This document shows, one piece after another, positions 1 to 56,797 of a DNA stretch of 56,797 nucleotides (positions within the stretch are counted from its first letter, which is position 1; each line of letters starts with the position of its first letter). The stretch lies in the NCBI GenBank assembly GCA_023229385.1, contig JALNZI010000008.1, positions 1-56,797 on the forward strand. The letters are read 5' to 3'. The stretch is from Candidatus Omnitrophota bacterium. Its GTDB lineage: Bacteria > Omnitrophota > Gorgyraeia > Gygaellales > Profunditerraquicolaceae. A model generated the notes under the pieces. The model was given only the letters and a program-made list of their open reading frames with translations. It was not told the origin of the DNA and searched no databases. The position numbers and the translations under genes are program-made.

Positions 1-673
1 TTTTTATTTTTATTTCAACATCTTTAATATTTTGAACAATATTTTCAATTGTTATTTTTTCATTAGTTTGTTTATCTAATTTTTTTTGTTTCTTTTCTAA
101 AACATTTAATTCTTGCTCAATTAACTCAATATTACTATATTTTTGTAATTGTTTTTTCTTTTCTTTTAAATCTTGTCTTCTAATTTGATTTAATTTTTTG
201 TAATTACGTATTTCTTTTTGTGCATTAGTAATTCCTGTGTTAATTAAATCAATATTAGCTATTTTATTAAAATATTCTGTAATTTTACCCGGTGTTTTAC
301 TTAATAAAAAAGGTTCATCACCTTGTTGTTGAATATTAACTTCATCAATATTTAATACATTTTGCACATCTTCTGGAACATTTGCACCAAAATCAATATA
401 ATGTGTACCGTTACAAATATATTCATTTGTAGTCCTTTTTTTCCTTATTACAGTTTGTTCATCATCAAAAACACCTTTTACTATTGTGTTGCCTCCCCAA
501 TATGAACGAAAAGCTTCTCCACCGGGTTTATTATTTATAAGCCATAATAAAGCCCGTATAATTGCAGTTTTTCCGGAATCAGTTTTCCCAACAATAATAT
601 TAACACCATCATCAAAATTTAATACAGTATTTTGATGTGATTGATAATTTTTAATAGAAAGTTGCTTTAACAT
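1..673 (-). CDS. Rad50/SbcC-like ABC-type ATPase, N-terminal part (gene runs off the window start)
   Basis: Minus-strand translation from the ATG at 673 gives MLKQLSIKNYQSHQNTVLNFDDGVNIIVGKTDSGKTAIIRALLWL. This has an SMC/SbcC-type Walker A (GKTDSGKT) followed by a K/E/Q-rich coiled coil, and there is no stop before position 1. Confidence 0.6.
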   Translation of the reverse strand, partial: MLKQLSIKNYQSHQNTVLNFDDGVNIIVGKTDSGKTAIIRALLWLINNKPGGEAFRSYWGGNTIVKGVFDDEQTVIRKKRTTNEYICNGTHYIDFGANVPEDVQNVLNIDEVNIQQQGDEPFLLSKTPGKITEYFNKIANIDLINTGITNAQKEIRNYKKLNQIRRQDLKEKKKQLQKYSNIELIEQELNVLEKKQKKLDKQTNEKITIENIVQNIKDVEIKIK

Positions 674-912
674 GGTATTCTTCTTGTTCTTTTTATAATT
701 TTATTTTTACGTTTTCTTATTATTTTAATTGGTTTTTCTGGTAAACGTTCAATCATTCTTTCATCAACTTTTTCAATACCACCTCTAATATCAAAACCAA
801 TAGTATAAGTAGTATCCCACCATTGATAACTTTCTAACCATTTGGCAATTTGCCATGATTTACAACGTATAGGTTTAATCCAATAATATCCTGTTTTACG
901 TTTAATCATCAA
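667..912 (-). CDS. hypothetical protein
   Basis: ORF in the minus-strand operon; it overlaps its neighbours by a few bases. Confidence 0.3.
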   Translation of the reverse strand: MMIKRKTGYYWIKPIRCKSWQIAKWLESYQWWDTTYTIGFDIRGGIEKVDERMIERLPEKPIKIIRKRKNKIIKRTRRIPC

Positions 913-1135
913 TAACCTCCCATGTATATATTGAATTTAAAGTACGAAATGTATGTTCATTTATTACTTCTTGCACAATAGATGTACTCCAAGGTGTGTT
1001 TCTAGGAAACCTTTCATTAACTGTTGGTGGTAAACTTTTTTCATCAACAAACATTTCCCTTATGTATCCAACTGAAATATTATTAGGATGCACAGGTTTT
1101 TCAACCTCTTTAATTTTTTGGATTCTAATTTTCAT
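902..1135 (-). CDS. hypothetical protein
   Basis: ORF packed in the minus-strand operon. Confidence 0.3.
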   Translation of the reverse strand: MKIRIQKIKEVEKPVHPNNISVGYIREMFVDEKSLPPTVNERFPRNTPWSTSIVQEVINEHTFRTLNSIYTWEVIDD

Positions 1136-1392
1136 TTTGTTCTTGTTCTTTTAATTATTTTACCTTTTTGTTCTTTTTTAAGAAAATTTGTAAAAGTTGT
1201 ATATTCACAAGTTAAAAATATAGCTACTGCTTTAGTTACTTTATTGAGTATATATTTACCTTTTTTATGATTTTTCCAACCAAATACATACATATCTTCC
1301 TGTTTATATGCTGTGGCATACTTTTCTTTATTCTTTCCATAAAATAAAGGAACCCACTTTTTAAGTTTTTCTAAAATGATTTCATCATTCAT
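1132..1392 (-). CDS. hypothetical protein
   Basis: ORF with a 4-bp overlap with its neighbours (translational coupling). Confidence 0.3.
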   Translation of the reverse strand: MNDEIILEKLKKWVPLFYGKNKEKYATAYKQEDMYVFGWKNHKKGKYILNKVTKAVAIFLTCEYTTFTNFLKKEQKGKIIKRTRTK

Positions 1393-1573
1393 TTTCTTCT
1401 GTTTTGTTAAGAAAACTTTTAAGTTGTTCTAAATAAGTTTTTTTACACATAGGACAACATTGCTCTAATGAAGCCCTATTAGCAAATAACATAGAAATAC
1501 AAATTTCACCTTTGTTTAATTTTTTTAATTTCTTACCGCAAAGTGTTTTATTATTATCTTTAATATGATACAT
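1385..1573 (-). CDS. small Cys-rich (zinc-ribbon-like) protein
   Basis: CGKK...C...CCPMC spacing. Confidence 0.3.
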   Translation of the reverse strand: MYHIKDNNKTLCGKKLKKLNKGEICISMLFANRASLEQCCPMCKKTYLEQLKSFLNKTEENE

Positions 1574-1574
1574 T

Positions 1575-2114
1575 TTATTTTAATAATTTTAAAGTTGGTG
1601 AAAGTGTAATTGCTGCATGATAAATAGAAATGGCATCGGCCACAGCTTCATTATAATATTTAACTTTTGTCCACGGAACAATATAATGCTTTTTTATGGC
1701 ATTTATAGTTTCTTCTTTACTTGCTGATATTTTACCTAATAATATTTTTTTTGAATCACCTTCTGAATACCATTCAATAGGTATATTTTTACAATCAGCA
1801 ACAGTTTGTAACATGCCTGTTACCATGCCTATCATAACTGCTGCATTGGCATTTTGACTGCCATGTGGGGCTTCTGATAGTATATAATCAACATCATAAT
1901 CTGTAATTGCTGTTAGTAACAGTTTATTTATTTCAGATATTCTACGTATAGTATCATCAGATTTACGAATACGTTTTTTCTTATTATCTGGTTTTGTTTT
2001 AATACAACCACAAGTAATTATTTGATCATTTCTTATAACAGCATATCCCCAAGCCGTAATACTAGGATCATTTGTTAATATTGTCAGGTGTTTTGTTGTT
2101 CTTATCCTTTGCAT
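1575..2114 (-). CDS. ruvC: RuvC-like Holliday junction resolvase
   Basis: ILTNDPSITAWGYAVI matches the RuvC ILGIDPGSRVTGYGVI block. DYILSEAPHGSQNANAAVMIGMVTG matches [25 protein letters not shown], and ADAISIYHAAIT matches the ADALAIAITH catalytic Asp-His. Confidence 0.75.
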   Translation of the reverse strand: MQRIRTTKHLTILTNDPSITAWGYAVIRNDQIITCGCIKTKPDNKKKRIRKSDDTIRRISEINKLLLTAITDYDVDYILSEAPHGSQNANAAVMIGMVTGMLQTVADCKNIPIEWYSEGDSKKILLGKISASKEETINAIKKHYIVPWTKVKYYNEAVADAISIYHAAITLSPTLKLLK

Positions 2115-2301
2115 TTTTAAATGAATTAATAATAAATTGTCTTTGTGCTTTTGTAAGAGTACTTATATTCATAGAAATTTTTAAGTATTCTTTTTCAAAG
2201 TCTTCTTTAGTCCAACCATCATAAAACTTTTTAGTTTTAGTTTGTAAATTTCTTTTTAAAAGAAAAGTTGGCATTGTTATTGATCTATGTTCTTTAATCA
2301 T
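2068..2301 (-). CDS. hypothetical protein
   Basis: ORF; basic C-terminus. Confidence 0.3.
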   Translation of the reverse strand: MIKEHRSITMPTFLLKRNLQTKTKKFYDGWTKEDFEKEYLKISMNISTLTKAQRQFIINSFKNAKDKNNKTPDNINK

Positions 2302-3386
2302 CTTTGTTTTGGTTTACGTTCTGTTTTGAATTTTTGTTCAATTTCTTCCCATAAATCAATAACTTGATTTCTTAAATCATTTTCAGCACCACTTTTTTCA
2401 ATTATACTAATAGATTTTTCCATACTCATATCTAATTTATTATCCTTTATTGTGTACATGGTATTCTTAGTAAAATCTTTTATAAATTGAAGATTTGCAC
2501 GAATATCATCAATACCATAATCAAAAAGAATAATAACAGGTGCAGTATGAAATGGTTTCCAAATTGAGCTTTTAAATACTTCAACTTGTGTTTCAACACC
2601 AATACAGCGTTTAGTTTCTTTACCAACAATTTTTTGTTTTACCCAAATTTTTTCAGGATTGCCAGCACGAAGTCTTAATGATGAATAAAAACCAACACCT
2701 AATCCACCCGGAGTTGTATATTTTTGTCCGTACTGACCAGCATCAAGATTTTGTCTTACTTGATTTGAACAAACCATTAACCAATTATTTTTGGCAATAA
2801 TACGACAAGTTTTACGTAATTCTTCACTAAATTCTTTAGCTCTACGCATACCCATTTTATCACCTTCTTTATTCTCCATTTCCATATCGGTAGATAGAGC
2901 AGCTAATGAATCAGCAAATATTCCATTAACAATATTACCTTTTGGTTGCCAATTACGAACAGTTTGAAATACTTCAGTAACCGTATCAGGTGTGGTATAA
3001 TCAATTTGTTCAAAATCAACATCAAACATTTGTGCAAATTGCTTATTTAAACGTGCTTCAGGATCATGAAACATTATATCTCCTTCTTTACGTTGAACAT
3101 CACCCGCAATTTCACAAAGTAAAACAGTTTTTCCTGCTCCGGTAGGACCAAATAGTTCGACTAATATACCTAAAGGAATACCACCACCTCTAACTCTACC
3201 ACCACTAATGGCTAGATCTAATAAAGTAGAGCCAGTTGAAACAACAGTTTTAATACTACCATCATATTTCTTTTTCTTTTTAATAGGTGAATTAATATGA
3301 TTTTTTATTTGTTCATGTTCATTCAATTGTACTCTGTTTGTTCTTTTCCTTTTCATCAGATACAGATTTAATAATAGCATCAACAA
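2298..3386 (-). CDS. recA: RecA/UvsX-like recombinase
   Basis: VSTGSTLLDLAISGG...GIPLGILVELFGPTGAGKT is the RecA N-terminal/Walker A block, and L2-like TTPGGLGVGFYSSLRLR is present. The true start is probably the internal Met of MKRKRTN near 3356. Confidence 0.85.
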   Translation of the reverse strand: MLMLLLNLYLMKRKRTNRVQLNEHEQIKNHINSPIKKKKKYDGSIKTVVSTGSTLLDLAISGGRVRGGGIPLGILVELFGPTGAGKTVLLCEIAGDVQRKEGDIMFHDPEARLNKQFAQMFDVDFEQIDYTTPDTVTEVFQTVRNWQPKGNIVNGIFADSLAALSTDMEMENKEGDKMGMRRAKEFSEELRKTCRIIAKNNWLMVCSNQVRQNLDAGQYGQKYTTPGGLGVGFYSSLRLRAGNPEKIWVKQKIVGKETKRCIGVETQVEVFKSSIWKPFHTAPVIILFDYGIDDIRANLQFIKDFTKNTMYTIKDNKLDMSMEKSISIIEKSGAENDLRNQVIDLWEEIEQKFKTERKPKQR

Positions 3387-3711
3387 TAGATTGTTCTATT
3401 TCTTTTAATTCAAACTCTTGTCGTAACTTATTACGAAAATACATAAAGTTTTTCTTTTGTGGTGGTAAGCTTAAATAGACTTTATATATATTTTTAGCTA
3501 TAATATCTATCAAACTATCTTTAGTATAATCCTTTTGTTTTTCTACAACCCAGGAATGTATTAATTCACGTAATACTAATGTTTTAGTAATTCCTTTTGC
3601 AAGACAAAACAAATAAAGGAAGGATGCTTCCTCTTTAGGTAAATTAATACCAATAAATGAAACATCCCTCTTATCACATTCTTTAATATTTTTTTTCTTA
3701 ATAATTGTCAT
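3319..3711 (-). CDS. hypothetical protein
   Basis: ORF between the recombinase gene and the acidic-repeat gene. Confidence 0.35.
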   Translation of the reverse strand: MTIIKKKNIKECDKRDVSFIGINLPKEEASFLYLFCLAKGITKTLVLRELIHSWVVEKQKDYTKDSLIDIIAKNIYKVYLSLPPQKKNFMYFRNKLRQEFELKEIEQSIVDAIIKSVSDEKEKNKQSTIE

Positions 3712-4853
3712 TTCTTGTTAGCTTTTTTAGCGGAAATACATTCATGCCAAATTGAGCAATCTTCACAATCATCAAATTTATCAGTACTTATACCAAATTT
3801 ATGTCCAAATTTGCAAACTAATGCTTTAGGTGTAGTCTTTTTTGTAGAAGTTACTTTTCTTTTTCTTGCAGAAGTTACTTTTCTTTTTCTTGCAGGTGGT
3901 TCATCATCTGGTTCGTCCTCATCTTCATCTTCATCATCATCTGGTTCGTCCTCATCTTCATCTTCATCATCATCATCATTTGGTTCGTCCTCATCTTCGT
4001 CCTCATCTTCATCATCATCTGGTTCGTCATCATCTTCATCTTCATCTACAACTTTTTTTCCTGATGCTTTTTTAGATTTTGATGGTTTTACGTCTTCGTC
4101 TTCGTCTTCATCATCATTTGTTGTTTCTAAAAATTTTGCTTTAAGATCATCATAACTTAAAATCTTAAAACATTTATCCAAATCAGGAATTTGTTCAAGA
4201 ATTTCATCATCATATTGTTCTTTACGTTTGACAAAATCAAAACGTGTTGGTTTTGCATATTTGTTGCCACCAAAACTATCTTCTGCAAAAGTTACACGTA
4301 AAGTACTACCTGTTTGATGGTCTGGAAATGTCTCAAACTCATCATAGTCTTTTAATTGTTCCTCAAATGTTTCCTGAAATAAGTAATCTGATGTATCCAA
4401 TAAAAATAATTTATTGCTTTTAATTGATTTATTATTTTTAATGAAAATTGCATAAAGATTTCTTTCACTAGTTTTTGTTACTTTAATTTCTTCATCATCT
4501 GCACCTTCTTTTCTTAATTTATCCCTATATTCACATATAGGACATTTTTTACCAAAAGTTGTAGGGCAAACCACAGTTTCATTATTTGCACCTACCCCTC
4601 TATGGGTTTTAAATGGTCTTTTATACCAATATGTTCCCGGTGTAGCAATTTCATTTTCTTCATCCTTATCAGGATGTCTTTTATCTGATACAAGGTACGG
4701 CATAATATCCATATCAACTTTAGTATCCATTTCTGGTACAAATAATTCTACATTTTCAGGTAAAAGTAAATGCCCGAATCCGCTACTCTTTTTTCTTGAA
4801 TCTGCATTTTTTCTTGTTTTTCCTTTAAAGGAATTTTTTTTCTTTTTAATCAT
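3708..4853 (-). CDS. Zn-ribbon protein with long Asp/Glu repeat tract; candidate gp32-like ssDNA-binding protein
   Basis: Basic N-terminus, a CPTTFGKKCPICEY zinc ribbon, a core, about 90 aa of DEDEDE/DDDEP repeats, a 2x RKRKVTSA repeat and a C-terminal CKFGHKF...CEDCSIWHEC ribbon. It sits next to the RecA/UvsX-like gene. Confidence 0.4.
   Translation of the reverse strand: MIKKKKNSFKGKTRKNADSRKKSSGFGHLLLPENVELFVPEMDTKVDMDIMPYLVSDKRHPDKDEENEIATPGTYWYKRPFKTHRGVGANNETVVCPTTFGKKCPICEYRDKLRKEGADDEEIKVTKTSERNLYAIFIKNNKSIKSNKLFLLDTSDYLFQETFEEQLKDYDEFETFPDHQTGSTLRVTFAEDSFGGNKYAKPTRFDFVKRKEQYDDEILEQIPDLDKCFKILSYDDLKAKFLETTNDDEDEDEDVKPSKSKKASGKKVVDEDEDDDEPDDDEDEDEDEDEPNDDDDEDEDEDEPDDDEDEDEDEPDDEPPARKRKVTSARKRKVTSTKKTTPKALVCKFGHKFGISTDKFDDCEDCSIWHECISAKKANKK
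3847..3894. repeat. 24-bp perfect tandem duplication inside CDS 3708-4853
   Basis: gaagttacttttctttttcttgca x2. It encodes the RKRKVTSA repeat. A GAT/GAA-rich microsatellite-like tract lies at 3900-4130. Confidence 0.85.
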
Positions 4854-4864
4854 AATAATAAAAT

Positions 4865-5356
4865 TTAAGATTGTTTATTAATTTTAACTCTAGCATTATT
4901 TTCTGTTCTTTGCTGTTTTTTTCTTTCATATTCAGTATGCAAATCTCTTGGCATTTTTGGACCTGCAAAATAATTTTGACCATGTAACTGTACTAAATTT
5001 TCTAATGCTGCCTTACGTGTGAACGATATTTCATTTTTAATAATTTCAGCATCATTCATTTTCGTCATAGCTAAAATCCATTGTTCTTTAGCTGCAATAT
5101 GTCTTTTATTGTTTCTAAAGAATGCTTCAACATTTGCAACAGTTGGTTTAATACCTATACCTAAATATTTATCAGGATCATCATTAACTTTAGCAATTAA
5201 TTCTGAACGAATTAATTTAACATTTTCTTCCGCACGTGTAAATTCTTCTTTACAACGTGACCAATATTTACCATATTTAATAGCTAATTCTGCTTGGTCT
5301 AACCATTCAACGTCTAAGGCTTCTTCATCTATAACAATGTCTTTTTGATAGTTCAT
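4865..5356 (-). CDS. hypothetical protein
   Basis: 163-aa ORF. Confidence 0.4.
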   Translation of the reverse strand: MNYQKDIVIDEEALDVEWLDQAELAIKYGKYWSRCKEEFTRAEENVKLIRSELIAKVNDDPDKYLGIGIKPTVANVEAFFRNNKRHIAAKEQWILAMTKMNDAEIIKNEISFTRKAALENLVQLHGQNYFAGPKMPRDLHTEYERKKQQRTENNARVKINKQS

Positions 5357-5571
5357 AATTTTCTTTTTTTTAATTGTTTTTTAATTAACTTTGCTTCACC
5401 TATTACTATGCTTGAAATATTTTCTTGCATTTTATTAATAAGACTTAATGGATCATCATCTTCTTTTACAGTTTGTGAATAGCCACTTTGAAATTCAAAA
5501 TTTTCAAAATTACCTAAATTCACTTTATAAGTGAAAGTAACCCAAACTTTATTTTCTTTTTCATCAATCAT
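5353..5571 (-). CDS. hypothetical protein
   Basis: ORF with a 4-bp overlap with its neighbours. Confidence 0.3.
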   Translation of the reverse strand: MIDEKENKVWVTFTYKVNLGNFENFEFQSGYSQTVKEDDDPLSLINKMQENISSIVIGEAKLIKKQLKKRKL

Positions 5572-5762
5572 AATTTTGCTTTTGTTTTTATTTTAATCTT
5601 TACATTATTACCTAAATTAATAAAATTATTTTTAGAATTGTGTACATAAAAGTTAGCATCTTCTAATGTATTAAATTTACTAATTATTTTTCCATTATTA
5701 ATATTAAGTAAAGCATAACTTTCATGAACTTCTTGGTACGGATCAGACCATTCAATAAGCAT
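5568..5762 (-). CDS. hypothetical protein
   Basis: ORF. Confidence 0.3.
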   Translation of the reverse strand: MLIEWSDPYQEVHESYALLNINNGKIISKFNTLEDANFYVHNSKNNFINLGNNVKIKIKTKAKL

Positions 5763-5853
5763 AAAAGTGCCTTAATCATTTGTAAAAAAAGAGCCAATAT
5801 CAATTTTAAGGTCTTTTTCTTTTTTTACTCTAATTTTACCTTTGTTCATATTT

Positions 5854-6765
5854 CTAATTTTTAATTACTGAATAGCACGCATAAACTAAACCGGGAAAAC
5901 CGGTATTATAAAATGGTTCAATAAAAGATTCTAATATTAAACCCGCTACTTCATCATCTTTATTCAATAAAACGCTTGAAGCATAACCTAAAACTAAACG
6001 ACGTATTGTTTCAGGTTCTTGACCTTTTAAACCTTGTAAAATTGTTTTGACAGTACTCCAACTTTGTTTTTTAATTAAAGCACGACATAAAGCAATTCCC
6101 TCTAATTGTTCTTCTGCTGCTTGCTTAGCAATAGCTAATCTATGTTTTTTTGGTGTGCTTAATACTTTTTCAAGTATTTTAATTGAATTACGTGGACAAC
6201 CTTGACCATCTTGTATAATTTGTTCATAAATTTCTTCATCAATTTCATCATTTTCACCATTAACTATACTAGAAAGTAAAACTTGCATTTCATTATCTGC
6301 TAATAATTGCATTTGAAACTGGCTACAACGACCTTTAACTGTTGGTAATAGGTTTTGCGGGTCGGTAGTGCAAAGCATAAAATAAACGTGATCAGGTGGG
6401 TCTTCGAGTATTTTTAACAATGCGTTCTGGGCATCCCCTGTTGCTTTATGTATTTCATCTAAAATATACACTTTTACACCACCGCCTAAAGGTGTATATT
6501 GACAATTTTTACGTAAATCCCTTACTGTATCAATACCACGAAATTGAGCTGTATCAATTTCAATAATATTGTTTTCATTACAACCTAATTCTTTTGCAAC
6601 AATTCTTGCTACTGTTGTTTTACCTGTACCGGTGGAACCATAAAATAAAAAGGAATGTGGTATTGCTTCTTTATTTTTAAACATACCTTTTAAAGTTAAT
6701 ATAACTTCTTTATTACCTATAATTTCTGATAGGTTTGCAGGACGATATTTGTTATCTAATGACAT
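5854..6765 (-). CDS. clamp loader AAA+ ATPase (DnaX/RFC-like)
   Basis: KYRPANLSEIIGNKEV (compare KYRPxxFxxVVGQ), Walker A GSTGTGKTTVA, Walker B/sensor VYILDEIHK, and the SRC motif GRCSQF. Confidence 0.8.
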   Translation of the reverse strand: MSLDNKYRPANLSEIIGNKEVILTLKGMFKNKEAIPHSFLFYGSTGTGKTTVARIVAKELGCNENNIIEIDTAQFRGIDTVRDLRKNCQYTPLGGGVKVYILDEIHKATGDAQNALLKILEDPPDHVYFMLCTTDPQNLLPTVKGRCSQFQMQLLADNEMQVLLSSIVNGENDEIDEEIYEQIIQDGQGCPRNSIKILEKVLSTPKKHRLAIAKQAAEEQLEGIALCRALIKKQSWSTVKTILQGLKGQEPETIRRLVLGYASSVLLNKDDEVAGLILESFIEPFYNTGFPGLVYACYSVIKN

Positions 6766-6777
6766 AGGTTTAATATT

Positions 6778-7101
6778 TTAATTGATTATTTTATTATAAA
6801 TTCCTTTAACTATTCTGTTTAATATTTGCTCATATAAATCTAATTCATATAAAGCAACTATTTTTTGATTTTCTGGATATTTTGTAGTTATATATTCTTT
6901 TCTATTTTTTAAAATATCTTTTAATAAATTAATATAATTTTGACCGGCATACCTATTAATAAAAGGATCATCTATATCTTTATTTTTCCTTTTACGTATA
7001 GTTTTTTCTAATACTTTTTCAGTATTAAATAAAGATAAATTGCTTTTATTTTTTCTAGTTCTTTTCATTATTTTAAATGTAAAGATTGTTTTTCTGCCCA
7101 A
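6778..7101 (-). CDS. hypothetical protein (possible clamp-loader accessory subunit)
   Basis: ORF immediately upstream of the clamp loader. Confidence 0.3.
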   Translation of the reverse strand: MGRKTIFTFKIMKRTRKNKSNLSLFNTEKVLEKTIRKRKNKDIDDPFINRYAGQNYINLLKDILKNRKEYITTKYPENQKIVALYELDLYEQILNRIVKGIYNKIIN

Positions 7102-8453
7102 CTATGATCAACAGGACTTGCTTCTACATCTATATCTAATGGAACAATGATCCAAGGCCAGTTTATTTGTAAATCATGACACATTATACATCGCATAACT
7201 GCAATAACGTGTTTTAATTCATCTGGTGCAATATCTAAAACAATTGAATCATGTATTTGCCCAACAATTTTACTTTTCCAATGTTCTCTTTGTTGTGCTT
7301 TTATACCTTGTATTAATGACCATAACAAACAATGAAATGCAGAACATTGAATGGGGTAATTCATAACATCATTCTTTTTCATTAAACCATGAAAAGTAAA
7401 ACCAGTCATAGTTTCTACATAACCAATATTTTGATATTGTTGCCAAATATGTTCACGCCATTCATAATATTTTTTATAACGTTTATGCCAAAAATTATAT
7501 TCAATATCTTGTATATGTTCTGTAAATAATTCTAAATTTTTAAAACCTTTACTTATTAAATGATCTGAAATATGTTTATCTTCAAAAACTATACCTTCAC
7601 CTTTTTTCCAATTTTTGGTTTTAGATAATTTACACCATTTAAAAGCTATATTTATAGCACAATTCTTATAATAGTCACCGTAAAACTGTGGAAAAATAAA
7701 ACCATTTTTAGCAGATTGTCTTAATACTGCATGTGTAGGATCATTTTTATTAAACTCTTTTAACTGAAATATTTCCATTGCCATATCCCTGTGCATATCA
7801 CCTTTCAATATATCATCAATTAAACGTTGATCTTTACAAAAACATGATGCTATCCTGACTTCAAGTTGCTTGAAATCAAGCTCAACTAATTGGTGTCCGG
7901 GACTAGGATAAATAGCAGAACGGCAAATATTCATTGCTTCTTCATCCCTTTTTGGAATATTCTGAAAATTTGGATTGCTTGATGATCCTCTGTACGAACG
8001 TACTAAATGTAAATTATAAAATGGGTGCATTATACCGTTAATAGTTTCCCTTTCAAAAGAATCTAAATAAGTATCCCTTATTTTTTTAAGTTTTTTAATT
8101 TGTAAAAGTATGTTTAATTCAGGTATATTTAATTGTACAAGTGCTTCTTCATCTGTGGAACCTTGTTGTTCTGAAGTTGTTTGTTTATCAATTTTTAGTT
8201 TTTTGACTTTGTACAAAAAATTACTTAATTGTACTGGACTGTAAATATTTATTTTACTTTTTACAGATTTTTCCCAATCTAAATAAAAATCACTTTTAAT
8301 AAATTTATGTTCAAGTTTTGTAATTTCTTTTGTTATTTCTTTTTTCTTAGCTTGAACATAATCTATATTTATGTGTAATCCAGCGGATTCAACTTTAGCT
8401 AATGCTAAAATTCCATCATGAAATAATTTATATGAATCTGTTATATTAGTCAT
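7068..8453 (-). CDS. polA: family A DNA polymerase, polymerase (palm/fingers) part
   Basis: Motif A is LVELDFKQLEVRIAS (DYSQIELR-like), motif B is RQSAKNGFIFPQFYG (RRxAKxxNFGxxYG) and motif C is VGQIHDSIV (HDE-like). NFQNIPKR is also present. Confidence 0.85.
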   Translation of the reverse strand: MTNITDSYKLFHDGILALAKVESAGLHINIDYVQAKKKEITKEITKLEHKFIKSDFYLDWEKSVKSKINIYSPVQLSNFLYKVKKLKIDKQTTSEQQGSTDEEALVQLNIPELNILLQIKKLKKIRDTYLDSFERETINGIMHPFYNLHLVRSYRGSSSNPNFQNIPKRDEEAMNICRSAIYPSPGHQLVELDFKQLEVRIASCFCKDQRLIDDILKGDMHRDMAMEIFQLKEFNKNDPTHAVLRQSAKNGFIFPQFYGDYYKNCAINIAFKWCKLSKTKNWKKGEGIVFEDKHISDHLISKGFKNLELFTEHIQDIEYNFWHKRYKKYYEWREHIWQQYQNIGYVETMTGFTFHGLMKKNDVMNYPIQCSAFHCLLWSLIQGIKAQQREHWKSKIVGQIHDSIVLDIAPDELKHVIAVMRCIMCHDLQINWPWIIVPLDIDVEASPVDHSWAEKQSLHLK

Positions 8454-8454
8454 T

Positions 8455-8739
8455 TTATTCTAATTTTCCAACTTTTTTTGAATATTGTAAATATTGTTCA
8501 ATTCTTTCAATTTTTTGAAATCTTAATGTAGGATCAGCAGTATCTAAAATATATACACTACGTAATAATTCAATTATACCTCCAAGATCATTTAATTCTT
8601 TTTCAATAATTTCTTTATTGGTAATGAGTGTAGCAGGATGATGATCATTTAAACCAAAACGTAAAGCTTTAGAAACCGCATGTATTACTTCTGCACATTC
8701 TTCAGAAAGTATTACTAATAAATGTTCTTCTCTTGTCAT
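8455..8739 (-). CDS. MazG-like all-alpha NTP pyrophosphohydrolase
   Basis: LSEECAEVIHAV (EExxE) followed about 28 residues later by EKELND (E-x2-D). Confidence 0.4.
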   Translation of the reverse strand: MTREEHLLVILSEECAEVIHAVSKALRFGLNDHHPATLITNKEIIEKELNDLGGIIELLRSVYILDTADPTLRFQKIERIEQYLQYSKKVGKLE

Positions 8740-9045
8740 TGTATTTTTAATTATTATTTGTTAATTACCCAAGTTAATGCAGCCATTTGTCCTAATAAGT
8801 AACTTATCTCATGATTTAATTCATTTCCTTCACTAGATAATAGATCAATTTGATATAATGAATGCAGTTTTTATCAGTTTTCATTCTTTCTCGATTTAGT
8901 CTTACAATTTTATTACGTATTTTATCTTCTGTTTTCATTTTAATTATTTTTTAAATACGATTATTATAATCATCATTTGATTTTATATAGCATAATAATA
9001 AAAGACAAACTATAATTAATATTATTGTTAATGTTGGTGTCATAA

Positions 9046-10290
9046 TTAAAAAGGTAATGTTAATAATTCAAATTCTTTCATTTGTTTCATAGCTAAACGA
9101 TATTCGTTAATTGAATCATAAGCACAATATTTTAATGTTTCTTTTTTACCTTCCGGTGTTGCAAAATATTCAAGTAAACGATTCATAGAATTTGCATTCT
9201 TTTCATCAATTGCTTGTAAATAAGGTTCCACAGTACTCGAATAATCAATAATGCCAAAATTAACATAGGTTTGAAATTTTAAGTTGGTAATACCTGTACG
9301 ATTATCCAATATATGTGCTGCTAACATAGCATCATGATACCAACTTTTAACCCTAGTTTTTAGTTTAACCCAACTCCAAGTTTCTTCAAATTTCATATTA
9401 TGTGAAAACTTTTTAATATACTTATTATTTAGTAAATTAATAAAAGGTTCTCTTTTTTCAATTTCATTAGGCATTGTAAAAACATAAACATTATCTTCAT
9501 CTGTTGCAACAGAACAACAAACAATTTTATGACTTTTAGCATAAGGTTTTAAACCTGTCGTTTCATAATCAAATGCAATCATTGCATTGTTTGGTATTTG
9601 TTCTAAAACACTTAAATCTGTTATATAATTAATAGTAGGTTCTTGATAAACTGGAAATTCTTTATCTAAAATTGCTAAAGCATTTTTTAAATCTTTTTCA
9701 AATATATTTGCAACTTCTACACGATTACTTTGCTGCACAAATGATGGTAAAAAAACAGGTGCAATCCAACATTTAAGTTCCTGATCAGGTATTATAAAGC
9801 CACGCCATTTATCAATACCTTCCAAAGATTTTTTCCAACGTGAACCAATTACACTTGTTAATGCAATTTTTCCAAACAAAACAATTAACTTAGGTTTGTA
9901 TTGTTGTATGATACGAAAAATATTTAACTGGCAACAACTAATTTCCTTTGCAGTAGGTATTCTACTTTTACCTGTTTCTTTATCATAAGTAAAACAACGT
10001 ACAGCATTTATGTTTATACAATCTTTTTCAATATCAATTCCTAATTTATTATAAACATGATAAATATAATTTTCACTACCCTGAAATGGTTTACTTAATT
10101 GGTCATCTTGAAAGCTTGTAAAGCTACCAATATTCATAATACCTTTTTTAAATTGACCAAAAGGTTCCATTTTAGGGTTAGGGCAATTTATATCATTTTT
10201 ATACAAACCACAACTATAACATGAAAATCCTCTTTTTTTAACAGAGAAATTATCAATTTTTGTTTCTTGTTTTGTAAAGAATCCAGTCAT
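9046..10290 (-). CDS. polA: family A DNA polymerase N-terminal part: UDG family 4-like domain plus 3'-5' exonuclease domain
   Basis: The N-terminal Cys cluster SCYSCGLYKNDINCPNP...KGIMNIGS resembles the family-4 UDG CxxCxL...IGExPG block, with the catalytic GEAPG replaced. Exo I is IAFDYETTGL, Exo II WYHDAMLAAHILD and Exo III YCAYDSINEY. Confidence 0.7.
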   Translation of the reverse strand: MTGFFTKQETKIDNFSVKKRGFSCYSCGLYKNDINCPNPKMEPFGQFKKGIMNIGSFTSFQDDQLSKPFQGSENYIYHVYNKLGIDIEKDCININAVRCFTYDKETGKSRIPTAKEISCCQLNIFRIIQQYKPKLIVLFGKIALTSVIGSRWKKSLEGIDKWRGFIIPDQELKCWIAPVFLPSFVQQSNRVEVANIFEKDLKNALAILDKEFPVYQEPTINYITDLSVLEQIPNNAMIAFDYETTGLKPYAKSHKIVCCSVATDEDNVYVFTMPNEIEKREPFINLLNNKYIKKFSHNMKFEETWSWVKLKTRVKSWYHDAMLAAHILDNRTGITNLKFQTYVNFGIIDYSSTVEPYLQAIDEKNANSMNRLLEYFATPEGKKETLKYCAYDSINEYRLAMKQMKEFELLTLPF

Positions 10291-11315
10291 TATTGTTCTT
10301 TTATACTTAAAGTTGTAAGGTAAGTCCAGTCTTTAGTTTGAAAATACAATATATTCTTATTTAAAATACATTCATCTGTGTATGTTAAAATATCCTTTAA
10401 CATACTTGCTTTTATTGAAAAAACAATTAGTTCACCGGTATATTGTATTTTCATTTTTTCTCTAAACCAACTACTATCAGATTTACTTTTTATTGTAATA
10501 ATGTTTTCATTTATTTCAATATCAATAGTATCTACAATACCTTGTTCTTTATTGGTAAAAATAATAGCTTTATCCAAAACTTCATTTAAACTTTTTGGAA
10601 AAACAATTTTTTTACCTTTAATATTTTTTAAATATTTTGATGTGTCAACAAATGTTTCTTTATAAGTACGGCATGAAATAATTGTACCTTCTTTTGTACG
10701 AAAATGGACCCAACCGTTGCCTTCTGAAACTTTTGTAGGGTTTAATTTAATCAAAGTATTTATAGATGTTGCAGGAATTAAACAAGTATCAATTGGTAAT
10801 TCATTATCTAATTTACAATGCATTATTCTTAAATTATCACAACTTTCAATAAAACCACTTTTATTAATATGTACACAAATTAGTTTTGGATCACTTACAT
10901 CACTTGAACAGCCTATTACAACAAATTTCAAAAATTCTATAAATTTATCAGGTAATTTAAACCATTTATTTTTTACAGAAATTTCTTCATCTAAAGGTAG
11001 TTTAATTTCTTCAATTAATGTAAATCCTGAAATAGATTTACCTGCTTTTAATACAATTTCTTGTTTTTCATTTTTTGTAATATCAATTTCTTCATTTTTA
11101 ATTTTTGCAAGAAATTTATAAAGTTCTTCTGCCTTAATTGCACCGGTAATATCTAAATCAGTAATAGGATGGGATATACTTATTTCATCATTATAAGTTA
11201 CTACACAACCATTTACAAAAGCAAATGAAGTGGATTGTTCAATTATTTCTTTATTTGCTAAACCGGGTTTAACAATTTCAAGTGCATGTTTTAATTCTTC
11301 TTTATTAATTTTCAT
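10290..11315 (-). CDS. dnaN: DNA polymerase sliding clamp (beta, DnaN-like)
   Basis: Three-domain size (341 aa). The N-terminus MKINKEELKHALEIVKPGL is like DnaN MKFTVEREHLLKPLQQV, TFVDTSKYL is like FPDYRRVLP, and IQYTGELIVFSIKASMLKDIL is like VTYSGAEMEIGFNVSYVLDVL. Confidence 0.65.
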   Translation of the reverse strand: MKINKEELKHALEIVKPGLANKEIIEQSTSFAFVNGCVVTYNDEISISHPITDLDITGAIKAEELYKFLAKIKNEEIDITKNEKQEIVLKAGKSISGFTLIEEIKLPLDEEISVKNKWFKLPDKFIEFLKFVVIGCSSDVSDPKLICVHINKSGFIESCDNLRIMHCKLDNELPIDTCLIPATSINTLIKLNPTKVSEGNGWVHFRTKEGTIISCRTYKETFVDTSKYLKNIKGKKIVFPKSLNEVLDKAIIFTNKEQGIVDTIDIEINENIITIKSKSDSSWFREKMKIQYTGELIVFSIKASMLKDILTYTDECILNKNILYFQTKDWTYLTTLSIKEQ

Positions 11316-12448
11316 AATTTTATTTTGATTAAACCATATTTTAAATGGAAATATTTTTTAATAATATTTGGAAAATTCATTTTAAACCTCAATAAACTCT
11401 TATTGTTTTTACTTGCTTGCATAAATGACATTTTTTTAAAAATTGCGGGAACATTACACCATCCACTTAATGCCATATAAAAAGAAGGAAAAGGACTTTT
11501 TCTCCATTTTTCAAATTTCATTATATATGGTAAGCATTCATATTTCATTAGAATATTAAGTCTTTCAAATATTTCAACCAAATCATTTTCCCAAAACTTG
11601 TCATCATATTTGTTATTTTTATCAAATGCACAAAATATATAAAATTTAGGAATTTTGTTTGGCATATACTTTTTAAACAATTTTATTTTTTCTTCAATTA
11701 TTTCTTTATCTTCATAATTATCAAATGCAAATATGTAATCACCATCATATTTACTTTCAGATAATATTTTTGCTTTTTTTTCTGTTAATAAGCGTATATC
11801 AAGACCTTGATTATAACAAAAAGGTTTTTTAGTTTCTTGCAATTGTTTGAATATAATTTCCCAATATTTTCCAGAACCAAATACATTATCGTCTAGTAAT
11901 ATAATTTTCTTTCTTTTTTCATCAACAAATTCTGATAATGGACTATGCAATGTTACAGTTTTAACACCTCTATTGAAACAAAAAGAACATTGTCTAAAAC
12001 ATCCTCTCGTTGTGAATCCGATAGAATAATCTAAATAATTTTTAAAATATTTTCTTTGTCTTCTTTTAAATCTAATTTCATTTTTTATCCATTCATCATA
12101 TAAGTGATAATCAGGAAAGTGATGTTCTATTTCATCAGGTAATCTTGGTGTTTTTGAATACTCTGGTTCTTTTTGTCCTTTTTCATAAAAAAATCCTGAT
12201 CCACCATATTCAACAAATGGTAATTTTAAAATAAATTTTGGTATGTGTGAATCAGTAAAAACTTTTGAAACAAAAACTTTATCATATTTGCTTTGAAAAA
12301 GAGCACTTGGACTAAGCTCTTCAAAAGAAATAAGTTTTACTTTATGTCCAAGTGCTTTATAATAACCTGATAATTTCATCAAAGCAAGATTGGGAAAATT
12401 ATGATGTTTTCTACTGATTAGTTCAACATCAATCATTCCAATATACAT
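11312..12448 (-). CDS. radical SAM enzyme with N-terminal B12-binding-like domain
   Basis: GFTTRGCFRQCSFCFN is a CxxxCxxC radical-SAM cluster motif, and an N-terminal Rossmann-like block MIDVELISRKHHNFPNLALMKLSGYYKALGHKV precedes it. Confidence 0.65.
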   Translation of the reverse strand: MYIGMIDVELISRKHHNFPNLALMKLSGYYKALGHKVKLISFEELSPSALFQSKYDKVFVSKVFTDSHIPKFILKLPFVEYGGSGFFYEKGQKEPEYSKTPRLPDEIEHHFPDYHLYDEWIKNEIRFKRRQRKYFKNYLDYSIGFTTRGCFRQCSFCFNRGVKTVTLHSPLSEFVDEKRKKIILLDDNVFGSGKYWEIIFKQLQETKKPFCYNQGLDIRLLTEKKAKILSESKYDGDYIFAFDNYEDKEIIEEKIKLFKKYMPNKIPKFYIFCAFDKNNKYDDKFWENDLVEIFERLNILMKYECLPYIMKFEKWRKSPFPSFYMALSGWCNVPAIFKKMSFMQASKNNKSLLRFKMNFPNIIKKYFHLKYGLIKIKL

Positions 12449-12467
12449 GATTTATTTATTTGGATTT

Positions 12468-13511
12468 TTATATTTTTTTTACATCTTCTGCATGTTTGTA
12501 GAAGTTTTTTTCGGTGGTAAGAATCATGTACCAAAAACGTTTACTCTGTTTGTGCCAAAAGTACTTTTCAAGTTTTCCTTTTCTTTTTTCTCCTGTTTTG
12601 TCAGTAAAAGTTACCGTATCACCTTTAGCAAATCCTTTAGGCCATTCAACTTTAGCATGTTTTTCTACTTGTTCTTTAACTTTTTTAGCAGGTTTTTCTA
12701 CCTTTTTCTCTGTGGTAAGACCTTGTTCAGCAAGAATATCAAGCATTTTCTTTTTAAGGGAAAATACACTTGATTTAGCTAGTAATGATTTACGTTTCTT
12801 TTTAAACTCGTCATTTTCCTTTACCAAATTTTGCAAATCAGCTTTTTTAGCTGTTTCTTTTACCGTTATTGCAAGATTTTCTTCTTCATCCTCTTCTTCA
12901 TCCTCTTCTTCTTCTGGTTCAGGAACAATTATCTTTTTATTTTTTTTAACGGGTTCAGGTTTATCTTTTTCATTACCTTTTTTTACTGGTGGTAAGTCTT
13001 CATCTTCATCTTCATCAGGTTCAGGTTCAATTACTTTTTTACCTTTTTTTATAGGAATAGGTTCAGGTTTATCTTTTTCATTACCTTTTTTTACTGGTGG
13101 TAAGTCTTCATCTTCATCTTCATCTTCATCAGCATCTTCGTCCTCATCAGCATCTTCGTCCTCATCCTCGTCTTCATCAGCATCTTCGTCCTCATCAGCA
13201 TCTTCATCCTCATCTTCATCCTGATCAGCATCTTCGTCTTCATCAGCATCTTCATCCTCATCTTCATCCTGATCAGCATCTTCGTCTTCATCCTCTGTGC
13301 CATACTTTTCAGCTAAGCCGTCAAAAATGGCCTGTGTAGTTTTGGTAAATTTGTCACCTTCTTCAAACAGTTGAAGAACAGTATCATAAAGTTCCTTTGC
13401 AAATTCATCAAGTTCCATTTCATTATACGCTATTGCAGGATCAACTCCCACAACTTTGTCCAGCTCTTTATAAGCTGCAACCAATTCCTTTTTTGAATAA
13501 TTTTTTGCCAT
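12468..13511 (-). CDS. acidic-repeat protein (EDEDEDADxDE tract plus LPPVKKGNEKDKPEP repeats) with a basic C-terminal domain
   Basis: About 75 aa are purely D/E/A/Q repeats. LPPVKKGNEKDKPEP(I/V) occurs twice, each followed by an acidic run, and there is a C-terminal K-rich domain. Confidence 0.55.
   Translation of the reverse strand: MAKNYSKKELVAAYKELDKVVGVDPAIAYNEMELDEFAKELYDTVLQLFEEGDKFTKTTQAIFDGLAEKYGTEDEDEDADQDEDEDEDADEDEDADQDEDEDEDADEDEDADEDEDEDEDADEDEDADEDEDEDEDLPPVKKGNEKDKPEPIPIKKGKKVIEPEPDEDEDEDLPPVKKGNEKDKPEPVKKNKKIIVPEPEEEEDEEEDEEENLAITVKETAKKADLQNLVKENDEFKKKRKSLLAKSSVFSLKKKMLDILAEQGLTTEKKVEKPAKKVKEQVEKHAKVEWPKGFAKGDTVTFTDKTGEKRKGKLEKYFWHKQSKRFWYMILTTEKNFYKHAEDVKKI
12880..13300. 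repeat. tandem coding repeats (GAT/GAA/GAC-rich 48-bp units, plus a roughly 60-bp unit at about 12950 and 13055)
   Basis: gatcagcatcttcgtcttcatcagcatcttcatcctcatcttcatcct is repeated. ggttcaggtttatctttttcattacctttttttactggtggtaagtcttcatcttcatc is also repeated. Confidence 0.8.
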
Positions 13512-13666
13512 AATAAATAAATTTTGATTAAATAAATAAATAATTAAGTTAAATATAAGGTTTTTAAACCGTTTTCAATTAAAATACAAATATAGTATTA
13601 TTTTTAACAAAAACAAATAAATTTAAAGTTTTTTTTAATATTTTATTAAAAATTGTTATATAATGT

Positions 13667-13799
13667 AAAAATAACAGGGGTAAAATTACAAAAAGTGCTT
13701 ATTATGTTAAATAAAATTAAAACATCATTTAAAAACAAGTTACTACATGAAGTTAAAAGAACGCCCGGGCGTCACCGTAGCCGGTTCCCTGTTATTTTT
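13667..13799. repeat. 13-bp perfect inverted repeat (AAAAATAACAGGG ... CCCTGTTATTTTT) enclosing a GC-rich palindrome
   Basis: Arms at 13667-13679 and 13787-13799. ACGCCCGGGCGT is at 13761-13772 and ACCGTAGCCGGT follows it, then a T-run on the plus strand. Confidence 0.6.
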
Positions 13800-13809
13800 A
13801 TTATTATTA

Positions 13810-14040
13810 TTATGTATTTCGTAATTCATAAACTTCATCATTATCAAGTAAACGAACATCTACATCAGTACCATCAACAACACATAATACAGAAGAATCA
13901 AAATCAATAAATCCTTCTTTAATATGTAAAAGTACGTGTCCATGATCAATACAAATATTTTTAACAGTAATCATAAGATCACCTACTTTTGTATCAACAG
14001 CCTTTATTATCGAGTTTTGTCTTATTAATTTACCTTTCAT
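13810..14040 (-). CDS. hypothetical protein
   Basis: 76-aa ORF. Confidence 0.3.
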   Translation of the reverse strand: MKGKLIRQNSIIKAVDTKVGDLMITVKNICIDHGHVLLHIKEGFIDFDSSVLCVVDGTDVDVRLLDNDEVYELRNT

Positions 14041-14052
14041 TTTTATAAATTT

Positions 14053-14373
14053 TTAATCACTATCTTTCATATCTTGCTCTGGCAGATATGTATCCGTCAT
14101 TTTTTCTTCTTCATAATTTTTATCAGTTTTAAGATTTTCTAACATACGCATACACATAGCAGCAGTTTGTTTTAATTCCATTTTTACATCTTCAATAGAA
14201 CCACATCCATCTATATAATGTAAAACAGCTTTAGTTACTTCACCAGCTTCTTCTTGCATTATAGCAAGTTGTTCCAACATATCCTTTGGATATTTTGGAT
14301 GAATCCTTTTTGCACGTTGTAATTCATGATCTATTGCCATGTACTTTTCTAAACGATTTGATTCTGCATTCAT
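14053..14373 (-). CDS. MazG-like NTP pyrophosphohydrolase (second copy)
   Basis: LAIMQEEAGEVTKAV is an EExGE core. Confidence 0.4.
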   Translation of the reverse strand: MNAESNRLEKYMAIDHELQRAKRIHPKYPKDMLEQLAIMQEEAGEVTKAVLHYIDGCGSIEDVKMELKQTAAMCMRMLENLKTDKNYEEEKMTDTYLPEQDMKDSD

Positions 14374-14403
14374 TTTTTTAACTTTTTAATTTTAATATAC
14401 TAA

Positions 14404-14778
14404 TTAACGTTTTATCCAAATAACTTCTTTTTTATCTGGTATGGTTTCTATTACTCTTTGTTTGCATCTTTCACAGATGTAAGATATATAGTGATCAGAT
14501 GGAGTCACCATATATGAGATACTGTCTAAGTCTAAAATGTATAATTTTGCATAAATAGAATAACGTTTTATGTCTTTCCCAAAAACATGCCCTCTTTCCT
14601 TACAGTACTTGTTTACAGAATCTGAATTATTGTATGTAGTTAACTCTTTAATTCTTTCTTTATAAATAGAATCATCCTTTTCTTGTGCTACTTTCAATAT
14701 GGACTCATAACGATTTACTTGTGCTGATATATTTACACAAATAAATAAGAACAATAAAATAATAAATACTTTTTTCAT
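14404..14778 (-). CDS. secreted protein (signal peptide ending in SAQ)
   Basis: MKKVFIILLFLFICVNISAQ is a signal peptide, and the mature protein is Cys-containing. Confidence 0.45.
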   Translation of the reverse strand: MKKVFIILLFLFICVNISAQVNRYESILKVAQEKDDSIYKERIKELTTYNNSDSVNKYCKERGHVFGKDIKRYSIYAKLYILDLDSISYMVTPSDHYISYICERCKQRVIETIPDKKEVIWIKR

Positions 14779-14838
14779 TTTTTCATTTTAATTTAAATAT
14801 GAAGTACTTTTTCAATAAAAACATCATCTGGCATATAG

Positions 14839-15012
14839 TCAGCCCCCATAATATGTTTTATATTCCCTACCTCTTTTTGCACGTATATATCTTATTTGTG
14901 GTCCACGATAATTAATAACACCTGTACCTGCCATTTCATAAGTTTTTACACATAAATTATCATGTTCTTTTTTTAACAATTGCAATTGTTTTATCAAATC
15001 TGAAATTTTCAT
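14839..15012 (-). CDS. small hypothetical protein (57 aa)
   Basis: MKISDLIKQLQLLKKEHDNLCVKTYEMAGTGVINYRGPQIRYIRAKRGREYKTYYGG. It fills the gap between two genes. Confidence 0.25.
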   Translation of the reverse strand: MKISDLIKQLQLLKKEHDNLCVKTYEMAGTGVINYRGPQIRYIRAKRGREYKTYYGG

Positions 15013-15014
15013 AA

Positions 15015-15260
15015 TCAAAAATTGTTTTTTAGTTCTAAAATATTGTTAGCTATACAAGCAAATTGATTATGTTCTGCAAGTAAATTAAGTAATTGTACAA
15101 AAACTTCATGTCTATTACTTTCTATGTGCTTTATATAATCAATATTTCTTTCAAGTTCACTAATCTTATTTTTTAATTCACGATTTTCATTTTGAACATT
15201 ACGTAGTTCCCATTTGTCTGCTTTTTCTTTTAATGCACTTTCAAATTCATAATTATTCAT
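15015..15260 (-). CDS. coiled-coil hypothetical protein
   Basis: ORF rich in E/K/L. Confidence 0.3.
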   Translation of the reverse strand: MNNYEFESALKEKADKWELRNVQNENRELKNKISELERNIDYIKHIESNRHEVFVQLLNLLAEHNQFACIANNILELKNNF

Positions 15261-15652
15261 AGCTTTTTAATTTTAATATTGTAAAACATATTTATTGGTT
15301 CATTCTTATCAACTAAAATATCTATTTTATTACTCCAACGTTTATTCATTAAATCTTCAACAAAATAGATACCATCATAAATTTCAGTTCCAGTAATTAA
15401 AACCTTATCACCAAAATTAAAGAATTTTAATAAATCTCTGCTTATGGCAATAAACTTATAATCATTATAATTTTCTGTCTTTATTTCTTTTAAGCTGGCT
15501 GTAGTTGTTCCTGTTTTGTATATTGTTGCAGTAACAATAAATTCATTAAAACTATGATCAAAATGAATTATATAGTTTTTAATAAATTTTTGTTCATTAT
15601 GCAAATGGAATATACAAAACAATAGGATTATTATAATTAATAATTTTTTCAT
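15257..15652 (-). CDS. secreted/membrane-anchored hypothetical protein
   Basis: N-terminal MKKLLIIIILLFCIFHLHNEQ. Confidence 0.4.
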   Translation of the reverse strand: MKKLLIIIILLFCIFHLHNEQKFIKNYIIHFDHSFNEFIVTATIYKTGTTTASLKEIKTENYNDYKFIAISRDLLKFFNFGDKVLITGTEIYDGIYFVEDLMNKRWSNKIDILVDKNEPINMFYNIKIKKL

Positions 15653-15664
15653 ATTTATTTTTTA

Positions 15665-17206
15665 TTAATAAAAACTTCCTAAAAATGGTCGGCCAATTTG
15701 CAAACGTTGTAAAACATAGACTTCTTGTGAACTATGAAAATCACCTTCACGTATTACAATCTTATTTATACGCATTATTCCTAATTCTTTTTCACGTCCG
15801 GTTTGATCCTGATTTAAGCCATACATAGCCGTAACATGGCCATACTTACGTTTATCCTCAGAAAAGTTAGTCATTTCCAAACGATCTTTATTATAACTCA
15901 TTGCATCTGATTGAGTAGGAGCTACAACTAAACAATTTTCTTCCTGTGAAATAGCTCGTAAACCTTGCCATATTGCATTCTGTTGATGTCTAAACTCTTT
16001 TAGAAAACCAGAATAAGCTAGTAAATCAGCATAATCAATTAATATTACATCAGCAATAAAACCTTGTTCACGCCATTTACGTAATTTTTCTTTTACTTTT
16101 TCAATGGTTAATGTCCCATTTGGATATGTTATAAGTTTTATTTTCCTTTTTACTTTAATAAAAAATCTTTTAACTTTTATTTTTGCTTCACGTGTATTCA
16201 ATGGGGACTTAATAAAAATCTCTTTTAACCAGACTGCTCCCCATTTATTCCTTGACCAGTCAACACAATTATAACAAGGTTTATATAATGGGTTATCTTT
16301 GTAAGCTTCTATTAATTCTTGTTTGGTTACAGTTTTTCTTATTTCAGTTTCAGGCTTAGTAAAAATACCAAATTTACATTCCCTTATTTTTTTATTACAA
16401 GTATTACATTGATTTTTAATGCAGTCTTGTACTGGAATATATTGTTGACCACAATATTTTTCAAGGTTAGATTTTCTTGCTAAGTAAATACATATACGTA
16501 TTAATTGTTGATTTTCAGTCATATCACCTGCCTGGAATAATGCTACTTTTTGCTTTTGTTTGTAGGCTTGCATCATTAATTCTAATAGCTGAAAAGTTTT
16601 CCCGCGTTTTTCTGGACTTAAAATACTAACAAAAGCACCCCTGACTAATTGATCATTCCAAAATTCACCTAAAGCACCGGGAAAGTGAATAACATTTTGA
16701 TAAGTTGTATCAAAAGCACTTTCTATTTTATTTAGTACTTCCGGTTCTGATAAATCTAATTCGTTTTCATTGTCATTTTCTTTAAGACTTTTAAAATTTT
16801 CAGCCAATTTTATTGCCTCGTCCACTTTATGTTTGACTAACATGGCTGTAATAGCCTCTGAATGCAACGTGAGAAGCCTTTCCTTAAAGTATTTTTTGGT
16901 TTGGGCTAAAATGTACGTTACATTGATTTTACCTTGCTCAAACTCGTTTGAGAGGCTAGGTAATATTTCTTGCTCTATCTCTAAAGCTAGGGTTTTTTCA
17001 ATATTACCCTCTTTTAATTTTTGTATGTAAATAGTTTCAATATCCCTTACAGGGGCAACCCTATATTTTTTGAAATATTCCCAACACCAGTTAGATATTA
17101 AACGTGCCGTTGCACTTTCAATAAACTCAGGATTCCATTCTGATTCTAATTGACGTAAATATTCGGTTTGGGTGATAAGGGATATTATAATTTTTCTTTC
17201 AATCAT
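15665..17206 (-). CDS. dnaB: DnaB-like replicative helicase with an inserted Cys-rich segment
   Basis: Walker A-like ILSPEKRGKTF and Walker B-like VILIDYADLL. Inserted Cys segment: CGQQYIPVQDCIKNQCNTCNKKIRECKFG...CYNCVDW. Confidence 0.55.
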   Translation of the reverse strand: MIERKIIISLITQTEYLRQLESEWNPEFIESATARLISNWCWEYFKKYRVAPVRDIETIYIQKLKEGNIEKTLALEIEQEILPSLSNEFEQGKINVTYILAQTKKYFKERLLTLHSEAITAMLVKHKVDEAIKLAENFKSLKENDNENELDLSEPEVLNKIESAFDTTYQNVIHFPGALGEFWNDQLVRGAFVSILSPEKRGKTFQLLELMMQAYKQKQKVALFQAGDMTENQQLIRICIYLARKSNLEKYCGQQYIPVQDCIKNQCNTCNKKIRECKFGIFTKPETEIRKTVTKQELIEAYKDNPLYKPCYNCVDWSRNKWGAVWLKEIFIKSPLNTREAKIKVKRFFIKVKRKIKLITYPNGTLTIEKVKEKLRKWREQGFIADVILIDYADLLAYSGFLKEFRHQQNAIWQGLRAISQEENCLVVAPTQSDAMSYNKDRLEMTNFSEDKRKYGHVTAMYGLNQDQTGREKELGIMRINKIVIREGDFHSSQEVYVLQRLQIGRPFLGSFY

Positions 17207-17213
17207 AAAATTA

Positions 17214-17552
17214 TTATTTGTTTAATAATTTAATATTATTTTTGATTTCAGCAAAATACTTTCTTAACCTTAGCTCTTCTACTAAATCAGGTTTATCTCT
17301 TTTATAAAGTTCATCTATATACATTGGAATAACCATTGCACCATGGCATAAATTACAAGTTTCAAAACCATTACTAATTGAAGTAGGTGAACCATACCAA
17401 TTATTAATTAGTATTTTTCCATTACCATTACATTTAGGACATAATTGATATGGTATGTATTGAATTGTTTTCTTATTTTTTTTCATTTTACCTATTCCTT
17501 TTATACATTTTTCCATTATGACGAATAAATAAATTATAACCATTCTGTGCAT
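17214..17552 (-). CDS. zinc-ribbon protein
   Basis: CPKCNGNG...CNLCHG. Confidence 0.35.
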   Translation of the reverse strand: MHRMVIIYLFVIMEKCIKGIGKMKKNKKTIQYIPYQLCPKCNGNGKILINNWYGSPTSISNGFETCNLCHGAMVIPMYIDELYKRDKPDLVEELRLRKYFAEIKNNIKLLNK

Positions 17553-17763
17553 TATTAATTTGCTTTTTGGTCATTTTATTATTATGATGGTTATAATACA
17601 AATAAGTATTACCTTTCTGAGAATCATAAAAGGGTAAACTTTTTGATTGTTTAGTAGGTACAGTACAACTATTCAAAACAAATAGTAGAATTACTACAAT
17701 TATTATTATGAAAAAAGTTACAAATAATAAATTGACTTTTTTGTTATTAATTTTTTGTTGCAT
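17488..17763 (-). CDS. small membrane protein/possible lipoprotein
   Basis: A TM segment VNLLFVTFFIIIIVVILLFVLNSC. It overlaps the previous ORF, so one of the two starts is probably wrong. Confidence 0.25.
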   Translation of the reverse strand: MQQKINNKKVNLLFVTFFIIIIVVILLFVLNSCTVPTKQSKSLPFYDSQKGNTYLYYNHHNNKMTKKQINNAQNGYNLFIRHNGKMYKRNR

Positions 17764-17784
17764 GGTTTATAATGTTTTTATTGA

Positions 17785-18582
17785 TTAATAGTCTTCTTCG
17801 GAATTAAAATTTTTGCCCATTTCATCAAAAGATGGTATAAACTTTTTATCTTCATTATCATTCCAACTTTTCATTTCGGCAGGATCATCTACCCAACGTT
17901 GTTGGTGAATCCATGTGGCTGGCAATGGTACAAAACCTTTTTTCCAACGTTGTGTTTTTTTCTGTGCTTCTAATGCATTTAAAATTGTAGGCCAACTAGG
18001 TTTTTCACCATTCTTTTTGGCACATAATTTATTCCATTCTGTCAAGGCTTTGCCTTTAACATCTTTTCTTGGGTAAATTTGCCAAAATTCATTAAATTTT
18101 TTGGTAGTTATTGAATCCTTTGTTTTTTGAAAAAATCCGACGTTATCTTTATTAGTACTTAAAGCATTTGTATTAATATTAGTACTTAAAGCATTTGTGG
18201 TGTTATTTTCCTGCGGGTGGATTTTAACACCACTGGCTTTTTGTAATAATGGATGATCTTTCGACCAAATAAATTTAACCTTTGTATAGTACCCAGTTAT
18301 TTGATTATTATTTTCATTTTTTCTTTGTATTGTTTCAATTAAACCCAGTTGAATTAAAATTTTTCTATACTTTTTTACTTTATCACTTCCCCATTTTAAA
18401 GCATCTGCTACATAATCATTTGTAGCTCTAGGAATATTTGTTCTTTGCCATTTAGCTGTGTAGTAATAAAACCAATATAGGCTTAGTAGTTCTGCTGGAT
18501 GGTCTTGTTTTAAAATTAAATCTGATAATGGTTTGCTTAAAACGATAGGTTCTTCGTTTTCATCATAGGATACTTTATTCAT
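17785..18582 (-). CDS. putative replication initiation/replisome organizer protein (winged-helix N-domain)
   Basis: The N-terminal region LSDLILKQDHPAELLSLYWFYYYTAKW...NDYVADALKWGSDKVKKYRKILIQLGLIE is DnaD/replisome-organizer-like. It lies just downstream of an AT-rich intergenic region. Confidence 0.4.
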   Translation of the reverse strand: MNKVSYDENEEPIVLSKPLSDLILKQDHPAELLSLYWFYYYTAKWQRTNIPRATNDYVADALKWGSDKVKKYRKILIQLGLIETIQRKNENNNQITGYYTKVKFIWSKDHPLLQKASGVKIHPQENNTTNALSTNINTNALSTNKDNVGFFQKTKDSITTKKFNEFWQIYPRKDVKGKALTEWNKLCAKKNGEKPSWPTILNALEAQKKTQRWKKGFVPLPATWIHQQRWVDDPAEMKSWNDNEDKKFIPSFDEMGKNFNSEEDY

Positions 18583-18892
18583 ACTTTTATTATTTTTAAA
18601 TATAAAAAGGTAGGTTTCAGTGAATGTGGCACCTACTCCCTAACCTTTTCTAAGCCGTAACACTAAAATAAAAAACACTAAAAACAAAGAAAAACCATTA
18701 TTTATATTCCACATTAATATAATAATGTTAAATTCCTTTTTAAAGCTTTAATTAAAACATATACAAATATATAAATTTAATTTTTAATAAACAAATTTAT
18801 TCGTTACTATTTTATAATTCGTTGTAATACAATAAGTTACATATTTAACATAAGCATATTCATAAGGTAAATTATTATGAATAGTTATTCAA

Positions 18893-19084
18893 TTAACATA
18901 ATACACGATGACTATGTAATTCATGTATTTTTTCAAAACCATAATATTCATCAATAACATAGTTAATATCATCAGGAATTTCAACCACTTTTAATTTAGC
19001 ATGATAACCATTTGCTTTTTCTTTTAAAGTTTCAACAGCATCAATTAATAATGGATCAGTTCTATTATAACCATCTGGTGTCAT
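18893..19084 (-). CDS. hypothetical protein
   Basis: 63-aa ORF. Confidence 0.3.
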   Translation of the reverse strand: MTPDGYNRTDPLLIDAVETLKEKANGYHAKLKVVEIPDDINYVIDEYYGFEKIHELHSHRVLC

Positions 19085-19141
19085 TTCTAAAACAAAACCA
19101 TACCCATAAAAAATAGTATTTTTTGATTGTTGTGCGTAATG

Positions 19142-19333
19142 CTAACGAATCCACTCACCAGCAATATTTTTCATTGAAACTCCTTGGCTTTTTAATTGCT
19201 CTGGCAATCTCTGAGATGTTTCAAAACGCAATTCTTCACAGTTAATGAAAATATTAACCGATGTTGTTTCTTTTGGCATGTAAAGTTTTAATACTTCATG
19301 CAACTCATGTAATTTTTCTTCAATTTCTCGTGT
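19142..19333 (-). CDS. hypothetical protein (probable true extent of the 19142-19480 ORF)
   Basis: The C-terminal 64 aa from MTREIEEKLHELHEV look protein-like. The upstream 49 codons lie in a GC-rich segment with R/C/Q/P/W-rich, non-protein-like composition. Confidence 0.25.
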   Translation of the reverse strand, partial: TREIEEKLHELHEVLKLYMPKETTSVNIFINCEELRFETSQRLPEQLKSQGVSMKNIAGEWIR

Positions 19334-19482
19334 CATAGTTTTGATTATTAAAGCACTACGCACAACACGCAATATAGCAAATGGCTGTATTCGTGGTATT
19401 TGTATCGGTCTGCATCGCATTGGCTTCGTAGCGGTTTGACAGGTTCGTAGCCCGTAATCAGCCACTTGCCATATTGCCACCG

Positions 19483-19794
19483 TTACCTGCCATTTAATCC
19501 CAAGACAGGCTGAGTAACACGGATTAAAATGTCCGTAATCCTTAGTGGTATTTTGAAAAGTGCATTTTTGATTAGTTCAAAGCGTTTTTTGTAGAAAAAT
19601 CTTTGATACTTCCTGTTGTCAGGTTCACGCATTCTCAATTTTTCGTAAGGAACAAACTGGTACAAGTCACCAATTAGCACTCCTTTTTTGTTGTAAAAAT
19701 GTACTTTACAACCAGCGTGGTATCCATTATCATTTAATACTTCAACAAGCATTCCGTAACGGACATTTTTGTAATTTACTTCTCTGTTTTTCAT
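19483..19794 (-). CDS. hypothetical protein bracketed by a 10-bp inverted repeat
   Basis: 103-aa ORF, with GTTACCTGCC at 19482-19491 and GGCAGGTAAC at 19836-19845. Confidence 0.3.
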   Translation of the reverse strand: MKNREVNYKNVRYGMLVEVLNDNGYHAGCKVHFYNKKGVLIGDLYQFVPYEKLRMREPDNRKYQRFFYKKRFELIKNALFKIPLRITDILIRVTQPVLGLNGR

Positions 19795-19952
19795 TTTAAA
19801 TTTATTTATAAGTGTTTAACAATCAATTAAAAACGGCAGGTAACACAAGCTATAACCAATAGAGGTTTCAGTGGTTAATCCAACGTTGTAACTCGCTCTA
19901 AGTTCATGGCAAAACTACCATAACATTTGTTTATTACTATTTTTATATTTGT

Positions 19953-20210
19953 TTATTTAGTTCGTGTTCGTATTATTTTATTTGTTTTGCCAGTCCATGA
20001 CCAATACATGAACTGCAAATACCTGATTTTACCATTTTTATCGTTTATCCAAATTCCCATTTGAGAATTTATATGATTTTCAGGTGGTTTTTGTATAATA
20101 TGTTCACTGTTTAGGTAAAAACCTGTTCTTCGTATTTTTGGTGGTTCTTTACAAATTTTAATTATGTTACCTACTTGGTAGGATAATTCATGCGGTTTTA
20201 TTTTTTTCAT
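19953..20210 (-). CDS. hypothetical protein
   Basis: ORF. Confidence 0.3.
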   Translation of the reverse strand: MKKIKPHELSYQVGNIIKICKEPPKIRRTGFYLNSEHIIQKPPENHINSQMGIWINDKNGKIRYLQFMYWSWTGKTNKIIRTRTK

Positions 20211-20550
20211 CTTTTATTAATTTTTTAGTAAGTTTAATTGTTGCTTTCAATACTTTAATTCTTGGTATTATTTTACCTTTTGAAAACCAATAATCAATAT
20301 CAACAAGCCAAATATAAGTAAAATTACAAGGACGAAATTCATAAAGTTCAGGAAAAGTTATTTCTAAATTATCAGGAACATTCATATAATTATTATAGAA
20401 AAAATATGCACAAAGTCCTTTATTTGTATGCAATTTTATTTTTTTAAATGGGAAAAATAAAGAAATTCTATAATCATGTAAAGCCTTTTTATAAATTTTT
20501 AATCTTTCCTGTTTTAGTGTATTTAAACTATAATTTTCCATATTTTTCAT
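20188..20550 (-). CDS. hypothetical protein
   Basis: ORF. Confidence 0.3.
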   Translation of the reverse strand: MKNMENYSLNTLKQERLKIYKKALHDYRISLFFPFKKIKLHTNKGLCAYFFYNNYMNVPDNLEITFPELYEFRPCNFTYIWLVDIDYWFSKGKIIPRIKVLKATIKLTKKLIKDEKNKTA

Positions 20551-20555
20551 AATCT

Positions 20556-20888
20556 TTAAATTATTATAAATTTTTCAGAAATAAAATAATCCTTTACTGT
20601 TTTTGTAACAACCATTTCGTTTCTTCTACGACACGTAGCAGATAAGGAAGGTTTACAGAAATAAAAATTTTTTGTTAATATTTCTGGTTCTGGCGTACTT
20701 AAATATTTTTTTAAACCTTTAATGTTAGAATTTTTTTCATTAATACTAACAGCAAAATGTTTATAAATATGTTTGCAAGATTCTTCATAAATAAAAGAAA
20801 CTTCAATTTTTTGATTATTAATTACTTTTAAAAAGTACATTATTCTAATTTTTAAAAAGTTTAAAACTATTTTCTTCATTACATTCAC
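20556..20888 (-). CDS. hypothetical protein
   Basis: ORF. Confidence 0.3.
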   Translation of the reverse strand: MNVMKKIVLNFLKIRIMYFLKVINNQKIEVSFIYEESCKHIYKHFAVSINEKNSNIKGLKKYLSTPEPEILTKNFYFCKPSLSATCRRRNEMVVTKTVKDYFISEKFIII

Positions 20889-21105
20889 TAAAGTTTTCTG
20901 ATGTACACCAATCTTTCCATCCCCAATTTGAATTTATTGGTGAAGTCCATAATCCACCTTTAGGTTTACAAAAATATAATCTATTTTGTATTGGTAAAAA
21001 TAATTTAGGAGCATAAATTTTACTTCCATAATGAATAAGAGTAAGATTTGTAAGTTTTTCTTTTTCACAAATATAAATAATATTATTTGATTTAACTTTT
21101 TCCAT
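20845..21105 (-). CDS. hypothetical protein
   Basis: ORF. Confidence 0.3.
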   Translation of the reverse strand: MEKVKSNNIIYICEKEKLTNLTLIHYGSKIYAPKLFLPIQNRLYFCKPKGGLWTSPINSNWGWKDWCTSENFSECNEENSFKLFKN

Positions 21106-21106
21106 A

Positions 21107-22012
21107 TTATTTATTTCTTAATACTTTAGTGACTAATTTATTTGCTTCATATTTAGATAATCCACCGGGATCACCTTTAATTTTTACGTTCCAAGCATTA
21201 ACACCCCTGAATTTTAATTCAGATATTAATTTATTTGCCTGTATTTGTGCTTGTGGCTCATCATCATAAACAATAGCAATCTTTTTAAATGTATTTGCCA
21301 TTATTCGCACTTGCTCATGTGTGTATTTTATACCACTTGTAGCAAATGCAAATTCACCTAAACGCCAAACATCAGTTGGACCTTCTACACAGATTCCAAT
21401 ATCAGGATTCCATTTTTCCTGATTGCCATAAAGTATTTGTTTATGACCTTTAATTTCATATTCAGCAGGACAAGCCTGATATTTATTCAATTGTTTATCA
21501 GTAATATCCCTTGCATCAAAAGATACAGTTTGACCATTCCATTCAAAAGGAATAATTATACGAAATTTATAGTTATATTTATCTAACATAGCAATTGGTC
21601 CGGTAGCTTTTATATGCCATTTTTCAATTGTTTTATCTGGATCAAAATTTCTGTTAAGCAAATATTTTCTATGATTACTTTGTAATTCATTTGTATTAGT
21701 AGGAAAACTAAAATCAATTTTTTCTATGATTTTATGTTGTATTACAGTTCTTGTAATACCATATTGAGGCAATAGTTTTCTTACTTCATCATACTCAGGA
21801 ATATTAAGTAAAGTTGATAGTGTTAAAACCGGTGAATGCCAGCCACATCGCCAACACATGAAATATTCATCTTGTAAATTCCAGCCTAAATGTAATCCTG
21901 CATTTCCTGTACAAAATGGACATTCACAATTAACCCAGCCGGGCCGACAATGTTTGTGGTCTTCAGTTTTATATTCTATTCCAAAATCATTATACAAACG
22001 AATTATGTCCAT
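21107..22012 (-). CDS. dnaG: DnaG-like DNA primase (zinc-binding plus TOPRIM)
   Basis: N-terminal zinc ribbon CECPFCTG...CWRCGWH. TOPRIM ICVEGPTDVWRLGEFAFATSG (ExxxD) and IVYDDEPQAQ (DxD). Confidence 0.8.
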   Translation of the reverse strand: MDIIRLYNDFGIEYKTEDHKHCRPGWVNCECPFCTGNAGLHLGWNLQDEYFMCWRCGWHSPVLTLSTLLNIPEYDEVRKLLPQYGITRTVIQHKIIEKIDFSFPTNTNELQSNHRKYLLNRNFDPDKTIEKWHIKATGPIAMLDKYNYKFRIIIPFEWNGQTVSFDARDITDKQLNKYQACPAEYEIKGHKQILYGNQEKWNPDIGICVEGPTDVWRLGEFAFATSGIKYTHEQVRIMANTFKKIAIVYDDEPQAQIQANKLISELKFRGVNAWNVKIKGDPGGLSKYEANKLVTKVLRNK

Positions 22013-22141
22013 TTATTCTTCACCTTCCCACATATTATAAGTTCCCTCAGTTATGTAACCATGTTCGTAAAGCTCTTGTTTAACAGGGATTGCAAATTGA
22101 TTAGGTTTTCTTTTACATGTAATAGTTTTACTATTACGACT

Positions 22142-22498
22142 TTATAAATTGTTTTGAAATTTATTATAGCCTCTTTCATTAATAAAACTAAACTTATTTT
22201 TTGAAGTTGTTCCAAATATTTTTTGGAAATGCTTCATTTTTACATAGATAGCTCTGCCTGTTTTATAAGCATTTTCAGGTTTTACACTTTCATCGCTTTC
22301 AATTGAAGATTTATCTTCATCAATTTCAATTAATAAAATATAATCTTCTTTTGTACATTCAGGACAAAGATCAATTCCAGTAATTGTATTCTTTTCAAGA
22401 GTATTTTTTAATCTTTTATCTAAGATTATTCCAATTTCAAATTGTTTTCCACAAAAAATACAAATTTTTGTATCTAAACTAACATAACTTTTTTCCAT
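22142..22498 (-). CDS. zinc-ribbon protein
   Basis: CIFCGKQFE...CPEC. Confidence 0.35.
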   Translation of the reverse strand: MEKSYVSLDTKICIFCGKQFEIGIILDKRLKNTLEKNTITGIDLCPECTKEDYILLIEIDEDKSSIESDESVKPENAYKTGRAIYVKMKHFQKIFGTTSKNKFSFINERGYNKFQNNL

Positions 22499-22516
22499 TT
22501 TATTTTTATTTAGAAA

Positions 22517-23152
22517 TTATTCTTTTATTTGTTTAAATACTTCTTCAGTTAAAATCTTTCGGCAGATATTTGCAGTTTTCATTCGATTTTCTTTTTTAGC
22601 AGCAGCATAAGCAGCAGCATAAGCAGCAGCATAAGCAGAAGCAGCATAAGCAGCAGCATAAGCAGCAGCATTAGCAGCATAAGCAGCAGCATTAGCAGCA
22701 TAAGCAGCAGCATTAGCAGCATAAGCATCAGCATAAGCATCAGCATAAGCAGCAGCATCAGCATAAGCAGCAGCATAAGCAGCATAAGCAGCAGCATAAG
22801 CATCAGCATAAGCAGCAGCATAAGCAGCAGCAGCATAAGCAGAAGCAGCAGAAGCAGCATCAGCAGCAGCAATTTTTAATTCTAAATTAGTAGCTTTTCC
22901 TCTACCATATTGAAAAGCCACATAAATTGCATCTTTACTTCTTTGGTCTTTCATTAAGTGTTTTATAGTATATGCACAAAGAGATTTAGCTAATACTAAT
23001 TTTCTGCCATCAACTTGCAGTTTTTGTGCTATCCATAGCATCCAATCTCCACGTTCACATTTTTCCCATGCTTCTTCTGAAGTTTCAAAAGAATTATAAA
23101 ATATTAATGCCTTTTTGCAGGGATCAAATTTTTTAATATTATATTTTTTCAT
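22517..23152 (-). CDS. protein with about 100-aa Ala/Tyr repeat tract (AYAAAYAAN...)
   Basis: A globular N-terminal domain followed by AAADAASAASAYAAAAYAAAYADAYAAAYAAYAAAYADAAAYADAYADAYAANAAAYAANAAAYAANAAAYAAAYAASAYAAAYAAAYAAA. Confidence 0.5.
   Translation of the reverse strand: MKKYNIKKFDPCKKALIFYNSFETSEEAWEKCERGDWMLWIAQKLQVDGRKLVLAKSLCAYTIKHLMKDQRSKDAIYVAFQYGRGKATNLELKIAAADAASAASAYAAAAYAAAYADAYAAAYAAYAAAYADAAAYADAYADAYAANAAAYAANAAAYAANAAAYAAAYAASAYAAAYAAAYAAAKKENRMKTANICRKILTEEVFKQIKE
22585..22870. repeat. tandem 9-bp-class repeats (gcagcataa/gcagcagca variants)
   Basis: Visible periodicity agcagcagcataagcagcagcataagc... It encodes the A/Y tract. Confidence 0.8.
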
Positions 23153-23757
23153 TATTCTGCTTTTTTATAAATTGTTTCACCATTATTAAATGTAGCAAAT
23201 TTTACTAAAGGTTCAGAAAATTTTGTATAAATATCTTCTACTATTTTCACAACTTTTGGTATTTCTTTTTCAATATATTTAAGAATATTTTTACTTTGAA
23301 TTTTTAACATTCCTTTATTAGGATAATTATTATACTTAATAATATATTGAATATCATTAACATCAGGAATATCTTCATAAGTTAATTGCTCAATATCAAT
23401 TAATAATTCCCAATCTAAATTAGCACCTTTATAATAACCTGATCTTATTACACAACGTAAACGAATACATATATAACAATGAGCAATTTCTTTTTCTGAA
23501 TAAACTTCTGCAAAATACTTACCGGAAAAATTGCGTTCACGATCACATATATTTAATTCTTTATATTCTAATATAGATTTTTGCAAAGATTCACGTAAGT
23601 TAGCAATAAGATCATCATATTCCCATTCTTCAGGATAAATAAGTTCATTACCTACATTATGATTTTCATCATTTAAAAGTAATGGTTCTTCTTCATGTGG
23701 CATAAGCACAGCAAATACCTTTGAAGTATTTTTGTTATAAAAATTACTTGTACTCAT
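23152..23757 (-). CDS. hypothetical protein
   Basis: 201-aa ORF. Confidence 0.4.
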   Translation of the reverse strand: MSTSNFYNKNTSKVFAVLMPHEEEPLLLNDENHNVGNELIYPEEWEYDDLIANLRESLQKSILEYKELNICDRERNFSGKYFAEVYSEKEIAHCYICIRLRCVIRSGYYKGANLDWELLIDIEQLTYEDIPDVNDIQYIIKYNNYPNKGMLKIQSKNILKYIEKEIPKVVKIVEDIYTKFSEPLVKFATFNNGETIYKKAE

Positions 23758-23760
23758 TTT

Positions 23761-24123
23761 TTAAATACTTAAAGCATCATACATTTCTTGTGTTTCAAAC
23801 CTATCATGGATAGGTATAGGGTATTTTGCAGGAAATCTACTATCACTTGAATAAATAAAGTTTCCACCAAACATAGGACCAACCATTCCTTCTGGTTGTT
23901 GAATTGGTTCTGCATGAACATAATCACCCCAACCAAAATTTCTTTTAACAAGTTTTACAGAATTAGTTTCATCACCTATAAATGGACCTTCTGTATCAAC
24001 CAAAATAAGATTATCTTGCTTTGCAGAAATACCATTATTGGTACAATCGTAAGTACCATACCTGTAAACATCAACGGATAAACCTTTAGTCTTCATCTTT
24101 AAAAGAATTAATCTGTTCAACAT
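23761..24123 (-). CDS. hypothetical protein
   Basis: 120-aa ORF. Confidence 0.35.
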   Translation of the reverse strand: MLNRLILLKMKTKGLSVDVYRYGTYDCTNNGISAKQDNLILVDTEGPFIGDETNSVKLVKRNFGWGDYVHAEPIQQPEGMVGPMFGGNFIYSSDSRFPAKYPIPIHDRFETQEMYDALSI

Positions 24124-24272
24124 TCATTTTTTCACATTCCATTCTTATAACAGGATGCCAAATTTCAGGAATATTTGTTCCCGGAACATAATTTTCCCTT
24201 GCCCATTTACGAAATTTAATTTCTTCTTCGGGCCTTAATTTACTAAAGAGCCAATTTTCCATTTTTTAATTT

Positions 24273-24488
24273 TTATTGAAGTTTATTCAAGTCTGTATAA
24301 ATATTATATAAATGATACCACAGGTCATTTTGACCTGTTTTCCAAGTACAAAAAGCATTAACCAATTCTAAATTAGAAAGTTGATTAATTGTGTAATCTT
24401 TAGATTGATCTTCCGGTGTTTTTGCACCATGTCTTAGGCGTATTACATCTAATACTCCTAATTTTGCAAGTTTTTCAACATTTTTCAT
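24273..24488 (-). CDS. hypothetical protein
   Basis: ORF with a 4-bp overlap with its neighbours. Confidence 0.3.
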   Translation of the reverse strand: MKNVEKLAKLGVLDVIRLRHGAKTPEDQSKDYTINQLSNLELVNAFCTWKTGQNDLWYHLYNIYTDLNKLQ

Positions 24489-24853
24489 TTTTCTTTGTTT
24501 TTACGTGTTCTTACTTTAATATTCTTAATTAAATCCAGTATTTTTTGAGTAGCAGCATAAACAGAAATTTGTTCATAATTATTAGATTTATCTAAAAACT
24601 GGGTAGTACGACGAGCACACCAGTATATCTTGTAAGGATGATCACTATCAAAACAGGCTGAATACTTTATCTTTATAGGACAACTGCCACAATTATATTT
24701 ATACCGATATTTAGCACAGAAAGGACACTGTGCAGGATGTTCTTTTAATTCAGGAACAGCTTCTTTAAGTTCATCTTTAGTTGCAAAATGATTTTTAACA
24801 AGAAATTCCCATTTTTTAATAGATAATTCTTTCATTTGTGCAATAGTCATATT
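24485..24853 (-). CDS. Cys-rich hypothetical protein (probable start MTIAQMKEL)
   Basis: CPFCAKYRYKYNCGSCPIK...C...WC. The longer 171-aa version overlaps the next ORF. Confidence 0.3.
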   Translation of the reverse strand, partial: NMTIAQMKELSIKKWEFLVKNHFATKDELKEAVPELKEHPAQCPFCAKYRYKYNCGSCPIKIKYSACFDSDHPYKIYWCARRTTQFLDKSNNYEQISVYAATQKILDLIKNIKVRTRKNKEK

Positions 24854-24857
24854 TTTT

Positions 24858-25109
24858 TCATAATAAATTAGTTTTATTTTTGTAAATATATATATGCCAT
24901 TTATTGCTAAGTTCATGCCAAAAATAAGTATTATCCAACCACATAAATGCACACTGAATAAGGTTAGCTTCACTATATTTTTTAAAATTGATTTTATCAC
25001 CTATACCATAATATTCATCAGAATTTAGATTTTTCATGAATTTTTTATAGCAACCTTGTTCTTTTAAGAACGTTTCAAGTTTTTTGTTTTTTAATGTTGT
25101 TGTTTTCAT
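24858..25109 (-). CDS. hypothetical protein
   Basis: 83-aa ORF. Confidence 0.3.
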   Translation of the reverse strand: MKTTTLKNKKLETFLKEQGCYKKFMKNLNSDEYYGIGDKINFKKYSEANLIQCAFMWLDNTYFWHELSNKWHIYIYKNKTNLL

Positions 25110-25115
25110 TTTTAT

Positions 25116-25436
25116 TTATATAGAATATTGTTCAATTAAAAAATTTTGTTCATTCTCGCTTAAATCTCCAATAAATATTATATCATCTTCTTTGTGAACA
25201 TAATTTTTTCCTTTTACATTAATAGTGGTAATTTCTGTAATAATGAGCAATGCACCAATAAGAGATTCATAACCCATGCCACTATCAAGTGAACCATCCA
25301 AACCTTTTTCAGCTTGTTCAATAATATCACTTTTAGTTTTAGCATACAATTTTCTTGCAGGGTAACTACCTTTACCACCTCCCCAATAATTACCGTAAAC
25401 AAGTCCTGTTGATTCAAATTTTTTCTTTGTTTTCAT
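25116..25436 (-). CDS. hypothetical protein
   Basis: 106-aa ORF. Confidence 0.3.
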   Translation of the reverse strand: MKTKKKFESTGLVYGNYWGGGKGSYPARKLYAKTKSDIIEQAEKGLDGSLDSGMGYESLIGALLIITEITTINVKGKNYVHKEDDIIFIGDLSENEQNFLIEQYSI

Positions 25437-27166
25437 TTTTCTTTGTTTTTATTAATTTGTAAATAACTATTAACTAATTCCATTATGGTTGATTTATCTT
25501 TATATTTTTTGCCATCAATAACATTATTTATAATTTTTTCTTTTCTATTTGTAATATTAATGATCTTTTCTTCAATGGTATTAATACCGATTAAACGCCA
25601 TATTGTTACAGATTTTGTTTGTGTAATACGATGAATCCTGTCATAGGCTTGTATATGTTGACTAGGATTATACACATACTCAATTATAGCTGCATTAGAA
25701 GCCGCTGTAAGGGTTATCCCAGTCCCGGCAGCTATTATATTACCAAAAAACAAACGCACCTTAGGATCGTTTTGAAAGCTATCTACGGCCTTTTGTTTTT
25801 GCTTATCAGTCATACCACCTTCAACTTTTACAGCATCAGGAAATTTTTCCATTAAATAAGCTAAAGTTTTACGATGGTAGCAAAAGACAACAAGCTTTTC
25901 ATCACTTTCTAAAAAGTTTTCAATCCATTTTACAATTGTATTCAACTTTCCTTTTATTGCAAGTTGACGTAAGATGTTTAGCTGTGCAAGTACGGGCACA
26001 GCTAATGTCTTTTCTAACTTTAAATAAGTGAGTTTATTTATTTCTAAATCTGTTAATTCATTATTAGTTTTTATTTTATTACGCTTTGCAAATTGTTTTA
26101 ATTCCTCTTTAGTTCCTTCACTCATAGAACTAAATTTTTCCTGTAAAAACGTAATAAATGTTTTTTCTGCTTTTTGATATTCAATTTTATTGTCAATAGA
26201 AATATAAACGTTTACTATATTTTTTGGTGGTAAATCTTTTAAAACATCTATTTTTTTACGACGAATCATTATTGTATTTTTCAAAATAGTATTTAATTTT
26301 TTTGTATTTGTTGCACCTGAAAAATCCCAACCAAGCCAAGTTTTTTTAGCTCCACAATATTCTTTTGCAAAATCCATAAAATTTGGAAATAGTGAAGGTC
26401 TAATAAAATGAATAATGTTATAAATTTCAGCAGGACGATTTTCAATTGGTGTACCGGTTAAAGCTAAAGCATAATTAATATCTTTTGTTATTCGTTTAAA
26501 AGCCTTTGTTTTTCTTGCTTTATTATTTTTAATGCTTTGTGCTTCATCAGCAATGATACAATTAAAATCTATATTTTTTAAAGATTGTACCCAGTAGTGA
26601 AGTATATCATAATTCACTACTACAATATCACTTTTAATTTTATATGGTATAACACCGTTTAAAATTTGTGAATCCATTTTTAACCATTTTTTAATCTCAC
26701 GTTGCCAATTTTCTTTTAATCCTGCTTGACAAATAATTAATAATGGAAAAGTATCATATCTTGTTTTTACCCATGAAAGAGCTTCTACTGTTTTTCCCAA
26801 TCCCATTTCATCCGCTATTAAAGCTCTTCCTTGTTTTTTTTCAATTAGTTTAACACATTCTTTTTGAAAATGGTGTAATTTTAATTTTTTAATTTGAGTA
26901 ATTGCTTTTGATTTATTTATATCTTTTCTATTTTCTAATTCTTGTATAAAAATATTTTCCTTTTTCCATTCAATTAATGCTTTAGAGAAAACAAAATTTA
27001 ATTCACTTAATAACAATACTGTATTTTTTGTTAAAGGTGTTTCCCAGAAATCATTTTTAACCATTTTAATTTCTGCTATTGTATTAAGTTTTTCCAATAA
27101 TTTTCTTTCTAAAGGAAAAGTCAGTTTAATTATTTTGCCTTCTTTTATTAATTGAGCTGTTCGCAT
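25433..27166 (-). CDS. SNF2-family (Rad54-like) DEAD/DEAH-box helicase
   Basis: Motif I DEMGLGKT, motif II DEAQSIKN, motif III LTGTPIENRPAEIYN. The C-terminal helicase domain has QKAVDSFQND and GGTGITLTAASNAAIIEY...RIHRITQTKSV. Confidence 0.85.
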   Translation of the reverse strand: MRTAQLIKEGKIIKLTFPLERKLLEKLNTIAEIKMVKNDFWETPLTKNTVLLLSELNFVFSKALIEWKKENIFIQELENRKDINKSKAITQIKKLKLHHFQKECVKLIEKKQGRALIADEMGLGKTVEALSWVKTRYDTFPLLIICQAGLKENWQREIKKWLKMDSQILNGVIPYKIKSDIVVVNYDILHYWVQSLKNIDFNCIIADEAQSIKNNKARKTKAFKRITKDINYALALTGTPIENRPAEIYNIIHFIRPSLFPNFMDFAKEYCGAKKTWLGWDFSGATNTKKLNTILKNTIMIRRKKIDVLKDLPPKNIVNVYISIDNKIEYQKAEKTFITFLQEKFSSMSEGTKEELKQFAKRNKIKTNNELTDLEINKLTYLKLEKTLAVPVLAQLNILRQLAIKGKLNTIVKWIENFLESDEKLVVFCYHRKTLAYLMEKFPDAVKVEGGMTDKQKQKAVDSFQNDPKVRLFFGNIIAAGTGITLTAASNAAIIEYVYNPSQHIQAYDRIHRITQTKSVTIWRLIGINTIEEKIINITNRKEKIINNVIDGKKYKDKSTIMELVNSYLQINKNKEK

Positions 27167-27250
27167 TATATCTTTTTATATTATAGTACTGATGTTTCAG
27201 TTAAAAATATAACTGAAACATTTCTGCATTAGCGTCGTCAGAGTACTTAG

Positions 27251-27574
27251 TTAATTCTTATTAAATATGAATTTATCTGTTTTTAACACAGATTGTTGTT
27301 CTTCTTGTTTTTTAAAAAGTGTGTTAAGTGCATTCCAATACGCAAAACCTTCTGGTGTATCACCAAAAACGAATTGTGTTATCATATCATTAATCGTGTG
27401 AGAAACTTCCCATCCAAGCAATTTTTCAAGGTGAATATCTATGTTATTCTTTAGTAAATTATTAACAAATTTGTCTAAAGCATTATTCTTTTCTAAGAAT
27501 AGGTAGAGATTTTTCTCTATTTTTAATTTCATCTTATTTATTTTTTTTATTGGGTTCCAAAGAAATGATTCCAA
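27251..27574 (-). CDS. hypothetical protein
   Basis: ORF. Confidence 0.3.
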   Translation of the reverse strand: MESFLWNPIKKINKMKLKIEKNLYLFLEKNNALDKFVNNLLKNNIDIHLEKLLGWEVSHTINDMITQFVFGDTPEGFAYWNALNTLFKKQEEQQSVLKTDKFIFNKN

Positions 27575-27826
27575 AAAAACAAGATAATACTATCAATAGA
27601 ACAATAAGCAGAACCAACTTTGCCCCAATTAAGGAGCAAATGATTGCCAATAAAAGACAAAATGCGGACAGGATAAAATTGTTTTTCATTTTTGTAAAAT
27701 ATAAGGATAAAAGTAAAACAATAGAAAAATCATTAATGCAAAAAATGTCAAGTATTCCATAAATTCAAAGAATACAATATTCTGTCGATATAAGGCTTGA
27801 ATAAACTTGATTAATTTTTTCATTTT

Positions 27827-28675
27827 TTATATTATTTTATTAAGTTCTTCTTTTGTTATAGAAAAAACAATCTCTGCATTTTGTCCTTTGTGTATTCTCC
27901 ACGTTGTACCATCAAAAGACGGAACAAATCCATTTTCCCATAATGTGATTATGGATTGAAATGGGTTTGTAAATGGTTTCAAAGTTTCAAAATTGTTCCA
28001 TTTTTCTAACATGAAAAATGATGAAATATAAGCATTTACAGAAGCCCCAACAGAAGCCCCAACAGAAGCCCCAACAGAAGCCTCAACAGAAGCCCAAATA
28101 GAATCCCTAACAGAATCCCAAATAGAATCCCTAACAGAAGCCCCAACAGAAGCCCCAACAGAAGCCCAAATAGAATCCCTAACAGAAGCCCAAATAGAAT
28201 CCCTAACAGAAGCCCCAACAGAAGCCCTAACAGAAGCCCCAACAGAAGCCCAAATAAAAGCCCTAACAGAATCCCAAATAGAATCCCAAATAGAATCCCA
28301 TTTTTTTAATAATAATGCTAAATCATTATTATTAAATTTTTCTTTATTGTTTATTAGTAAAGGGCTTATTATAGGTTTTACTATTAAAGGTTCAATAATT
28401 GTTTTAAAATTCAAATATTGTTGTACCCATTTTTTTGATAATTCAGAAGTATCCTTTTCTGTGTTTATTTGATCCACAGTAAACTCCCCGGTTAAAGGAT
28501 TATATTCATACTTGTTCATTTTATCTTCATCTAATTTATAAAATGCACAAATACTTGTGTGAGAATCAGGACTATACCTTTCTGGGTTATTACATAACAT
28601 TTGTTTACGTAATTCCCAATCAAAATAATACTTATTATTATTTTGATCAACAACGAAACTAAAAAAGTTACACAT
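27827..28675 (-). CDS. protein with a tetrapeptide tandem-repeat tract (ASVG/ASVR/DSIW) of about 21 units
   Basis: WDSIWDSIWDSVRAFIWASVGASVRASVGASVRDSIWASVRDSIW...ASVGASVGASV lies between non-repetitive N- and C-terminal domains. Confidence 0.5.
   Translation of the reverse strand: MCNFFSFVVDQNNNKYYFDWELRKQMLCNNPERYSPDSHTSICAFYKLDEDKMNKYEYNPLTGEFTVDQINTEKDTSELSKKWVQQYLNFKTIIEPLIVKPIISPLLINNKEKFNNNDLALLLKKWDSIWDSIWDSVRAFIWASVGASVRASVGASVRDSIWASVRDSIWASVGASVGASVRDSIWDSVRDSIWASVEASVGASVGASVGASVNAYISSFFMLEKWNNFETLKPFTNPFQSIITLWENGFVPSFDGTTWRIHKGQNAEIVFSITKEELNKII
28020..28300. repeat. 12-bp tandem repeats (acagaagcccca / acagaatcccaaat variants)
   Basis: A directly visible 12-bp period. It encodes the tetrapeptide repeats. 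Confidence 0.8.
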
Positions 28676-28677
28676 AA

Positions 28678-29070
28678 TTATTTATTTTTAAGGTTTTTAA
28701 GATATACATTTCTAATGTACTCTTTTGAATAAATGCCTTCAAACAATTCAAAAGTATCCACCAAATCACCTGTGTAAAAACACTCAAAGTTTTCAAAGGC
28801 ATCAAGAATTTCTGCTTCTTCAAGTTTACCTTTTTTAATTTCTAAGCCTTTCCACAGTTTTATTTCATCCATGCCTTCACGGAATTTTAAAAAATAACCT
28901 TCAGGCATGTAACCACCAGCCCCCAGAGAAATGTATTTTTCATTTTCTCTAAGTTTCGTTTTACCTTTTTCGAATTGATCATGAGAGAATGCAAAAAATA
29001 CTTTGCAATCTTTCATTAACTGATCAACTCTTTTTTGTTCTTCGTTTTTAATTTCACTTAAATTCATCAT
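28678..29070 (-). CDS. hypothetical protein
   Basis: 130-aa ORF. Confidence 0.35.
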   Translation of the reverse strand: MMNLSEIKNEEQKRVDQLMKDCKVFFAFSHDQFEKGKTKLRENEKYISLGAGGYMPEGYFLKFREGMDEIKLWKGLEIKKGKLEEAEILDAFENFECFYTGDLVDTFELFEGIYSKEYIRNVYLKNLKNK

Positions 29071-30302
29071 AATTTATTTATAAGTTTTTCAATTGCAGTT
29101 CTTTTAAATGGTGGAAAAATCCAACCGGGTCCACAGGGTAAATGAAAATTGAAACTTCCACCCAAAGCTTTTAATTCATCTTTGATTACTTTTGTTCCTA
29201 ATCCTGTAACTACAATAGCGTTTTTATAAGGAGCAATTTTAATATCAGAAGATTCAATTTTAACTTCTGTTTTAGTTTCAACTTCATTTTTAACCTCAAC
29301 TTCAGGCTGAAGCACCCAACCACTAATAGTTGATTTAGTATATTCAAAATACAAATTGGAAGCTGTAAACGGAATAGCTACATTTAATTTTTCTTTTGAA
29401 ACATCCGTAAATTCAATCCATTTCCAATGTTTCTGTCTTGAATTTTCTTTGCCATATATACGAATATTATATGTAACTGTAACTTCATTCTCATTAAAAT
29501 TGTTTCTTAAAACAAGTTGTAACCCATCATAAATGGGTGCATCTTTTTTGTATTCATAACCAGCTTCACTGACCACTTTTTTAAATTCTTCTATTAAAGG
29601 TTTTTCCTTTTCCATTCTTTCCTGTCTTTCCTTTAATATTTTAGCTTCCCAGGCTTGATGTTCAAGCCTTTTTTCATTTTCCTTTTTCACAATTACATCA
29701 GTAATGTTATCAAAAGAATCTTTTAAGATATTTTCAATTAAGGGAATTACATTTTCCTGTTTAATAGCATCTACACGTATAAAGGCTACTAAAACGAATG
29801 TCCCAAAGATTTGACCCATATAAATGCCGGAACTACCAATGAATAGTTCTTTATTGATATGATTAACAAAACTTTTCATTTTTGGTAACAATTCTAAATA
29901 TTGTTCTTTTGATGAAAAATATTCTGACGTTTTATGTATTTCGTATTCAGTACATGATTTACGAATAAACCAATCAGAATGTTCCTGACAGGTTTTGTAA
30001 ATCAATTTTTTCTTTAAAGTATCAATGGCGTTGTATTTTACACCAATGGATAAATTTTTGTTTTGAAACAAATTTTTGTATCCATTAATCCAATTCACTT
30101 TTAATTCAGGGAATAATCCATGAATAGTAATTTGTGTTTTATACTTAAACACTGGCACACCTAACGTTTCAAGGTGTTCAGTTGTAACACCCTGATTTTC
30201 TATTTGATCTAAAACTTCTAACGGAATAATTTTATCACTCCGGTTTATAATGTTTTTATGATCAAAATTCTCATTTTCAAATAATCTTTCAATTATTTCC
30301 AT
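29067..30302 (-). CDS. hypothetical protein (411 aa)
   Basis: Large ORF with a central coiled-coil segment (EHQAWEAKILKERQERMEKEK). Confidence 0.45.
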   Translation of the reverse strand: MEIIERLFENENFDHKNIINRSDKIIPLEVLDQIENQGVTTEHLETLGVPVFKYKTQITIHGLFPELKVNWINGYKNLFQNKNLSIGVKYNAIDTLKKKLIYKTCQEHSDWFIRKSCTEYEIHKTSEYFSSKEQYLELLPKMKSFVNHINKELFIGSSGIYMGQIFGTFVLVAFIRVDAIKQENVIPLIENILKDSFDNITDVIVKKENEKRLEHQAWEAKILKERQERMEKEKPLIEEFKKVVSEAGYEYKKDAPIYDGLQLVLRNNFNENEVTVTYNIRIYGKENSRQKHWKWIEFTDVSKEKLNVAIPFTASNLYFEYTKSTISGWVLQPEVEVKNEVETKTEVKIESSDIKIAPYKNAIVVTGLGTKVIKDELKALGGSFNFHLPCGPGWIFPPFKRTAIEKLINKL

Positions 30303-30329
30303 TTTTTTAAGGTTTAAATTATTTTGTTT

Positions 30330-30653
30330 TTAATTTTCTTGTCCACGATAAAATGATTTTTTATTTAAGTCAATTCTTTTAAACATACGATTGCATATTC
30401 TTTTCCAGTAACGAGGGTTATTGTAATCTTCAGATACATTTTTTAGATACCATTTTTCCTGTGTGTTATCACATAAGGGTTCCAATGAAAATACAATTTC
30501 CATTAAACCTACGCCACCACTGATAAATGTTTCTTTTTTACAAACATCAAATCCGTATCTTTTTAACCGGACACCCTGACATTTGTATCGTATTGGAATA
30601 ATAATCAGATTATTCTTATCTACAAATTTCTGCAAAATTTTTGGTGTTTTCAT
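30330..30653 (-). CDS. hypothetical protein
   Basis: 107-aa ORF. Confidence 0.3.
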   Translation of the reverse strand: MKTPKILQKFVDKNNLIIIPIRYKCQGVRLKRYGFDVCKKETFISGGVGLMEIVFSLEPLCDNTQEKWYLKNVSEDYNNPRYWKRICNRMFKRIDLNKKSFYRGQEN

Positions 30654-30785
30654 TTTGTTTTAATTTTTTAGTGTTAAGTGTTAATTAAGGAATAGTGATA
30701 AAGGCTATTTTCGTACTTATTAGTAACTCGTCGGCTTAATATAAATACTAAAATCTTTTTTATGAATTATGTAAATTAGAAAAAA

Positions 30786-30826
30786 TTAAAAACAAAAAAT
30801 AGGGTAACGGTTGTTCGCCGTTACCC
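30786..30826 (-). terminator. rho-independent terminator
   Basis: Perfect 9-bp GC stem GGGTAACGG / CCGTTACCC with a 7-nt loop. It is followed on the minus strand by TATTTTTTGTTTTT, immediately after the stop of gene 30851-31477. Confidence 0.7.
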
Positions 30827-30850
30827 TTAAAAACCGGGTTTTGGATAAAA

Positions 30851-31477
30851 CTACTGTACAGGTTCAGCAGGTGCATTAAAATACAGGTCCCCTTTACGGA
30901 TAGCATGCAGTTTGCTCAAGTACGACTTTGTTACTGAGCCGTCCTCGTCTGGATAAACCGCTAATACGGCATCTAAAATAGTTTTGTAGGTAACCCCTTC
31001 CGGGTGTGCCGTTAAGCAATCCAGAATAATACTCCTCTTTGTAACTTTGTCACCCGTAATAGTAGTTGTACCTGTTGAACTGTTTTTTCTCGTTCTGATA
31101 ACCTTTGCCGGTACGTTTGCCGGCAACGTGGTGTTAATAATCATCCACAACCCCTGAAAGGTTGTGAACTCCCCGTCTGTAAGCTGCTGAATCAATTCAG
31201 CCTTTTTTGTTTGCACCTTTGCAACCTCATCTTTTTTGTCTTGCTCAGCTTTTTTTGCAGCGGCATCAATAGCAGCTAATTTCTTTTCGTTCGCCATTAC
31301 CTTTGCTAATTTTGCAACTTCGGCGAAGTCACCGGCAGCTAATGCGGCCGCCAGTTTTTCCGCTGTTGTCGGCTCTATTATCGCCGGTTCTGTTGTTGAT
31401 ACGTTGTTTGTTACTTCCGTCGCTGCATTTTCGGCAGCGGTAACAATTTGTTCTTTTGTTAATGAATCTTTAGACAT
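30851..31477 (-). CDS. Ala/Lys/Glu-rich protein (histone-H1-like low-complexity N-half) with markedly higher GC than its surroundings
   Basis: AEKLAAALAAGDFAEVAKLAKVMANEKKLAAIDAAAKKAEQDKKDEVAKVQTKKAEL. The gene has GC-rich codons (gccggcaacgtggtg, gcggccgccag), its own terminator and upstream palindromes. Confidence 0.5.
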   Translation of the reverse strand: MSKDSLTKEQIVTAAENAATEVTNNVSTTEPAIIEPTTAEKLAAALAAGDFAEVAKLAKVMANEKKLAAIDAAAKKAEQDKKDEVAKVQTKKAELIQQLTDGEFTTFQGLWMIINTTLPANVPAKVIRTRKNSSTGTTTITGDKVTKRSIILDCLTAHPEGVTYKTILDAVLAVYPDEDGSVTKSYLSKLHAIRKGDLYFNAPAEPVQ

Positions 31478-31500
31478 TTTTTCTTTGTTTTTAAATTAGT

Positions 31501-31544
31501 AAAGCAAAATTGCTTTGTGCCTGTACCGGAATCGGACCGGTACA
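31501..31544. promoter_or_regulatory. two adjacent palindromes (possible operator/terminator)
   Basis: AAAGCAAAATTGCTTT (31501-31516) and TGTACCGG-aatcgga-CCGGTACA (31522-31544). They lie between gene 31568-31774 and the start of gene 30851-31477. Confidence 0.35.
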
Positions 31545-31567
31545 AAGAACCGTTCAGGCTAATAAAA

Positions 31568-31774
31568 TTAATTGTTGTCTTCAATCACAGTTATAACGAT
31601 TGTTGAGATAAAACTTATAACCGATATAACTGCTAATATTACAGTTATAATAGAATCATGTGCCGTAAAGAAAGAAATAAGTATCATTCCTAGAAAGCTT
31701 ACTACAAAAGTTATGGCTGTAATGATTACTAACCTGTCGATGTTCTGTTCTTTCGTTGTCATAGTGTTTAACAT
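31568..31774 (-). CDS. small two-TM membrane protein
   Basis: Two TM helices: ITAITFVVSFLGMILISFF and IITVILAVISVISFISTIVITVI. It is the first gene of the leftward gene block. Confidence 0.4.
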   Translation of the reverse strand: MLNTMTTKEQNIDRLVIITAITFVVSFLGMILISFFTAHDSIITVILAVISVISFISTIVITVIEDNN

Positions 31775-31785
31775 AATATTAAGTT

Positions 31786-31814
31786 GTTTATCACTGTTAT
31801 CACTTGCAAATATA
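31786..31814 (-). promoter_or_regulatory. candidate leftward promoter/operator: tandem TGTT(T)ATCAC direct repeat plus TATATTTG (-7-like TAnnTTTG) on the minus strand
   Basis: gtttatcac (31786-94) and tgttatcac (31795-803). The rc of caaatata at 31807-31814 is TATATTTG, 33-40 nt upstream of the ATG at 31774. Confidence 0.3.
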
Positions 31815-31960
31815 TGTAATATTATAATACGTTGTACTCATTAATGCAAAAAAATTTAAAAAAAAATTAAATGTATTATAACGTATTAATACACAGTAAG
31901 TTACAACCTTAAATGACTTATATCATAGTATATATATTACTTAACATAATTAAATAACAC

Positions 31961-32130
31961 TATAAAAAGCAATATAAGGCAATTCACCAGGTAAAAGCCT
32001 AATAACCCAACCTGACTATAATAAAGGCTTAAATAGCCTTATAATGCAAAATAAAGGCTATTCAACCAGGTAACCCATATAATAGTATAACAACCTATAA
32101 AAAGGCAATAAGGCACAATAAAAAATAAAG
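31961..32130. repeat. iteron-like cluster: at least 7 copies of (T)AAGGC/GCCTT plus 2 copies of CCAGGTAA within 170 bp
   Basis: ataaggcaa, caccaggtaaaagcct, taaaggctt, atagcctta, taaaggcta, caaccaggtaac, aaaaggcaa and taaggcac. Confidence 0.5.
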
Positions 32131-32947
32131 AAGCAATATGAGTAAATGGTAAAGTAAAGGTATATATTCATCCATATAGTATAATATAGTAATATATGTT
32201 ATAATACAATAAAAAGAATAAAAATATAGTGAAAAATGTAAAAAAGAATAAAAAAGCCGCGCCCGCTTAGCTTCCACACTTTGTTTCTGTACCACACCAA
32301 TATCACTATGATAAGCTATTCATGTACTAATGATATGCTATTCACAACGAATGTTATACTATACTCTATATATAGTATATATACATACCACTGCACTAGC
32401 TCTGTTCACTGCGATTAGCAGGAATAATTGTTATATATAGTAGTGTGCCGAGGTGAAGGGAAGATCAGGTGAATGTGAATGGCGAAAATGGAAAGAGGTT
32501 TGATGGGCTTGTACCTCTCATAGAATATATAAATTTTTTTGATGAATACAAATTTTATTTATTCATTAAAGGCTTGTTATTATTATTTGACGATTCATAT
32601 TGAAAAAAACGAATAAGTATTATATTATAATATAGTATATATAATAGTAATATGTATATACTATATATGGTAAAAATTGTTTTCATTATGATTTATATAT
32701 TCATTATTATATTCTATTCACTATTTATATTCATTATTATTAATATATTTTATTTACCTTTTTTCATTAATATTATTCATTTTACAATTCATAAAAAAAA
32801 TTTGAAAAAATTTTTTAAGGTTTTCAAAAATTAATATTCATTATTGATTATTTATATTGTATAATAAAAATTTTTATTTAATATTGTTAAATGTGTATAT
32901 TATGTTTATCTATATAAGGATTGCTAAAAAAATTTTATGTTTTTTAT

Positions 32948-32977
32948 TTTGTTATATACTATTATATATTATATTTG
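32948..32977 (+). promoter_or_regulatory. candidate Bacteroidota-type promoter for the rightward late operon (TTTG-N18-TATATTTG)
   Basis: TTTG at 32948-51 and TATATTTG at 32970-77, 19 nt upstream of the terminase small subunit ATG at 32996. Confidence 0.35.
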
Positions 32978-32995
32978 TTTGCAAATGTATTTTTT

Positions 32996-33601
32996 ATGGC
33001 TAAAAATAGAACCATACGTTTGCCTGAACCGGATTTCTTACCTAAGAAAACTTTACGTCGTACTGATGGTCGTTATCAACCTGTATATGATAGGCAGGTT
33101 TATTTCTTAGCATTGTTAGGAATGACAGAGCCACAGATGGCACAAGTATTCAATGTACAATTTAATAATTTTTTGGTTTGGAAGGAAAAATATCCTTTAT
33201 TTGCTGAAGCATTAATTAAAGGGAAAACTTCGGCTGATGGCAACGTAGTACATTCATTATATTTATCGGCCATAGGTTTTAAGCATAAAGAAACTGTTGT
33301 ATTAACCAATAAGGTTAAGAAATATAATAGTGCAGGTAAAGTAACTAAGGAATGGACCGAACCTTTATTGGTTGAAGTGGAAAAAGAGGAACCACCAAGT
33401 GTTAATGCCTGTTTGAAGTGGTTACAAGCCCGTCAGCCAGCCGTATGGGGTAACAGGCTACATATTGACGGTAAACTTAATGTAACCCATCAAATTGACT
33501 TAACGGACTTCACGACAGAAGAATTACTAGTACTTAATAAATTAGGTATGGCTAGTAAAGATGGTAAGATTGTTGAAGATGCTTTATATGAAGATGTTTA
33601 A
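32996..33601 (+). CDS. terS: terminase small subunit (HTH)
   Basis: Lies immediately upstream of the large terminase gene. It has an HTH-like segment TEPQMAQVFNVQFNNFLVWKEKYPLFAEALIKGK. The start is taken at the MAKNRTIRL Met, because the longer ORF N-terminus is low-complexity. Confidence 0.5.
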   Translation: MAKNRTIRLPEPDFLPKKTLRRTDGRYQPVYDRQVYFLALLGMTEPQMAQVFNVQFNNFLVWKEKYPLFAEALIKGKTSADGNVVHSLYLSAIGFKHKETVVLTNKVKKYNSAGKVTKEWTEPLLVEVEKEEPPSVNACLKWLQARQPAVWGNRLHIDGKLNVTHQIDLTDFTTEELLVLNKLGMASKDGKIVEDALYEDV

Positions 33602-33612
33602 ATAATAATAGT

Positions 33613-35160
33613 ATGGAAGTAACATTGGTCAGAACAAAACGTAATAGGGTTAAACCTGTGGAATCGAAAGAATCACGGGCAAAACTTGTTCTGACCAATC
33701 CTTTAGCCATACAAAAAGAATTAAATAATCGTTCGTTATATGAGTTTTTGAAATGGGCTTGGCCTGAAATTAGCAATGCACCATTTGTTGAAAACTGGCA
33801 TTTACCTTATTTATGTAGTGAATTGGAGCAAGTAGCATACCAAGTAGGTGAACGCAGGAAAAAGGATCATGATTTATTGATTAACATTTCACCGGGTTCA
33901 ACAAAGACTATATTATGCTGTATTGTATTTCCTGCATGGTGTTGGACCAAATGGTATTGGATGCGGTTTATTACAGCTTCGTATTCAGCACAATTAGCAT
34001 TGGAAGCTGCTGATTATAGTAGGGATTTAATAAAATCCCAGATATTTAGGGAAATGTATCCTGAAATTGATATTAAACCTGATAAAGACACAAAATCAAA
34101 CTATAAGATTGTACGTAGGGTAGTTAGTCCTACTTCTGAATTTTATACAAGAGAATGGTTAGGCGGTAATAGGTTTACTACTTCGGTAGGTGGTACGGCA
34201 ACCGGTTTTCATGGTGATATATTAATATGGGATGATGCTTTAAACCCTGAACAAGCACTTTCAGACAAAGAAATAGAAACTGCAAACCATTGGGTTGACC
34301 ATACTTTAAGCACACGTAAAACTAATAAAGCTATTAGTGTAACCATAGGTATTATGCAGAGGTTACACCAAAACGATCCTTCAGGCCATTTATTAGCTAA
34401 AAAGAAAAAGAATTTACGGCATATATGTATGCCGGGCGAAATATTACATTTTAAAGAAGCTTTACAACCACCAGAATTAGCACAATATTATAAAGACGAT
34501 TTATTTGATGCAAATCGAATGAATTGGAATACATTGCACGAGCTTGAAACAGACTTAGGCCAATATGGTTATGCCGGGCAGATAGGGCAAATACCTTCAC
34601 CACCGGGTGGTGGGATGTTCAAGGTTGAACATTTTCAAATGACAAGTGAAATATTCCCAAAAGATTTTTATATACGTAGTGTACGTTATTGGGATAAAGC
34701 TGGTAGTGCAAATAAAGGGGCTTATACAGTTGGTGTAAAGATTTCACTATTAAAGAATAAATTATTTATTATTGATGACGTTAAACGTGGTCAATGGAGT
34801 TCTGAAAAACGTGAATCTATTATAAGGCAAACTGCTGAAGTTGATGGAAGAAAATGTTGGGTGGTTGTAGAACAGGAACCAGGTAGCGGCGGTAAAGAAT
34901 CTGCTGAAAATACTATTAAGAATTTAGCAGGATTTCTTGCTGAGGCTGATAAACCATCTGGTGATAAAGCTGAACGTGCTGATCCTTTAAGTGTACAGGT
35001 TAATAATGGTACAATATTAATGAGGATTGCTGATTGGAATAAGGAATTTAAGGATGAATTTGAATTGTTTCCAAATTCTGTATATAAGGATCAAGTAGAT
35101 GCTACTTCCGGTGGATTTAATTTTTTGGTTAAGAAAAAAATTGCAAGACGTTTAGTTTAA
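33613..35160 (+). CDS. terL: terminase large subunit
   Basis: ATPase Walker A-like INISPGSTKT and Walker B ILIWDDALNP. C-terminal RNaseH-like nuclease VVVEQEPGSGGKES...DQVDATSGG. Confidence 0.85.
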   Translation: MEVTLVRTKRNRVKPVESKESRAKLVLTNPLAIQKELNNRSLYEFLKWAWPEISNAPFVENWHLPYLCSELEQVAYQVGERRKKDHDLLINISPGSTKTILCCIVFPAWCWTKWYWMRFITASYSAQLALEAADYSRDLIKSQIFREMYPEIDIKPDKDTKSNYKIVRRVVSPTSEFYTREWLGGNRFTTSVGGTATGFHGDILIWDDALNPEQALSDKEIETANHWVDHTLSTRKTNKAISVTIGIMQRLHQNDPSGHLLAKKKKNLRHICMPGEILHFKEALQPPELAQYYKDDLFDANRMNWNTLHELETDLGQYGYAGQIGQIPSPPGGGMFKVEHFQMTSEIFPKDFYIRSVRYWDKAGSANKGAYTVGVKISLLKNKLFIIDDVKRGQWSSEKRESIIRQTAEVDGRKCWVVVEQEPGSGGKESAENTIKNLAGFLAEADKPSGDKAERADPLSVQVNNGTILMRIADWNKEFKDEFELFPNSVYKDQVDATSGGFNFLVKKKIARRLV

Positions 35161-35164
35161 TGTT

Positions 35165-36652
35165 ATGGAACATAAAAGAAAAATAAGACCTATTTCTACT
35201 AATAAAGAAAAATTTGTTATTGACAGTAACAAATATCCTTTATTTAGTGCTTTAAGTGAGTTAACCGCACGTCTGCAATTAGCTTCACAATTGGGAGTTG
35301 ATACATATAGCGGTGATAGGGATATTTATCAAGCATTAGGTTATCCTAAAACGCTTATATGGGAAAATTATTGGGCAAGATATAAAAGACATGATATAGC
35401 GAAGGCTATTATTGATCGTCCTGTTAAAGCTTCATGGAAAGGTAATATTGAAGTTATTGAAACTATTAAAAAAGAAGAAACACCATTTGAAAAAGCATGG
35501 GTTGAATTATTTAATAGGTTAAAATTAAAATCTATTTTTATACGTTCAGATAAATTAACTGGTATTGGCCGTTATTCTGTATTATTCTTAGGTTTAAATG
35601 ATACACAAAAAACTGAAGATTTAGCTGGACCTGTTAAAATAAAACAAGGATTAAAATTATTATATGTAAAACCTTTATCAGAAAATACAGCACAAATACA
35701 ATCATTTGATGAAAATCCAGCAAGTGAACGTTATGGTTTACCTTTAACATATAATATAGCCATTGCTGTTGGTGAATTTAAAAGTGCAACAGTCTTAGTA
35801 CATTATTCAAGGGTTATACATTTTGTTGAAGAAGTTGTTGAAGATGAAGTTTATGGTACGCCTCGTTTAGAAGCTGTATATAATCGTTTAATTGATTTGG
35901 AAAAACTTGTTGGTGGTGATGCTGAAATGTTTTGGCGTGGTGCAAGACCGGGTTATACTGGTGAAGTTAAGGATGATTATCAAATGACACCTGAGACACT
36001 TGCAGATTTAAAAACTCAAATAGATGAATTTGAAAATAATCTTAGGCGTGTATTAATAAATGAAGGAGTTAAATACAATGCTTTAACACAGCAAATTTCT
36101 GATCCTGCAAATCATGTTGACATACAAATTCAAATGGTTAGTGCTGTAACTGGTATTCCTAAAAGAATATTAAGTGGTTCAGAACGTGGTGAGTTAAGTT
36201 CAGCACAAGATAAATTGGAATGGATTTCTTATGTTGCTTCAAGACGTGAGGAACAGAATGAACCAATGATTTTAAGACCATTCATTGATAAATGTGTTGA
36301 AATTGGTTTATTACCAAAACCTAAAACAGCATATATTATTGTATGGGATAAATTATTTAGTTTATCAGATAAGGAAAAGGTTGAAATTGGTCGTTTACGT
36401 GCTGAGGCAATAAAATCTTATGGAACTTCATCTTCACAAGATTTATTTCCATTAGATTTATTCTGTAAATTATTTTTGAATTTTGATGATACACAAATTG
36501 CAGAAATAATGGATAGGCGTAAGGAAGGATTTGAAGATGAAGATGAGATGATAAAAGATACTGAAGATGGTACGGGTGGTATAGGTAGAACACCACAATT
36601 ATCACCTATACCAGTTTCACGTACTGTTGATTTAGATAAACGTGGGGGATAA
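35165..36652 (+). CDS. portal protein
   Basis: Position after the large terminase and a size of 495 aa. Portal-like core VHYSRVIHFVEE...GTPRLEAVYNRLIDLEKLVGGDAEMFWRGARPG. Confidence 0.75.
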   Translation: MEHKRKIRPISTNKEKFVIDSNKYPLFSALSELTARLQLASQLGVDTYSGDRDIYQALGYPKTLIWENYWARYKRHDIAKAIIDRPVKASWKGNIEVIETIKKEETPFEKAWVELFNRLKLKSIFIRSDKLTGIGRYSVLFLGLNDTQKTEDLAGPVKIKQGLKLLYVKPLSENTAQIQSFDENPASERYGLPLTYNIAIAVGEFKSATVLVHYSRVIHFVEEVVEDEVYGTPRLEAVYNRLIDLEKLVGGDAEMFWRGARPGYTGEVKDDYQMTPETLADLKTQIDEFENNLRRVLINEGVKYNALTQQISDPANHVDIQIQMVSAVTGIPKRILSGSERGELSSAQDKLEWISYVASRREEQNEPMILRPFIDKCVEIGLLPKPKTAYIIVWDKLFSLSDKEKVEIGRLRAEAIKSYGTSSSQDLFPLDLFCKLFLNFDDTQIAEIMDRRKEGFEDEDEMIKDTEDGTGGIGRTPQLSPIPVSRTVDLDKRGG

Positions 36653-36820
36653 ATAAAAAGGACAGGGTTGGTTTTTGTTGATTTGTTTTAGTTGGATTTA
36701 ATTGGCTTGTAAAATTGATGTTTTATTATTGGTTTATGCTGTTTGATGTTGAATTGTTGCTTTCTGTTTTTACAATCCTGTTCTTTTTTAATAAATTAAA
36801 AATAGTTAAAATATATAATA

Positions 36821-37219
36821 ATGAAAAGAATAATTGTAATTGTTATATTTTCATTTTTGTTTTTTAGTTGTTTTGCACAGAAACATGAATGGCGAAAACC
36901 TGATGTTTCCAGTCAAGAACATTTCTTAGCAGGAAATATGATTTCATTTACGACCGGATTACTATTAAATCAAGGTTTAAATTTTAAATATGGATCATAT
37001 ATCGGTATTTTGGCCGGAAGTACAGTTGGGTATTGCAAAGAGAAACATGATCCTATTTTTGACAATACTGATTTATTGCTTACAATTACCGGTAGTATTC
37101 TTGGTGGTTATTTGAGTAACAAAATAAATAAATACTATGGTTTAAGTGATCAGGAAAGAATTATAAACAAAATAAATCGGTTAAATAAACGTTCAGAAAG
37201 ACGGATGCAAAGAATATAA
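36821..37219 (+). CDS. secreted/membrane protein (lysis-cassette component, possible spanin/lipoprotein)
   Basis: Signal peptide MKRIIVIVIFSFLFFSCFAQ, followed by Gly-rich TM-like segments. Confidence 0.4.
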   Translation: MKRIIVIVIFSFLFFSCFAQKHEWRKPDVSSQEHFLAGNMISFTTGLLLNQGLNFKYGSYIGILAGSTVGYCKEKHDPIFDNTDLLLTITGSILGGYLSNKINKYYGLSDQERIINKINRLNKRSERRMQRI

Positions 37220-37242
37220 CACAAAACATAAAATCATATATT

Positions 37243-37614
37243 ATGGGATGCTTTATTTTAACATTATTTAATTTAACAGTAAGTGAAGTAATTACTACTT
37301 GTGGTTTTGTTACTGTTATAATTGGTGGAATAATTCAAGCCAATGTGCGTATGCGTGGAAATACCTTAAAAATTTCTGAAGTGGAGAAAACGACCAACCA
37401 GAAAATTGAAGCTCTTGGGAGAACTACTGATGCTAGAATTACATCATTGGAAAAAACGACAGATGCTAAAATAATAGCATTAGAAAATGGAAGAAAGCAA
37501 AATGCTGAAAACATTGAAACCATGCGAAAAGAAAATAGGGAGGATCATGATAAAATACTTTCTAAGTTGGATTCACTAATGGGATTTAACATATCATTAA
37601 AAGATAAAAAATAA
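37243..37614 (+). CDS. N-terminal TM plus coiled-coil protein (holin/XhlA-like lysis accessory)
   Basis: A TM segment FVTVIIGGIIQ followed by repeated EKTT.A.I..LE heptads. Confidence 0.4.
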   Translation: MGCFILTLFNLTVSEVITTCGFVTVIIGGIIQANVRMRGNTLKISEVEKTTNQKIEALGRTTDARITSLEKTTDAKIIALENGRKQNAENIETMRKENREDHDKILSKLDSLMGFNISLKDKK

Positions 37615-37615
37615 A

Positions 37616-38107
37616 ATGACAGAAAGATTTGAAATATTTTTTAATCGGCTTATGGGATATGAAGGTGGTTTGGGAAATGATCCTGATGATCATGGAGGTC
37701 AAACTAAATATGGGATAAGCCATAAATCATATCCATATCTTGATATTGCAAAACTTAATTTAGAAAGAGCAAAGGAAATTTATTGGAATGATTATTATAA
37801 ACCTTTGAAAATTGATAATTTTATAAATGACAGAATTGCTTGGCAGTTATTTGATTTTGGTGTTAATGCGGGAATAGGTACATCAGCAAAAATGTTGCAA
37901 AAGATTCTTAAAACAACTCAGGATGGTATTATTGGAAAAATAACTTTGGAAAAAGTAAATTTATGGAATGGTAAATACCCTCTATATATTCATTTTATTT
38001 CGGAGAGAATTAAGTTTTATTATAAAATAACAGACAATGATCCTACTCAAATGAAATTTTTTAAAGGTTGGATGTTTAGGATTATTGAAATACCTTGGGA
38101 TTTATGA
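37616..38107 (+). CDS. endolysin, glycoside hydrolase family 108 (lysozyme-like)
   Basis: YEGGLGNDPDDHGGQTKYGIS matches the GH108 signature EGGxxNDPxDxGGxTKxGI. Confidence 0.8.
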   Translation: MTERFEIFFNRLMGYEGGLGNDPDDHGGQTKYGISHKSYPYLDIAKLNLERAKEIYWNDYYKPLKIDNFINDRIAWQLFDFGVNAGIGTSAKMLQKILKTTQDGIIGKITLEKVNLWNGKYPLYIHFISERIKFYYKITDNDPTQMKFFKGWMFRIIEIPWDL

Positions 38108-38409
38108 GTAAAGATGAATTAAAATCAGGAATTGTTTTTGCGGTAAATAAAACACAGGAAGCAGTGTCAAGTGCCGTGAACGTAGCAAGGGTTGTACCAA
38201 AACGATTAACGGCTGGTGTTGCAATAGGATTGTTTGAATTATTTATACAACTCTTTCCTAATGCTATGTCAGAACATTGGCAGACAATATCATATCAGGC
38301 AATTGGAATTGTTGGAGCTACGGGAATAGTTGATTGGGCATGGAGAAAAAGAAAAGAAGCGTTTTTATATATTAAAAATTTATTAACAAAAAAGAAAAAG
38401 GAGAATTAA
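38095..38409 (+). CDS. holin-like membrane protein
   Basis: TM segments GIVFAVN...VNVARVV and LTAGVAIGLFELFIQLF, with a charged C-terminus KRKEA...KKKKEN. Confidence 0.4.
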   Translation: MGFMSKDELKSGIVFAVNKTQEAVSSAVNVARVVPKRLTAGVAIGLFELFIQLFPNAMSEHWQTISYQAIGIVGATGIVDWAWRKRKEAFLYIKNLLTKKKKEN

Positions 38410-38411
38410 TC

Positions 38412-38747
38412 ATGTTAGAAAATTTAAAAAAAGCATTAGGTAAAGTTTTGGTAACTGTTGAACAGGTAGCTAAAGCTGAAGAAGATGGAAAAATCGTTCT
38501 TAAAGAATGGATTCAGATTGGAGTAACTGCATTGGGTTGGGTTTGGATTTTTAAAAATCTGAAAGCAATTAAAGCAGATATTGAATCTGGTGCGACACAA
38601 GAAGATTGGGATGCTTTAAACGAAGCCTTAAAAGCAGAGTTTAATATTCCACAAGCTAATCTTGAAGAAACAATTGAACAGGCATTAGGAATTATTACAT
38701 TAATTCTTTCACTTGTTGGGAAAAATGTAAAAGTCAATGTTACCTAA
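38412..38747 (+). CDS. membrane protein (lysis cassette)
   Basis: TM segments WIQIGVTALGWVWIF and ALGIITLILSLVG. Confidence 0.35.
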   Translation: MLENLKKALGKVLVTVEQVAKAEEDGKIVLKEWIQIGVTALGWVWIFKNLKAIKADIESGATQEDWDALNEALKAEFNIPQANLEETIEQALGIITLILSLVGKNVKVNVT

Positions 38748-38866
38748 AAATGGGGTTGAGATTGATTCTGGTTTAATTCCGGGTGGACAAAAAGGAATAA
38801 GATTTTACGGTTTGAAAATTAAAATATCTATTCAGAAATTATTGAATTTGTTTAAGAAGAAAAAGA

Positions 38867-39781
38867 ATGTGTAAAGTCTGTAAACATAGTGTTAATGAAT
38901 TATCTGTTAATGTTAATAGGTATGATCCTACAAAGACAATTACTTTAAGGAATAATTTTGTTCATGAAAGTAATCGTAGGTTCAAATCTATTACGGCACT
39001 TGTTTATAAAATGATTGTAAATAAAGATGTTTTTGGATTAAAACCGAATATTCATACTTTACAGGAATTCGTAGAGTTACCAGAAAAAGCATTTGAATTT
39101 GAAATTGATGCCAAAAAGATTGAAGGGTTTATACAATGGTTAGAAGAACAGGTAAGAAAAGGTTTACTTGATAATTGGCCAAACAAGTATATTACCGATG
39201 CTTACAAAAGAGGAATTTTACGTGCTTTGGAAGAAATGCAAAAAGCAAAATATAAAGTTCCTTTATTAGCTGAAATAGGTGGTGAAGATGTAATATTAAC
39301 ACTTTCACCACATATAAATACTTTAGAGTTATTATATTTGCGAACATATAGTGAGTTAACTGGTATAACTTCACAAATGGAACAGCAAATTGCAAGAATA
39401 TTAGCACAAGGATTTGTTGAAAGTGATGGTTATAAAGAATTAGCAAATAAACTTGTCGCTGCTATAAATGGTAAGGGGATGGGTGAATTAGGTCTTACGG
39501 ATACGATTGGTAGATTTATTCCAGCACAACGCAGAGCTGAAATATTGGCCCGTACAGAAATAGTTCGTGCCCATCACCTTGCTATGGTACAAGAATTTAG
39601 ACGTTGGGGTGTAAAAGGTGTTTACATAATGGCTGAATGGAAAACTGCTGGTGATTTACAAGTATGTCCTATTTGTGCAAGCAATGAAGGACAAGTGTAT
39701 ACTTTAGATGAAGTTGAAGGTATGCTGCCCGCCCATCCAAATTGTCGTTGTTGTATAGTTCCCGTAATATTTAAACAATAA
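38867..39781 (+). CDS. head morphogenesis protein (Mu F / SPP1 gp7 family)
   Basis: RAEILARTEIVRAHHLA...CPICASNEGQVYTLDEVEGMLPAHPNCRCCIVP is the C-terminal Mu-F signature. Confidence 0.85.
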   Translation: MCKVCKHSVNELSVNVNRYDPTKTITLRNNFVHESNRRFKSITALVYKMIVNKDVFGLKPNIHTLQEFVELPEKAFEFEIDAKKIEGFIQWLEEQVRKGLLDNWPNKYITDAYKRGILRALEEMQKAKYKVPLLAEIGGEDVILTLSPHINTLELLYLRTYSELTGITSQMEQQIARILAQGFVESDGYKELANKLVAAINGKGMGELGLTDTIGRFIPAQRRAEILARTEIVRAHHLAMVQEFRRWGVKGVYIMAEWKTAGDLQVCPICASNEGQVYTLDEVEGMLPAHPNCRCCIVPVIFKQ

Positions 39782-39793
39782 GGAGATTTAATT

Positions 39794-41422
39794 ATGCCTT
39801 GGAAAATTTCGGATGTGGATTCACATAAAAAAGGATTAACATCAGAACAGAAAAAGAAATGGGTTGCAACAGCAAATGGTGTATTAGCTGATTGTAAAAG
39901 TAAAGGTGAAGATGATTGTGAAGGAAAGGCTATAAGAATAGCTAATGGCACAGTTAAAGTTAATATGGAAATAAGTGTAAATTTTACACAATCTGCATAC
40001 ATACCAAAAATAAGAGAATATTCAGGCAAACAATATTATGTGGTTCCAGTAGTTATGATGGTTGAAGGTGTGCATAATGGAAGTGCTGGACCAATATATC
40101 ACTCAATTGAAGTTTTGTCTGAATGTGTTGCTGATTGGGAATTTAAGCCCGTAACAATACATCATCCAACTAATGATGATGGTGAATTTATTTCAGTACA
40201 AGAAGAAGGTATTTTAGAAAATTGGAGTGTTGGCTTTGTTTCTAATGCACAAATTGAAGATAATAAATTAAAAGCATTAGCTTATTTAGATATACAAAAA
40301 TTATCTGTATTGTCGGATGAAACATTATCTAATATACAGAATGGTAAGATAATGGAAGTTAGTGTTGGTATTTTTACAGATAATGATGAAATTGAAGGTG
40401 AATGGAATGGTGAACATTATACAGCCATAGCTAAAAAGCATAGGCCGGATCATCTCGCTCTTTTGCCCGGAGAGACTGGTGCGTGTTCTGTGAAAGATGG
40501 TTGTGGTGTACGTGTTAATCAACAAATAAGTAATAATAATGAAAAAAAGAAAGGAGAAAAAAATGAAATGAAATTAGAAATAAATAAGGATTTTGTGTAT
40601 GATTTAGCAGAAAAAGGATTAACATTAGTTCCTATTTCTGTAAATTTGATTACAAATAAAGATGGTTTGTTATCAATTTTGAATAAAGTATATGAAGTAT
40701 TACGTGGTATGGGTGATGATCATACATATTATTTTCTTGAGGAAATATTTGATGATGCACTTATTTATGGCAAAAGTACTGAAGGTAATTCAAATTTGTA
40801 TAAACAAACTTATCAAGTAAATGCTGATGGTTCTATTGAATTAACTGGCACACCGGTTAAAGTAAATAGAAAAGTTGAATATGAAATACAAGTGAGTACT
40901 AATTCTAAAAATAAAAAGGATATGTGTGATAAATGCCCTGATAAGGCAAAAGCATTAGTTAATAATGAACGTACAAATTTTGATGATAGTGATCTTTCAT
41001 GGTTGTCAGAATTGACTGAGGATAAGTTGGATAAACTTTTTCCAAAGTTGGCGGTGAATACTAAAACGACACCTACAATTGAAGAAGCTTGGAATATTGT
41101 AAAGACGGGGTACAAAAACCTAGAAGACTATACCAAAATGTTGCCGGATGATATTCGGGGACAGATTGAAACAGGTTTACAGGTTTTTCAAAAGGTAAGG
41201 ACAGATATAATTAAATCTATTGTGGATAATACAGAAGAAGGTGTATGGAAGAATGAAGATTTGGAGAAAATGCCTTTAGATGTATTGCAAAAAATTGAAA
41301 AATCAGTTGTAAAAAAGAATAATACAGTTGCTGATTATTCTGTTATGGGAACTCATGGTAGTCATGAAAAAGAAGGTAAAATAGAACCCATGCCCTTACC
41401 GGGAGTTAAATTTGAAAATTAA
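39794..41422 (+). CDS. putative scaffolding/prohead core protein (DUF2213-like N-domain plus acidic coiled C-half)
   Basis: Position between the Mu-F and capsid genes. DUF2213-like end block RPDHLALLPGETGACSVKDG. Strong SD (taaggagatttaattATG). Confidence 0.4.
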   Translation: MPWKISDVDSHKKGLTSEQKKKWVATANGVLADCKSKGEDDCEGKAIRIANGTVKVNMEISVNFTQSAYIPKIREYSGKQYYVVPVVMMVEGVHNGSAGPIYHSIEVLSECVADWEFKPVTIHHPTNDDGEFISVQEEGILENWSVGFVSNAQIEDNKLKALAYLDIQKLSVLSDETLSNIQNGKIMEVSVGIFTDNDEIEGEWNGEHYTAIAKKHRPDHLALLPGETGACSVKDGCGVRVNQQISNNNEKKKGEKNEMKLEINKDFVYDLAEKGLTLVPISVNLITNKDGLLSILNKVYEVLRGMGDDHTYYFLEEIFDDALIYGKSTEGNSNLYKQTYQVNADGSIELTGTPVKVNRKVEYEIQVSTNSKNKKDMCDKCPDKAKALVNNERTNFDDSDLSWLSELTEDKLDKLFPKLAVNTKTTPTIEEAWNIVKTGYKNLEDYTKMLPDDIRGQIETGLQVFQKVRTDIIKSIVDNTEEGVWKNEDLEKMPLDVLQKIEKSVVKKNNTVADYSVMGTHGSHEKEGKIEPMPLPGVKFEN

Positions 41423-41445
41423 TAATTTATAAAGGAGGTTAAGAA

Positions 41446-41901
41446 ATGGCGAAACACACCATTAAAATTAAAAAGTATTCTGATGTTATTGAAGAATACG
41501 TGAATGGTACAGTATTACCGGTTACGCCTGGAATGCTGATTGAGATAACAAGTGATAATGTAGTACAACCACATTCTACTGAGGATGGTGCAGCTTTGAT
41601 TATGTTTGCTTTGGAAGATGAACTTCAAGGTAAAGGTATTGATGATGCTTATGCCGTAAGTACAGCAAGTCCAATTGTGAAAGTACCAGTTCAATGTTGG
41701 CTACCCGGTCATGGTGATATGGCTTATGCTTTGTTAGCAGACGGTGAAACTGCTGTAATAGGTAGTTGGTTAGCCAGTAATGGCGATGGGAAACTGAAAG
41801 TCAGTACTACGAATCCAATTGGTCAGGCTGTTGAAGCTGTTGATATGAGTGGTTCATCAGGTGCTGATCCTAGTGGTCGTATTATTGTACGTATTAATTA
41901 A
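41446..41901 (+). CDS. small head protein (decoration/auxiliary capsid protein)
   Basis: 151-aa Gly/Ala-rich protein immediately before the major capsid gene, with a strong SD (aaaggaggttaagaaATG). Confidence 0.35.
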   Translation: MAKHTIKIKKYSDVIEEYVNGTVLPVTPGMLIEITSDNVVQPHSTEDGAALIMFALEDELQGKGIDDAYAVSTASPIVKVPVQCWLPGHGDMAYALLADGETAVIGSWLASNGDGKLKVSTTNPIGQAVEAVDMSGSSGADPSGRIIVRIN

Positions 41902-41916
41902 AAGGAGGGGAAAATT

Positions 41917-43002
41917 ATGTTAGATGTTAATGTTGATTTGATGGGTAATGGTGGCGGACAAGGTGAAATTGCCGCTTATATGCAACAGAATAACAGATTA
42001 GACCCTGCTGTATTGCGCCCGTATAGGGGAACTGACGGAAAAGCTTATATTTCAGTTTTTAAAGGAGGTGATCCTAAAAAACCTGAAAATTATTCTGTTA
42101 TTAATGTAAATGAAGCTACACTTCGTCCGTATGAGTGGAGACAATTAGATGAAGCTGTTATTACTATTGCTGAAAATAGGTTAGTTGGAGTAAATGATCT
42201 TATTTCCAATGGACTAACTTATAATTTGGGCAATGCTATGGGTACGACCGTACTTGAAACACATACTATATCAGATGCAATGGAAGCTGATCTTACTATG
42301 GATGCTGTTTCAAGGGCTAAAGGTGATCGTCCTGTTTTTGGAACTAAGTACACTCCAATTCCAATAATTCATGTGGATTATGAAATTAATGCAAGGGTAC
42401 TTGCTTCAAGTCGTTCACTTGGCAATCCTTTGGATACTTCATCTGCTGAACGTGCTGCACGTAAAGTAGCAGAAAAATTGGAAGATATGTTGTTTACTAA
42501 CACTACTTATGGATTTGGTGGTGGAACTATTTATAGTTACATTAACTATCCTGATAGAAGTTTAATATCACTTACTACTTATGGTAATTGGGCTACTAGT
42601 ACTACTACCGGAGCAAAAATCATTGAAAGTGTACTTGCAATGAAACAAGCTTCTATTGATGATAATTATTTTGGTCCTTGGAAGTTGTATGTACCAACGA
42701 ATTTTGAAACTCGTTTGGATAATGATTATGATACGGTAACTCCGGGTACGACTATACGTGAAAGAATATTAAAAATTGGTGGTATTCAATCGGTTACTGT
42801 GGCTGATCATCTTCCTGCTTCAAATGTTTTGTTAGTACAAATGACTAGTAATGTTGTAAGATTAATTCGTGGAATTGGTCTTACAAATGTTGAATGGCAA
42901 ACTGAAGGAAAATTCGTTAATAAATACAAAGTATTAACTATACAAGTTCCTCAAATTCGTTCTGATTATAACGAAAAAACTGGAATTGTACACATGAGTT
43001 AA
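41917..43002 (+). CDS. major capsid protein
   Basis: Size (361 aa), position, the strongest SD in the window (aaaggaggggaaaattATG), and a terminator-like hairpin plus T8 immediately downstream. Confidence 0.6.
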   Translation: MLDVNVDLMGNGGGQGEIAAYMQQNNRLDPAVLRPYRGTDGKAYISVFKGGDPKKPENYSVINVNEATLRPYEWRQLDEAVITIAENRLVGVNDLISNGLTYNLGNAMGTTVLETHTISDAMEADLTMDAVSRAKGDRPVFGTKYTPIPIIHVDYEINARVLASSRSLGNPLDTSSAERAARKVAEKLEDMLFTNTTYGFGGGTIYSYINYPDRSLISLTTYGNWATSTTTGAKIIESVLAMKQASIDDNYFGPWKLYVPTNFETRLDNDYDTVTPGTTIRERILKIGGIQSVTVADHLPASNVLLVQMTSNVVRLIRGIGLTNVEWQTEGKFVNKYKVLTIQVPQIRSDYNEKTGIVHMS

Positions 43003-43009
43003 ATTTAAT

Positions 43010-43032
43010 TCACTAATCAAGTGATTTTTTTT
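43010..43032 (+). terminator. putative terminator/attenuator after the major capsid gene
   Basis: TCACT-aatca-AGTGA hairpin followed by TTTTTTTT. Confidence 0.4.
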
Positions 43033-43059
43033 ATTATATTTGTTTAAAAAGTCTTAATC

Positions 43060-43515
43060 ATGGTAGAACGTAAAAGAATTAGAAACGATGTAACAATTAA
43101 AATGCCTATTGTTGAAGAACAAATAGTTACGGATGAAGAAAAAGAAAAAATTGCTATTGAAGAAAAAGCATTTAATGAAGAAGTAACAACAGTAAAGTCA
43201 GAACTAATTGAACGTAAACCGATACGATGGAAAAAAGTAGGTGGTGGAAGTTTTTCTTTAAATAATCGGTTTATTAAACCGGGACAAATATTTTTAGCAT
43301 TTCCAGAAGAAATACCTGTTCAATTTCGTGATCTTGTTATTCCTTTAGAAGAAAAACCTTTACCTTTAAATATTGAAGAAATTAAAAAGAAATCATCTTA
43401 TAAGTTAGAGGAAAAATCTGATGGATGGGATATTTTAGATTCTTTTGGTAAGGTTTTAAATGAAAAACCAATGGAGAAAGAAGTTGCTGAACGTATTTTA
43501 GTTATGTTACAATGA
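43060..43515 (+). CDS. charged 151-aa protein carrying a roughly 50-aa module also present inside the 1084-aa glycosyltransferase fusion
   Basis: RKPIRWKKVGGGSFSLNNRFIKPGQIFLAFPEEIPVQFRDLVIPLEE here, versus IRKPIRWKKMGNGSFLFNNCYIKKNQVFTAFSEDIPKQFRDVIIPLEE at about 47815-47960. Confidence 0.5.
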   Translation: MVERKRIRNDVTIKMPIVEEQIVTDEEKEKIAIEEKAFNEEVTTVKSELIERKPIRWKKVGGGSFSLNNRFIKPGQIFLAFPEEIPVQFRDLVIPLEEKPLPLNIEEIKKKSSYKLEEKSDGWDILDSFGKVLNEKPMEKEVAERILVMLQ

Positions 43516-44207
43516 TATGGTCCGTACCTAAAATATGGGAAGGTGGTGATGCTTGGATATTAGGTGGTGGACCATCTATTATTGATCAATTTAATATACC
43601 TAAAGAGGTGTCAGAAAAGGTATTATTGAAACAATTACCTTTGTCTGCATATTCAAGTTATATGAAACTTATTCATGATAAACATGTTATAGGTATAAAT
43701 ATAGCTTATTTAATAGGTAATTGGATTGATATTGTATTTTTTGGAGATAAAAATTTTTATCTTACACATAAGGAAGGTTTGTTTAATTTTCCGGGATTAA
43801 AAATTAGCTGTAATCCAGAAGTTGAAAAATGTTTTTGGATAAAATATTTAGCACAAGATAAAGCTAAACATTTAGGAATTACAACAAATCCAAAAATGAT
43901 TAGTTGGAATAAAAATAGTGGAGCTGCTGCTATAAGTTTGGCTGTTCATACAGGAGTTAAAAGAATATTTCTTTTAGGTTTTGATATGAAATTGAATGAT
44001 GCAAATAAACAGCATTGGCATAGTGAATATAAAAATCCACAAGAACCATTAAATTTAAGAAAGTTGCCATTTCAAAGACATTTAACTGGTTTTCCTAGTA
44101 TTTATAAAGATGCAAAGAATCTAAATGTACAAATTTACAATGTAAATTCAGATAGTGCAATTACACAATTTCCATGTATTAATTTAAAAGAAGCTTTGGA
44201 ATTATGA
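43512..44207 (+). CDS. putative Rossmann-type glycosyl/sugar-nucleotide transferase (DUF115/MptE-like)
   Basis: GGDAWILGGGPS...HVIGINIAYL...GAAAISLAVHTGVKRIFLLGFDM. The GxGPS and LGxD blocks are typical of that family. Confidence 0.35.
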   Translation: MIWSVPKIWEGGDAWILGGGPSIIDQFNIPKEVSEKVLLKQLPLSAYSSYMKLIHDKHVIGINIAYLIGNWIDIVFFGDKNFYLTHKEGLFNFPGLKISCNPEVEKCFWIKYLAQDKAKHLGITTNPKMISWNKNSGAAAISLAVHTGVKRIFLLGFDMKLNDANKQHWHSEYKNPQEPLNLRKLPFQRHLTGFPSIYKDAKNLNVQIYNVNSDSAITQFPCINLKEALEL

Positions 44208-45409
44208 AAATTATAAATTGTCCAATTAGTGGTAGTGAAAAAGGGGTAGAATTTCTTAATTTAGGAAAAATACCACTTGTAAATAATTTATGTGATACAA
44301 AACAAGACGCATTAAATTGTGAAAAGTTTTCATTAGCTGTTCAGTTTTTTCCTGAAAGTAAAGTTACTTGTTTAACAGAAACGGTGGATAAGGACAATTT
44401 ATTTCTTCATTATTTGTATCAATCGGGTGTAAATAAGCCTTATTTAGATCATTGTGCTGAAATGTATGATTATTTATCCCATATTATTGATTTTAAAGAC
44501 AAAGATGTTGTATTAGACATTGGTGGAAATGATGGTAGTTTATTAAAAGAATTTAGAAAGGAAAATCAAAATCTTCATTATATAAATGTTGATTGCAGTC
44601 GTAGTTTTATTGATGTTAATCGAGAATCTGGAATTGAATATATTAACGAATATTTTGGTGAAAGTATATCTTTACCATATAAAGCTAAGTTGATTACATC
44701 AACAAATGTATTTCAACACACGGAACCCATACGTTCATTCGTAAAAGGTATTTGTAGGAATTTGTCAAATGAAGGTGTTTGGTGTTTGGAATTTCCTTAT
44801 ATTCTTACAACACTTGCAAATGATAATTATGATCAGGTTTATCATGAACATGTGTATTATTTTTGTTTACAGAATATAATTGATATAACAAAACAAGAAG
44901 GCTTAAAAGTCATTAATGTTTCTTATCATGATATGCACGCTGGAACATTGCGAGTTTTAATTGTGAAAGAATCTTCACGCAGACAACCAGATAATACAAT
45001 ACTTTCTTTTCTTAATTTGGAAAAAACACTAACAAAAGAATACTATTTGAAGTGGGGATCACAAACAACATCGAAAATTAAGCAATATCAGGTAGATATG
45101 AAAAGACTTGTTATGAATGGTGCAAAGGTTGCTTGTTTTGGTGCTGCTGCAAAAGGGTGCATCTTTTTAAATACTTGTGAAATAGATAACACAATGGTAC
45201 AATTTATTATTGATGATACTCCTTTTAAGCAAGGTAAATTTGTTCCGGGAACAGGAATAGAAGTTGTAAGCAGAAAAATATTAAAAGATGTTAAAATAGA
45301 TTATATGATTATTCTTGCTCATAATTTTAAAGATTATATAATAAATTCATTAAAGGGGCAATATAATGGTAAATATATTTTAATGTTTCCTGATATGAAA
45401 ATATTATAA
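44204..45409 (+). CDS. sugar C-methyltransferase family protein (TylC3/EvaC-like; N-terminal Zn-like domain, SAM-binding domain, C-methyltransferase C-terminal domain)
   Basis: NCPISGSEKGVEFLNLGKIPLVNNL resembles CxxCGSxxLxxVLDLGxQPLAN. Motif I is VVLDIGGNDGSLL. The C-terminal domain is CFGAAAKGCIFLN...IDDTPFKQGKFVPGTGIEVVS...MIILAHNFKDYI. Confidence 0.65.
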   Translation: MKIINCPISGSEKGVEFLNLGKIPLVNNLCDTKQDALNCEKFSLAVQFFPESKVTCLTETVDKDNLFLHYLYQSGVNKPYLDHCAEMYDYLSHIIDFKDKDVVLDIGGNDGSLLKEFRKENQNLHYINVDCSRSFIDVNRESGIEYINEYFGESISLPYKAKLITSTNVFQHTEPIRSFVKGICRNLSNEGVWCLEFPYILTTLANDNYDQVYHEHVYYFCLQNIIDITKQEGLKVINVSYHDMHAGTLRVLIVKESSRRQPDNTILSFLNLEKTLTKEYYLKWGSQTTSKIKQYQVDMKRLVMNGAKVACFGAAAKGCIFLNTCEIDNTMVQFIIDDTPFKQGKFVPGTGIEVVSRKILKDVKIDYMIILAHNFKDYIINSLKGQYNGKYILMFPDMKIL

Positions 45410-45432
45410 TATTGTGAAATAAATATAATTAT

Positions 45433-46290
45433 ATGCTAACAGCTAGCAATATCGAAAAAATTTGTATTGTCACAGTATTTGATAGACATTATAAAGAAGC
45501 AGGGAAAACTTTGTTTAATTCAATCAGAAGGCATACAAATTGTGATGGAATAGATTTTAAAGTTATTACATCAGATGAGGAAGTATTAAATGAATGGGGA
45601 AAGGATAATTGTTATTTTGTAACGGATAATATTAAAAATAGGTATAAGAATGTTCAATATTCTAAGGATTTACCTATTGAGCGATATGCTTTATCATGGT
45701 ACAGATATGAAATATTCAATATGACTGATTACGATAGAGTAATATGTATTGATTCTGATTGTATATGTGTTCAAGATATTAGTTATTTATTTAGTGAAGA
45801 ATTAAATCAGTATGATCTTATTTCTGTTGAAGATCATTTTGTATCAAAAATACTACCTAATTTATATTCTAAATTAGAAAAGAATGGTTGGAACTTTACA
45901 AATTTATACAAAAGGGTTTCTTTAAAACAAGTTGATATTCAACCTGCTGTACTTGTAATTAATAAGAATGTCATAAATAGTATATGGTATAATGAGTTAT
46001 TAGCTTATGCTAATAATACGGGTTTTACTTATTCTATTGATCAAGGTATTCTAAATGATTTTATTTATCAAAAAAATATAAATATCAAATTACTACCGTT
46101 GGAATGGAATTATCAAGACCTTTATGCTATTCGTTGTTCAGAACTTGCAGTAGTTAATCCAATTATAATTCATTGTCAAGAATCCAAACCTTTTAAACTT
46201 GTTAGAAAAAATGTAGATGTACGAATACAAAAATTTTATGATCAATGGTGGTATGAATATGATTATGCCAAATCATTGAAAACAACAACA
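45433..46290 (+). repeat. internal duplication, copy 1 of the GT8-like domain
   Basis: About 60-70% nt identity to 46294-47110. It includes an exact 42-bp match at 45775-45816 (gatattagttatttatttagtgaagaattaaatcagtatgat). Confidence 0.8.
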
Positions 46291-48687
46291 AGGATGAAAG
46301 GTAAGATATGTATAACTACTACATTTGATTATAACTATAAACATGCAGGACAAACTTTGCTTAGTTCAATCAGAAGACATACAAATTGTGATGGAATTGA
46401 TTTTAAAATAATTACTAACGATCCAAAGGTTGTGGCTGAGTTTGGAGCAGAAAACTGTCATATTATTACTCCTGAAATACAAGCCAATTATAATAACGTG
46501 AAATATATTACTGATATTCCTAAAGAACAATATTATTCTTCGTGGTATCGTTATGAGATGTTTAATTTTGAGGGATATGATCGGGTAATATGTATTGATT
46601 CTGATTGCATTTGTATTGAAGATATTAGTTATTTATTTAGTGAAGAATTAAATCAGTATGATTTAATATCAACAGAGGACATGATTGTTTCTCACATGTT
46701 TAAACAACATATTCCTTCGTTAGAGAAGAACTACGGATTAAATTTAGTAGGTTTACGACGTAGAATAGCTGCTGGTCAGGTTGATATTCAACCGGCATTA
46801 CTTGTTGCTAATAAAAAAATTGTAAATAATAAATGGTATAAGCAATTAATAACTTATGCCAATACAACAAATCATACTTATTCTATTGACGAAGGTATCT
46901 TAAATGATTTTATTTATTTGAAAAGATTGAACATTAAGATATTACCAATGGAATGGAATTATATGGATACTTATGGTGCTCAAATATTGGAACTTCCTGA
47001 ACCTAAAAAACCTTTTATTGTGCATTGTCAAGAATCTAAACCTTTTAAAAAGGATAAAGCAGATGTTAATGTGCGAATACACAAATGGCATAATAAATGG
47101 TGGGAAGAAGCTAATCATATAAAATATTCAACTATTGTTGCTATTATTGTTTGGAATAGATTTGAAAATCTAAAATTATGGGTAAATGCTTGGAATCAAT
47201 GTATTCAAAGTGATGTTAAGTTAATAGTTGTTCACAATCTTGAAAGTGACAATAATAGATATTCTCAGTTATGTAAAGATAACGGAATAATGTATATTCC
47301 AAGAGAAAATAAAGGTTTTGATATTGGGGCTTTTCAAGATGTATGTAAAGAAAGATTGGAAGGTTTTCCTAATGATTGGGAAAATTTAATCTGGATTACT
47401 GATGATTGTATTCCAATGGCAAAAGATTTTGTTGAACAATTTTTAAAATGTTTACCAAAAATACCTTGTTATGAAATATCTCAGGAAGTAAAAACTCATG
47501 TTAGAACTACCGGATTTTTAGTCACCAAAGAAATATCTAAAAAACTTGTTTTTCCAAAAGACCCGATAGAGAATAGGGAAGATTGCTATCAATTTGAACA
47601 TAAAGGCTTTTTACAAGTTAAAAATATGTATGAACAGATTGTTAGTATGGGAAAACAACCAGTAATGGTTAATAAGGATTTAAGGTTATCTCCATTATGG
47701 GATTCAGGAGTAAGATGGCAACTTAAATTAATGGGTAAACATGAAGCTATTTTTCCATTTATTAAAATAAATGTTGAACCGATAAAAGTAGATGTTAAAC
47801 TAGTTGAAGCAGAATTACCTATAAGAAAACCAATTCGATGGAAAAAAATGGGTAATGGTTCCTTTTTATTTAATAATTGTTATATTAAAAAAAATCAAGT
47901 ATTTACTGCATTTTCTGAAGATATTCCAAAACAGTTTCGTGATGTAATTATTCCATTAGAAGAAATAGTTTCGGAAATTAAAAAAGTTATTCCAGTTGAA
48001 CCGGTTAAATTAAATAGTAAACCGATTATATATAATGTTTTGGATGAGTTGGCTATTAAGCATAAATCAGATAAGTCTTCTAGGTATCATAATTACGCAG
48101 TAAAATATGATAAAATATTATTTCCGTTTAGAGAATCATTTTCATCAATTTTAGAAATTGGTGTATCACAGGGACAGTCTACAAAAATGTGGACCGATTA
48201 TTTTGAGAATGCTACTATTCACGGTGCAGATATTGAAAAAGGTTCTAAAATTTGTGAATCATATTCTAATAGAGTAAAATTTCATGAACTTGACCAACGA
48301 GATTTAGCACAACTTAAAAATCTTGAACAATTTTCTCCATTTGATTTTGTAATAGATGATGGTAATCATTTTTGGTTTGAACAAATTCTTACATTTGAGG
48401 CTTTGTTTCCTTATGTTAGAAAAGGAGGAATATATATTGTTGAAGATACTACTACTTCTTATTGGGAGGAATATAAAAATAATCCGATTTCACCCGTAGA
48501 ATATTTTAAGACATTGGTAGATGAAGTTCATCTTAAAGGGGCAAGAGGAAATATTCCTATAAATCCCCCGCAGGAATTTGGTAATTGGGAAAAAGGGTGG
48601 CATCGTAGGGAAGATTGTTTTGAATCAGTACCTTTATTTGAATCAATTCAATTTATGAATGGTTTTATTGTAATTTATAAAAGATAA
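45433..48687 (+). CDS. 1084-aa multidomain fusion: GT8-like + GT8-like + GT-A (GT2-like) + shared 50-aa module + TylF/MycF-like O-methyltransferase
   Basis: The two GT8 units each carry the donor-site DxD block VICIDSDCIC(V/I)(Q/E)DI and the HxxGxxKPF block (IIHCQESKPF and IVHCQESKPF). The GT-A block is IVAIIVWNRFENLKLWVNAW...LIWITDDCIP. The O-methyltransferase has motif I ILEIGVSQGQSTKMW, then DFVIDDGNH and GGIYIVEDT. Confidence 0.7.
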   Translation: MLTASNIEKICIVTVFDRHYKEAGKTLFNSIRRHTNCDGIDFKVITSDEEVLNEWGKDNCYFVTDNIKNRYKNVQYSKDLPIERYALSWYRYEIFNMTDYDRVICIDSDCICVQDISYLFSEELNQYDLISVEDHFVSKILPNLYSKLEKNGWNFTNLYKRVSLKQVDIQPAVLVINKNVINSIWYNELLAYANNTGFTYSIDQGILNDFIYQKNINIKLLPLEWNYQDLYAIRCSELAVVNPIIIHCQESKPFKLVRKNVDVRIQKFYDQWWYEYDYAKSLKTTTRMKGKICITTTFDYNYKHAGQTLLSSIRRHTNCDGIDFKIITNDPKVVAEFGAENCHIITPEIQANYNNVKYITDIPKEQYYSSWYRYEMFNFEGYDRVICIDSDCICIEDISYLFSEELNQYDLISTEDMIVSHMFKQHIPSLEKNYGLNLVGLRRRIAAGQVDIQPALLVANKKIVNNKWYKQLITYANTTNHTYSIDEGILNDFIYLKRLNIKILPMEWNYMDTYGAQILELPEPKKPFIVHCQESKPFKKDKADVNVRIHKWHNKWWEEANHIKYSTIVAIIVWNRFENLKLWVNAWNQCIQSDVKLIVVHNLESDNNRYSQLCKDNGIMYIPRENKGFDIGAFQDVCKERLEGFPNDWENLIWITDDCIPMAKDFVEQFLKCLPKIPCYEISQEVKTHVRTTGFLVTKEISKKLVFPKDPIENREDCYQFEHKGFLQVKNMYEQIVSMGKQPVMVNKDLRLSPLWDSGVRWQLKLMGKHEAIFPFIKINVEPIKVDVKLVEAELPIRKPIRWKKMGNGSFLFNNCYIKKNQVFTAFSEDIPKQFRDVIIPLEEIVSEIKKVIPVEPVKLNSKPIIYNVLDELAIKHKSDKSSRYHNYAVKYDKILFPFRESFSSILEIGVSQGQSTKMWTDYFENATIHGADIEKGSKICESYSNRVKFHELDQRDLAQLKNLEQFSPFDFVIDDGNHFWFEQILTFEALFPYVRKGGIYIVEDTTTSYWEEYKNNPISPVEYFKTLVDEVHLKGARGNIPINPPQEFGNWEKGWHRREDCFESVPLFESIQFMNGFIVIYKR
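46294..47110 (+). repeat. internal duplication, copy 2 of the GT8-like domain
   Basis: Exact 42-bp match at 46621-46662, with parallel protein blocks HAGQTLLSSIRRHTNCDGIDFKIIT and EAGKTLFNSIRRHTNCDGIDFKVIT. Confidence 0.8.
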
Positions 48688-48688
48688 A

Positions 48689-49384
48689 ATGCTTGTATTA
48701 ATCACACCAACAGGAAGTCGTCCAAAGCAATTTGAATTATGTATGCAATGGATGAAGCAACAAACTTATACAGGTAAAGTTGTTTGGATTGTTATAGATG
48801 ATTGTTTTCCTAAAACAATAGATATTCTTAATGAAGATTTTCGTGAAAATTGGTTAATAATTAAAAAATACCCAAAACCTTTATGGGAAATTGGGAAAAA
48901 TACACAGGGTAGAAATTTAAAAATTGCTATTGATACTATTAATGCTTTTCCTAAAGATTGGGTTGAAACAATTTATATAATTGAAGATGATGATTATTAT
49001 AAACCTGAATATTTACAAACAATGAAAGACCGTTTGAAAGGGTTTACATTAGCAGGTGAGGTTAAAACAGTATATTATAACATTAAGTATAAAATGTTTA
49101 AGGAAATGGCTAATACAAGCCATGCAAGCCTATTTCAAATATGCTTTACAGCTGATGCTTTACCTATACTTGAAAAATATCTAAATGATGGATTTATTGA
49201 TATTAATTTTTGTAAAAATATAAAGAATATTAATTTATTTGAAGCTAATAAATTAGCAATAGGTATAAAAGGTTTACCTGGAAGACCTGGAATAGGAATT
49301 GGGCATAGACAAAAAGGAATTTTAGATATAAATTTAAACAAGTTAAAAGAATTAATTGGTGAAGATTATAAATATTATTTATAA
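48689..49384 (+). CDS. putative GT-A-fold glycosyltransferase
   Basis: N-terminal LITPTGSRPKQFELCMQWMKQQ (GT-A beta1-alpha1) and an acidic EDDDYY (DxD-like) block. Confidence 0.4.
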   Translation: MLVLITPTGSRPKQFELCMQWMKQQTYTGKVVWIVIDDCFPKTIDILNEDFRENWLIIKKYPKPLWEIGKNTQGRNLKIAIDTINAFPKDWVETIYIIEDDDYYKPEYLQTMKDRLKGFTLAGEVKTVYYNIKYKMFKEMANTSHASLFQICFTADALPILEKYLNDGFIDINFCKNIKNINLFEANKLAIGIKGLPGRPGIGIGHRQKGILDINLNKLKELIGEDYKYYL

Positions 49385-50073
49385 TGCTAAGAAAAATACA
49401 ACATAATCCTATTTTCATAACCGGAGTTGAACGTTCGGGTAGTACTATTATTGCAAGAATTTTAGATTTGTGTAATGTAAGTTCTGGAAATTGTAATAAT
49501 ATGTTTGAAAATGTTATTATTAATGAATTTAATACAGATTATTTGAAGAATTTTTCATTAACTTTTCCTAAAACAGCAGATATTGACATACCAATAAGAT
49601 GGAAAGGTGCAGTTGATGGTGTTTTATTGGTTGAGAATTGCCTTGACAAGCCCTATATGGTTAAATCTGCTATGTTAGCAAGGTTATGGCCAATATGGAA
49701 TTATGCTTATCCTGATGCCAAATGGTTAATAGTTCGTAGGCGTACAGGAGACGTAATACAGTCTTGTTTAAAAACAGGTTATATGAAAACTTTTAAATCT
49801 GCTGAAAATTTATTATCTTTGGGTCTTACAAAAGAAGCAGAAGGTTGGCTTTGGTGGATACATCAATACGAAAATAAATTTGTTGAAATGATTAAAGCTG
49901 GTTTAAATTGTAGAATTATATGGCCTGAAAGAATGGTTACTGGCAATTATGAACAAATGTATGAAACAATTGAATGGTTAGGTTTAAAATGGAATGAACA
50001 AATACCAGAAATTATTGATCCATTATTAAGTAAAAGTAGGGAGGGTATTATATATGAGAACAACAGTAGATGA
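49384..50073 (+). CDS. sulfotransferase family protein
   Basis: The 5'-PSB-like motif is PIFITGVERSGSTIIARIL (compare PxFIxGxxRSGTT). The 3'-PB-like motif is AKWLIVRRRTGDVIQS (RxxxDxxxS). Confidence 0.6.
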   Translation: MLRKIQHNPIFITGVERSGSTIIARILDLCNVSSGNCNNMFENVIINEFNTDYLKNFSLTFPKTADIDIPIRWKGAVDGVLLVENCLDKPYMVKSAMLARLWPIWNYAYPDAKWLIVRRRTGDVIQSCLKTGYMKTFKSAENLLSLGLTKEAEGWLWWIHQYENKFVEMIKAGLNCRIIWPERMVTGNYEQMYETIEWLGLKWNEQIPEIIDPLLSKSREGIIYENNSR

Positions 50074-50425
50074 TGTAATTGATATTTTAGATAATACAGA
50101 ATTAGATGATTCTGTTATTGAAAAATATATTAATAGTGCAAATGTATTTGTTACAGGTACATTAGGTACAACTTTGAGTGTGTCTATTCTTACAGAAATT
50201 GAAAAATGGATGGCTGCACACATGATTGTTTCAACTCGTGAACGTATGTCTAAAGATGAAGGTGCTGGTGGGGCTTATATTAAATGGTCTGGTCAATGGG
50301 GTATGGGTTTAAACTTCACACCTTATGGTCAAATGGCAGTTGCTTTGGATACCACAGGAGTATTAAATAACATAGCAAAGGGTAAATCTAATGCTTGGGT
50401 TCATGCTATACCTAATTTTGATTAA
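50054..50425 (+). CDS. head-tail connector/adaptor protein (gp6-like)
   Basis: Size, position and an SD of gtagggagggtattatatATG. It has the SVSILTEIEKWMAAHMI helix typical of head-tail adaptors. Confidence 0.45.
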   Translation: MRTTVDDVIDILDNTELDDSVIEKYINSANVFVTGTLGTTLSVSILTEIEKWMAAHMIVSTRERMSKDEGAGGAYIKWSGQWGMGLNFTPYGQMAVALDTTGVLNNIAKGKSNAWVHAIPNFD

Positions 50426-50427
50426 AA

Positions 50428-50832
50428 ATGACAACTTATAAAGGTATAGAAAAAGTTGCAAAACGATTTTGTGTTGAAACTTGTGTTTATTGGGGTAATC
50501 CGGTAAATGATGGTTATGGTGGCTATACTTTTGATGATCCAATTGAAATAAAATGTAGATGGGAAAATAAAATGGAATTTAATATAGGTTGGATGTCAAC
50601 TGGTTTTCCTGCTAATTTACTTTTATCAAAAGCTTCTGTATTAGTATTACAAGATGTAGATTTGGAAGGTTATATGTATCTTGGAACATTAGTAAGTTTA
50701 AATGCTTATGATACTGCAAAACCTATTGAAATAAATGGTGCTTATCCAATACATAGGTTTGATAAGATTCCTATGGTACGAAAAACAGATGAATTTGTTA
50801 GAATTGCTTGGTTGTATGATCAAGGTAAATAA
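50428..50832 (+). CDS. putative head closure/neck protein
   Basis: Assigned from position in a conserved siphovirus gene order. Confidence 0.3.
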   Translation: MTTYKGIEKVAKRFCVETCVYWGNPVNDGYGGYTFDDPIEIKCRWENKMEFNIGWMSTGFPANLLLSKASVLVLQDVDLEGYMYLGTLVSLNAYDTAKPIEINGAYPIHRFDKIPMVRKTDEFVRIAWLYDQGK

Positions 50833-50835
50833 ATT

Positions 50836-51369
50836 GTGAATATGTCAAATCAAGGATTTTTTATAAAGAATACAAGAATACCTTCACTTGGTAAAGGTGG
50901 AACTAAGTTTGGATTCTATTGTAGAATAACTGGGTATGAAAATGTAGAACGTGGTTTGCTTATTCAAATAGCTAAAATGAAAAAGCGAACAAAGATAGGC
51001 TTACATGAAGCTGTTGAACATTTACATAAAGACATTCAAGAAGGACCATATCCACAAGAACCTTGGGGAGAAGATAGGTATGTGGGTGGTGTTATGGTAC
51101 ATAAGGGAGGAACTTTAAGTAATTCTTGGGAAACAAAAGATGTTGGTGGTGTAGACAGTCCAGAAATAATTTTTGGTTATAATATGAATAAAGCTCCTTA
51201 TGCTTGGTATGTACATGAAATGACTAGTCCACCTTATGGTGATGTACAATGGACAAAAGATGTTAGACCAAATGCAGGTCCTCAATGGCTTACAGTTGGA
51301 ATACAAAGAAATAAACCTATTATGTTATCTATTATTGCTATGAATGCAAGTGTGGAGGGAAAAATATAA
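50836..51369 (+). CDS. putative neck/tail completion protein
   Basis: Assigned from position. Confidence 0.3.
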   Translation: MNMSNQGFFIKNTRIPSLGKGGTKFGFYCRITGYENVERGLLIQIAKMKKRTKIGLHEAVEHLHKDIQEGPYPQEPWGEDRYVGGVMVHKGGTLSNSWETKDVGGVDSPEIIFGYNMNKAPYAWYVHEMTSPPYGDVQWTKDVRPNAGPQWLTVGIQRNKPIMLSIIAMNASVEGKI

Positions 51370-51767
51370 TGAATGCAAGTGCTGTTGATATTAAACAGAT
51401 TATTGAATATTACTATGCTGAAGATAGTTATGTTGGTGATTTATATCCTATATTTATAGGGAAAGAACCAGCATCACCAGTTAATACTATTTCTATTTTT
51501 GAAACAATGGGTTATCATCAATTAACATTTAACAAATGTGAAATATATGAGTATCCATCTATTCAAATTAGAATAAGATCATCTTCTTACTTAGAAGGTT
51601 GGCAGATGATTGCTGATATAAAGGAAATATTACATGGCCGGGCAAGTGAGACATGGAATGGTACTTTATATACTTTGATTCGTTGTGCAGGTGGTCCGGC
51701 ATTATTGGATTTTGACAAAGATCAAAGAGTGCGTTTTATATGTAATTTTAACATTCAGAGACGATGA
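51369..51767 (+). CDS. putative tail terminator protein
   Basis: Position immediately before the major tail protein gene. Confidence 0.3.
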   Translation: MNASAVDIKQIIEYYYAEDSYVGDLYPIFIGKEPASPVNTISIFETMGYHQLTFNKCEIYEYPSIQIRIRSSSYLEGWQMIADIKEILHGRASETWNGTLYTLIRCAGGPALLDFDKDQRVRFICNFNIQRR

Positions 51768-51794
51768 TTTGTCTTAATAAAAGGAGGTAAAATT

Positions 51795-52250
51795 ATGGGT
51801 TGTGCTTTAGATAGTAGTAATGCTATTGCTGGTGTTGGTACAATTTTTCATAGATGGGATGATGTTTCATCATGGGTTGAATTGGCAGAAATTAATTCAA
51901 TTTCTGGTCCGTCTATGTCACGAGAAACGATTGATGTAACATCACTAAGTTCAACAGGGGGCTTTAAAGAGTTCATTGCTGGATTTCGTGACGGTGGTAC
52001 TGTAAATTTAACAATGAACTTTACAAGGGCTACATTTTCTATTATTTATGCGGATTTTGAAGATGATTCTCCACATTTTTATGAAATTGTATTACCTGAT
52101 GATGTAAATACTTCATTTGAATTTTGTGGTTTGGTAACAGAATGCCCGTTGGATATTCCAACAGATGATAAGATAACTGTAAGTGTTACTATTAAAATAT
52201 CTGGAAGGGTTGCTATGAATAGTGGTGGAAGTGCTGCACCTTCATCCTAA
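51795..52250 (+). CDS. major tail protein (TP901-1-like)
   Basis: Size of 151 aa, an SD of aaaggaggtaaaattATG, and Ser/Thr/Gly-rich beta-type composition. It lies immediately upstream of the chaperone pair and tape measure gene. Confidence 0.55.
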   Translation: MGCALDSSNAIAGVGTIFHRWDDVSSWVELAEINSISGPSMSRETIDVTSLSSTGGFKEFIAGFRDGGTVNLTMNFTRATFSIIYADFEDDSPHFYEIVLPDDVNTSFEFCGLVTECPLDIPTDDKITVSVTIKISGRVAMNSGGSAAPSS

Positions 52251-52266
52251 TAATTAAAATAATAAA

Positions 52267-52288
52267 GCTAATCAAGCAATTTTTTATT
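52267..52288 (+). terminator. weak terminator-like element sharing the CTAATCAAG loop motif with the element after the capsid gene
   Basis: GCT-aatca-AGC followed by aaTTTTTTaTT. The stem is only 3 bp. Confidence 0.25.
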
Positions 52289-52317
52289 CATAAAAATAAA
52301 TTTAAAAATTAATCAAA

Positions 52318-52752
52318 ATGGAAGAAAGTAATTTTTTAACAAAAGACCTTTTATTACAAAGGGATGATTTAAAAATCGAAAAAGTTGAATTAACCAGAGG
52401 TTATGTGTTTGTACGTGAAATGACTGGTAGTGAAAAAGATCGTTGGGAACAATCAATGTTAAAACAAAAACCTAATGGTAATAAAAATGCTGCTGTTGAA
52501 TATGAAACAACACTTGAAGATTTTAGGGCTAAATTAGCTGTTGTTACGATGTGTGATGCTGATGGTAATTTATTATTTGAAGCTAAAGATATTAAAGCTT
52601 TGAATAAAGCTATGAGTGCAACAAATATGGAAAAAATTGTTGAAGTTGCACAAAGACTAAATGCAATTTCACAAAAAGATAAGGATGAAATATTAAAAAA
52701 CTCAGAAGCAGACCCGGAAGACAGTTCCAGTTCCGACTCTGCCGAGAATTAA
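52318..52752 (+). CDS. tail assembly chaperone (G-like)
   Basis: Position between the major tail protein and tape measure genes. Acidic C-terminus. Confidence 0.55.
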   Translation: MEESNFLTKDLLLQRDDLKIEKVELTRGYVFVREMTGSEKDRWEQSMLKQKPNGNKNAAVEYETTLEDFRAKLAVVTMCDADGNLLFEAKDIKALNKAMSATNMEKIVEVAQRLNAISQKDKDEILKNSEADPEDSSSSDSAEN

Positions 52753-53081
52753 AGATTATTCATCCTGATAAATTATTGGAACAATTAACATCATCACAAT
52801 TAGCAGAATGGGAAGAATACAGTAAGATTGATCCAATAGGTGAATGGCGAAATGATTTTAAATTTGCTTATATGGCTTCTATTATTACTAATCTTATGAT
52901 AGGTGCTTATGGTAAGAAAGGTTCAAAATTAACCAAATTAGAAGATTTCTTAATAAAGTGGGATACTGAAATGGTAGAACCTGAGAAGAAACAAAGTGTA
53001 GAGGATATGAAACAAATTCTACTTAGTATAGCATCCGCACAAAATAAAAGAGTTGCAGCAGAAAGTAAATTAAAAAAATAA
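52689..53081 (+). CDS. tail assembly chaperone -1 frame extension (GT-like product via programmed frameshift)
   Basis: The -1 frame is open from 52689 and overlaps the G ORF. A canonical slippery heptamer A_AAA_AAC at 52695-52701 is in the G zero frame. The stand-alone ORF has only a TTG start (52776). Confidence 0.5.
   Translation, partial: NIKKLRSRPGRQFQFRLCRELKIIHPDKLLEQLTSSQLAEWEEYSKIDPIGEWRNDFKFAYMASIITNLMIGAYGKKGSKLTKLEDFLIKWDTEMVEPEKKQSVEDMKQILLSIASAQNKRVAAESKLKK
52695..52701 (+). promoter_or_regulatory. -1 programmed ribosomal frameshift slippery site (AAAAAAC)
   Basis: X_XXY_YYZ pattern in phase with the upstream ORF (codons AAA AAC encode K N of ...ILKNSE). Confidence 0.5.
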
Positions 53082-53085
53082 GATT

Positions 53086-56000
53086 ATGTTATCTTTAGGA
53101 ACAATGATGGTTATTATTGGAGCCAATACAGTTGGTTTGAATAAAGCCGTAGGTGAACTTTATAGTGCAAAGAGGGCTATATCTGCCACAACAGGTTCAA
53201 TGAACGCATCATTGGCAACTACTAATGGAGCAATCGCAAGTTTAAACGCTTCTATAATGGCACTCGGTAGGAATTTAACAATGTTTGTTTCTTTACCTGT
53301 TGGATTATTAGGAGTTACTGGAACAAAAGCTTTTGCTGATTTTGAATATAGTTTATCAAAGATAACAGGTTTGGTTGGAATTGCTGCTGAACAAACAAAA
53401 GAATGGGGTGCAGAAATATTAGATATTTCATCTAAATATGGAAAAGGACCACAAGAATTAGTTGATGCTTTATACTTTATTACATCATCTGGTTTTAAAG
53501 GATCAGAATCAATGAATGTTTTAAAAGTATCAGCAGAGGCCGCAGCAGCAGGTTTAGGTGACACTAAAGATATAGCAAATATTTCTACATCAGCTTTAAA
53601 TGCTTATGGAAAATCAAGTATTACTGCTGCTTATGCTACTGATGTTTTAACTGTTGCTGTTAGAGAAGGTAAAGGTGAACCTGAAGAATTAGTAAAAGCT
53701 TTTGCAACTATCATTCCTATTGCTGCACAATTAGGTGTAAGATTTGATGAAATAGGAGGAGCATTGGCAGCCATGACAAGATTTGGAATACCAGCAGCCA
53801 ATGCTTCCACTTATTTACGTCAAACATTATTTACTTTAACTAAACCATCAAAACAAACAAAAGATGGTTTAGCAGCAATAGGATTAAGTGCTCAAAAAGT
53901 TCGTGATTCATTGAGAAGTGATGGATTAATTGCTACATTAGAAATGTTGAAAAAAGCAACAAATAATCTTAATGAAGAAGGATTAAGTAGAATATTTCCA
54001 AATATTAGAGCTTTTATGGGTGTGTTGTCTTTAACAGGAAAAAACTTGGAAGAGACAAAGCAAGTATTTGATGCTGTGGCAAATTCAACTGGTGCTACTG
54101 CTGAGGCATTTAAAATTGTATCAGGTACTATAAAGTTTAAATTTAATGCTGCAATGGTTGAAGGAAAAACTTTATTAATTACTTTTGGTGAAGCAATTGC
54201 AAGAAATATATTACCCTATTTAGAAGGTTTATTACGTATATTTAAAGATGTAAAAAGTTGGTTTAATGGATTGAGTGAATCTACACAGAATACAATAATT
54301 AAAATGGCTTTATTGACTGCAACAATAGGCCCATTAATATTGATTTTACAATCTTTAAAAACTATATTTATAGCACCATTAATTATTTTATTGAAGTCTT
54401 TAGGTGCTGGTATAATATTTTTATCAAAAACGGCAACTAGTTTAGTTGTTTTTATTGGTGAAGTCATTGTTGCTTTTAGAAATTTAACATTAGCAATGGC
54501 ACTTACTAATATGAAAATAGGTTTGACAAGTATAGCTGTTGGATTATTAGAAGGTAATTTTACTAAAGCAGCGGCGGGATTTCGTTTATTTAGTGTGTCT
54601 TTACTTTCTTCACCTGTTGGTTGGGTTATAATTGGCCTTACTGCTTTGGCCGGTGCTATTTACTTAGTAACAAAGAAAACAAATGAACTTACTATTGCTC
54701 AAAAAACAAATAAGGAATTACAATTAGCTATTAATGATAATGTAGCTGCTGAAGCTTCTGAAATTGAAAGACTTTTAATACTTGCAAAAAGTCATAATTC
54801 GTCTTATCGAGAACGTATGTTTGCCATTGATCAGTTAAATAAAAAAATGGCTGTTTATACTGGTGGTATAGTAATAGAAAGGTCAGAAATAGCTAAGGCA
54901 CATTTTGCTTCATTAAATTATCTTAATACAGCAGAGCAAAGAAAAATAGCAAAAGAAAAAGAAATTAGTTTACAAACAGAATATAATAAGGGAATAACCG
55001 AAGAAAAAGTAGCAACTGGTGAAGCTATAAAAATGGGATATGCTTATATTGATATGTTAAAACATAAATATACAAGGATTGCTGCTGAAAATGCAATAAT
55101 TGCGGTAGAAAAAGAAAAATTAGATGCTTTAACAGCAATAGAAACAGGTGAAGGAATGCCTGTTGGTGTTATGGGTGGATTAAAGGCATCAATTAAACCA
55201 GAGAATGTAAAACAATTTTTTGCTTTAGGTATGACTGTTCCTGGAATGTTATATAATTATAGTAAAAATATTCAAGGTGCAAAAGTAGAAGAAGCAGGAA
55301 AAGTAGTAAATGATGCTACTAAAAAACTTACATACTTATATGATACCATGAAAAAGTATCAAGATATGGTTTTCCCAAATGAAAATGGTGTATTACCAGA
55401 AACAATAGTAATAGGAAAAGCTAAAGAATTAGCTATAACACCAGAAATAGATGTAAATGCTACAAAAAAAATCAATGATTCTATCAAAAAAATATGGGAA
55501 GATTATAATGAAGGGATAAATAAAGCACAAAATAGTAGTAAACTATTTGGTGAAAGCTTTTCATATCTTGATCAGATGAAATTAAGAGCTGATGCAATGA
55601 AAAAATCATTAGATGAATTAAAAAAATTACCACCTGATGTTTTAAATAAAGTAATGGATGAATATAATACTGAAGCTATGTCAGATTATTACAATAATGT
55701 TCAAAAAATAATAAAAGGACAAAAAATATTAGAAGAATCTACGGATAAAGCTAATAAAGCAAGAGAATTACAAGTTGCATCTATAAGTGGCGTTGCTGCT
55801 TTAACTTATAAATGGAATAGTGCTAATAGTGATCTTATTGATTCAGAAACAAGATTAGCACTTGGTTTAAGAGATATTGATAAGTTAATGAAAGATTCTG
55901 GTGGTACATTTAATGATATTGATGGTAAAATAGAATTAGTTTCAAATAACATAACAAATCTTAAAGCATTAATAAGAGCAAGAGGTTGGAATGTAGGTGT

Positions 56001-56797
56001 ATTTAATGATTTACAAAGAAATTTACAAGAATTAACTGTTTTAAAAGTAACTAAAGAAATTTTAAGTTTAAGGCAACAATTGGATGATGTTGATGCTTCT
56101 GCAAAAATGTTTGGTAATACAGCCGGTGGAGCAGCTGCAAAAATTAAAATGCTTACTGATATGTATTACAAGTTAAGGGACATGGAAGGTTTATCAACAA
56201 TACTTGATCCTACTGTACTTGCAGAATTTAAAAAAATATTAGATGAAATAATTAAAAAATTGGAAGAAGCTGGTGTAAATGTTGGAAAATTGGGTAGTCG
56301 TAGTGTTGCTAATGATTTACAACAATTAACAAATACAATTGAAAGTAGTCTTGAAAGTGTTATTGAAACGACGGCTGAATTATTTGGTCAATTAGCTGCT
56401 GGAACAATCACAGCAAAAGGATTTTTTAATGGCTTACTTGAAAGTATAATGGACATGGCTATTGCTGTTGGTAAAGCTATGATTGCATTAGGTATATCTT
56501 TAAAGATATTGCAAGGTTCATTAAACCCGGCAGCTATGATTATTGGTGGTATAGCTTTATTAGCTGCTGGTTCAGCCATTAAATCATTAATTAGTAAAAA
56601 AGCTTCAAATATGGCCAATGGTGGTATTGTTCCACAAGGTTATCCTAATGATTCATATCCTGCACGTTTAACAAGTGGTGAAATGGTTATTCCACCGAGT
56701 AAATTACCTGAATTTGAAAGACAAGAAACACAAATAAAGGTAGTAGTTGAAGGAATAACAAAGGGTAAAGATATACATTATATTGTTAAAGAAGTTT
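53086..56797 (+). CDS. tail tape measure protein (partial, runs off the window end)
   Basis: No stop for more than 1230 codons. N-terminal tape-measure-like region (EWGAEILDISSKYGKGPQELVDALYFITSSGF...), TM-like hydrophobic segments and long coiled coils. Confidence 0.8.
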   Translation, partial: MLSLGTMMVIIGANTVGLNKAVGELYSAKRAISATTGSMNASLATTNGAIASLNASIMALGRNLTMFVSLPVGLLGVTGTKAFADFEYSLSKITGLVGIAAEQTKEWGAEILDISSKYGKGPQELVDALYFITSSGFKGSESMNVLKVSAEAAAAGLGDTKDIANISTSALNAYGKSSITAAYATDVLTVAVREGKGEPEELVKAFATIIPIAAQLGVRFDEIGGALAAMTRFGIPAANASTYLRQTLFTLTKPSKQTKDGLAAIGLSAQKVRDSLRSDGLIATLEMLKKATNNLNEEGLSRIFPNIRAFMGVLSLTGKNLEETKQVFDAVANSTGATAEAFKIVSGTIKFKFNAAMVEGKTLLITFGEAIARNILPYLEGLLRIFKDVKSWFNGLSESTQNTIIKMALLTATIGPLILILQSLKTIFIAPLIILLKSLGAGIIFLSKTATSLVVFIGEVIVAFRNLTLAMALTNMKIGLTSIAVGLLEGNFTKAAAGFRLFSVSLLSSPVGWVIIGLTALAGAIYLVTKKTNELTIAQKTNKELQLAINDNVAAEASEIERLLILAKSHNSSYRERMFAIDQLNKKMAVYTGGIVIERSEIAKAHFASLNYLNTAEQRKIAKEKEISLQTEYNKGITEEKVATGEAIKMGYAYIDMLKHKYTRIAAENAIIAVEKEKLDALTAIETGEGMPVGVMGGLKASIKPENVKQFFALGMTVPGMLYNYSKNIQGAKVEEAGKVVNDATKKLTYLYDTMKKYQDMVFPNENGVLPETIVIGKAKELAITPEIDVNATKKINDSIKKIWEDYNEGINKAQNSSKLFGESFSYLDQMKLRADAMKKSLDELKKLPPDVLNKVMDEYNTEAMSDYYNNVQKIIKGQKILEESTDKANKARELQVASISGVAALTYKWNSANSDLIDSETRLALGLRDIDKLMKDSGGTFNDIDGKIELVSNNITNLKALIRARGWNVGVFNDLQRNLQELTVLKVTKEILSLRQQLDDVDASAKMFGNTAGGAAAKIKMLTDMYYKLRDMEGLSTILDPTVLAEFKKILDEIIKKLEEAGVNVGKLGSRSVANDLQQLTNTIESSLESVIETTAELFGQLAAGTITAKGFFNGLLESIMDMAIAVGKAMIALGISLKILQGSLNPAAMIIGGIALLAAGSAIKSLISKKASNMANGGIVPQGYPNDSYPARLTSGEMVIPPSKLPEFERQETQIKVVVEGITKGKDIHYIVKEV

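Follow-up and report, generated by a model that had tools for sequence, protein, structure and literature searches.

An island of about 7 kb (43512-50073) lies between the major capsid protein (MCP) and head-tail connector genes of a tailed phage genome, the 56.8-kb window (the whole stretch of 56,797 nucleotides that was analyzed). One of its genes (44204..45409, plus strand) encodes a predicted sugar 3-C-methyltransferase of 401 aa (C-MT), assigned by its ORF, Pfam, PDB phmmer, AF2 and Foldseek to a zinc-less clade of the TylC3/MtmC/TcaB9 family. The island also encodes a sialyltransferase-like glycosyltransferase (GT), a GT8-GT8-methyltransferase fusion, a GT2-like protein and a sulfotransferase-like protein. 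The flanking glycosyltransferases and two other transferases were absent from an earlier, sequence-only reading of this DNA. Island genes overlap or abut, there is no internal terminator, and the island is apparently transcribed together with the late head-tail operon. All six island products are predicted to be soluble. The same arrangement recurs in loci L006-L008. On an unrelated (type-B) backbone, C-MT, GT2s, a CmcI-like methyltransferase and a u231-like GT2 are found beside head protease and portal genes. Clustered GT and methyltransferase genes amid virion structural genes, as in mycobacteriophage virion-glycosylation cassettes, occur in the window, in L006-L008 and, near head genes, in the type-B loci.

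Directly upstream of the island is the gene for an HK97/encapsulin-like MCP (41917..43002, plus strand), recognized by PF19774, PF04454, phrog_771 and phrog_264 and 36% identical to the annotated MCP of Brevundimonas phages. A Ser/Thr-rich MCP tail is the glycosylation site in mycobacteriophages; no obvious tail of this kind is present at the C-terminus of the window MCP. A 151-aa protein with no function assigned, p151 (43060..43515, plus strand), always adjoins the MCP in type-A phages. A homolog search with p151 returned only 15 small unannotated clusters, and its AF2 model, moderate in quality (pLDDT 73), has no PDB fold match at E<0.5. Residues 41-98 of p151 form a 58-aa module that is repeated in the 1084-aa fusion enzyme of the island.

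The GT upstream of C-MT (43512..44207, plus strand) is a 231-aa sialyltransferase-like or MptE-like (DUF115) putative enzyme, as judged from phrog_4603 (E=1e-29), a weak PF01973 match and conserved synteny. A PDB sequence search with it gave nothing significant. Its stop overlaps the C-MT start by 4 nt. Downstream of C-MT, the 1084-aa multidomain enzyme (45433..48687, plus strand) consists of GT8 domains at aa 11-253 and ~293-515, an unassigned region at ~540-786 for which nothing significant was found in a PDB sequence search, the p151-like module at 787-844, and a Methyltransf_24/CmcI-like SAM methyltransferase domain at ~870-1016. A second 231-aa protein (48689..49384, plus strand) is GT2-like. 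The window copy has no Pfam match; its type-B orthologs, 46-50% identical, score as GT2 (GT-A), and the protein co-travels with C-MT in two phage backbones. The 229-aa sulfotransferase-like protein (49384..50073, plus strand) is conserved in L006-L008, with a PF13469 match of 33.1 bits limited to the N-terminal PAPS-loop region (aa 9-28).

The minus arm of the genome is a replication module with RecA, clamp loader, split PolA, UDG-exo, DnaB, primase, SNF2 and RuvC. No lysogeny genes were seen among the window ORFs, the window has no tRNAs, and there is no nucleotide-level match to cultured phages. Since this contig is a phage genome, its NCBI label 'Candidatus Omnitrophica' probably reflects a binning artefact. 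TerL, at only 35-38% identity, points weakly to Flavobacteriia phages; strong Shine-Dalgarno sites precede the structural genes, and a Bacteroidota host fits poorly with these.

A C-methyltransferase with a former zinc site

The C-MT ORF runs from ATG to stop over exactly the coordinates given above, and its start position is common to more than 100 homologs of 398-402 aa. The domains occur in family order, a small N-terminal domain followed by the SAM-binding Rossmann domain and the C-terminal PF08484. In Pfam scans PF08484 (Methyltransf_14) matches with E=2.7e-27 and the class I methyltransferase models PF13489 and PF08242 exceed their cut-offs. PF08421, the 'putative zinc binding domain', reaches 24.5 bits, below its gathering score of 31.3 bits. 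PDB phmmer aligns the protein over its full length (aa 3-393) with MtmC (4rv9, a chain deposited as 'D-mycarose 3-C-methyltransferase') at E=2.5e-43. TcaB9 (E=5e-33) and KijD1 (E=5e-30) are also matched full-length, and at the sequence level all of these similarities are far beyond chance. The AF2 model (pLDDT 95.9, pTM 0.92) superimposes on MtmC, TcaB9 and KijD1 with TM 0.92-0.95 and rmsd ~2 Å over ~410 columns in Foldseek, where the next folds score only ~0.34. Judged by sequence and model, C-MT belongs over its whole length to the NDP-hexose 3-C-methyltransferase family and to no other. Profile, sequence-to-structure and fold searches thus all agree with the TylC3-family sugar C-methyltransferase proposed in the sequence-only reading, and none points to an unrelated methyltransferase family.

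That reading had also described the C-terminal domain and SAM motif I as well preserved, and here too it holds. The motifs that it quoted were all found, CPISGS (aa 6-11), DIGGNDG (aa 105-111), GAAAKG, DDTPFKQGKFVPGTGIEVVS and ILAHNF. The C-terminal domain (aa 244-396; 44933..45391, plus strand), defined by PF08484, contains GAAAKG and DDTPFKQGK, and its K342 is invariant in a 78-sequence alignment. The class I SAM-binding Rossmann domain (aa 97-237; 44492..44914, plus strand), placed by Pfam and by mapping onto TcaB9, carries DIGGNDG, H172 and Y213-H-E215-H216. The residues probed by mutagenesis in TcaB9 (Y76, H181, Y222, E224 and H225, taken from PDB entry titles) align to Y70, H172, Y213, E215 and H216 of C-MT. 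All five are present in 120/120 clade members and in at least 92% of 150 family representatives; the same values apply to the SAM motif D/E-x-G-x-N-D-G, met here as DIGGNDG. Selection acts on the gene: at least 120 clusters (90% identity) have 70% identity or more and lengths of 396-406 aa, and the N-domain is conserved like the C-domain (mean pairwise identity in the clade 71.5% versus 73.0%).

The N-terminal domain (aa 6-67; 44219..44404, plus strand) is a former zinc ribbon, as seen from the sub-threshold PF08421 match, column statistics and a modelled structure with pLDDT 95-98. In this family the four-cysteine zinc site is structural, not catalytic. Aligning 150 family representatives placed the ligand columns at C-MT positions 6, 9, 49 and 52. 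Among representatives with a residue there, cysteine occupies these columns in 134/135, 123/135, 126/142 and 126/142 sequences, respectively. C-MT has C/S/F/S in place of C/C/C/C, so that three of four ligands are gone. The site had been called 'partly degenerate', with CPISGS where relatives have CxxCGS. CPISGS is indeed there, but the loss goes deeper, with one ligand of four left, and by its residues the site is essentially abolished. On the sequences compared, the loss is a trait fixed across the whole clade and not decay specific to the window gene; the clade occurs in phages, Anaerolineaceae, Bacteroidota MAGs and one Pseudomonadota MAG. Three cysteines of the N-domain, C30, C39 and C56, are particular to the clade. 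An obligatory substitute site made of C6/C30/C39/C56 was considered and rejected, since C39 and C56 are lost independently: variants at positions 30, 39 and 56 are CVC (six), CAC (three), CCS (seven) and CCT (three), and C39 and C56 are never lost together. Wider zinc-less relatives have not retained these cysteines, so a replacement site is not evident. C-MT is best described as a putative active SAM-dependent NDP-hexose 3-C-methyltransferase without structural zinc, a view that we hold, jointly with the host substrate and virion glycan proposed below, with moderate confidence.

Zinc-less relatives and the probable supply of substrate

Zinc-less C-MTs also occur in cells. They have C-S/T-F/Y-S at the former zinc site, are 44-71% identical and keep the catalytic residues. 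A quick neighbor-joining tree, which carries no support values, sets the zinc-less sequences apart from two zinc-containing rooting sequences. In a Pseudomonadota MAG (locus L033) the zinc-less C-MT is followed by a 280-aa ORF and then by RmlB, RmlA, RmlC and RmlD (E=5.6e-87, 1.9e-73, 6e-68 and 1.1e-92). An RmlD-like domain is fused to each of two zinc-less relatives (P0126 and P0127), and a GT2 to another (P0121); fusions with RmlD, RmlC or a dehydratase are seen in the C-MT family. The closest cellular homologs, 67-71% identical, are those of Anaerolineaceae. One of these (locus L024) lies beside Wzx, GT2, GT4 and a Dlt-like set, and this is a surface-polysaccharide locus. No rml genes were found within +/-10 kb of the Anaerolineaceae C-MTs, and no phage genes near the chromosomal zinc-less C-MTs of L033 and L024. 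In phages, the best database match to C-MT is 44% identical and comes from a 735-kb uncultured megaphage.

Pfam scans of essentially all window ORFs detected no sugar-nucleotide biosynthesis genes, and local phmmer with RmlB, RmlC and RmlD probes had no match in either the window or 17 related phage loci. Sugar-nucleotide genes hidden among ORFs of 341-414 aa on the minus arm were considered and rejected, that arm being the replication module; its ORFs left without assignment have no Pfam match and no phmmer match to the three probes. The earlier observation that no NDP-sugar biosynthesis genes accompany C-MT is thereby borne out. Genes for a nucleotidyltransferase, 4,6-dehydratase, epimerase or 4-ketoreductase are all lacking from the phage, and therefore a host rhamnose-type pathway would have to supply the 4-keto substrate. 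Of the two ways out offered by the sequence-only reading, use of the host sugar-nucleotide pool follows from the lack of pathway genes in the window and the 17 loci. Action on a different acceptor is disfavoured by sequence comparison, since the catalytic-pocket residues are invariant and zinc-less relatives have rmlBACD links or RmlD-like fusion domains.

Possible destinations of the branched sugar

The reading to which we incline, with rather more belief than doubt, is that C-MT C-methylates an NDP-4-keto-6-deoxyhexose made by the host, and that the product enters a phage-built glycan, probably located on the virion. Substrate, nucleotide, use of a host reductase and acceptor are what we infer. 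By analogy with solved relatives, C-MT would bind an NDP-4-keto-6-deoxyhexose, most likely dTDP-4-keto-6-deoxy-D-glucose, which RmlB produces, or the form epimerised from it by RmlC. H216 would take the proton from C-3 and so generate an enolate, as its counterpart H225 of TcaB9 reportedly does in the work of Bruender and Holden from 2012, and the SAM methyl group would then pass to C-3. A host RmlD-like reductase, assumed to accept the methylated product, would probably finish the sugar. The resulting branched 3-C-methyl-6-deoxyhexose would be used by the sialyltransferase-like, GT8 and GT2-like transferases of the phage, and the glycan would also be O-methylated and possibly sulfated. A virion protein would be the likeliest acceptor because the island products are predicted to be soluble and the genes, apparently co-transcribed with late genes, come directly after the MCP; the coat would resemble that of mycobacteriophages. 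The branched sugar would thereby gain a destination that the sequence-only reading had not considered, a GT/methyltransferase island in the virion-morphogenesis operon.

The same enzymology could instead place the glycan on the host envelope, at the inner membrane face, on LPS core, O-antigen or capsule intermediates. Receptors would be altered, and either superinfection would be blocked or progeny would escape trapping on debris. GT8 enzymes are typically LPS-core glycosyltransferases (PF01501), the closest cellular C-MT homologs sit in surface-polysaccharide loci, and the virion proteins show no recognisable acceptor motif. We nevertheless think an envelope target unlikely: among the six predicted soluble products of the island there is no flippase, polymerase, initiating phosphoglycosyltransferase or membrane protein, no lysogeny genes accompany it in the window, and in two unrelated backbones it lies within the late head-tail operon, where timing is poor for surface remodelling. 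DNA is a very improbable destination. Phage GT-A enzymes, GT8-like ones included, do hypermodify 5hmC DNA with diverse glycans, but in the known systems the GT genes are found together with those of 5mYOX/TET or ThyS-type enzymes and C5-methyltransferases (bioRxiv 10.1101/2023.12.21.572611). Pfam finds none of these families in the window ORFs, and the island is in the structural and not the replication module. The DNA-hypermodification reading was rejected for the missing 5mYOX, ThyS and C5-methyltransferase genes.

Other alternatives concern the enzyme itself. C-MT could be bifunctional like MtmC, with SAM directing C-methylation and NADPH 4-keto reduction, so that a separate ketoreductase is unneeded. 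MtmC is the best match in sequence and fold, no reductase occurs in any phage locus, and MtmC is a documented 4-ketoreductase/3-C-methyltransferase whose activity is set by the bound cofactor (PMC10269268). However, both MtmC activities use the same unmethylated substrate, TDP-4-keto-2,6-dideoxyglucose, and MtmTIII reduces the methylated product (PMC10269268); therefore bifunctionality would leave the branched sugar unfinished. C-MT is also only ~25% identical to MtmC, and the presence of RmlD in fusion with or next to zinc-less relatives implies that reduction normally calls for a separate enzyme, all of which makes a second activity improbable. Loss of three of four zinc ligands, with PF08421 under its gathering threshold, might also mark a protein that has lost its activity or taken on another role, such as a scaffold that binds sugar nucleotides or a non-sugar methyltransferase. 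That is hard to credit for a clade in which the SAM motif and all probed catalytic residues are invariant, the N-domain is as well conserved as the C-domain and is modelled with high pLDDT, and members occur in rml operons.

A wider version of the virion-glycan reading is more tentative, and we hold it to be rather doubtful as a whole. It combines a phage-specific virion glycan, a one-enzyme host hijack, a mobile cassette and a docking module. Widespread environmental siphoviruses would coat their virions with a 3-C-methyl-6-deoxyhexose glycan, O-methylated and possibly sulfated. A zinc-independent C-MT, the sole pathway enzyme carried, would intercept host dTDP-4-keto-6-deoxyhexose, and host RmlC and RmlD would complete the sugar in a minimal 'one-enzyme hijack'. 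Unrelated phage backbones and polysaccharide loci of cells (Anaerolineaceae) may have exchanged the cassette, and the 58-aa module shared by p151 and the 1084-aa enzyme could dock the enzyme on the capsid.

C-MT falls clearly within a well-studied family, and the surprise is moderate. If the proposals are true, the branched-chain sugar chemistry of antibiotic and O-antigen pathways is also found in phages, where strikingly few genes are devoted to it. Experimental proof of virion glycosylation has come so far mainly from mycobacteriophages; the phenomenon would extend to abundant uncultured phages with more elaborate glycans, and a coat of this kind could change how receptors, defence systems, grazers or immune systems recognize the virion. 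The zinc-less clade is a natural experiment suggesting that the four-cysteine zinc site is dispensable for the TylC3-type fold. A small, highly conserved phage enzyme could suit glyco-engineering as a zinc-free C-methyltransferase.

Comparison with known systems

The closest known enzyme in sequence and fold is MtmC of Streptomyces argillaceus (4rv9/4rvd), a TDP-4-keto-D-olivose 3-C-methyltransferase/4-ketoreductase. It shares with C-MT the three-domain layout (TM 0.94-0.95, rmsd 2.0 Å) and the Y..Y, H, Y-x-E-H active site. The two differ at the zinc site, CxxC...CxxC in MtmC (CRMCGA, SCRSC) and C-S-F-S in the phage protein, and identity is only the ~25% given above. MtmC works in the mithramycin deoxysugar pathway with dedicated pathway genes, whereas the phage C-MT has none. 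TcaB9 (Micromonospora chalcea; 3ndi) and KijD1 (Actinomadura kijaniata; 5t64) are dTDP-sugar C-3'-methyltransferases with TM 0.92-0.93 to C-MT. In work of the Holden laboratory both reportedly act on 3-amino-2,3,6-trideoxy-4-keto sugars in nitrosugar pathways. Unlike the phage enzyme, both are zinc-containing proteins of actinomycete secondary metabolism. The zinc-less cellular C-MTs differ from it in being chromosomal, accompanied by rmlBACD or by Wzx/GT2/GT4 and a Dlt-like set.

Clustered phage GTs with a methyltransferase are also known from mycobacteriophages. In cluster O and others, cassettes of tandem GT genes and a methyltransferase gene are described as acting on capsid and tail-tube proteins (Freeman et al. 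2023, cited in PMC11600133). In that description no sugar-nucleotide synthesis genes are reported for the cassettes, implying host pools, and their methyltransferase is an O-methyltransferase, with no sugar C-methyltransferase described (PMC11600133). Phage lineage, hosts and GT families differ between these cassettes and the island. Virion glycosylation has been experimentally shown in the mycobacteriophages, while we infer it for the window phage.

A further parallel is A064R of chlorovirus PBCV-1, a multidomain glycosyltransferase-methyltransferase that builds the capsid glycan. PBCV-1 is, unlike the window phage, a eukaryotic giant virus, and no C-methyltransferase is involved. Compared by description, A064R is like the 1084-aa enzyme in its logic, two GT domains with a C-terminal sugar methyltransferase. 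A PBCV-1 major-capsid-protein glycosyltransferase is a structural match of GT8-like phage GTs (bioRxiv 10.1101/2023.12.21.572611).

The C-methyltransferase and its altered zinc site

The sugar C-methyltransferase gene lies exactly where the sequence-only reading placed it, at 44204..45409 (+). It encodes 401 amino acids, and its ATG overlaps the stop codon of the preceding gene. Pfam detects the C-methyltransferase C-terminal domain PF08484 (E=2.7e-27) along with the class I SAM-methyltransferase models PF13489 and PF08242; PF08421, the 'putative zinc binding domain', is sub-threshold at 24.5 bits (cut-off 31.3 bits). Among PDB sequences the protein aligns end to end with its closest solved relative, MtmC (4rv9, deposited as 'D-mycarose 3-C-methyltransferase'; E=2.5e-43), and with TcaB9 (E=5e-33) and KijD1 (E=5e-30). 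Superposed on these three, an AlphaFold2 model made from 78 homologs (mean pLDDT 95.9, pTM 0.92) reaches TM 0.92-0.95 at an rmsd of ~2 A; after them come generic class I methyltransferase folds at TM ~0.34. Pfam, PDB sequences and fold agree on the family first proposed, and none points to an unrelated methyltransferase family. At E<=1e-3 the family has 10,727 cluster representatives, of which 1,035 reach E<=1e-30.

Five residues altered in TcaB9, according to PDB entry titles (Y76F, H181N, Y222F, E224Q, H225N), correspond to Y70, H172, Y213, E215 and H216 of the phage enzyme in the PDB sequence alignment (chain index = residue number + 2). Their individual catalytic roles are putative. To count conservation, 120 close homologs, which form a zinc-less clade, were aligned by MAFFT with 150 representatives of 50%-identity clusters of the family. 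The five residues and the SAM motif N109-D110-G111 are present in 120/120 clade members, and the same eight positions are at least 92% conserved across the 150 representatives.

The four zinc-ligand columns of the family fall at positions 6, 9, 49 and 52, where representatives with a residue there have Cys in 134/135, 123/135, 126/142 and 126/142 cases. The phage enzyme has C, S, F and S. Its close homologs have C at position 6 (119/120), S or T at position 9 (117/120), and F and S at positions 49 and 52 (both 120/120). The site had been called partly degenerate; degenerate it is, and 'partly' understates the change, as only one of the four ligands is left and the loss of the other three is fixed clade-wide. 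The C-S/T-F/Y-S pattern is also found in distant relatives (P0121-P0130, 36-57% identity) and in cellular proteins from Anaerolineaceae/Brevefilum (63-71%), five Bacteroidota MAGs and one Pseudomonadota MAG (42-45%). Homologs at 32% identity or less are nearly all C-C-C-C where the ligand columns are covered, the one exception being L056 (CSFS at 27%). A quick NJ tree, calculated without support values, sets the zinc-less sequences apart from the two zinc-containing sequences used as root; the phage copies cluster tightly together, Anaerolineaceae being their nearest neighbour.

The clade has other conserved cysteines, C30 (119/120), C39 (111/120) and C56 (110/120), the last standing where the family-wide residue is Gln. 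They were considered as an obligatory substitute metal site and rejected, because their losses never coincide and wider zinc-less relatives do not keep them. Judged by mean pairwise identity within the clade (N-domain 71.5%, C-terminal domain 73.0%, Rossmann core 79.8%) and by the predicted structure, the N-domain shows no decay. Its pLDDT of 95-98 has to be read knowing that AlphaFold2 leaves metals unmodelled and may take the fold from homologs that do contain zinc.

The best phage-database match is in a 735-kb uncultured megaphage (LR756501.1, 326020-327222; 44% identity, full length), a genome that matches the enzyme at two places. Synechococcus phages S-SKS1 and DSL-LC02 have homologs at 26-28%. 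Sugar C-methyltransferases thus recur across very different phage groups.

Substrate class and cellular relatives

MtmC uses TDP-4-keto-2,6-dideoxy-D-glucose, and carries out C-3 methylation with SAM or C-4 reduction with NADPH; the methylated sugar is finished by a separate reductase, MtmTIII (PMC10269268). Fusion partners among the family representatives include RmlD, RmlC and 4,6-dehydratase/epimerase domains, which at the level of predicted domains tie the family to 6-deoxyhexose pathways. Fusions also occur within the zinc-less clade: P0126 and P0127 have an RmlD-like domain, and P0121 has a GT2. The latter is the same GT2 that is encoded just upstream of the C-methyltransferase in phages with a different backbone (phmmer 1e-25 to 1e-30), so that P0121 is a fusion of neighbouring genes. 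Most informative on substrate class is a Pseudomonadota MAG (L033): downstream of its zinc-less homolog (44% identity) come a 280-aa ORF and, after that, RmlB (PF16363, 5.6e-87), RmlA (PF00483, 1.9e-73), RmlC (PF00908, 6e-68) and RmlD (PF04321, 1.1e-92).

In seven Anaerolineaceae/Brevefilum MAGs, in one case on a 1.0-Mb contig, the closest cellular homologs (67-71% identity) are encoded at a conserved chromosomal locus of native GC content, and no phage genes were seen near them. In their neighbourhood are a Wzx-type flippase, a GT2 and a GT4, together with a class I methyltransferase and a Dlt-like acylation set. On the 1.0-Mb contig (L024, 1297-9702) the gene sits beside that set (MBOAT, a DHHW protein, an AMP-binding enzyme and a 78-aa carrier-sized ORF) and a DRL-type oxidoreductase, adjoining the Wzx and GT genes. 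This looks like an uncharacterised locus for an acylated, methylated surface polysaccharide.

A putative NDP-4-keto-6-deoxyhexose substrate is strongly supported by these sequence comparisons. The suggestion that the enzyme acts on a different acceptor is unlikely given the MtmC substrate, the fusions to 6-deoxyhexose enzymes, the rml linkage and the polysaccharide-locus relatives. As the earlier reading had noted, no NDP-sugar biosynthesis genes accompany the enzyme: Pfam scans of essentially all window ORFs gave no nucleotidyltransferase, dehydratase, epimerase, reductase or aminotransferase, and RmlD, RmlC and 4,6-dehydratase probes cut from the fusion proteins found no match in six-frame translations of the window and 17 related loci. 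The substrate must therefore come from the host sugar-nucleotide pool, one of the two options originally offered.

The phage genome and its glycan island

The window (56.8 kb, ~29% GC) is a phage contig with two arms. The GC-skew sign flips at ~31500-32900, where transcription of the replication arm (-) diverges from that of the structural arm (+). Genes for replication and recombination make up the minus arm (~1-31.5 kb). They encode RuvC, RecA and a clamp-loader ATPase, a family-A DNA polymerase in split form that has a UDG-like/exonuclease part, DnaB-like and SNF2 helicases, and a primase-like protein. The polymerase (7068-10290, -) consists of an ORF with UDG-superfamily and 3'-5' exonuclease domains (9046-10290) and one with the polymerase domain (7068-8453), separated by a 94-aa ORF (8455-8739). 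Three consecutive ORFs of 341, 378 and 347 aa (10290-13511, -) have zero Pfam matches, as do those at 3708-4853 (381 aa) and 29067-30302 (411 aa).

The plus arm carries siphovirus-type morphogenesis genes in this order: large terminase, portal, GH108 lysin, a Mu-F-like protein, a 542-aa protease-like protein, a 151-aa scaffold-sized ORF, the major capsid protein (MCP, 41917-43002), the island, head-tail connectors, tail terminator, tail tube, a 144-aa ORF, tail T protein and tape-measure protein. The 542-aa protein (39794-41422) has a PF09979/phrog_760 region and weak similarity to head-maturation proteases. Homology of the MCP to other phages begins only at ~residue 63-67, indicating an N-terminal extension. 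The terminase is closest to those of Flavobacteriia phages, at only 35-38% identity. Within 41400-52300, the scaffold-sized ORF, MCP, tail tube and a few other structural genes have strong AAGGAGG-type Shine-Dalgarno sites, which the six island genes lack. Despite the terminase affinities, this usage fits a Bacteroidota host poorly. The NCBI label 'Omnitrophica' is probably a binning artefact.

The C-methyltransferase gene belongs to a capsid-adjacent glycan island of about 7 kb, placed between the MCP and connector genes. It is preceded by a 151-aa protein, p151 (43060-43515), and a 231-aa sialyltransferase-like/MptE-like protein (43512-44207; phrog_4603 1e-29, PF01973 weak). Following it are a 1084-aa enzyme (45433-48687) with two GT8 domains, an unassigned region and a Methyltransf_24/CmcI-like methyltransferase, a 231-aa protein, u231 (48689-49384), whose orthologs in the other phage type score as GT2, and a 229-aa sulfotransferase-like protein (49384-50073). 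Every product is predicted soluble. Neighbouring genes overlap or abut (-4, -4, +23, +1, -1 nt), with no credible plus-strand terminator in the run, and are probably translationally coupled. Together with the missing Shine-Dalgarno sites, this suggests low expression of the enzymes and high expression of structural proteins.

In three phages of the same kind (L006-L008) the gene order is kept and the C-methyltransferase is 80-83% identical; the large GT is replaced by other GT/MT combinations, including a PF04989-like rhamnosyl O-methyltransferase and GT92/GT2. In phages with an unrelated backbone (L009-L016, L018) the enzyme (68-77% identical) travels with GT2s, a u231-like GT2 and a CmcI-like methyltransferase encoded as a separate protein, which shares 33% identity with aa 869-1005 of the 1084-aa enzyme; the cassette lies directly upstream of the genes for head protease and portal. 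L004 and P0051 represent a third setting, which has in addition a DegT fragment, TOD1/MUCI70 and more methyltransferases. Within this mobile glycan cassette, which is housed in virion-morphogenesis modules, no element is better conserved than the C-methyltransferase.

Similarity of the 229-aa ORF to Sulfotransfer_3 is confined to the PAPS-binding loop, the first 20 positions of the profile. The ORF is kept at the island end in L006-L008, and this hints at glycan sulfation by the phage. A 58-aa module (IRWKK-G-GSF..NN..IK..Q.F.AF.E.IP.QFRD..IPLEE) occurs in p151 (43180-43353) and at residues 787-844 of the 1084-aa enzyme (47791-47964), with 62% identity (E=9e-22). Its HMM matches only p151 orthologs of the window's phage type and the window's own 1084-aa enzyme, not the L007 and L008 orthologs of the latter. 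No PDB fold match was found for this module, which may be a docking or targeting element.

Proposed route and alternatives

We somewhat favour a route in which a host-made sugar is C-methylated by the phage and built into a phage glycan. Host enzymes would supply an NDP-4-keto-6-deoxyhexose, the phage enzyme would methylate it at C-3, and a host reductase would complete the branched sugar, possibly after epimerisation. Phage GTs would then build a glycan containing it, which other island enzymes would O-methylate and perhaps sulfate. The acceptor is most probably a virion protein, because the genes have a late-operon position beside the MCP, the enzymes are soluble, and there is no flippase or polymerase. 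That the island instead modifies envelope glycans of the host is unlikely. It is more doubtful still that the enzyme is bifunctional like MtmC and supplies the missing reduction; by the MtmC precedent such bifunctionality would not reduce the methylated product. Glycan hypermodification of DNA is very improbable, its defining partners (5mYOX/ThyS and a C5-MT) being absent from the window, and there is equally little reason to regard the C-methyltransferase as inactive or repurposed, a reading contradicted by its invariant catalytic residues.

The enzyme is of a known kind in a variant form, and its viral context is suggestive but not unprecedented. According to PMC11600133, which cites Freeman et al. 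2023, cluster O mycobacteriophages have tandem GT genes downstream of an O-methyltransferase gene, and these GT genes modify capsid and tail-tube proteins. The route proposed for the island of this phage parallels that GT/O-methyltransferase cassette.

Follow-up and report, generated by a model that had tools for sequence, protein, structure and literature searches.

A single open reading frame (ORF) of the window, the 56,797-nucleotide stretch of DNA that was analysed, very probably encodes a real multi-domain glycan-building enzyme of 1084 residues. Comparison of related loci shows the gene to be an exchangeable cassette of a hypervariable glycan island, which is shared by a large phage lineage. 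It is a single ATG-initiated frame with no internal stop. The original prediction placed four catalytic domains in this polypeptide, and the matches in Pfam, profile, PDB and Foldseek searches agree: there are two GT8 units (a and b), a third glycosyltransferase (MID) and an O-methyltransferase, in addition to a small module (LINK). The domain limits proposed then differ from the re-derived ones by about 10-70 nt, and the limit given for GT8 unit b, 46294, is the retained internal ATG of that unit. The features are listed in Table 1.

Table 1. Features of the fusion ORF and of the island that contains it (positions are those of the window).
Feature	Coordinates	Strand	Remarks
Major capsid protein (MCP)	41917..43002	+	HK97-like, DUF6260/Linocin_M18; upstream flank of the island
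ORF151	43060..43515	+	Constant small protein of the island; LINK module and C-terminal hairpin-helix module
Maf/MptE-like, sialyltransferase-like enzyme	43512..44207	+	phrog_4603 at 1e-29; Pfam MptE-like below cutoff
NDP-hexose 3-C-methyltransferase (TylC3/TcaB9 type)	44204..45409	+	PDB 4rv9 at 2.5e-43, full length; Pfam
Whole fusion ORF, 1084 aa	45433..48687	+	GT8a, GT8b, GT-A (MID), docking-like module (LINK), O-methyltransferase
GT8 unit a, aa 1-283	45433..46281	+	Pfam PF01501; WbbM GT8 profile match; invariant residues
44-nt match, arm 1	45773..45816	+	Peptide DISYLFSEELNQYD, directly after the DxD motif; gene-conversion tract
GT8 unit b, aa 284-566	46282..47130	+	Ancestral start codon kept at 46294 (MKGKICITTT)
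44-nt match, arm 2	46619..46662	+	Second copy of the gene-conversion tract
MID domain, aa 567-786	47131..47790	+	Divergent GT-A fold glycosyltransferase; invariant DD in WITDDCIPM
LINK module, aa 787-844 (~58 aa)	47791..47964	+	Small domain rich in beta structure; homolog of the ORF151 N-module
O-methyltransferase domain, aa 867-1084	~48031..48687	+	MycE/TylE-type, SAM- and metal-dependent; PDB, Pfam and PHROG matches
231-aa ORF	48689..49384	+	EDDD motif, no family assigned; conserved in syntenic loci
Sulfotransferase-like protein	49384..50073	+	Pfam Sulfotransfer_3 at 8.8e-8, covering the P-loop stretch alone
Head-tail connector-like protein	50054..50425	+	Weak Pfam DUF4054, Phage_connect_1; downstream boundary of the island

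Both GT8 units were matched by Pfam (41.3 bits against a curated cutoff of 24.3, in two stretches). Their best solved match is the C-terminal GT8 domain of WbbM from Klebsiella pneumoniae (6u4b), which is a bifunctional galactosyltransferase of O-antigen synthesis; the profile of the units aligns to this domain over almost the entire unit (E = 1.8e-12). On careful alignment, the donor-site DxD block is present as DSD (D107-S-D109 in unit a), which is invariant across 13 aligned a- and b-type units and coincides with the DSD of WbbM. The second motif, HCQESKPF (aa 247-254 in unit a), is also invariant in the aligned units. It falls on HYAGENKPW in WbbM and is one residue shorter than the canonical HxxGxxKPW, in the loop from His to Lys: the His and the Lys-Pro are kept and the Gly is replaced. 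In the canonical motif the His binds the metal and the Lys the phosphate, and GT8 is a family of retaining transferases. Both modules carry an intact DxD block at the donor site and may be retaining transferases that use NDP-sugars.

The original prediction also described the GT8 pair as a recent internal duplication, with an exact repeat of 42 nt and roughly 65% identity. The tandem duplication is real (four ungapped blocks 846-852 nt apart, with 71-75% identity), the two 42-nt strings (45775-45816 and 46621-46662) are identical and lie within a maximal exact match of 44 nt, and the estimate of identity was accurate: codon-aligned nucleotides are 66.9% identical (564/843), third codon positions 56% and amino acids 59% (161/274). 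The recent date is what failed, since 13 other double-GT8 proteins have orthologs of each of the two units. Compared with the units a of 12 other proteins, unit a shows 65-77% identity, and with any unit b just 55-61%. Unit b shows the reverse pattern, being closer to other units b than to any unit a. Both clades include single-unit proteins, and one locus (L002) encodes an a-type GT8 on its own, directly upstream of a b-type fusion protein. Single-unit b-type proteins begin with MKICITTT. Hence, the unit b of the window retains its ancestral start, which is consistent with the fusion of two genes. In our reading the two units are old paralogs that gene fusion brought together, and their 44-nt identity is a local patch of gene conversion; short tracts of this kind homogenise the pair locally.

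The assignment of the third domain to the GT-A class was confirmed by its fold. The AlphaFold2 model of MID (pLDDT 94.4, pTM 0.90) had 288 Foldseek matches in the PDB at E <= 1e-3. The best 50 of these 288 are GT-A-type glycosyltransferases and related nucleotide-sugar enzymes, including GlcAT-P, SpsA, GnT-I, HddC and RmlA (TM around 0.5, identity <=18%). Two adjacent residues, D91 and D92 (WITDDCIPM), do not vary among 26 sequences and may represent a DxD-like acidic pair. The domain could be placed in no named sequence family such as GT2 or RgpF: no Pfam match of its 26 members reached the threshold; below it, RgpF was hit by 10 of the 26 (best 1.7e-4) and GT2 by five (best 1.9e-5). A profile search of PDB sequences returned no match. 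MID was found only on viral contigs and short MAG contigs: among 185,579 species genomes it occurs in no isolate bacterial genome and on only 10 MAG contigs. In 55 of 61 IMG/VR viral loci it is adjoined by a TylC3-type C-methyltransferase. MID thus probably adds a C-methyl-branched deoxysugar, the donor being assigned from gene neighbourhood alone. We recognised no 4-ketoreductase or NDP-sugar dehydratase in the window, so that the pathway for such a sugar would need enzymes supplied by the host or by ORFs that have no assignment.

The C-terminal O-methyltransferase is well matched by MycE (3ssm, 2e-18) and TylE (8ia9, 5e-16), as well as by Pfam Methyltransf_24 and phrog_21658. Its FDFVIDDGNH stands opposite FDIVIDDGSH and its IVED opposite VIED, such that the metal ligands and the catalytic His of MycE are aligned in the domain (DDGNH, VED). 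We take the DDG(S/N)H segment to provide the base and metal ligands, together with the (E)D pair, as in the structure of MycE. MycE also has an N-terminal auxiliary domain, which the fusion lacks; the match is limited to the catalytic half (chain residues 184-334), and the LINK module lies upstream instead. With its catalytic residues intact, the domain is predicted to O-methylate a sugar. The substrate of MycE and TylE is a macrolide, whereas that of the fusion is presumably a macromolecule-borne glycan.

LINK connects the enzyme to the small ORF151. The shared module marked in the original prediction does occur in ORF151, with 48% identity over 93 aa and an E-value of 4e-24. Nine homologs of the enzyme have it N-terminally; it is internal in the window ORF, P0001 and P0031, and at the head of an unrelated 315-aa protein in locus L160. 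We found no structural or family match for it. LINK is a copy from the small protein encoded right after the capsid gene, and our guess is that it is a docking module. ORF151 has no Shine-Dalgarno-like motif, in contrast to the capsid gene, which argues against a stoichiometric decoration protein. As a marker, it forms 1105 clusters at 50% identity, suggesting a large phage lineage.

We identified 102 clusters of related proteins, of which about 100 have the GT8/GT-A/O-methyltransferase core. The commonest form is this core (GT8-MID-OMT, around 712 aa). Other forms are MID-GT8-MID-OMT proteins of around 930 aa and proteins of 1487-1565 aa in which the core is joined to GT9 and a C-methyltransferase. 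Other phages have the same modules as separate genes or further fused. Some of these fusions provide Rosetta-stone links between the core and its neighbours in the island, namely the C-methyltransferase (P0036, P0037, P0082) and the Maf-like domain (P0049, P0053).

The context of the gene, a phage structural operon holding a hypervariable glycan island, was absent from the original prediction. The island spans 7 kb between the MCP and head-tail connector genes, and the identity of the latter is supported by its syntenic position next to genes for the tail terminator and tail tube. The order MCP, ORF151, Maf-like, enzymes, sulfotransferase-like and connector is shared by the window and by loci L001, L004, L005, L008, L017, L066 and L077. 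The order of the first three genes is kept in 80 further loci (more than 85 related loci in all), and the Maf-like gene is the second gene of the island in every related locus. Where a locus extends to the island's downstream end, the sulfotransferase-like gene is in most cases beside the connector, L144 and L160 being without it. The island is 2.6-9.8 kb long (n = 47), and its content varies as well: GT8-MID-OMT is carried by only one of the 80 further loci, and other variants include GT11, GT2, GT47-like enzymes, FkbM methyltransferases, radical SAM, Sulfotransfer_2 and APS kinase. For example, L077 has a gene for APS kinase, the enzyme that makes the sulfate donor, downstream of the enzyme. 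The closest isolate by capsid protein lacks the island, and the phage collection contains no isolate of the lineage of the window phage.

We think, with a probability of around 0.55, that the glycan of the island sits on a virion protein. The best alternative, which we regard as rather unlikely, is that during infection the island alters an envelope glycan of the host (the O-chain of LPS, or the capsule), for instance so that competing or progeny phages do not adsorb; the fusion would then have lipid-linked or nascent polysaccharide as its substrate. The synthesis of LPS and O-antigen is where GT8 enzymes typically act, which counts against a virion target, and WbbM, the closest solved relative of the units, is itself an O-antigen enzyme. 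The names of JGI homologs read 'lipopolysaccharide biosynthesis glycosyltransferase', some fusions include a heptosyltransferase-like GT9 domain, and hypervariability is likewise compatible with an arms race at the host surface. WbbM is multi-domain like the fusion; it differs in making a bacterial polysaccharide on a lipid carrier and in having a partner domain of another family. Another analogy is the GT8-rich hypervariable host recognition cluster of pelagimyophages, read by its authors as modifying the host O-chain (PMC7029224). It is also a variable glycosyltransferase-rich island within the structural region of uncultured aquatic phages. However, these phages are T4-like myoviruses, with an island of around 45 kb mixed with tail fibre genes and without the constant ORF151 and Maf-like flanks beside the capsid gene.

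Several observations argue against an action on the host envelope and favour the virion. In each of the loci examined the island forms part of the late structural operon, whereas exclusion functions are expected early. It contains no recognised membrane-spanning segments, flippase, polymerase or initiating phosphoglycosyl transferase. Its enzymes share a module with the constant small protein encoded beside the capsid gene, and MID, as noted above, was found in no isolate bacterial genome. Finally, the enzyme that always comes first in the island is Maf/MptE-like, and this family is associated with the glycosylation of proteins (flagellin). In the flagellin glycosylation islands of Campylobacter, Helicobacter, Aeromonas and Pseudomonas, the gene of a structural protein is beside strain-variable genes for sugar synthesis, transferases and methyltransferases, with a Maf/MptE-like protein-directed transferase. 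The island of the window shares with them a structural-protein gene, variable glycan genes and a Maf/MptE-like enzyme. The differences are that those islands are bacterial and their acceptor is flagellin, and that the Maf-like call in the window comes from a PHROG match and a sub-threshold Pfam match.

Viral systems offer precedents for glycans on virions. In the chlorovirus PBCV-1, A064R (two rhamnosyltransferase domains and a methyltransferase domain) and A111/114R (three glycosyltransferase domains) are soluble viral enzymes whose product, an unusual methylated glycan, is carried by the major capsid protein (PMC9614988, PMC7826918). Like A064R, the fusion combines several transferase domains and a sugar O-methyltransferase in one viral polypeptide. 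Unlike the window phage, PBCV-1 is a eukaryotic giant virus whose glycan genes are scattered and not beside the capsid gene. The domain families of the chlorovirus enzymes differ and do not include GT8. No homology beyond the GT-A fold class was detected, and A064R is absent from the best 50 of the 288 fold matches of MID. In PBCV-1 activity and glycan structures were established experimentally, whereas the fusion is known from sequence and prediction alone. Among bacteriophages, capsid and tail-tube subunits of mycobacteriophages (Che8 and relatives) are reported to be glycosylated by phage-encoded glycosyltransferases (Freeman 2023, as quoted in PMC12619734 and PMC11256854). Phage Omega has the same layout as the window (gp15-gp17, gp23): the capsid gene is followed by a glycosyltransferase and a homologous methyltransferase (~30% identical to the O-methyltransferase domain of the fusion), with another glycosyltransferase just before the head-tail connector. 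In contrast to the fusion, the mycobacteriophage system consists of separate single-domain genes, without the GT8 pair, MID, C-methyltransferase, Maf-like enzyme or ORF151 module, and in cluster F the glycosyltransferase genes are near the right end of the genome.

The remaining alternatives fare worse. Glycosylation of phage DNA (hypermodified bases) to evade restriction is improbable: the island is in the structural operon, away from the genes of DNA metabolism, and within the replication module Pfam recognised neither a hydroxymethylase nor a TET/JBP-type or any further base-modifying enzyme. To our knowledge, C-methyl, O-methyl and sulfate tailoring and Maf-like enzymes are not part of known DNA glycosylation systems. 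The hypothesis has in its favour that phage glycosyltransferases frequently act on DNA and that multi-step DNA glycans are on record (bioRxiv 10.1101/2023.12.21.572611). It is still less probable that the cassette tailors a small molecule, such as a glycosylated secondary metabolite. The closest solved relatives of both methyltransferases do belong to macrolide and antibiotic deoxysugar pathways (MycE, TylE, mycarose 3-C-methyltransferase, TcaB9); against this, there are no genes for polyketides, non-ribosomal peptides or other aglycones and none for export, and the structural-operon context and the three transferase domains fit the assembly of an oligosaccharide better. Least probable of all is an artefact, by mis-assembly over the internal repeat or a sequencing error merging genes: the repeat and its 44-nt exact match could in principle mislead an assembler, and L002 has its a-type GT8 in a gene of its own, but the units are too divergent in DNA (67% identity) to collapse or chimerise, the frame is continuous with conserved linkers, and the GT8-GT8-MID-OMT architecture recurs in 14 independent clusters, which include a 1084-aa protein 98% identical to that of the window on an independent JGI contig (P0001) and 13 further proteins from independent JGI, ENA, Logan and NCBI assemblies.

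We read the fusion as a soluble five-module enzyme that a siphovirus expresses late during infection. If its target is indeed a virion protein, the oligosaccharide would be built either on the capsid protein or on the small ORF151. The Maf-like enzyme would begin the chain, each of the three transferase modules would add one sugar (with MID as the probable source of the branched one), the O-methyltransferase would cap a hydroxyl, and the downstream sulfotransferase-like enzyme might add sulfate, while LINK would keep the elongating enzyme at its acceptor. Such assembly-line synthesis by a single polypeptide, as first proposed for this ORF, is plausible. More tentatively, it is possible that a widespread lineage of uncultured siphoviruses carries a serotype-like virion-glycan locus adjoining its capsid gene. 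ORF151, as acceptor or adaptor, and the Maf-like initiator would be constant at one end and the sulfotransferase-like gene usually kept at the other, with exchangeable tailoring cassettes in between, of which the 1084-aa fusion is one; the ~58-aa module derived from ORF151 would dock the elongating enzyme. If this is true, the 1084-aa cassette would give the virion an oligosaccharide with C-methyl, O-methyl and sulfate groups.

The segment 45433-48687 (forward strand) is a single ATG-started ORF of 1084 amino acids without internal stop, as seen in the ORF listing and the translation, and the original prediction placed it nearly to the base. It had also assigned four catalytic domains to this one polypeptide, which matches to Pfam, profiles, AlphaFold2/Foldseek and the MycE and TylE enzymes bear out. 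Pfam recognizes Glyco_transf_8 in two stretches (41.3 bits, cutoff 24.3), hereafter units a and b, and Methyltransf_24 at residues 907-1006. A profile of 13 GT8 units matched the GT8 domain of WbbM, an O-antigen enzyme (6u4b, E = 1.8e-12, positions 10-261), with DSD aligned to DSD and IVHCQESKPF to MIHYAGENKPW. The conserved GT8 motifs expected from the prediction are therefore present in part: DSD is invariant and the H and KP are kept, but the second motif of the phage units is a variant of HxxGxxKPW that is shorter by one residue. Because D107, D109, H247, K252 and P253 are invariant across the two unit types and aligned with WbbM, both units look catalytically competent.

The third domain (MID, residues 567-786) had no significant match in Pfam, NCBIfam or PHROG, and its profile gave only chance matches in the PDB. 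When 26 members were scanned singly, sub-threshold matches to RgpF appeared in 10 and to GT2 in 5. Sequence searches were unproductive, and fold comparison alone worked. An AlphaFold2 model built on the 26-member alignment (pLDDT 94.4, pTM 0.90) had 288 Foldseek matches in the PDB at E <= 1e-3, and the best 50 of these are GT-A-type glycosyltransferases and related nucleotide-sugar enzymes (TM ~0.5, identity <=18%). With an invariant DD within WITDDCIPM, MID is predicted from its modelled fold to be a divergent GT-A glycosyltransferase that belongs to no named family. The C-terminal domain (OMT) matches the sugar O-methyltransferases MycE (3ssm, 2e-18) and TylE (8ia9, 5e-16), corresponding in MycE to the catalytic half alone. 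Its DDGNH aligns with DDGSH and its VED with IED, positions that hold the catalytic His and the metal ligands in the MycE structure. As judged from sequence, the motifs of all four domains appear intact.

The same combination recurs elsewhere. A protein search returned 102 related clusters, onto which we mapped five segments of the window. The commonest architecture is GT8-MID-OMT (~712 aa), while 14 clusters have GT8-GT8-MID-OMT, including a 98%-identical protein of 1084 aa from an independent JGI contig. Homologs of ~930 aa are MID-GT8-MID-OMT, three of 1487-1565 aa carry an extra GT9 domain and a C-methyltransferase, and a Maf-like domain is N-terminal in clusters P0049 and P0053. The protein of 1565 aa (viral locus L078, 8063-12760, in a different phage type) has the order GT9, C-methyltransferase, GT8, MID, O-methyltransferase, and is followed by sulfotransferase, GT2 and SLT lysozyme genes. 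The four domains are conserved in linkage or fusion with each other and with a C-methyltransferase and a Maf-like enzyme. An internal repeat could raise the suspicion of mis-assembly, but this is very unlikely, because homologs from JGI, ENA, Logan and NCBI, assembled separately, agree in these architectures, and because the GT8 units differ at one base in three. We put the probability that the ORF encodes a genuine multi-domain glycan-building enzyme at about 0.9. In a set of 50,697 phage records, megablast of 41900-50100 had no match, and tblastn of the ORF retrieved only the methyltransferase part and one MID-like stretch (595-kb uncultured phage); no cultured relative was among these records. 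No paper on this family was found in the literature searched, which is weak evidence of absence.

The GT8 pair had been regarded as a recent duplication, on the basis of two identical 42-nt strings and roughly 65% identity overall. The strings are identical and belong to an exact match of 44 nt, the longest between the two halves (45773-45816 = 46619-46662). A repeat search found four ungapped direct-repeat blocks between 45438-46273 and 46284-47125 (spacing 846-852 nt, identity 71-75%). In a codon-based alignment, the units share 66.9% of their nucleotides (564/843), 56% at third positions, and 59% of their amino acids. The first units of 13 other double-GT8 proteins are 65-77% identical to unit a of the window and 55-61% to unit b. 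Their second units show the reverse pattern, being closer to unit b, and the identity between units within each protein is always 57-62%. In a neighbour-joining tree, drawn without support values, the a and b clades each include single-unit proteins. A recent in-place duplication is rejected by the ortholog identities, the clade membership and the codon pattern. The phage of L002, which has a P22-type portal, encodes an a-type GT8 (73% identical) as a gene of its own; a 63-aa ORF comes next, and after it a GT8-MID-OMT protein of b type. Position 46294, where the prediction had set the boundary, is the ATG of an internal Met starting MKGKICITTT, and single-unit homologs start alike. The ortholog and clade pattern, the separate gene in L002 and this kept start codon together point to an old paralogous pair that was joined by gene fusion, or split in L002.

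The 44-nt stretch encodes DISYLFSEELNQYD, directly after the DxD motif. Its run of 14 identical codons has P ~0.002-0.004 once the amino-acid pattern and the same-codon rate overall are taken into account, and at the same place the related locus L001 has a run of 15 (P ~0.006-0.012). The first Ser of the stretch is AGT in both window units and TCN in 18/18 other units (16 loci). In L001 both units have TAC, CTT and an Asn-to-Ser change within it, while the two units of L004 differ throughout this region. Codon bias as the sole cause is rejected by the shared AGT and the run probability. The identity has the pattern of independent short gene-conversion tracts, which probably arose in the two lineages of the window and L001. 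The pair shows, as a clean and small example, that the age of a duplication cannot be read from an exact repeat.

The window is a phage genome, in which the ORF lies within the late structural operon (table). Between the capsid protein and its annotated counterpart in Brevundimonas phage MaInes, which has no such genes after its own capsid gene, the identity is 37%. Six genes separate the major capsid protein (MCP) gene from a connector-like gene at 50054, and none of the six has a convincing membrane segment.

Features of the phage genome and of the genes between capsid and connector
Feature	Position (nt)	Strand	Assignment or match
Replication module		-	RecA-like, clamp-loader-like, family A polymerase, UDG-exonuclease, DnaB-like, primase-like, SNF2, RuvC
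Structural operon		+	
Major capsid protein	41917-43002		HK97-type; DUF6260 at 2.6e-21
Island gene 1	43060-43515		ORF151
Island gene 2	43512-44207		Maf/MptE-like, sialyltransferase-like enzyme; phrog_4603 at 1e-29
Island gene 3	44204-45409		NDP-hexose 3-C-methyltransferase, TylC3/TcaB9 type; full-length, 4rv9 at 2.5e-43
Island gene 4	45433-48687	+	1084-aa ORF
Island gene 5	48689-49384		231-aa ORF with EDDD motif
Island gene 6			Sulfotransferase-like ORF, before the connector-like gene

The 231-aa ORF, without match in Pfam, NCBIfam, PHROGs or PDB sequences, is kept in syntenic loci and may be another GT-A-like enzyme. Neither the sulfotransferase-like nor the Maf-like ORF had a useful PDB sequence match. 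The C-methyltransferase homolog is fused to a dehydratase/epimerase domain in L002 and in another viral locus, L003. Within the replication module, family A DNA polymerase is apparently split between two ORFs (7068-8453 and 9046-10290): one has the polymerase domain, and the other, ~600 nt upstream of it on the reverse strand, has a uracil-DNA-glycosylase-like domain fused to the 3'-5' exonuclease. The leftward replication and rightward structural genes are separated by 1.4 kb of AT-rich DNA without long ORFs (31478-32920, ~23% GC), where the sign of the GC skew switches; this is likely a divergent promoter or origin region. Shine-Dalgarno-like motifs precede 9 of the 52 gene starts, including those of the capsid gene at 41917, the tail-tube-like gene at 51795 and the genes at 39794, 41446, 50054 and 51369. 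No island gene has the motif, and 4-nt overlaps join several of them to the next. Their GC content is 26-30%, against 31-36% in the terminase, capsid and connector genes.

Among related phages the 5' flank of this region is constant, and the 3' flank is usually kept. Seven syntenic arrangements (L001, L004, L005/L013, L008, L017, L066 and L077) have the order MCP, ORF151, Maf-like gene, enzymes, 231-aa ORF, sulfotransferase-like gene and connector. Across 80 IMG/VR loci and five contigs, MCP, ORF151 and Maf-like gene follow each other wherever the contig reaches far enough, and the sulfotransferase-like gene adjoins the connector in most loci reaching the downstream end. In 47 of the viral contigs, capsid and connector genes lie 2.6-9.8 kb apart (median 6.9 kb). 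GT8-MID-OMT is present in only one of these 80 loci; other variants encode GT11, GT2, GT47-like and RXYLT1_C-like proteins, FkbM methyltransferases, a radical SAM enzyme, cupins, Sulfotransfer_2 and APS kinase. Positions 43003-50053 are a hypervariable glycan island with conserved flanks and, since island length and enzyme content vary between these flanks, the 1084-aa ORF is one allele of its variable core. In unrelated phage types (L002, L078, L003) the GT8-MID-OMT core adjoins portal or presumed capsid genes, or follows a 2938-aa polyvalent protein; the context is less clear in L076.

A MID probe found 61 IMG/VR loci, in 55 of which a C-methyltransferase homolog adjoins MID; two of the remaining six stop at the contig edge. 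Among 185,579 bacterial and archaeal species genomes, MID occurred on only 10 MAG contigs (2-39 kb), at least two of which are the same phage contigs. Two MAG contigs are phage contigs of this lineage: JBAZYH010000012.1 (L066), from a 'Candidatus Paceibacterota' bin, has genes for portal, capsid, island and tail, and JBAZHY010000001.1 (L067) comes from a 'Pedobacter sp.' bin. The bin labels (Pedobacter, Sphingobacterium, Bacteroidetes, Paceibacterota) and the sparse Shine-Dalgarno use are only hints of the host.

The module that the prediction had described as shared was also retrieved: residues 787-844 (LINK) are homologous to the centre of ORF151 (48% identity over 93 aa, E = 4e-24). A LINK HMM finds the module in the small post-capsid ORF of every syntenic locus. 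On the enzyme, it is N-terminal in nine homologs, internal in the window, P0001 and P0031, and was not found by the HMM in L004, L005 and L017. In L160 (11413-12360) it heads a 315-aa protein whose other ~250 aa have no Pfam match and no relation to GT8 or MID, and a second match of this kind is present in L144 (11407-11676). Scanned in full with HMMER, 1.84 billion representative proteins yielded 1105 matches to ORF151 (50% identity representatives), of which 846 had E <= 1e-10; almost all matches were 105-190 aa long. ORF151 is thus a member of a large family of small phage proteins. In its AlphaFold2 model, the N-terminus is disordered and the rest folds into two small modules, LINK (five short strands and a helix, pLDDT 86-93) and a C-terminal hairpin-helix (pLDDT 85-89). 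No member scanned matched Pfam, and Foldseek gave nothing significant: the best E was 0.55 in the PDB and 0.014 in BFVD, where every match was an uncharacterised protein. A likeness to L24/SH3-type small barrels was dropped as weak and not significant. The GGGSLRIG of LINK presumably resembles encapsulin cargo-loading peptides, from which we draw no claim. Because it occurs at varied positions and in varied proteins, and has no fold match in PDB or BFVD, LINK is portable and confined to the phage lineage of the window. From this distribution, we propose that it docks enzymes onto a common partner.

A virion protein could be the acceptor of a glycan that these enzymes assemble in the cytoplasm. 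The chain would be started by the Maf-like enzyme, the two GT8 modules would add alpha-linked hexoses, and MID would transfer a 3-C-methyl deoxysugar, which the C-methyltransferase next to it would make from an NDP-4-keto-6-deoxyhexose of the host. Capping of the chain by the O-methyltransferase and then sulfation would follow. In L077, an APS kinase and a second sulfotransferase are added immediately 3' of the enzyme. APS kinase makes the precursor of the sulfate donor, and such genes lie with Sulfotransfer_2 genes inside islands (L077, 12421-13436; L082, 8682-9269 and 11875-12285), which suggests real sulfation of the product. We lean, by a little, towards a virion protein as the target. The main rival, remodelling of the host LPS or capsule by the island, has been proposed for the GT8-rich islands of pelagimyophages (PMC7029224), and we hold it to be doubtful here. 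Glycosylation of DNA and tailoring of a small molecule are both unlikely.

Virion glycosylation has, to our knowledge, been shown experimentally in phages only for mycobacteriophages so far, where it shields particles from antibodies. These phages provide the precedent (Freeman 2023, as quoted in PMC12619734 and PMC11256854). In Omega, glycosyltransferases and a homologous methyltransferase are encoded between capsid and connector. The closest functional analogues are two proteins of PBCV-1 that act on its capsid protein: A064R joins two transferase domains and a methyltransferase in one polypeptide, and A111/114R three transferase domains (PMC9614988, PMC7826918). Compared with PBCV-1 and the mycobacteriophages, the window differs by its own domain families, fusion architecture, C-methyl and sulfate tailoring, constant ORF151/Maf-like flank, portable module and island-like variability.

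The original prediction is thus confirmed as an observation and right in part as an interpretation. The fusion is genuine, and its interest comes mainly from its setting. The ORF family is a source of compact multi-activity glycosylation enzymes, and MID represents a GT-A family without close characterised relative. If the island glycosylates virions, environmental phages would commonly carry elaborate coats of methylated and sulfated glycans, which would diversify as bacterial O-antigens do and would be made by modular fusion enzymes that have a docking module of their own. This would bear on phage-host and phage-grazer recognition, on the stickiness of particles in sediments and water, and on the engineering of glycan-coated phages.
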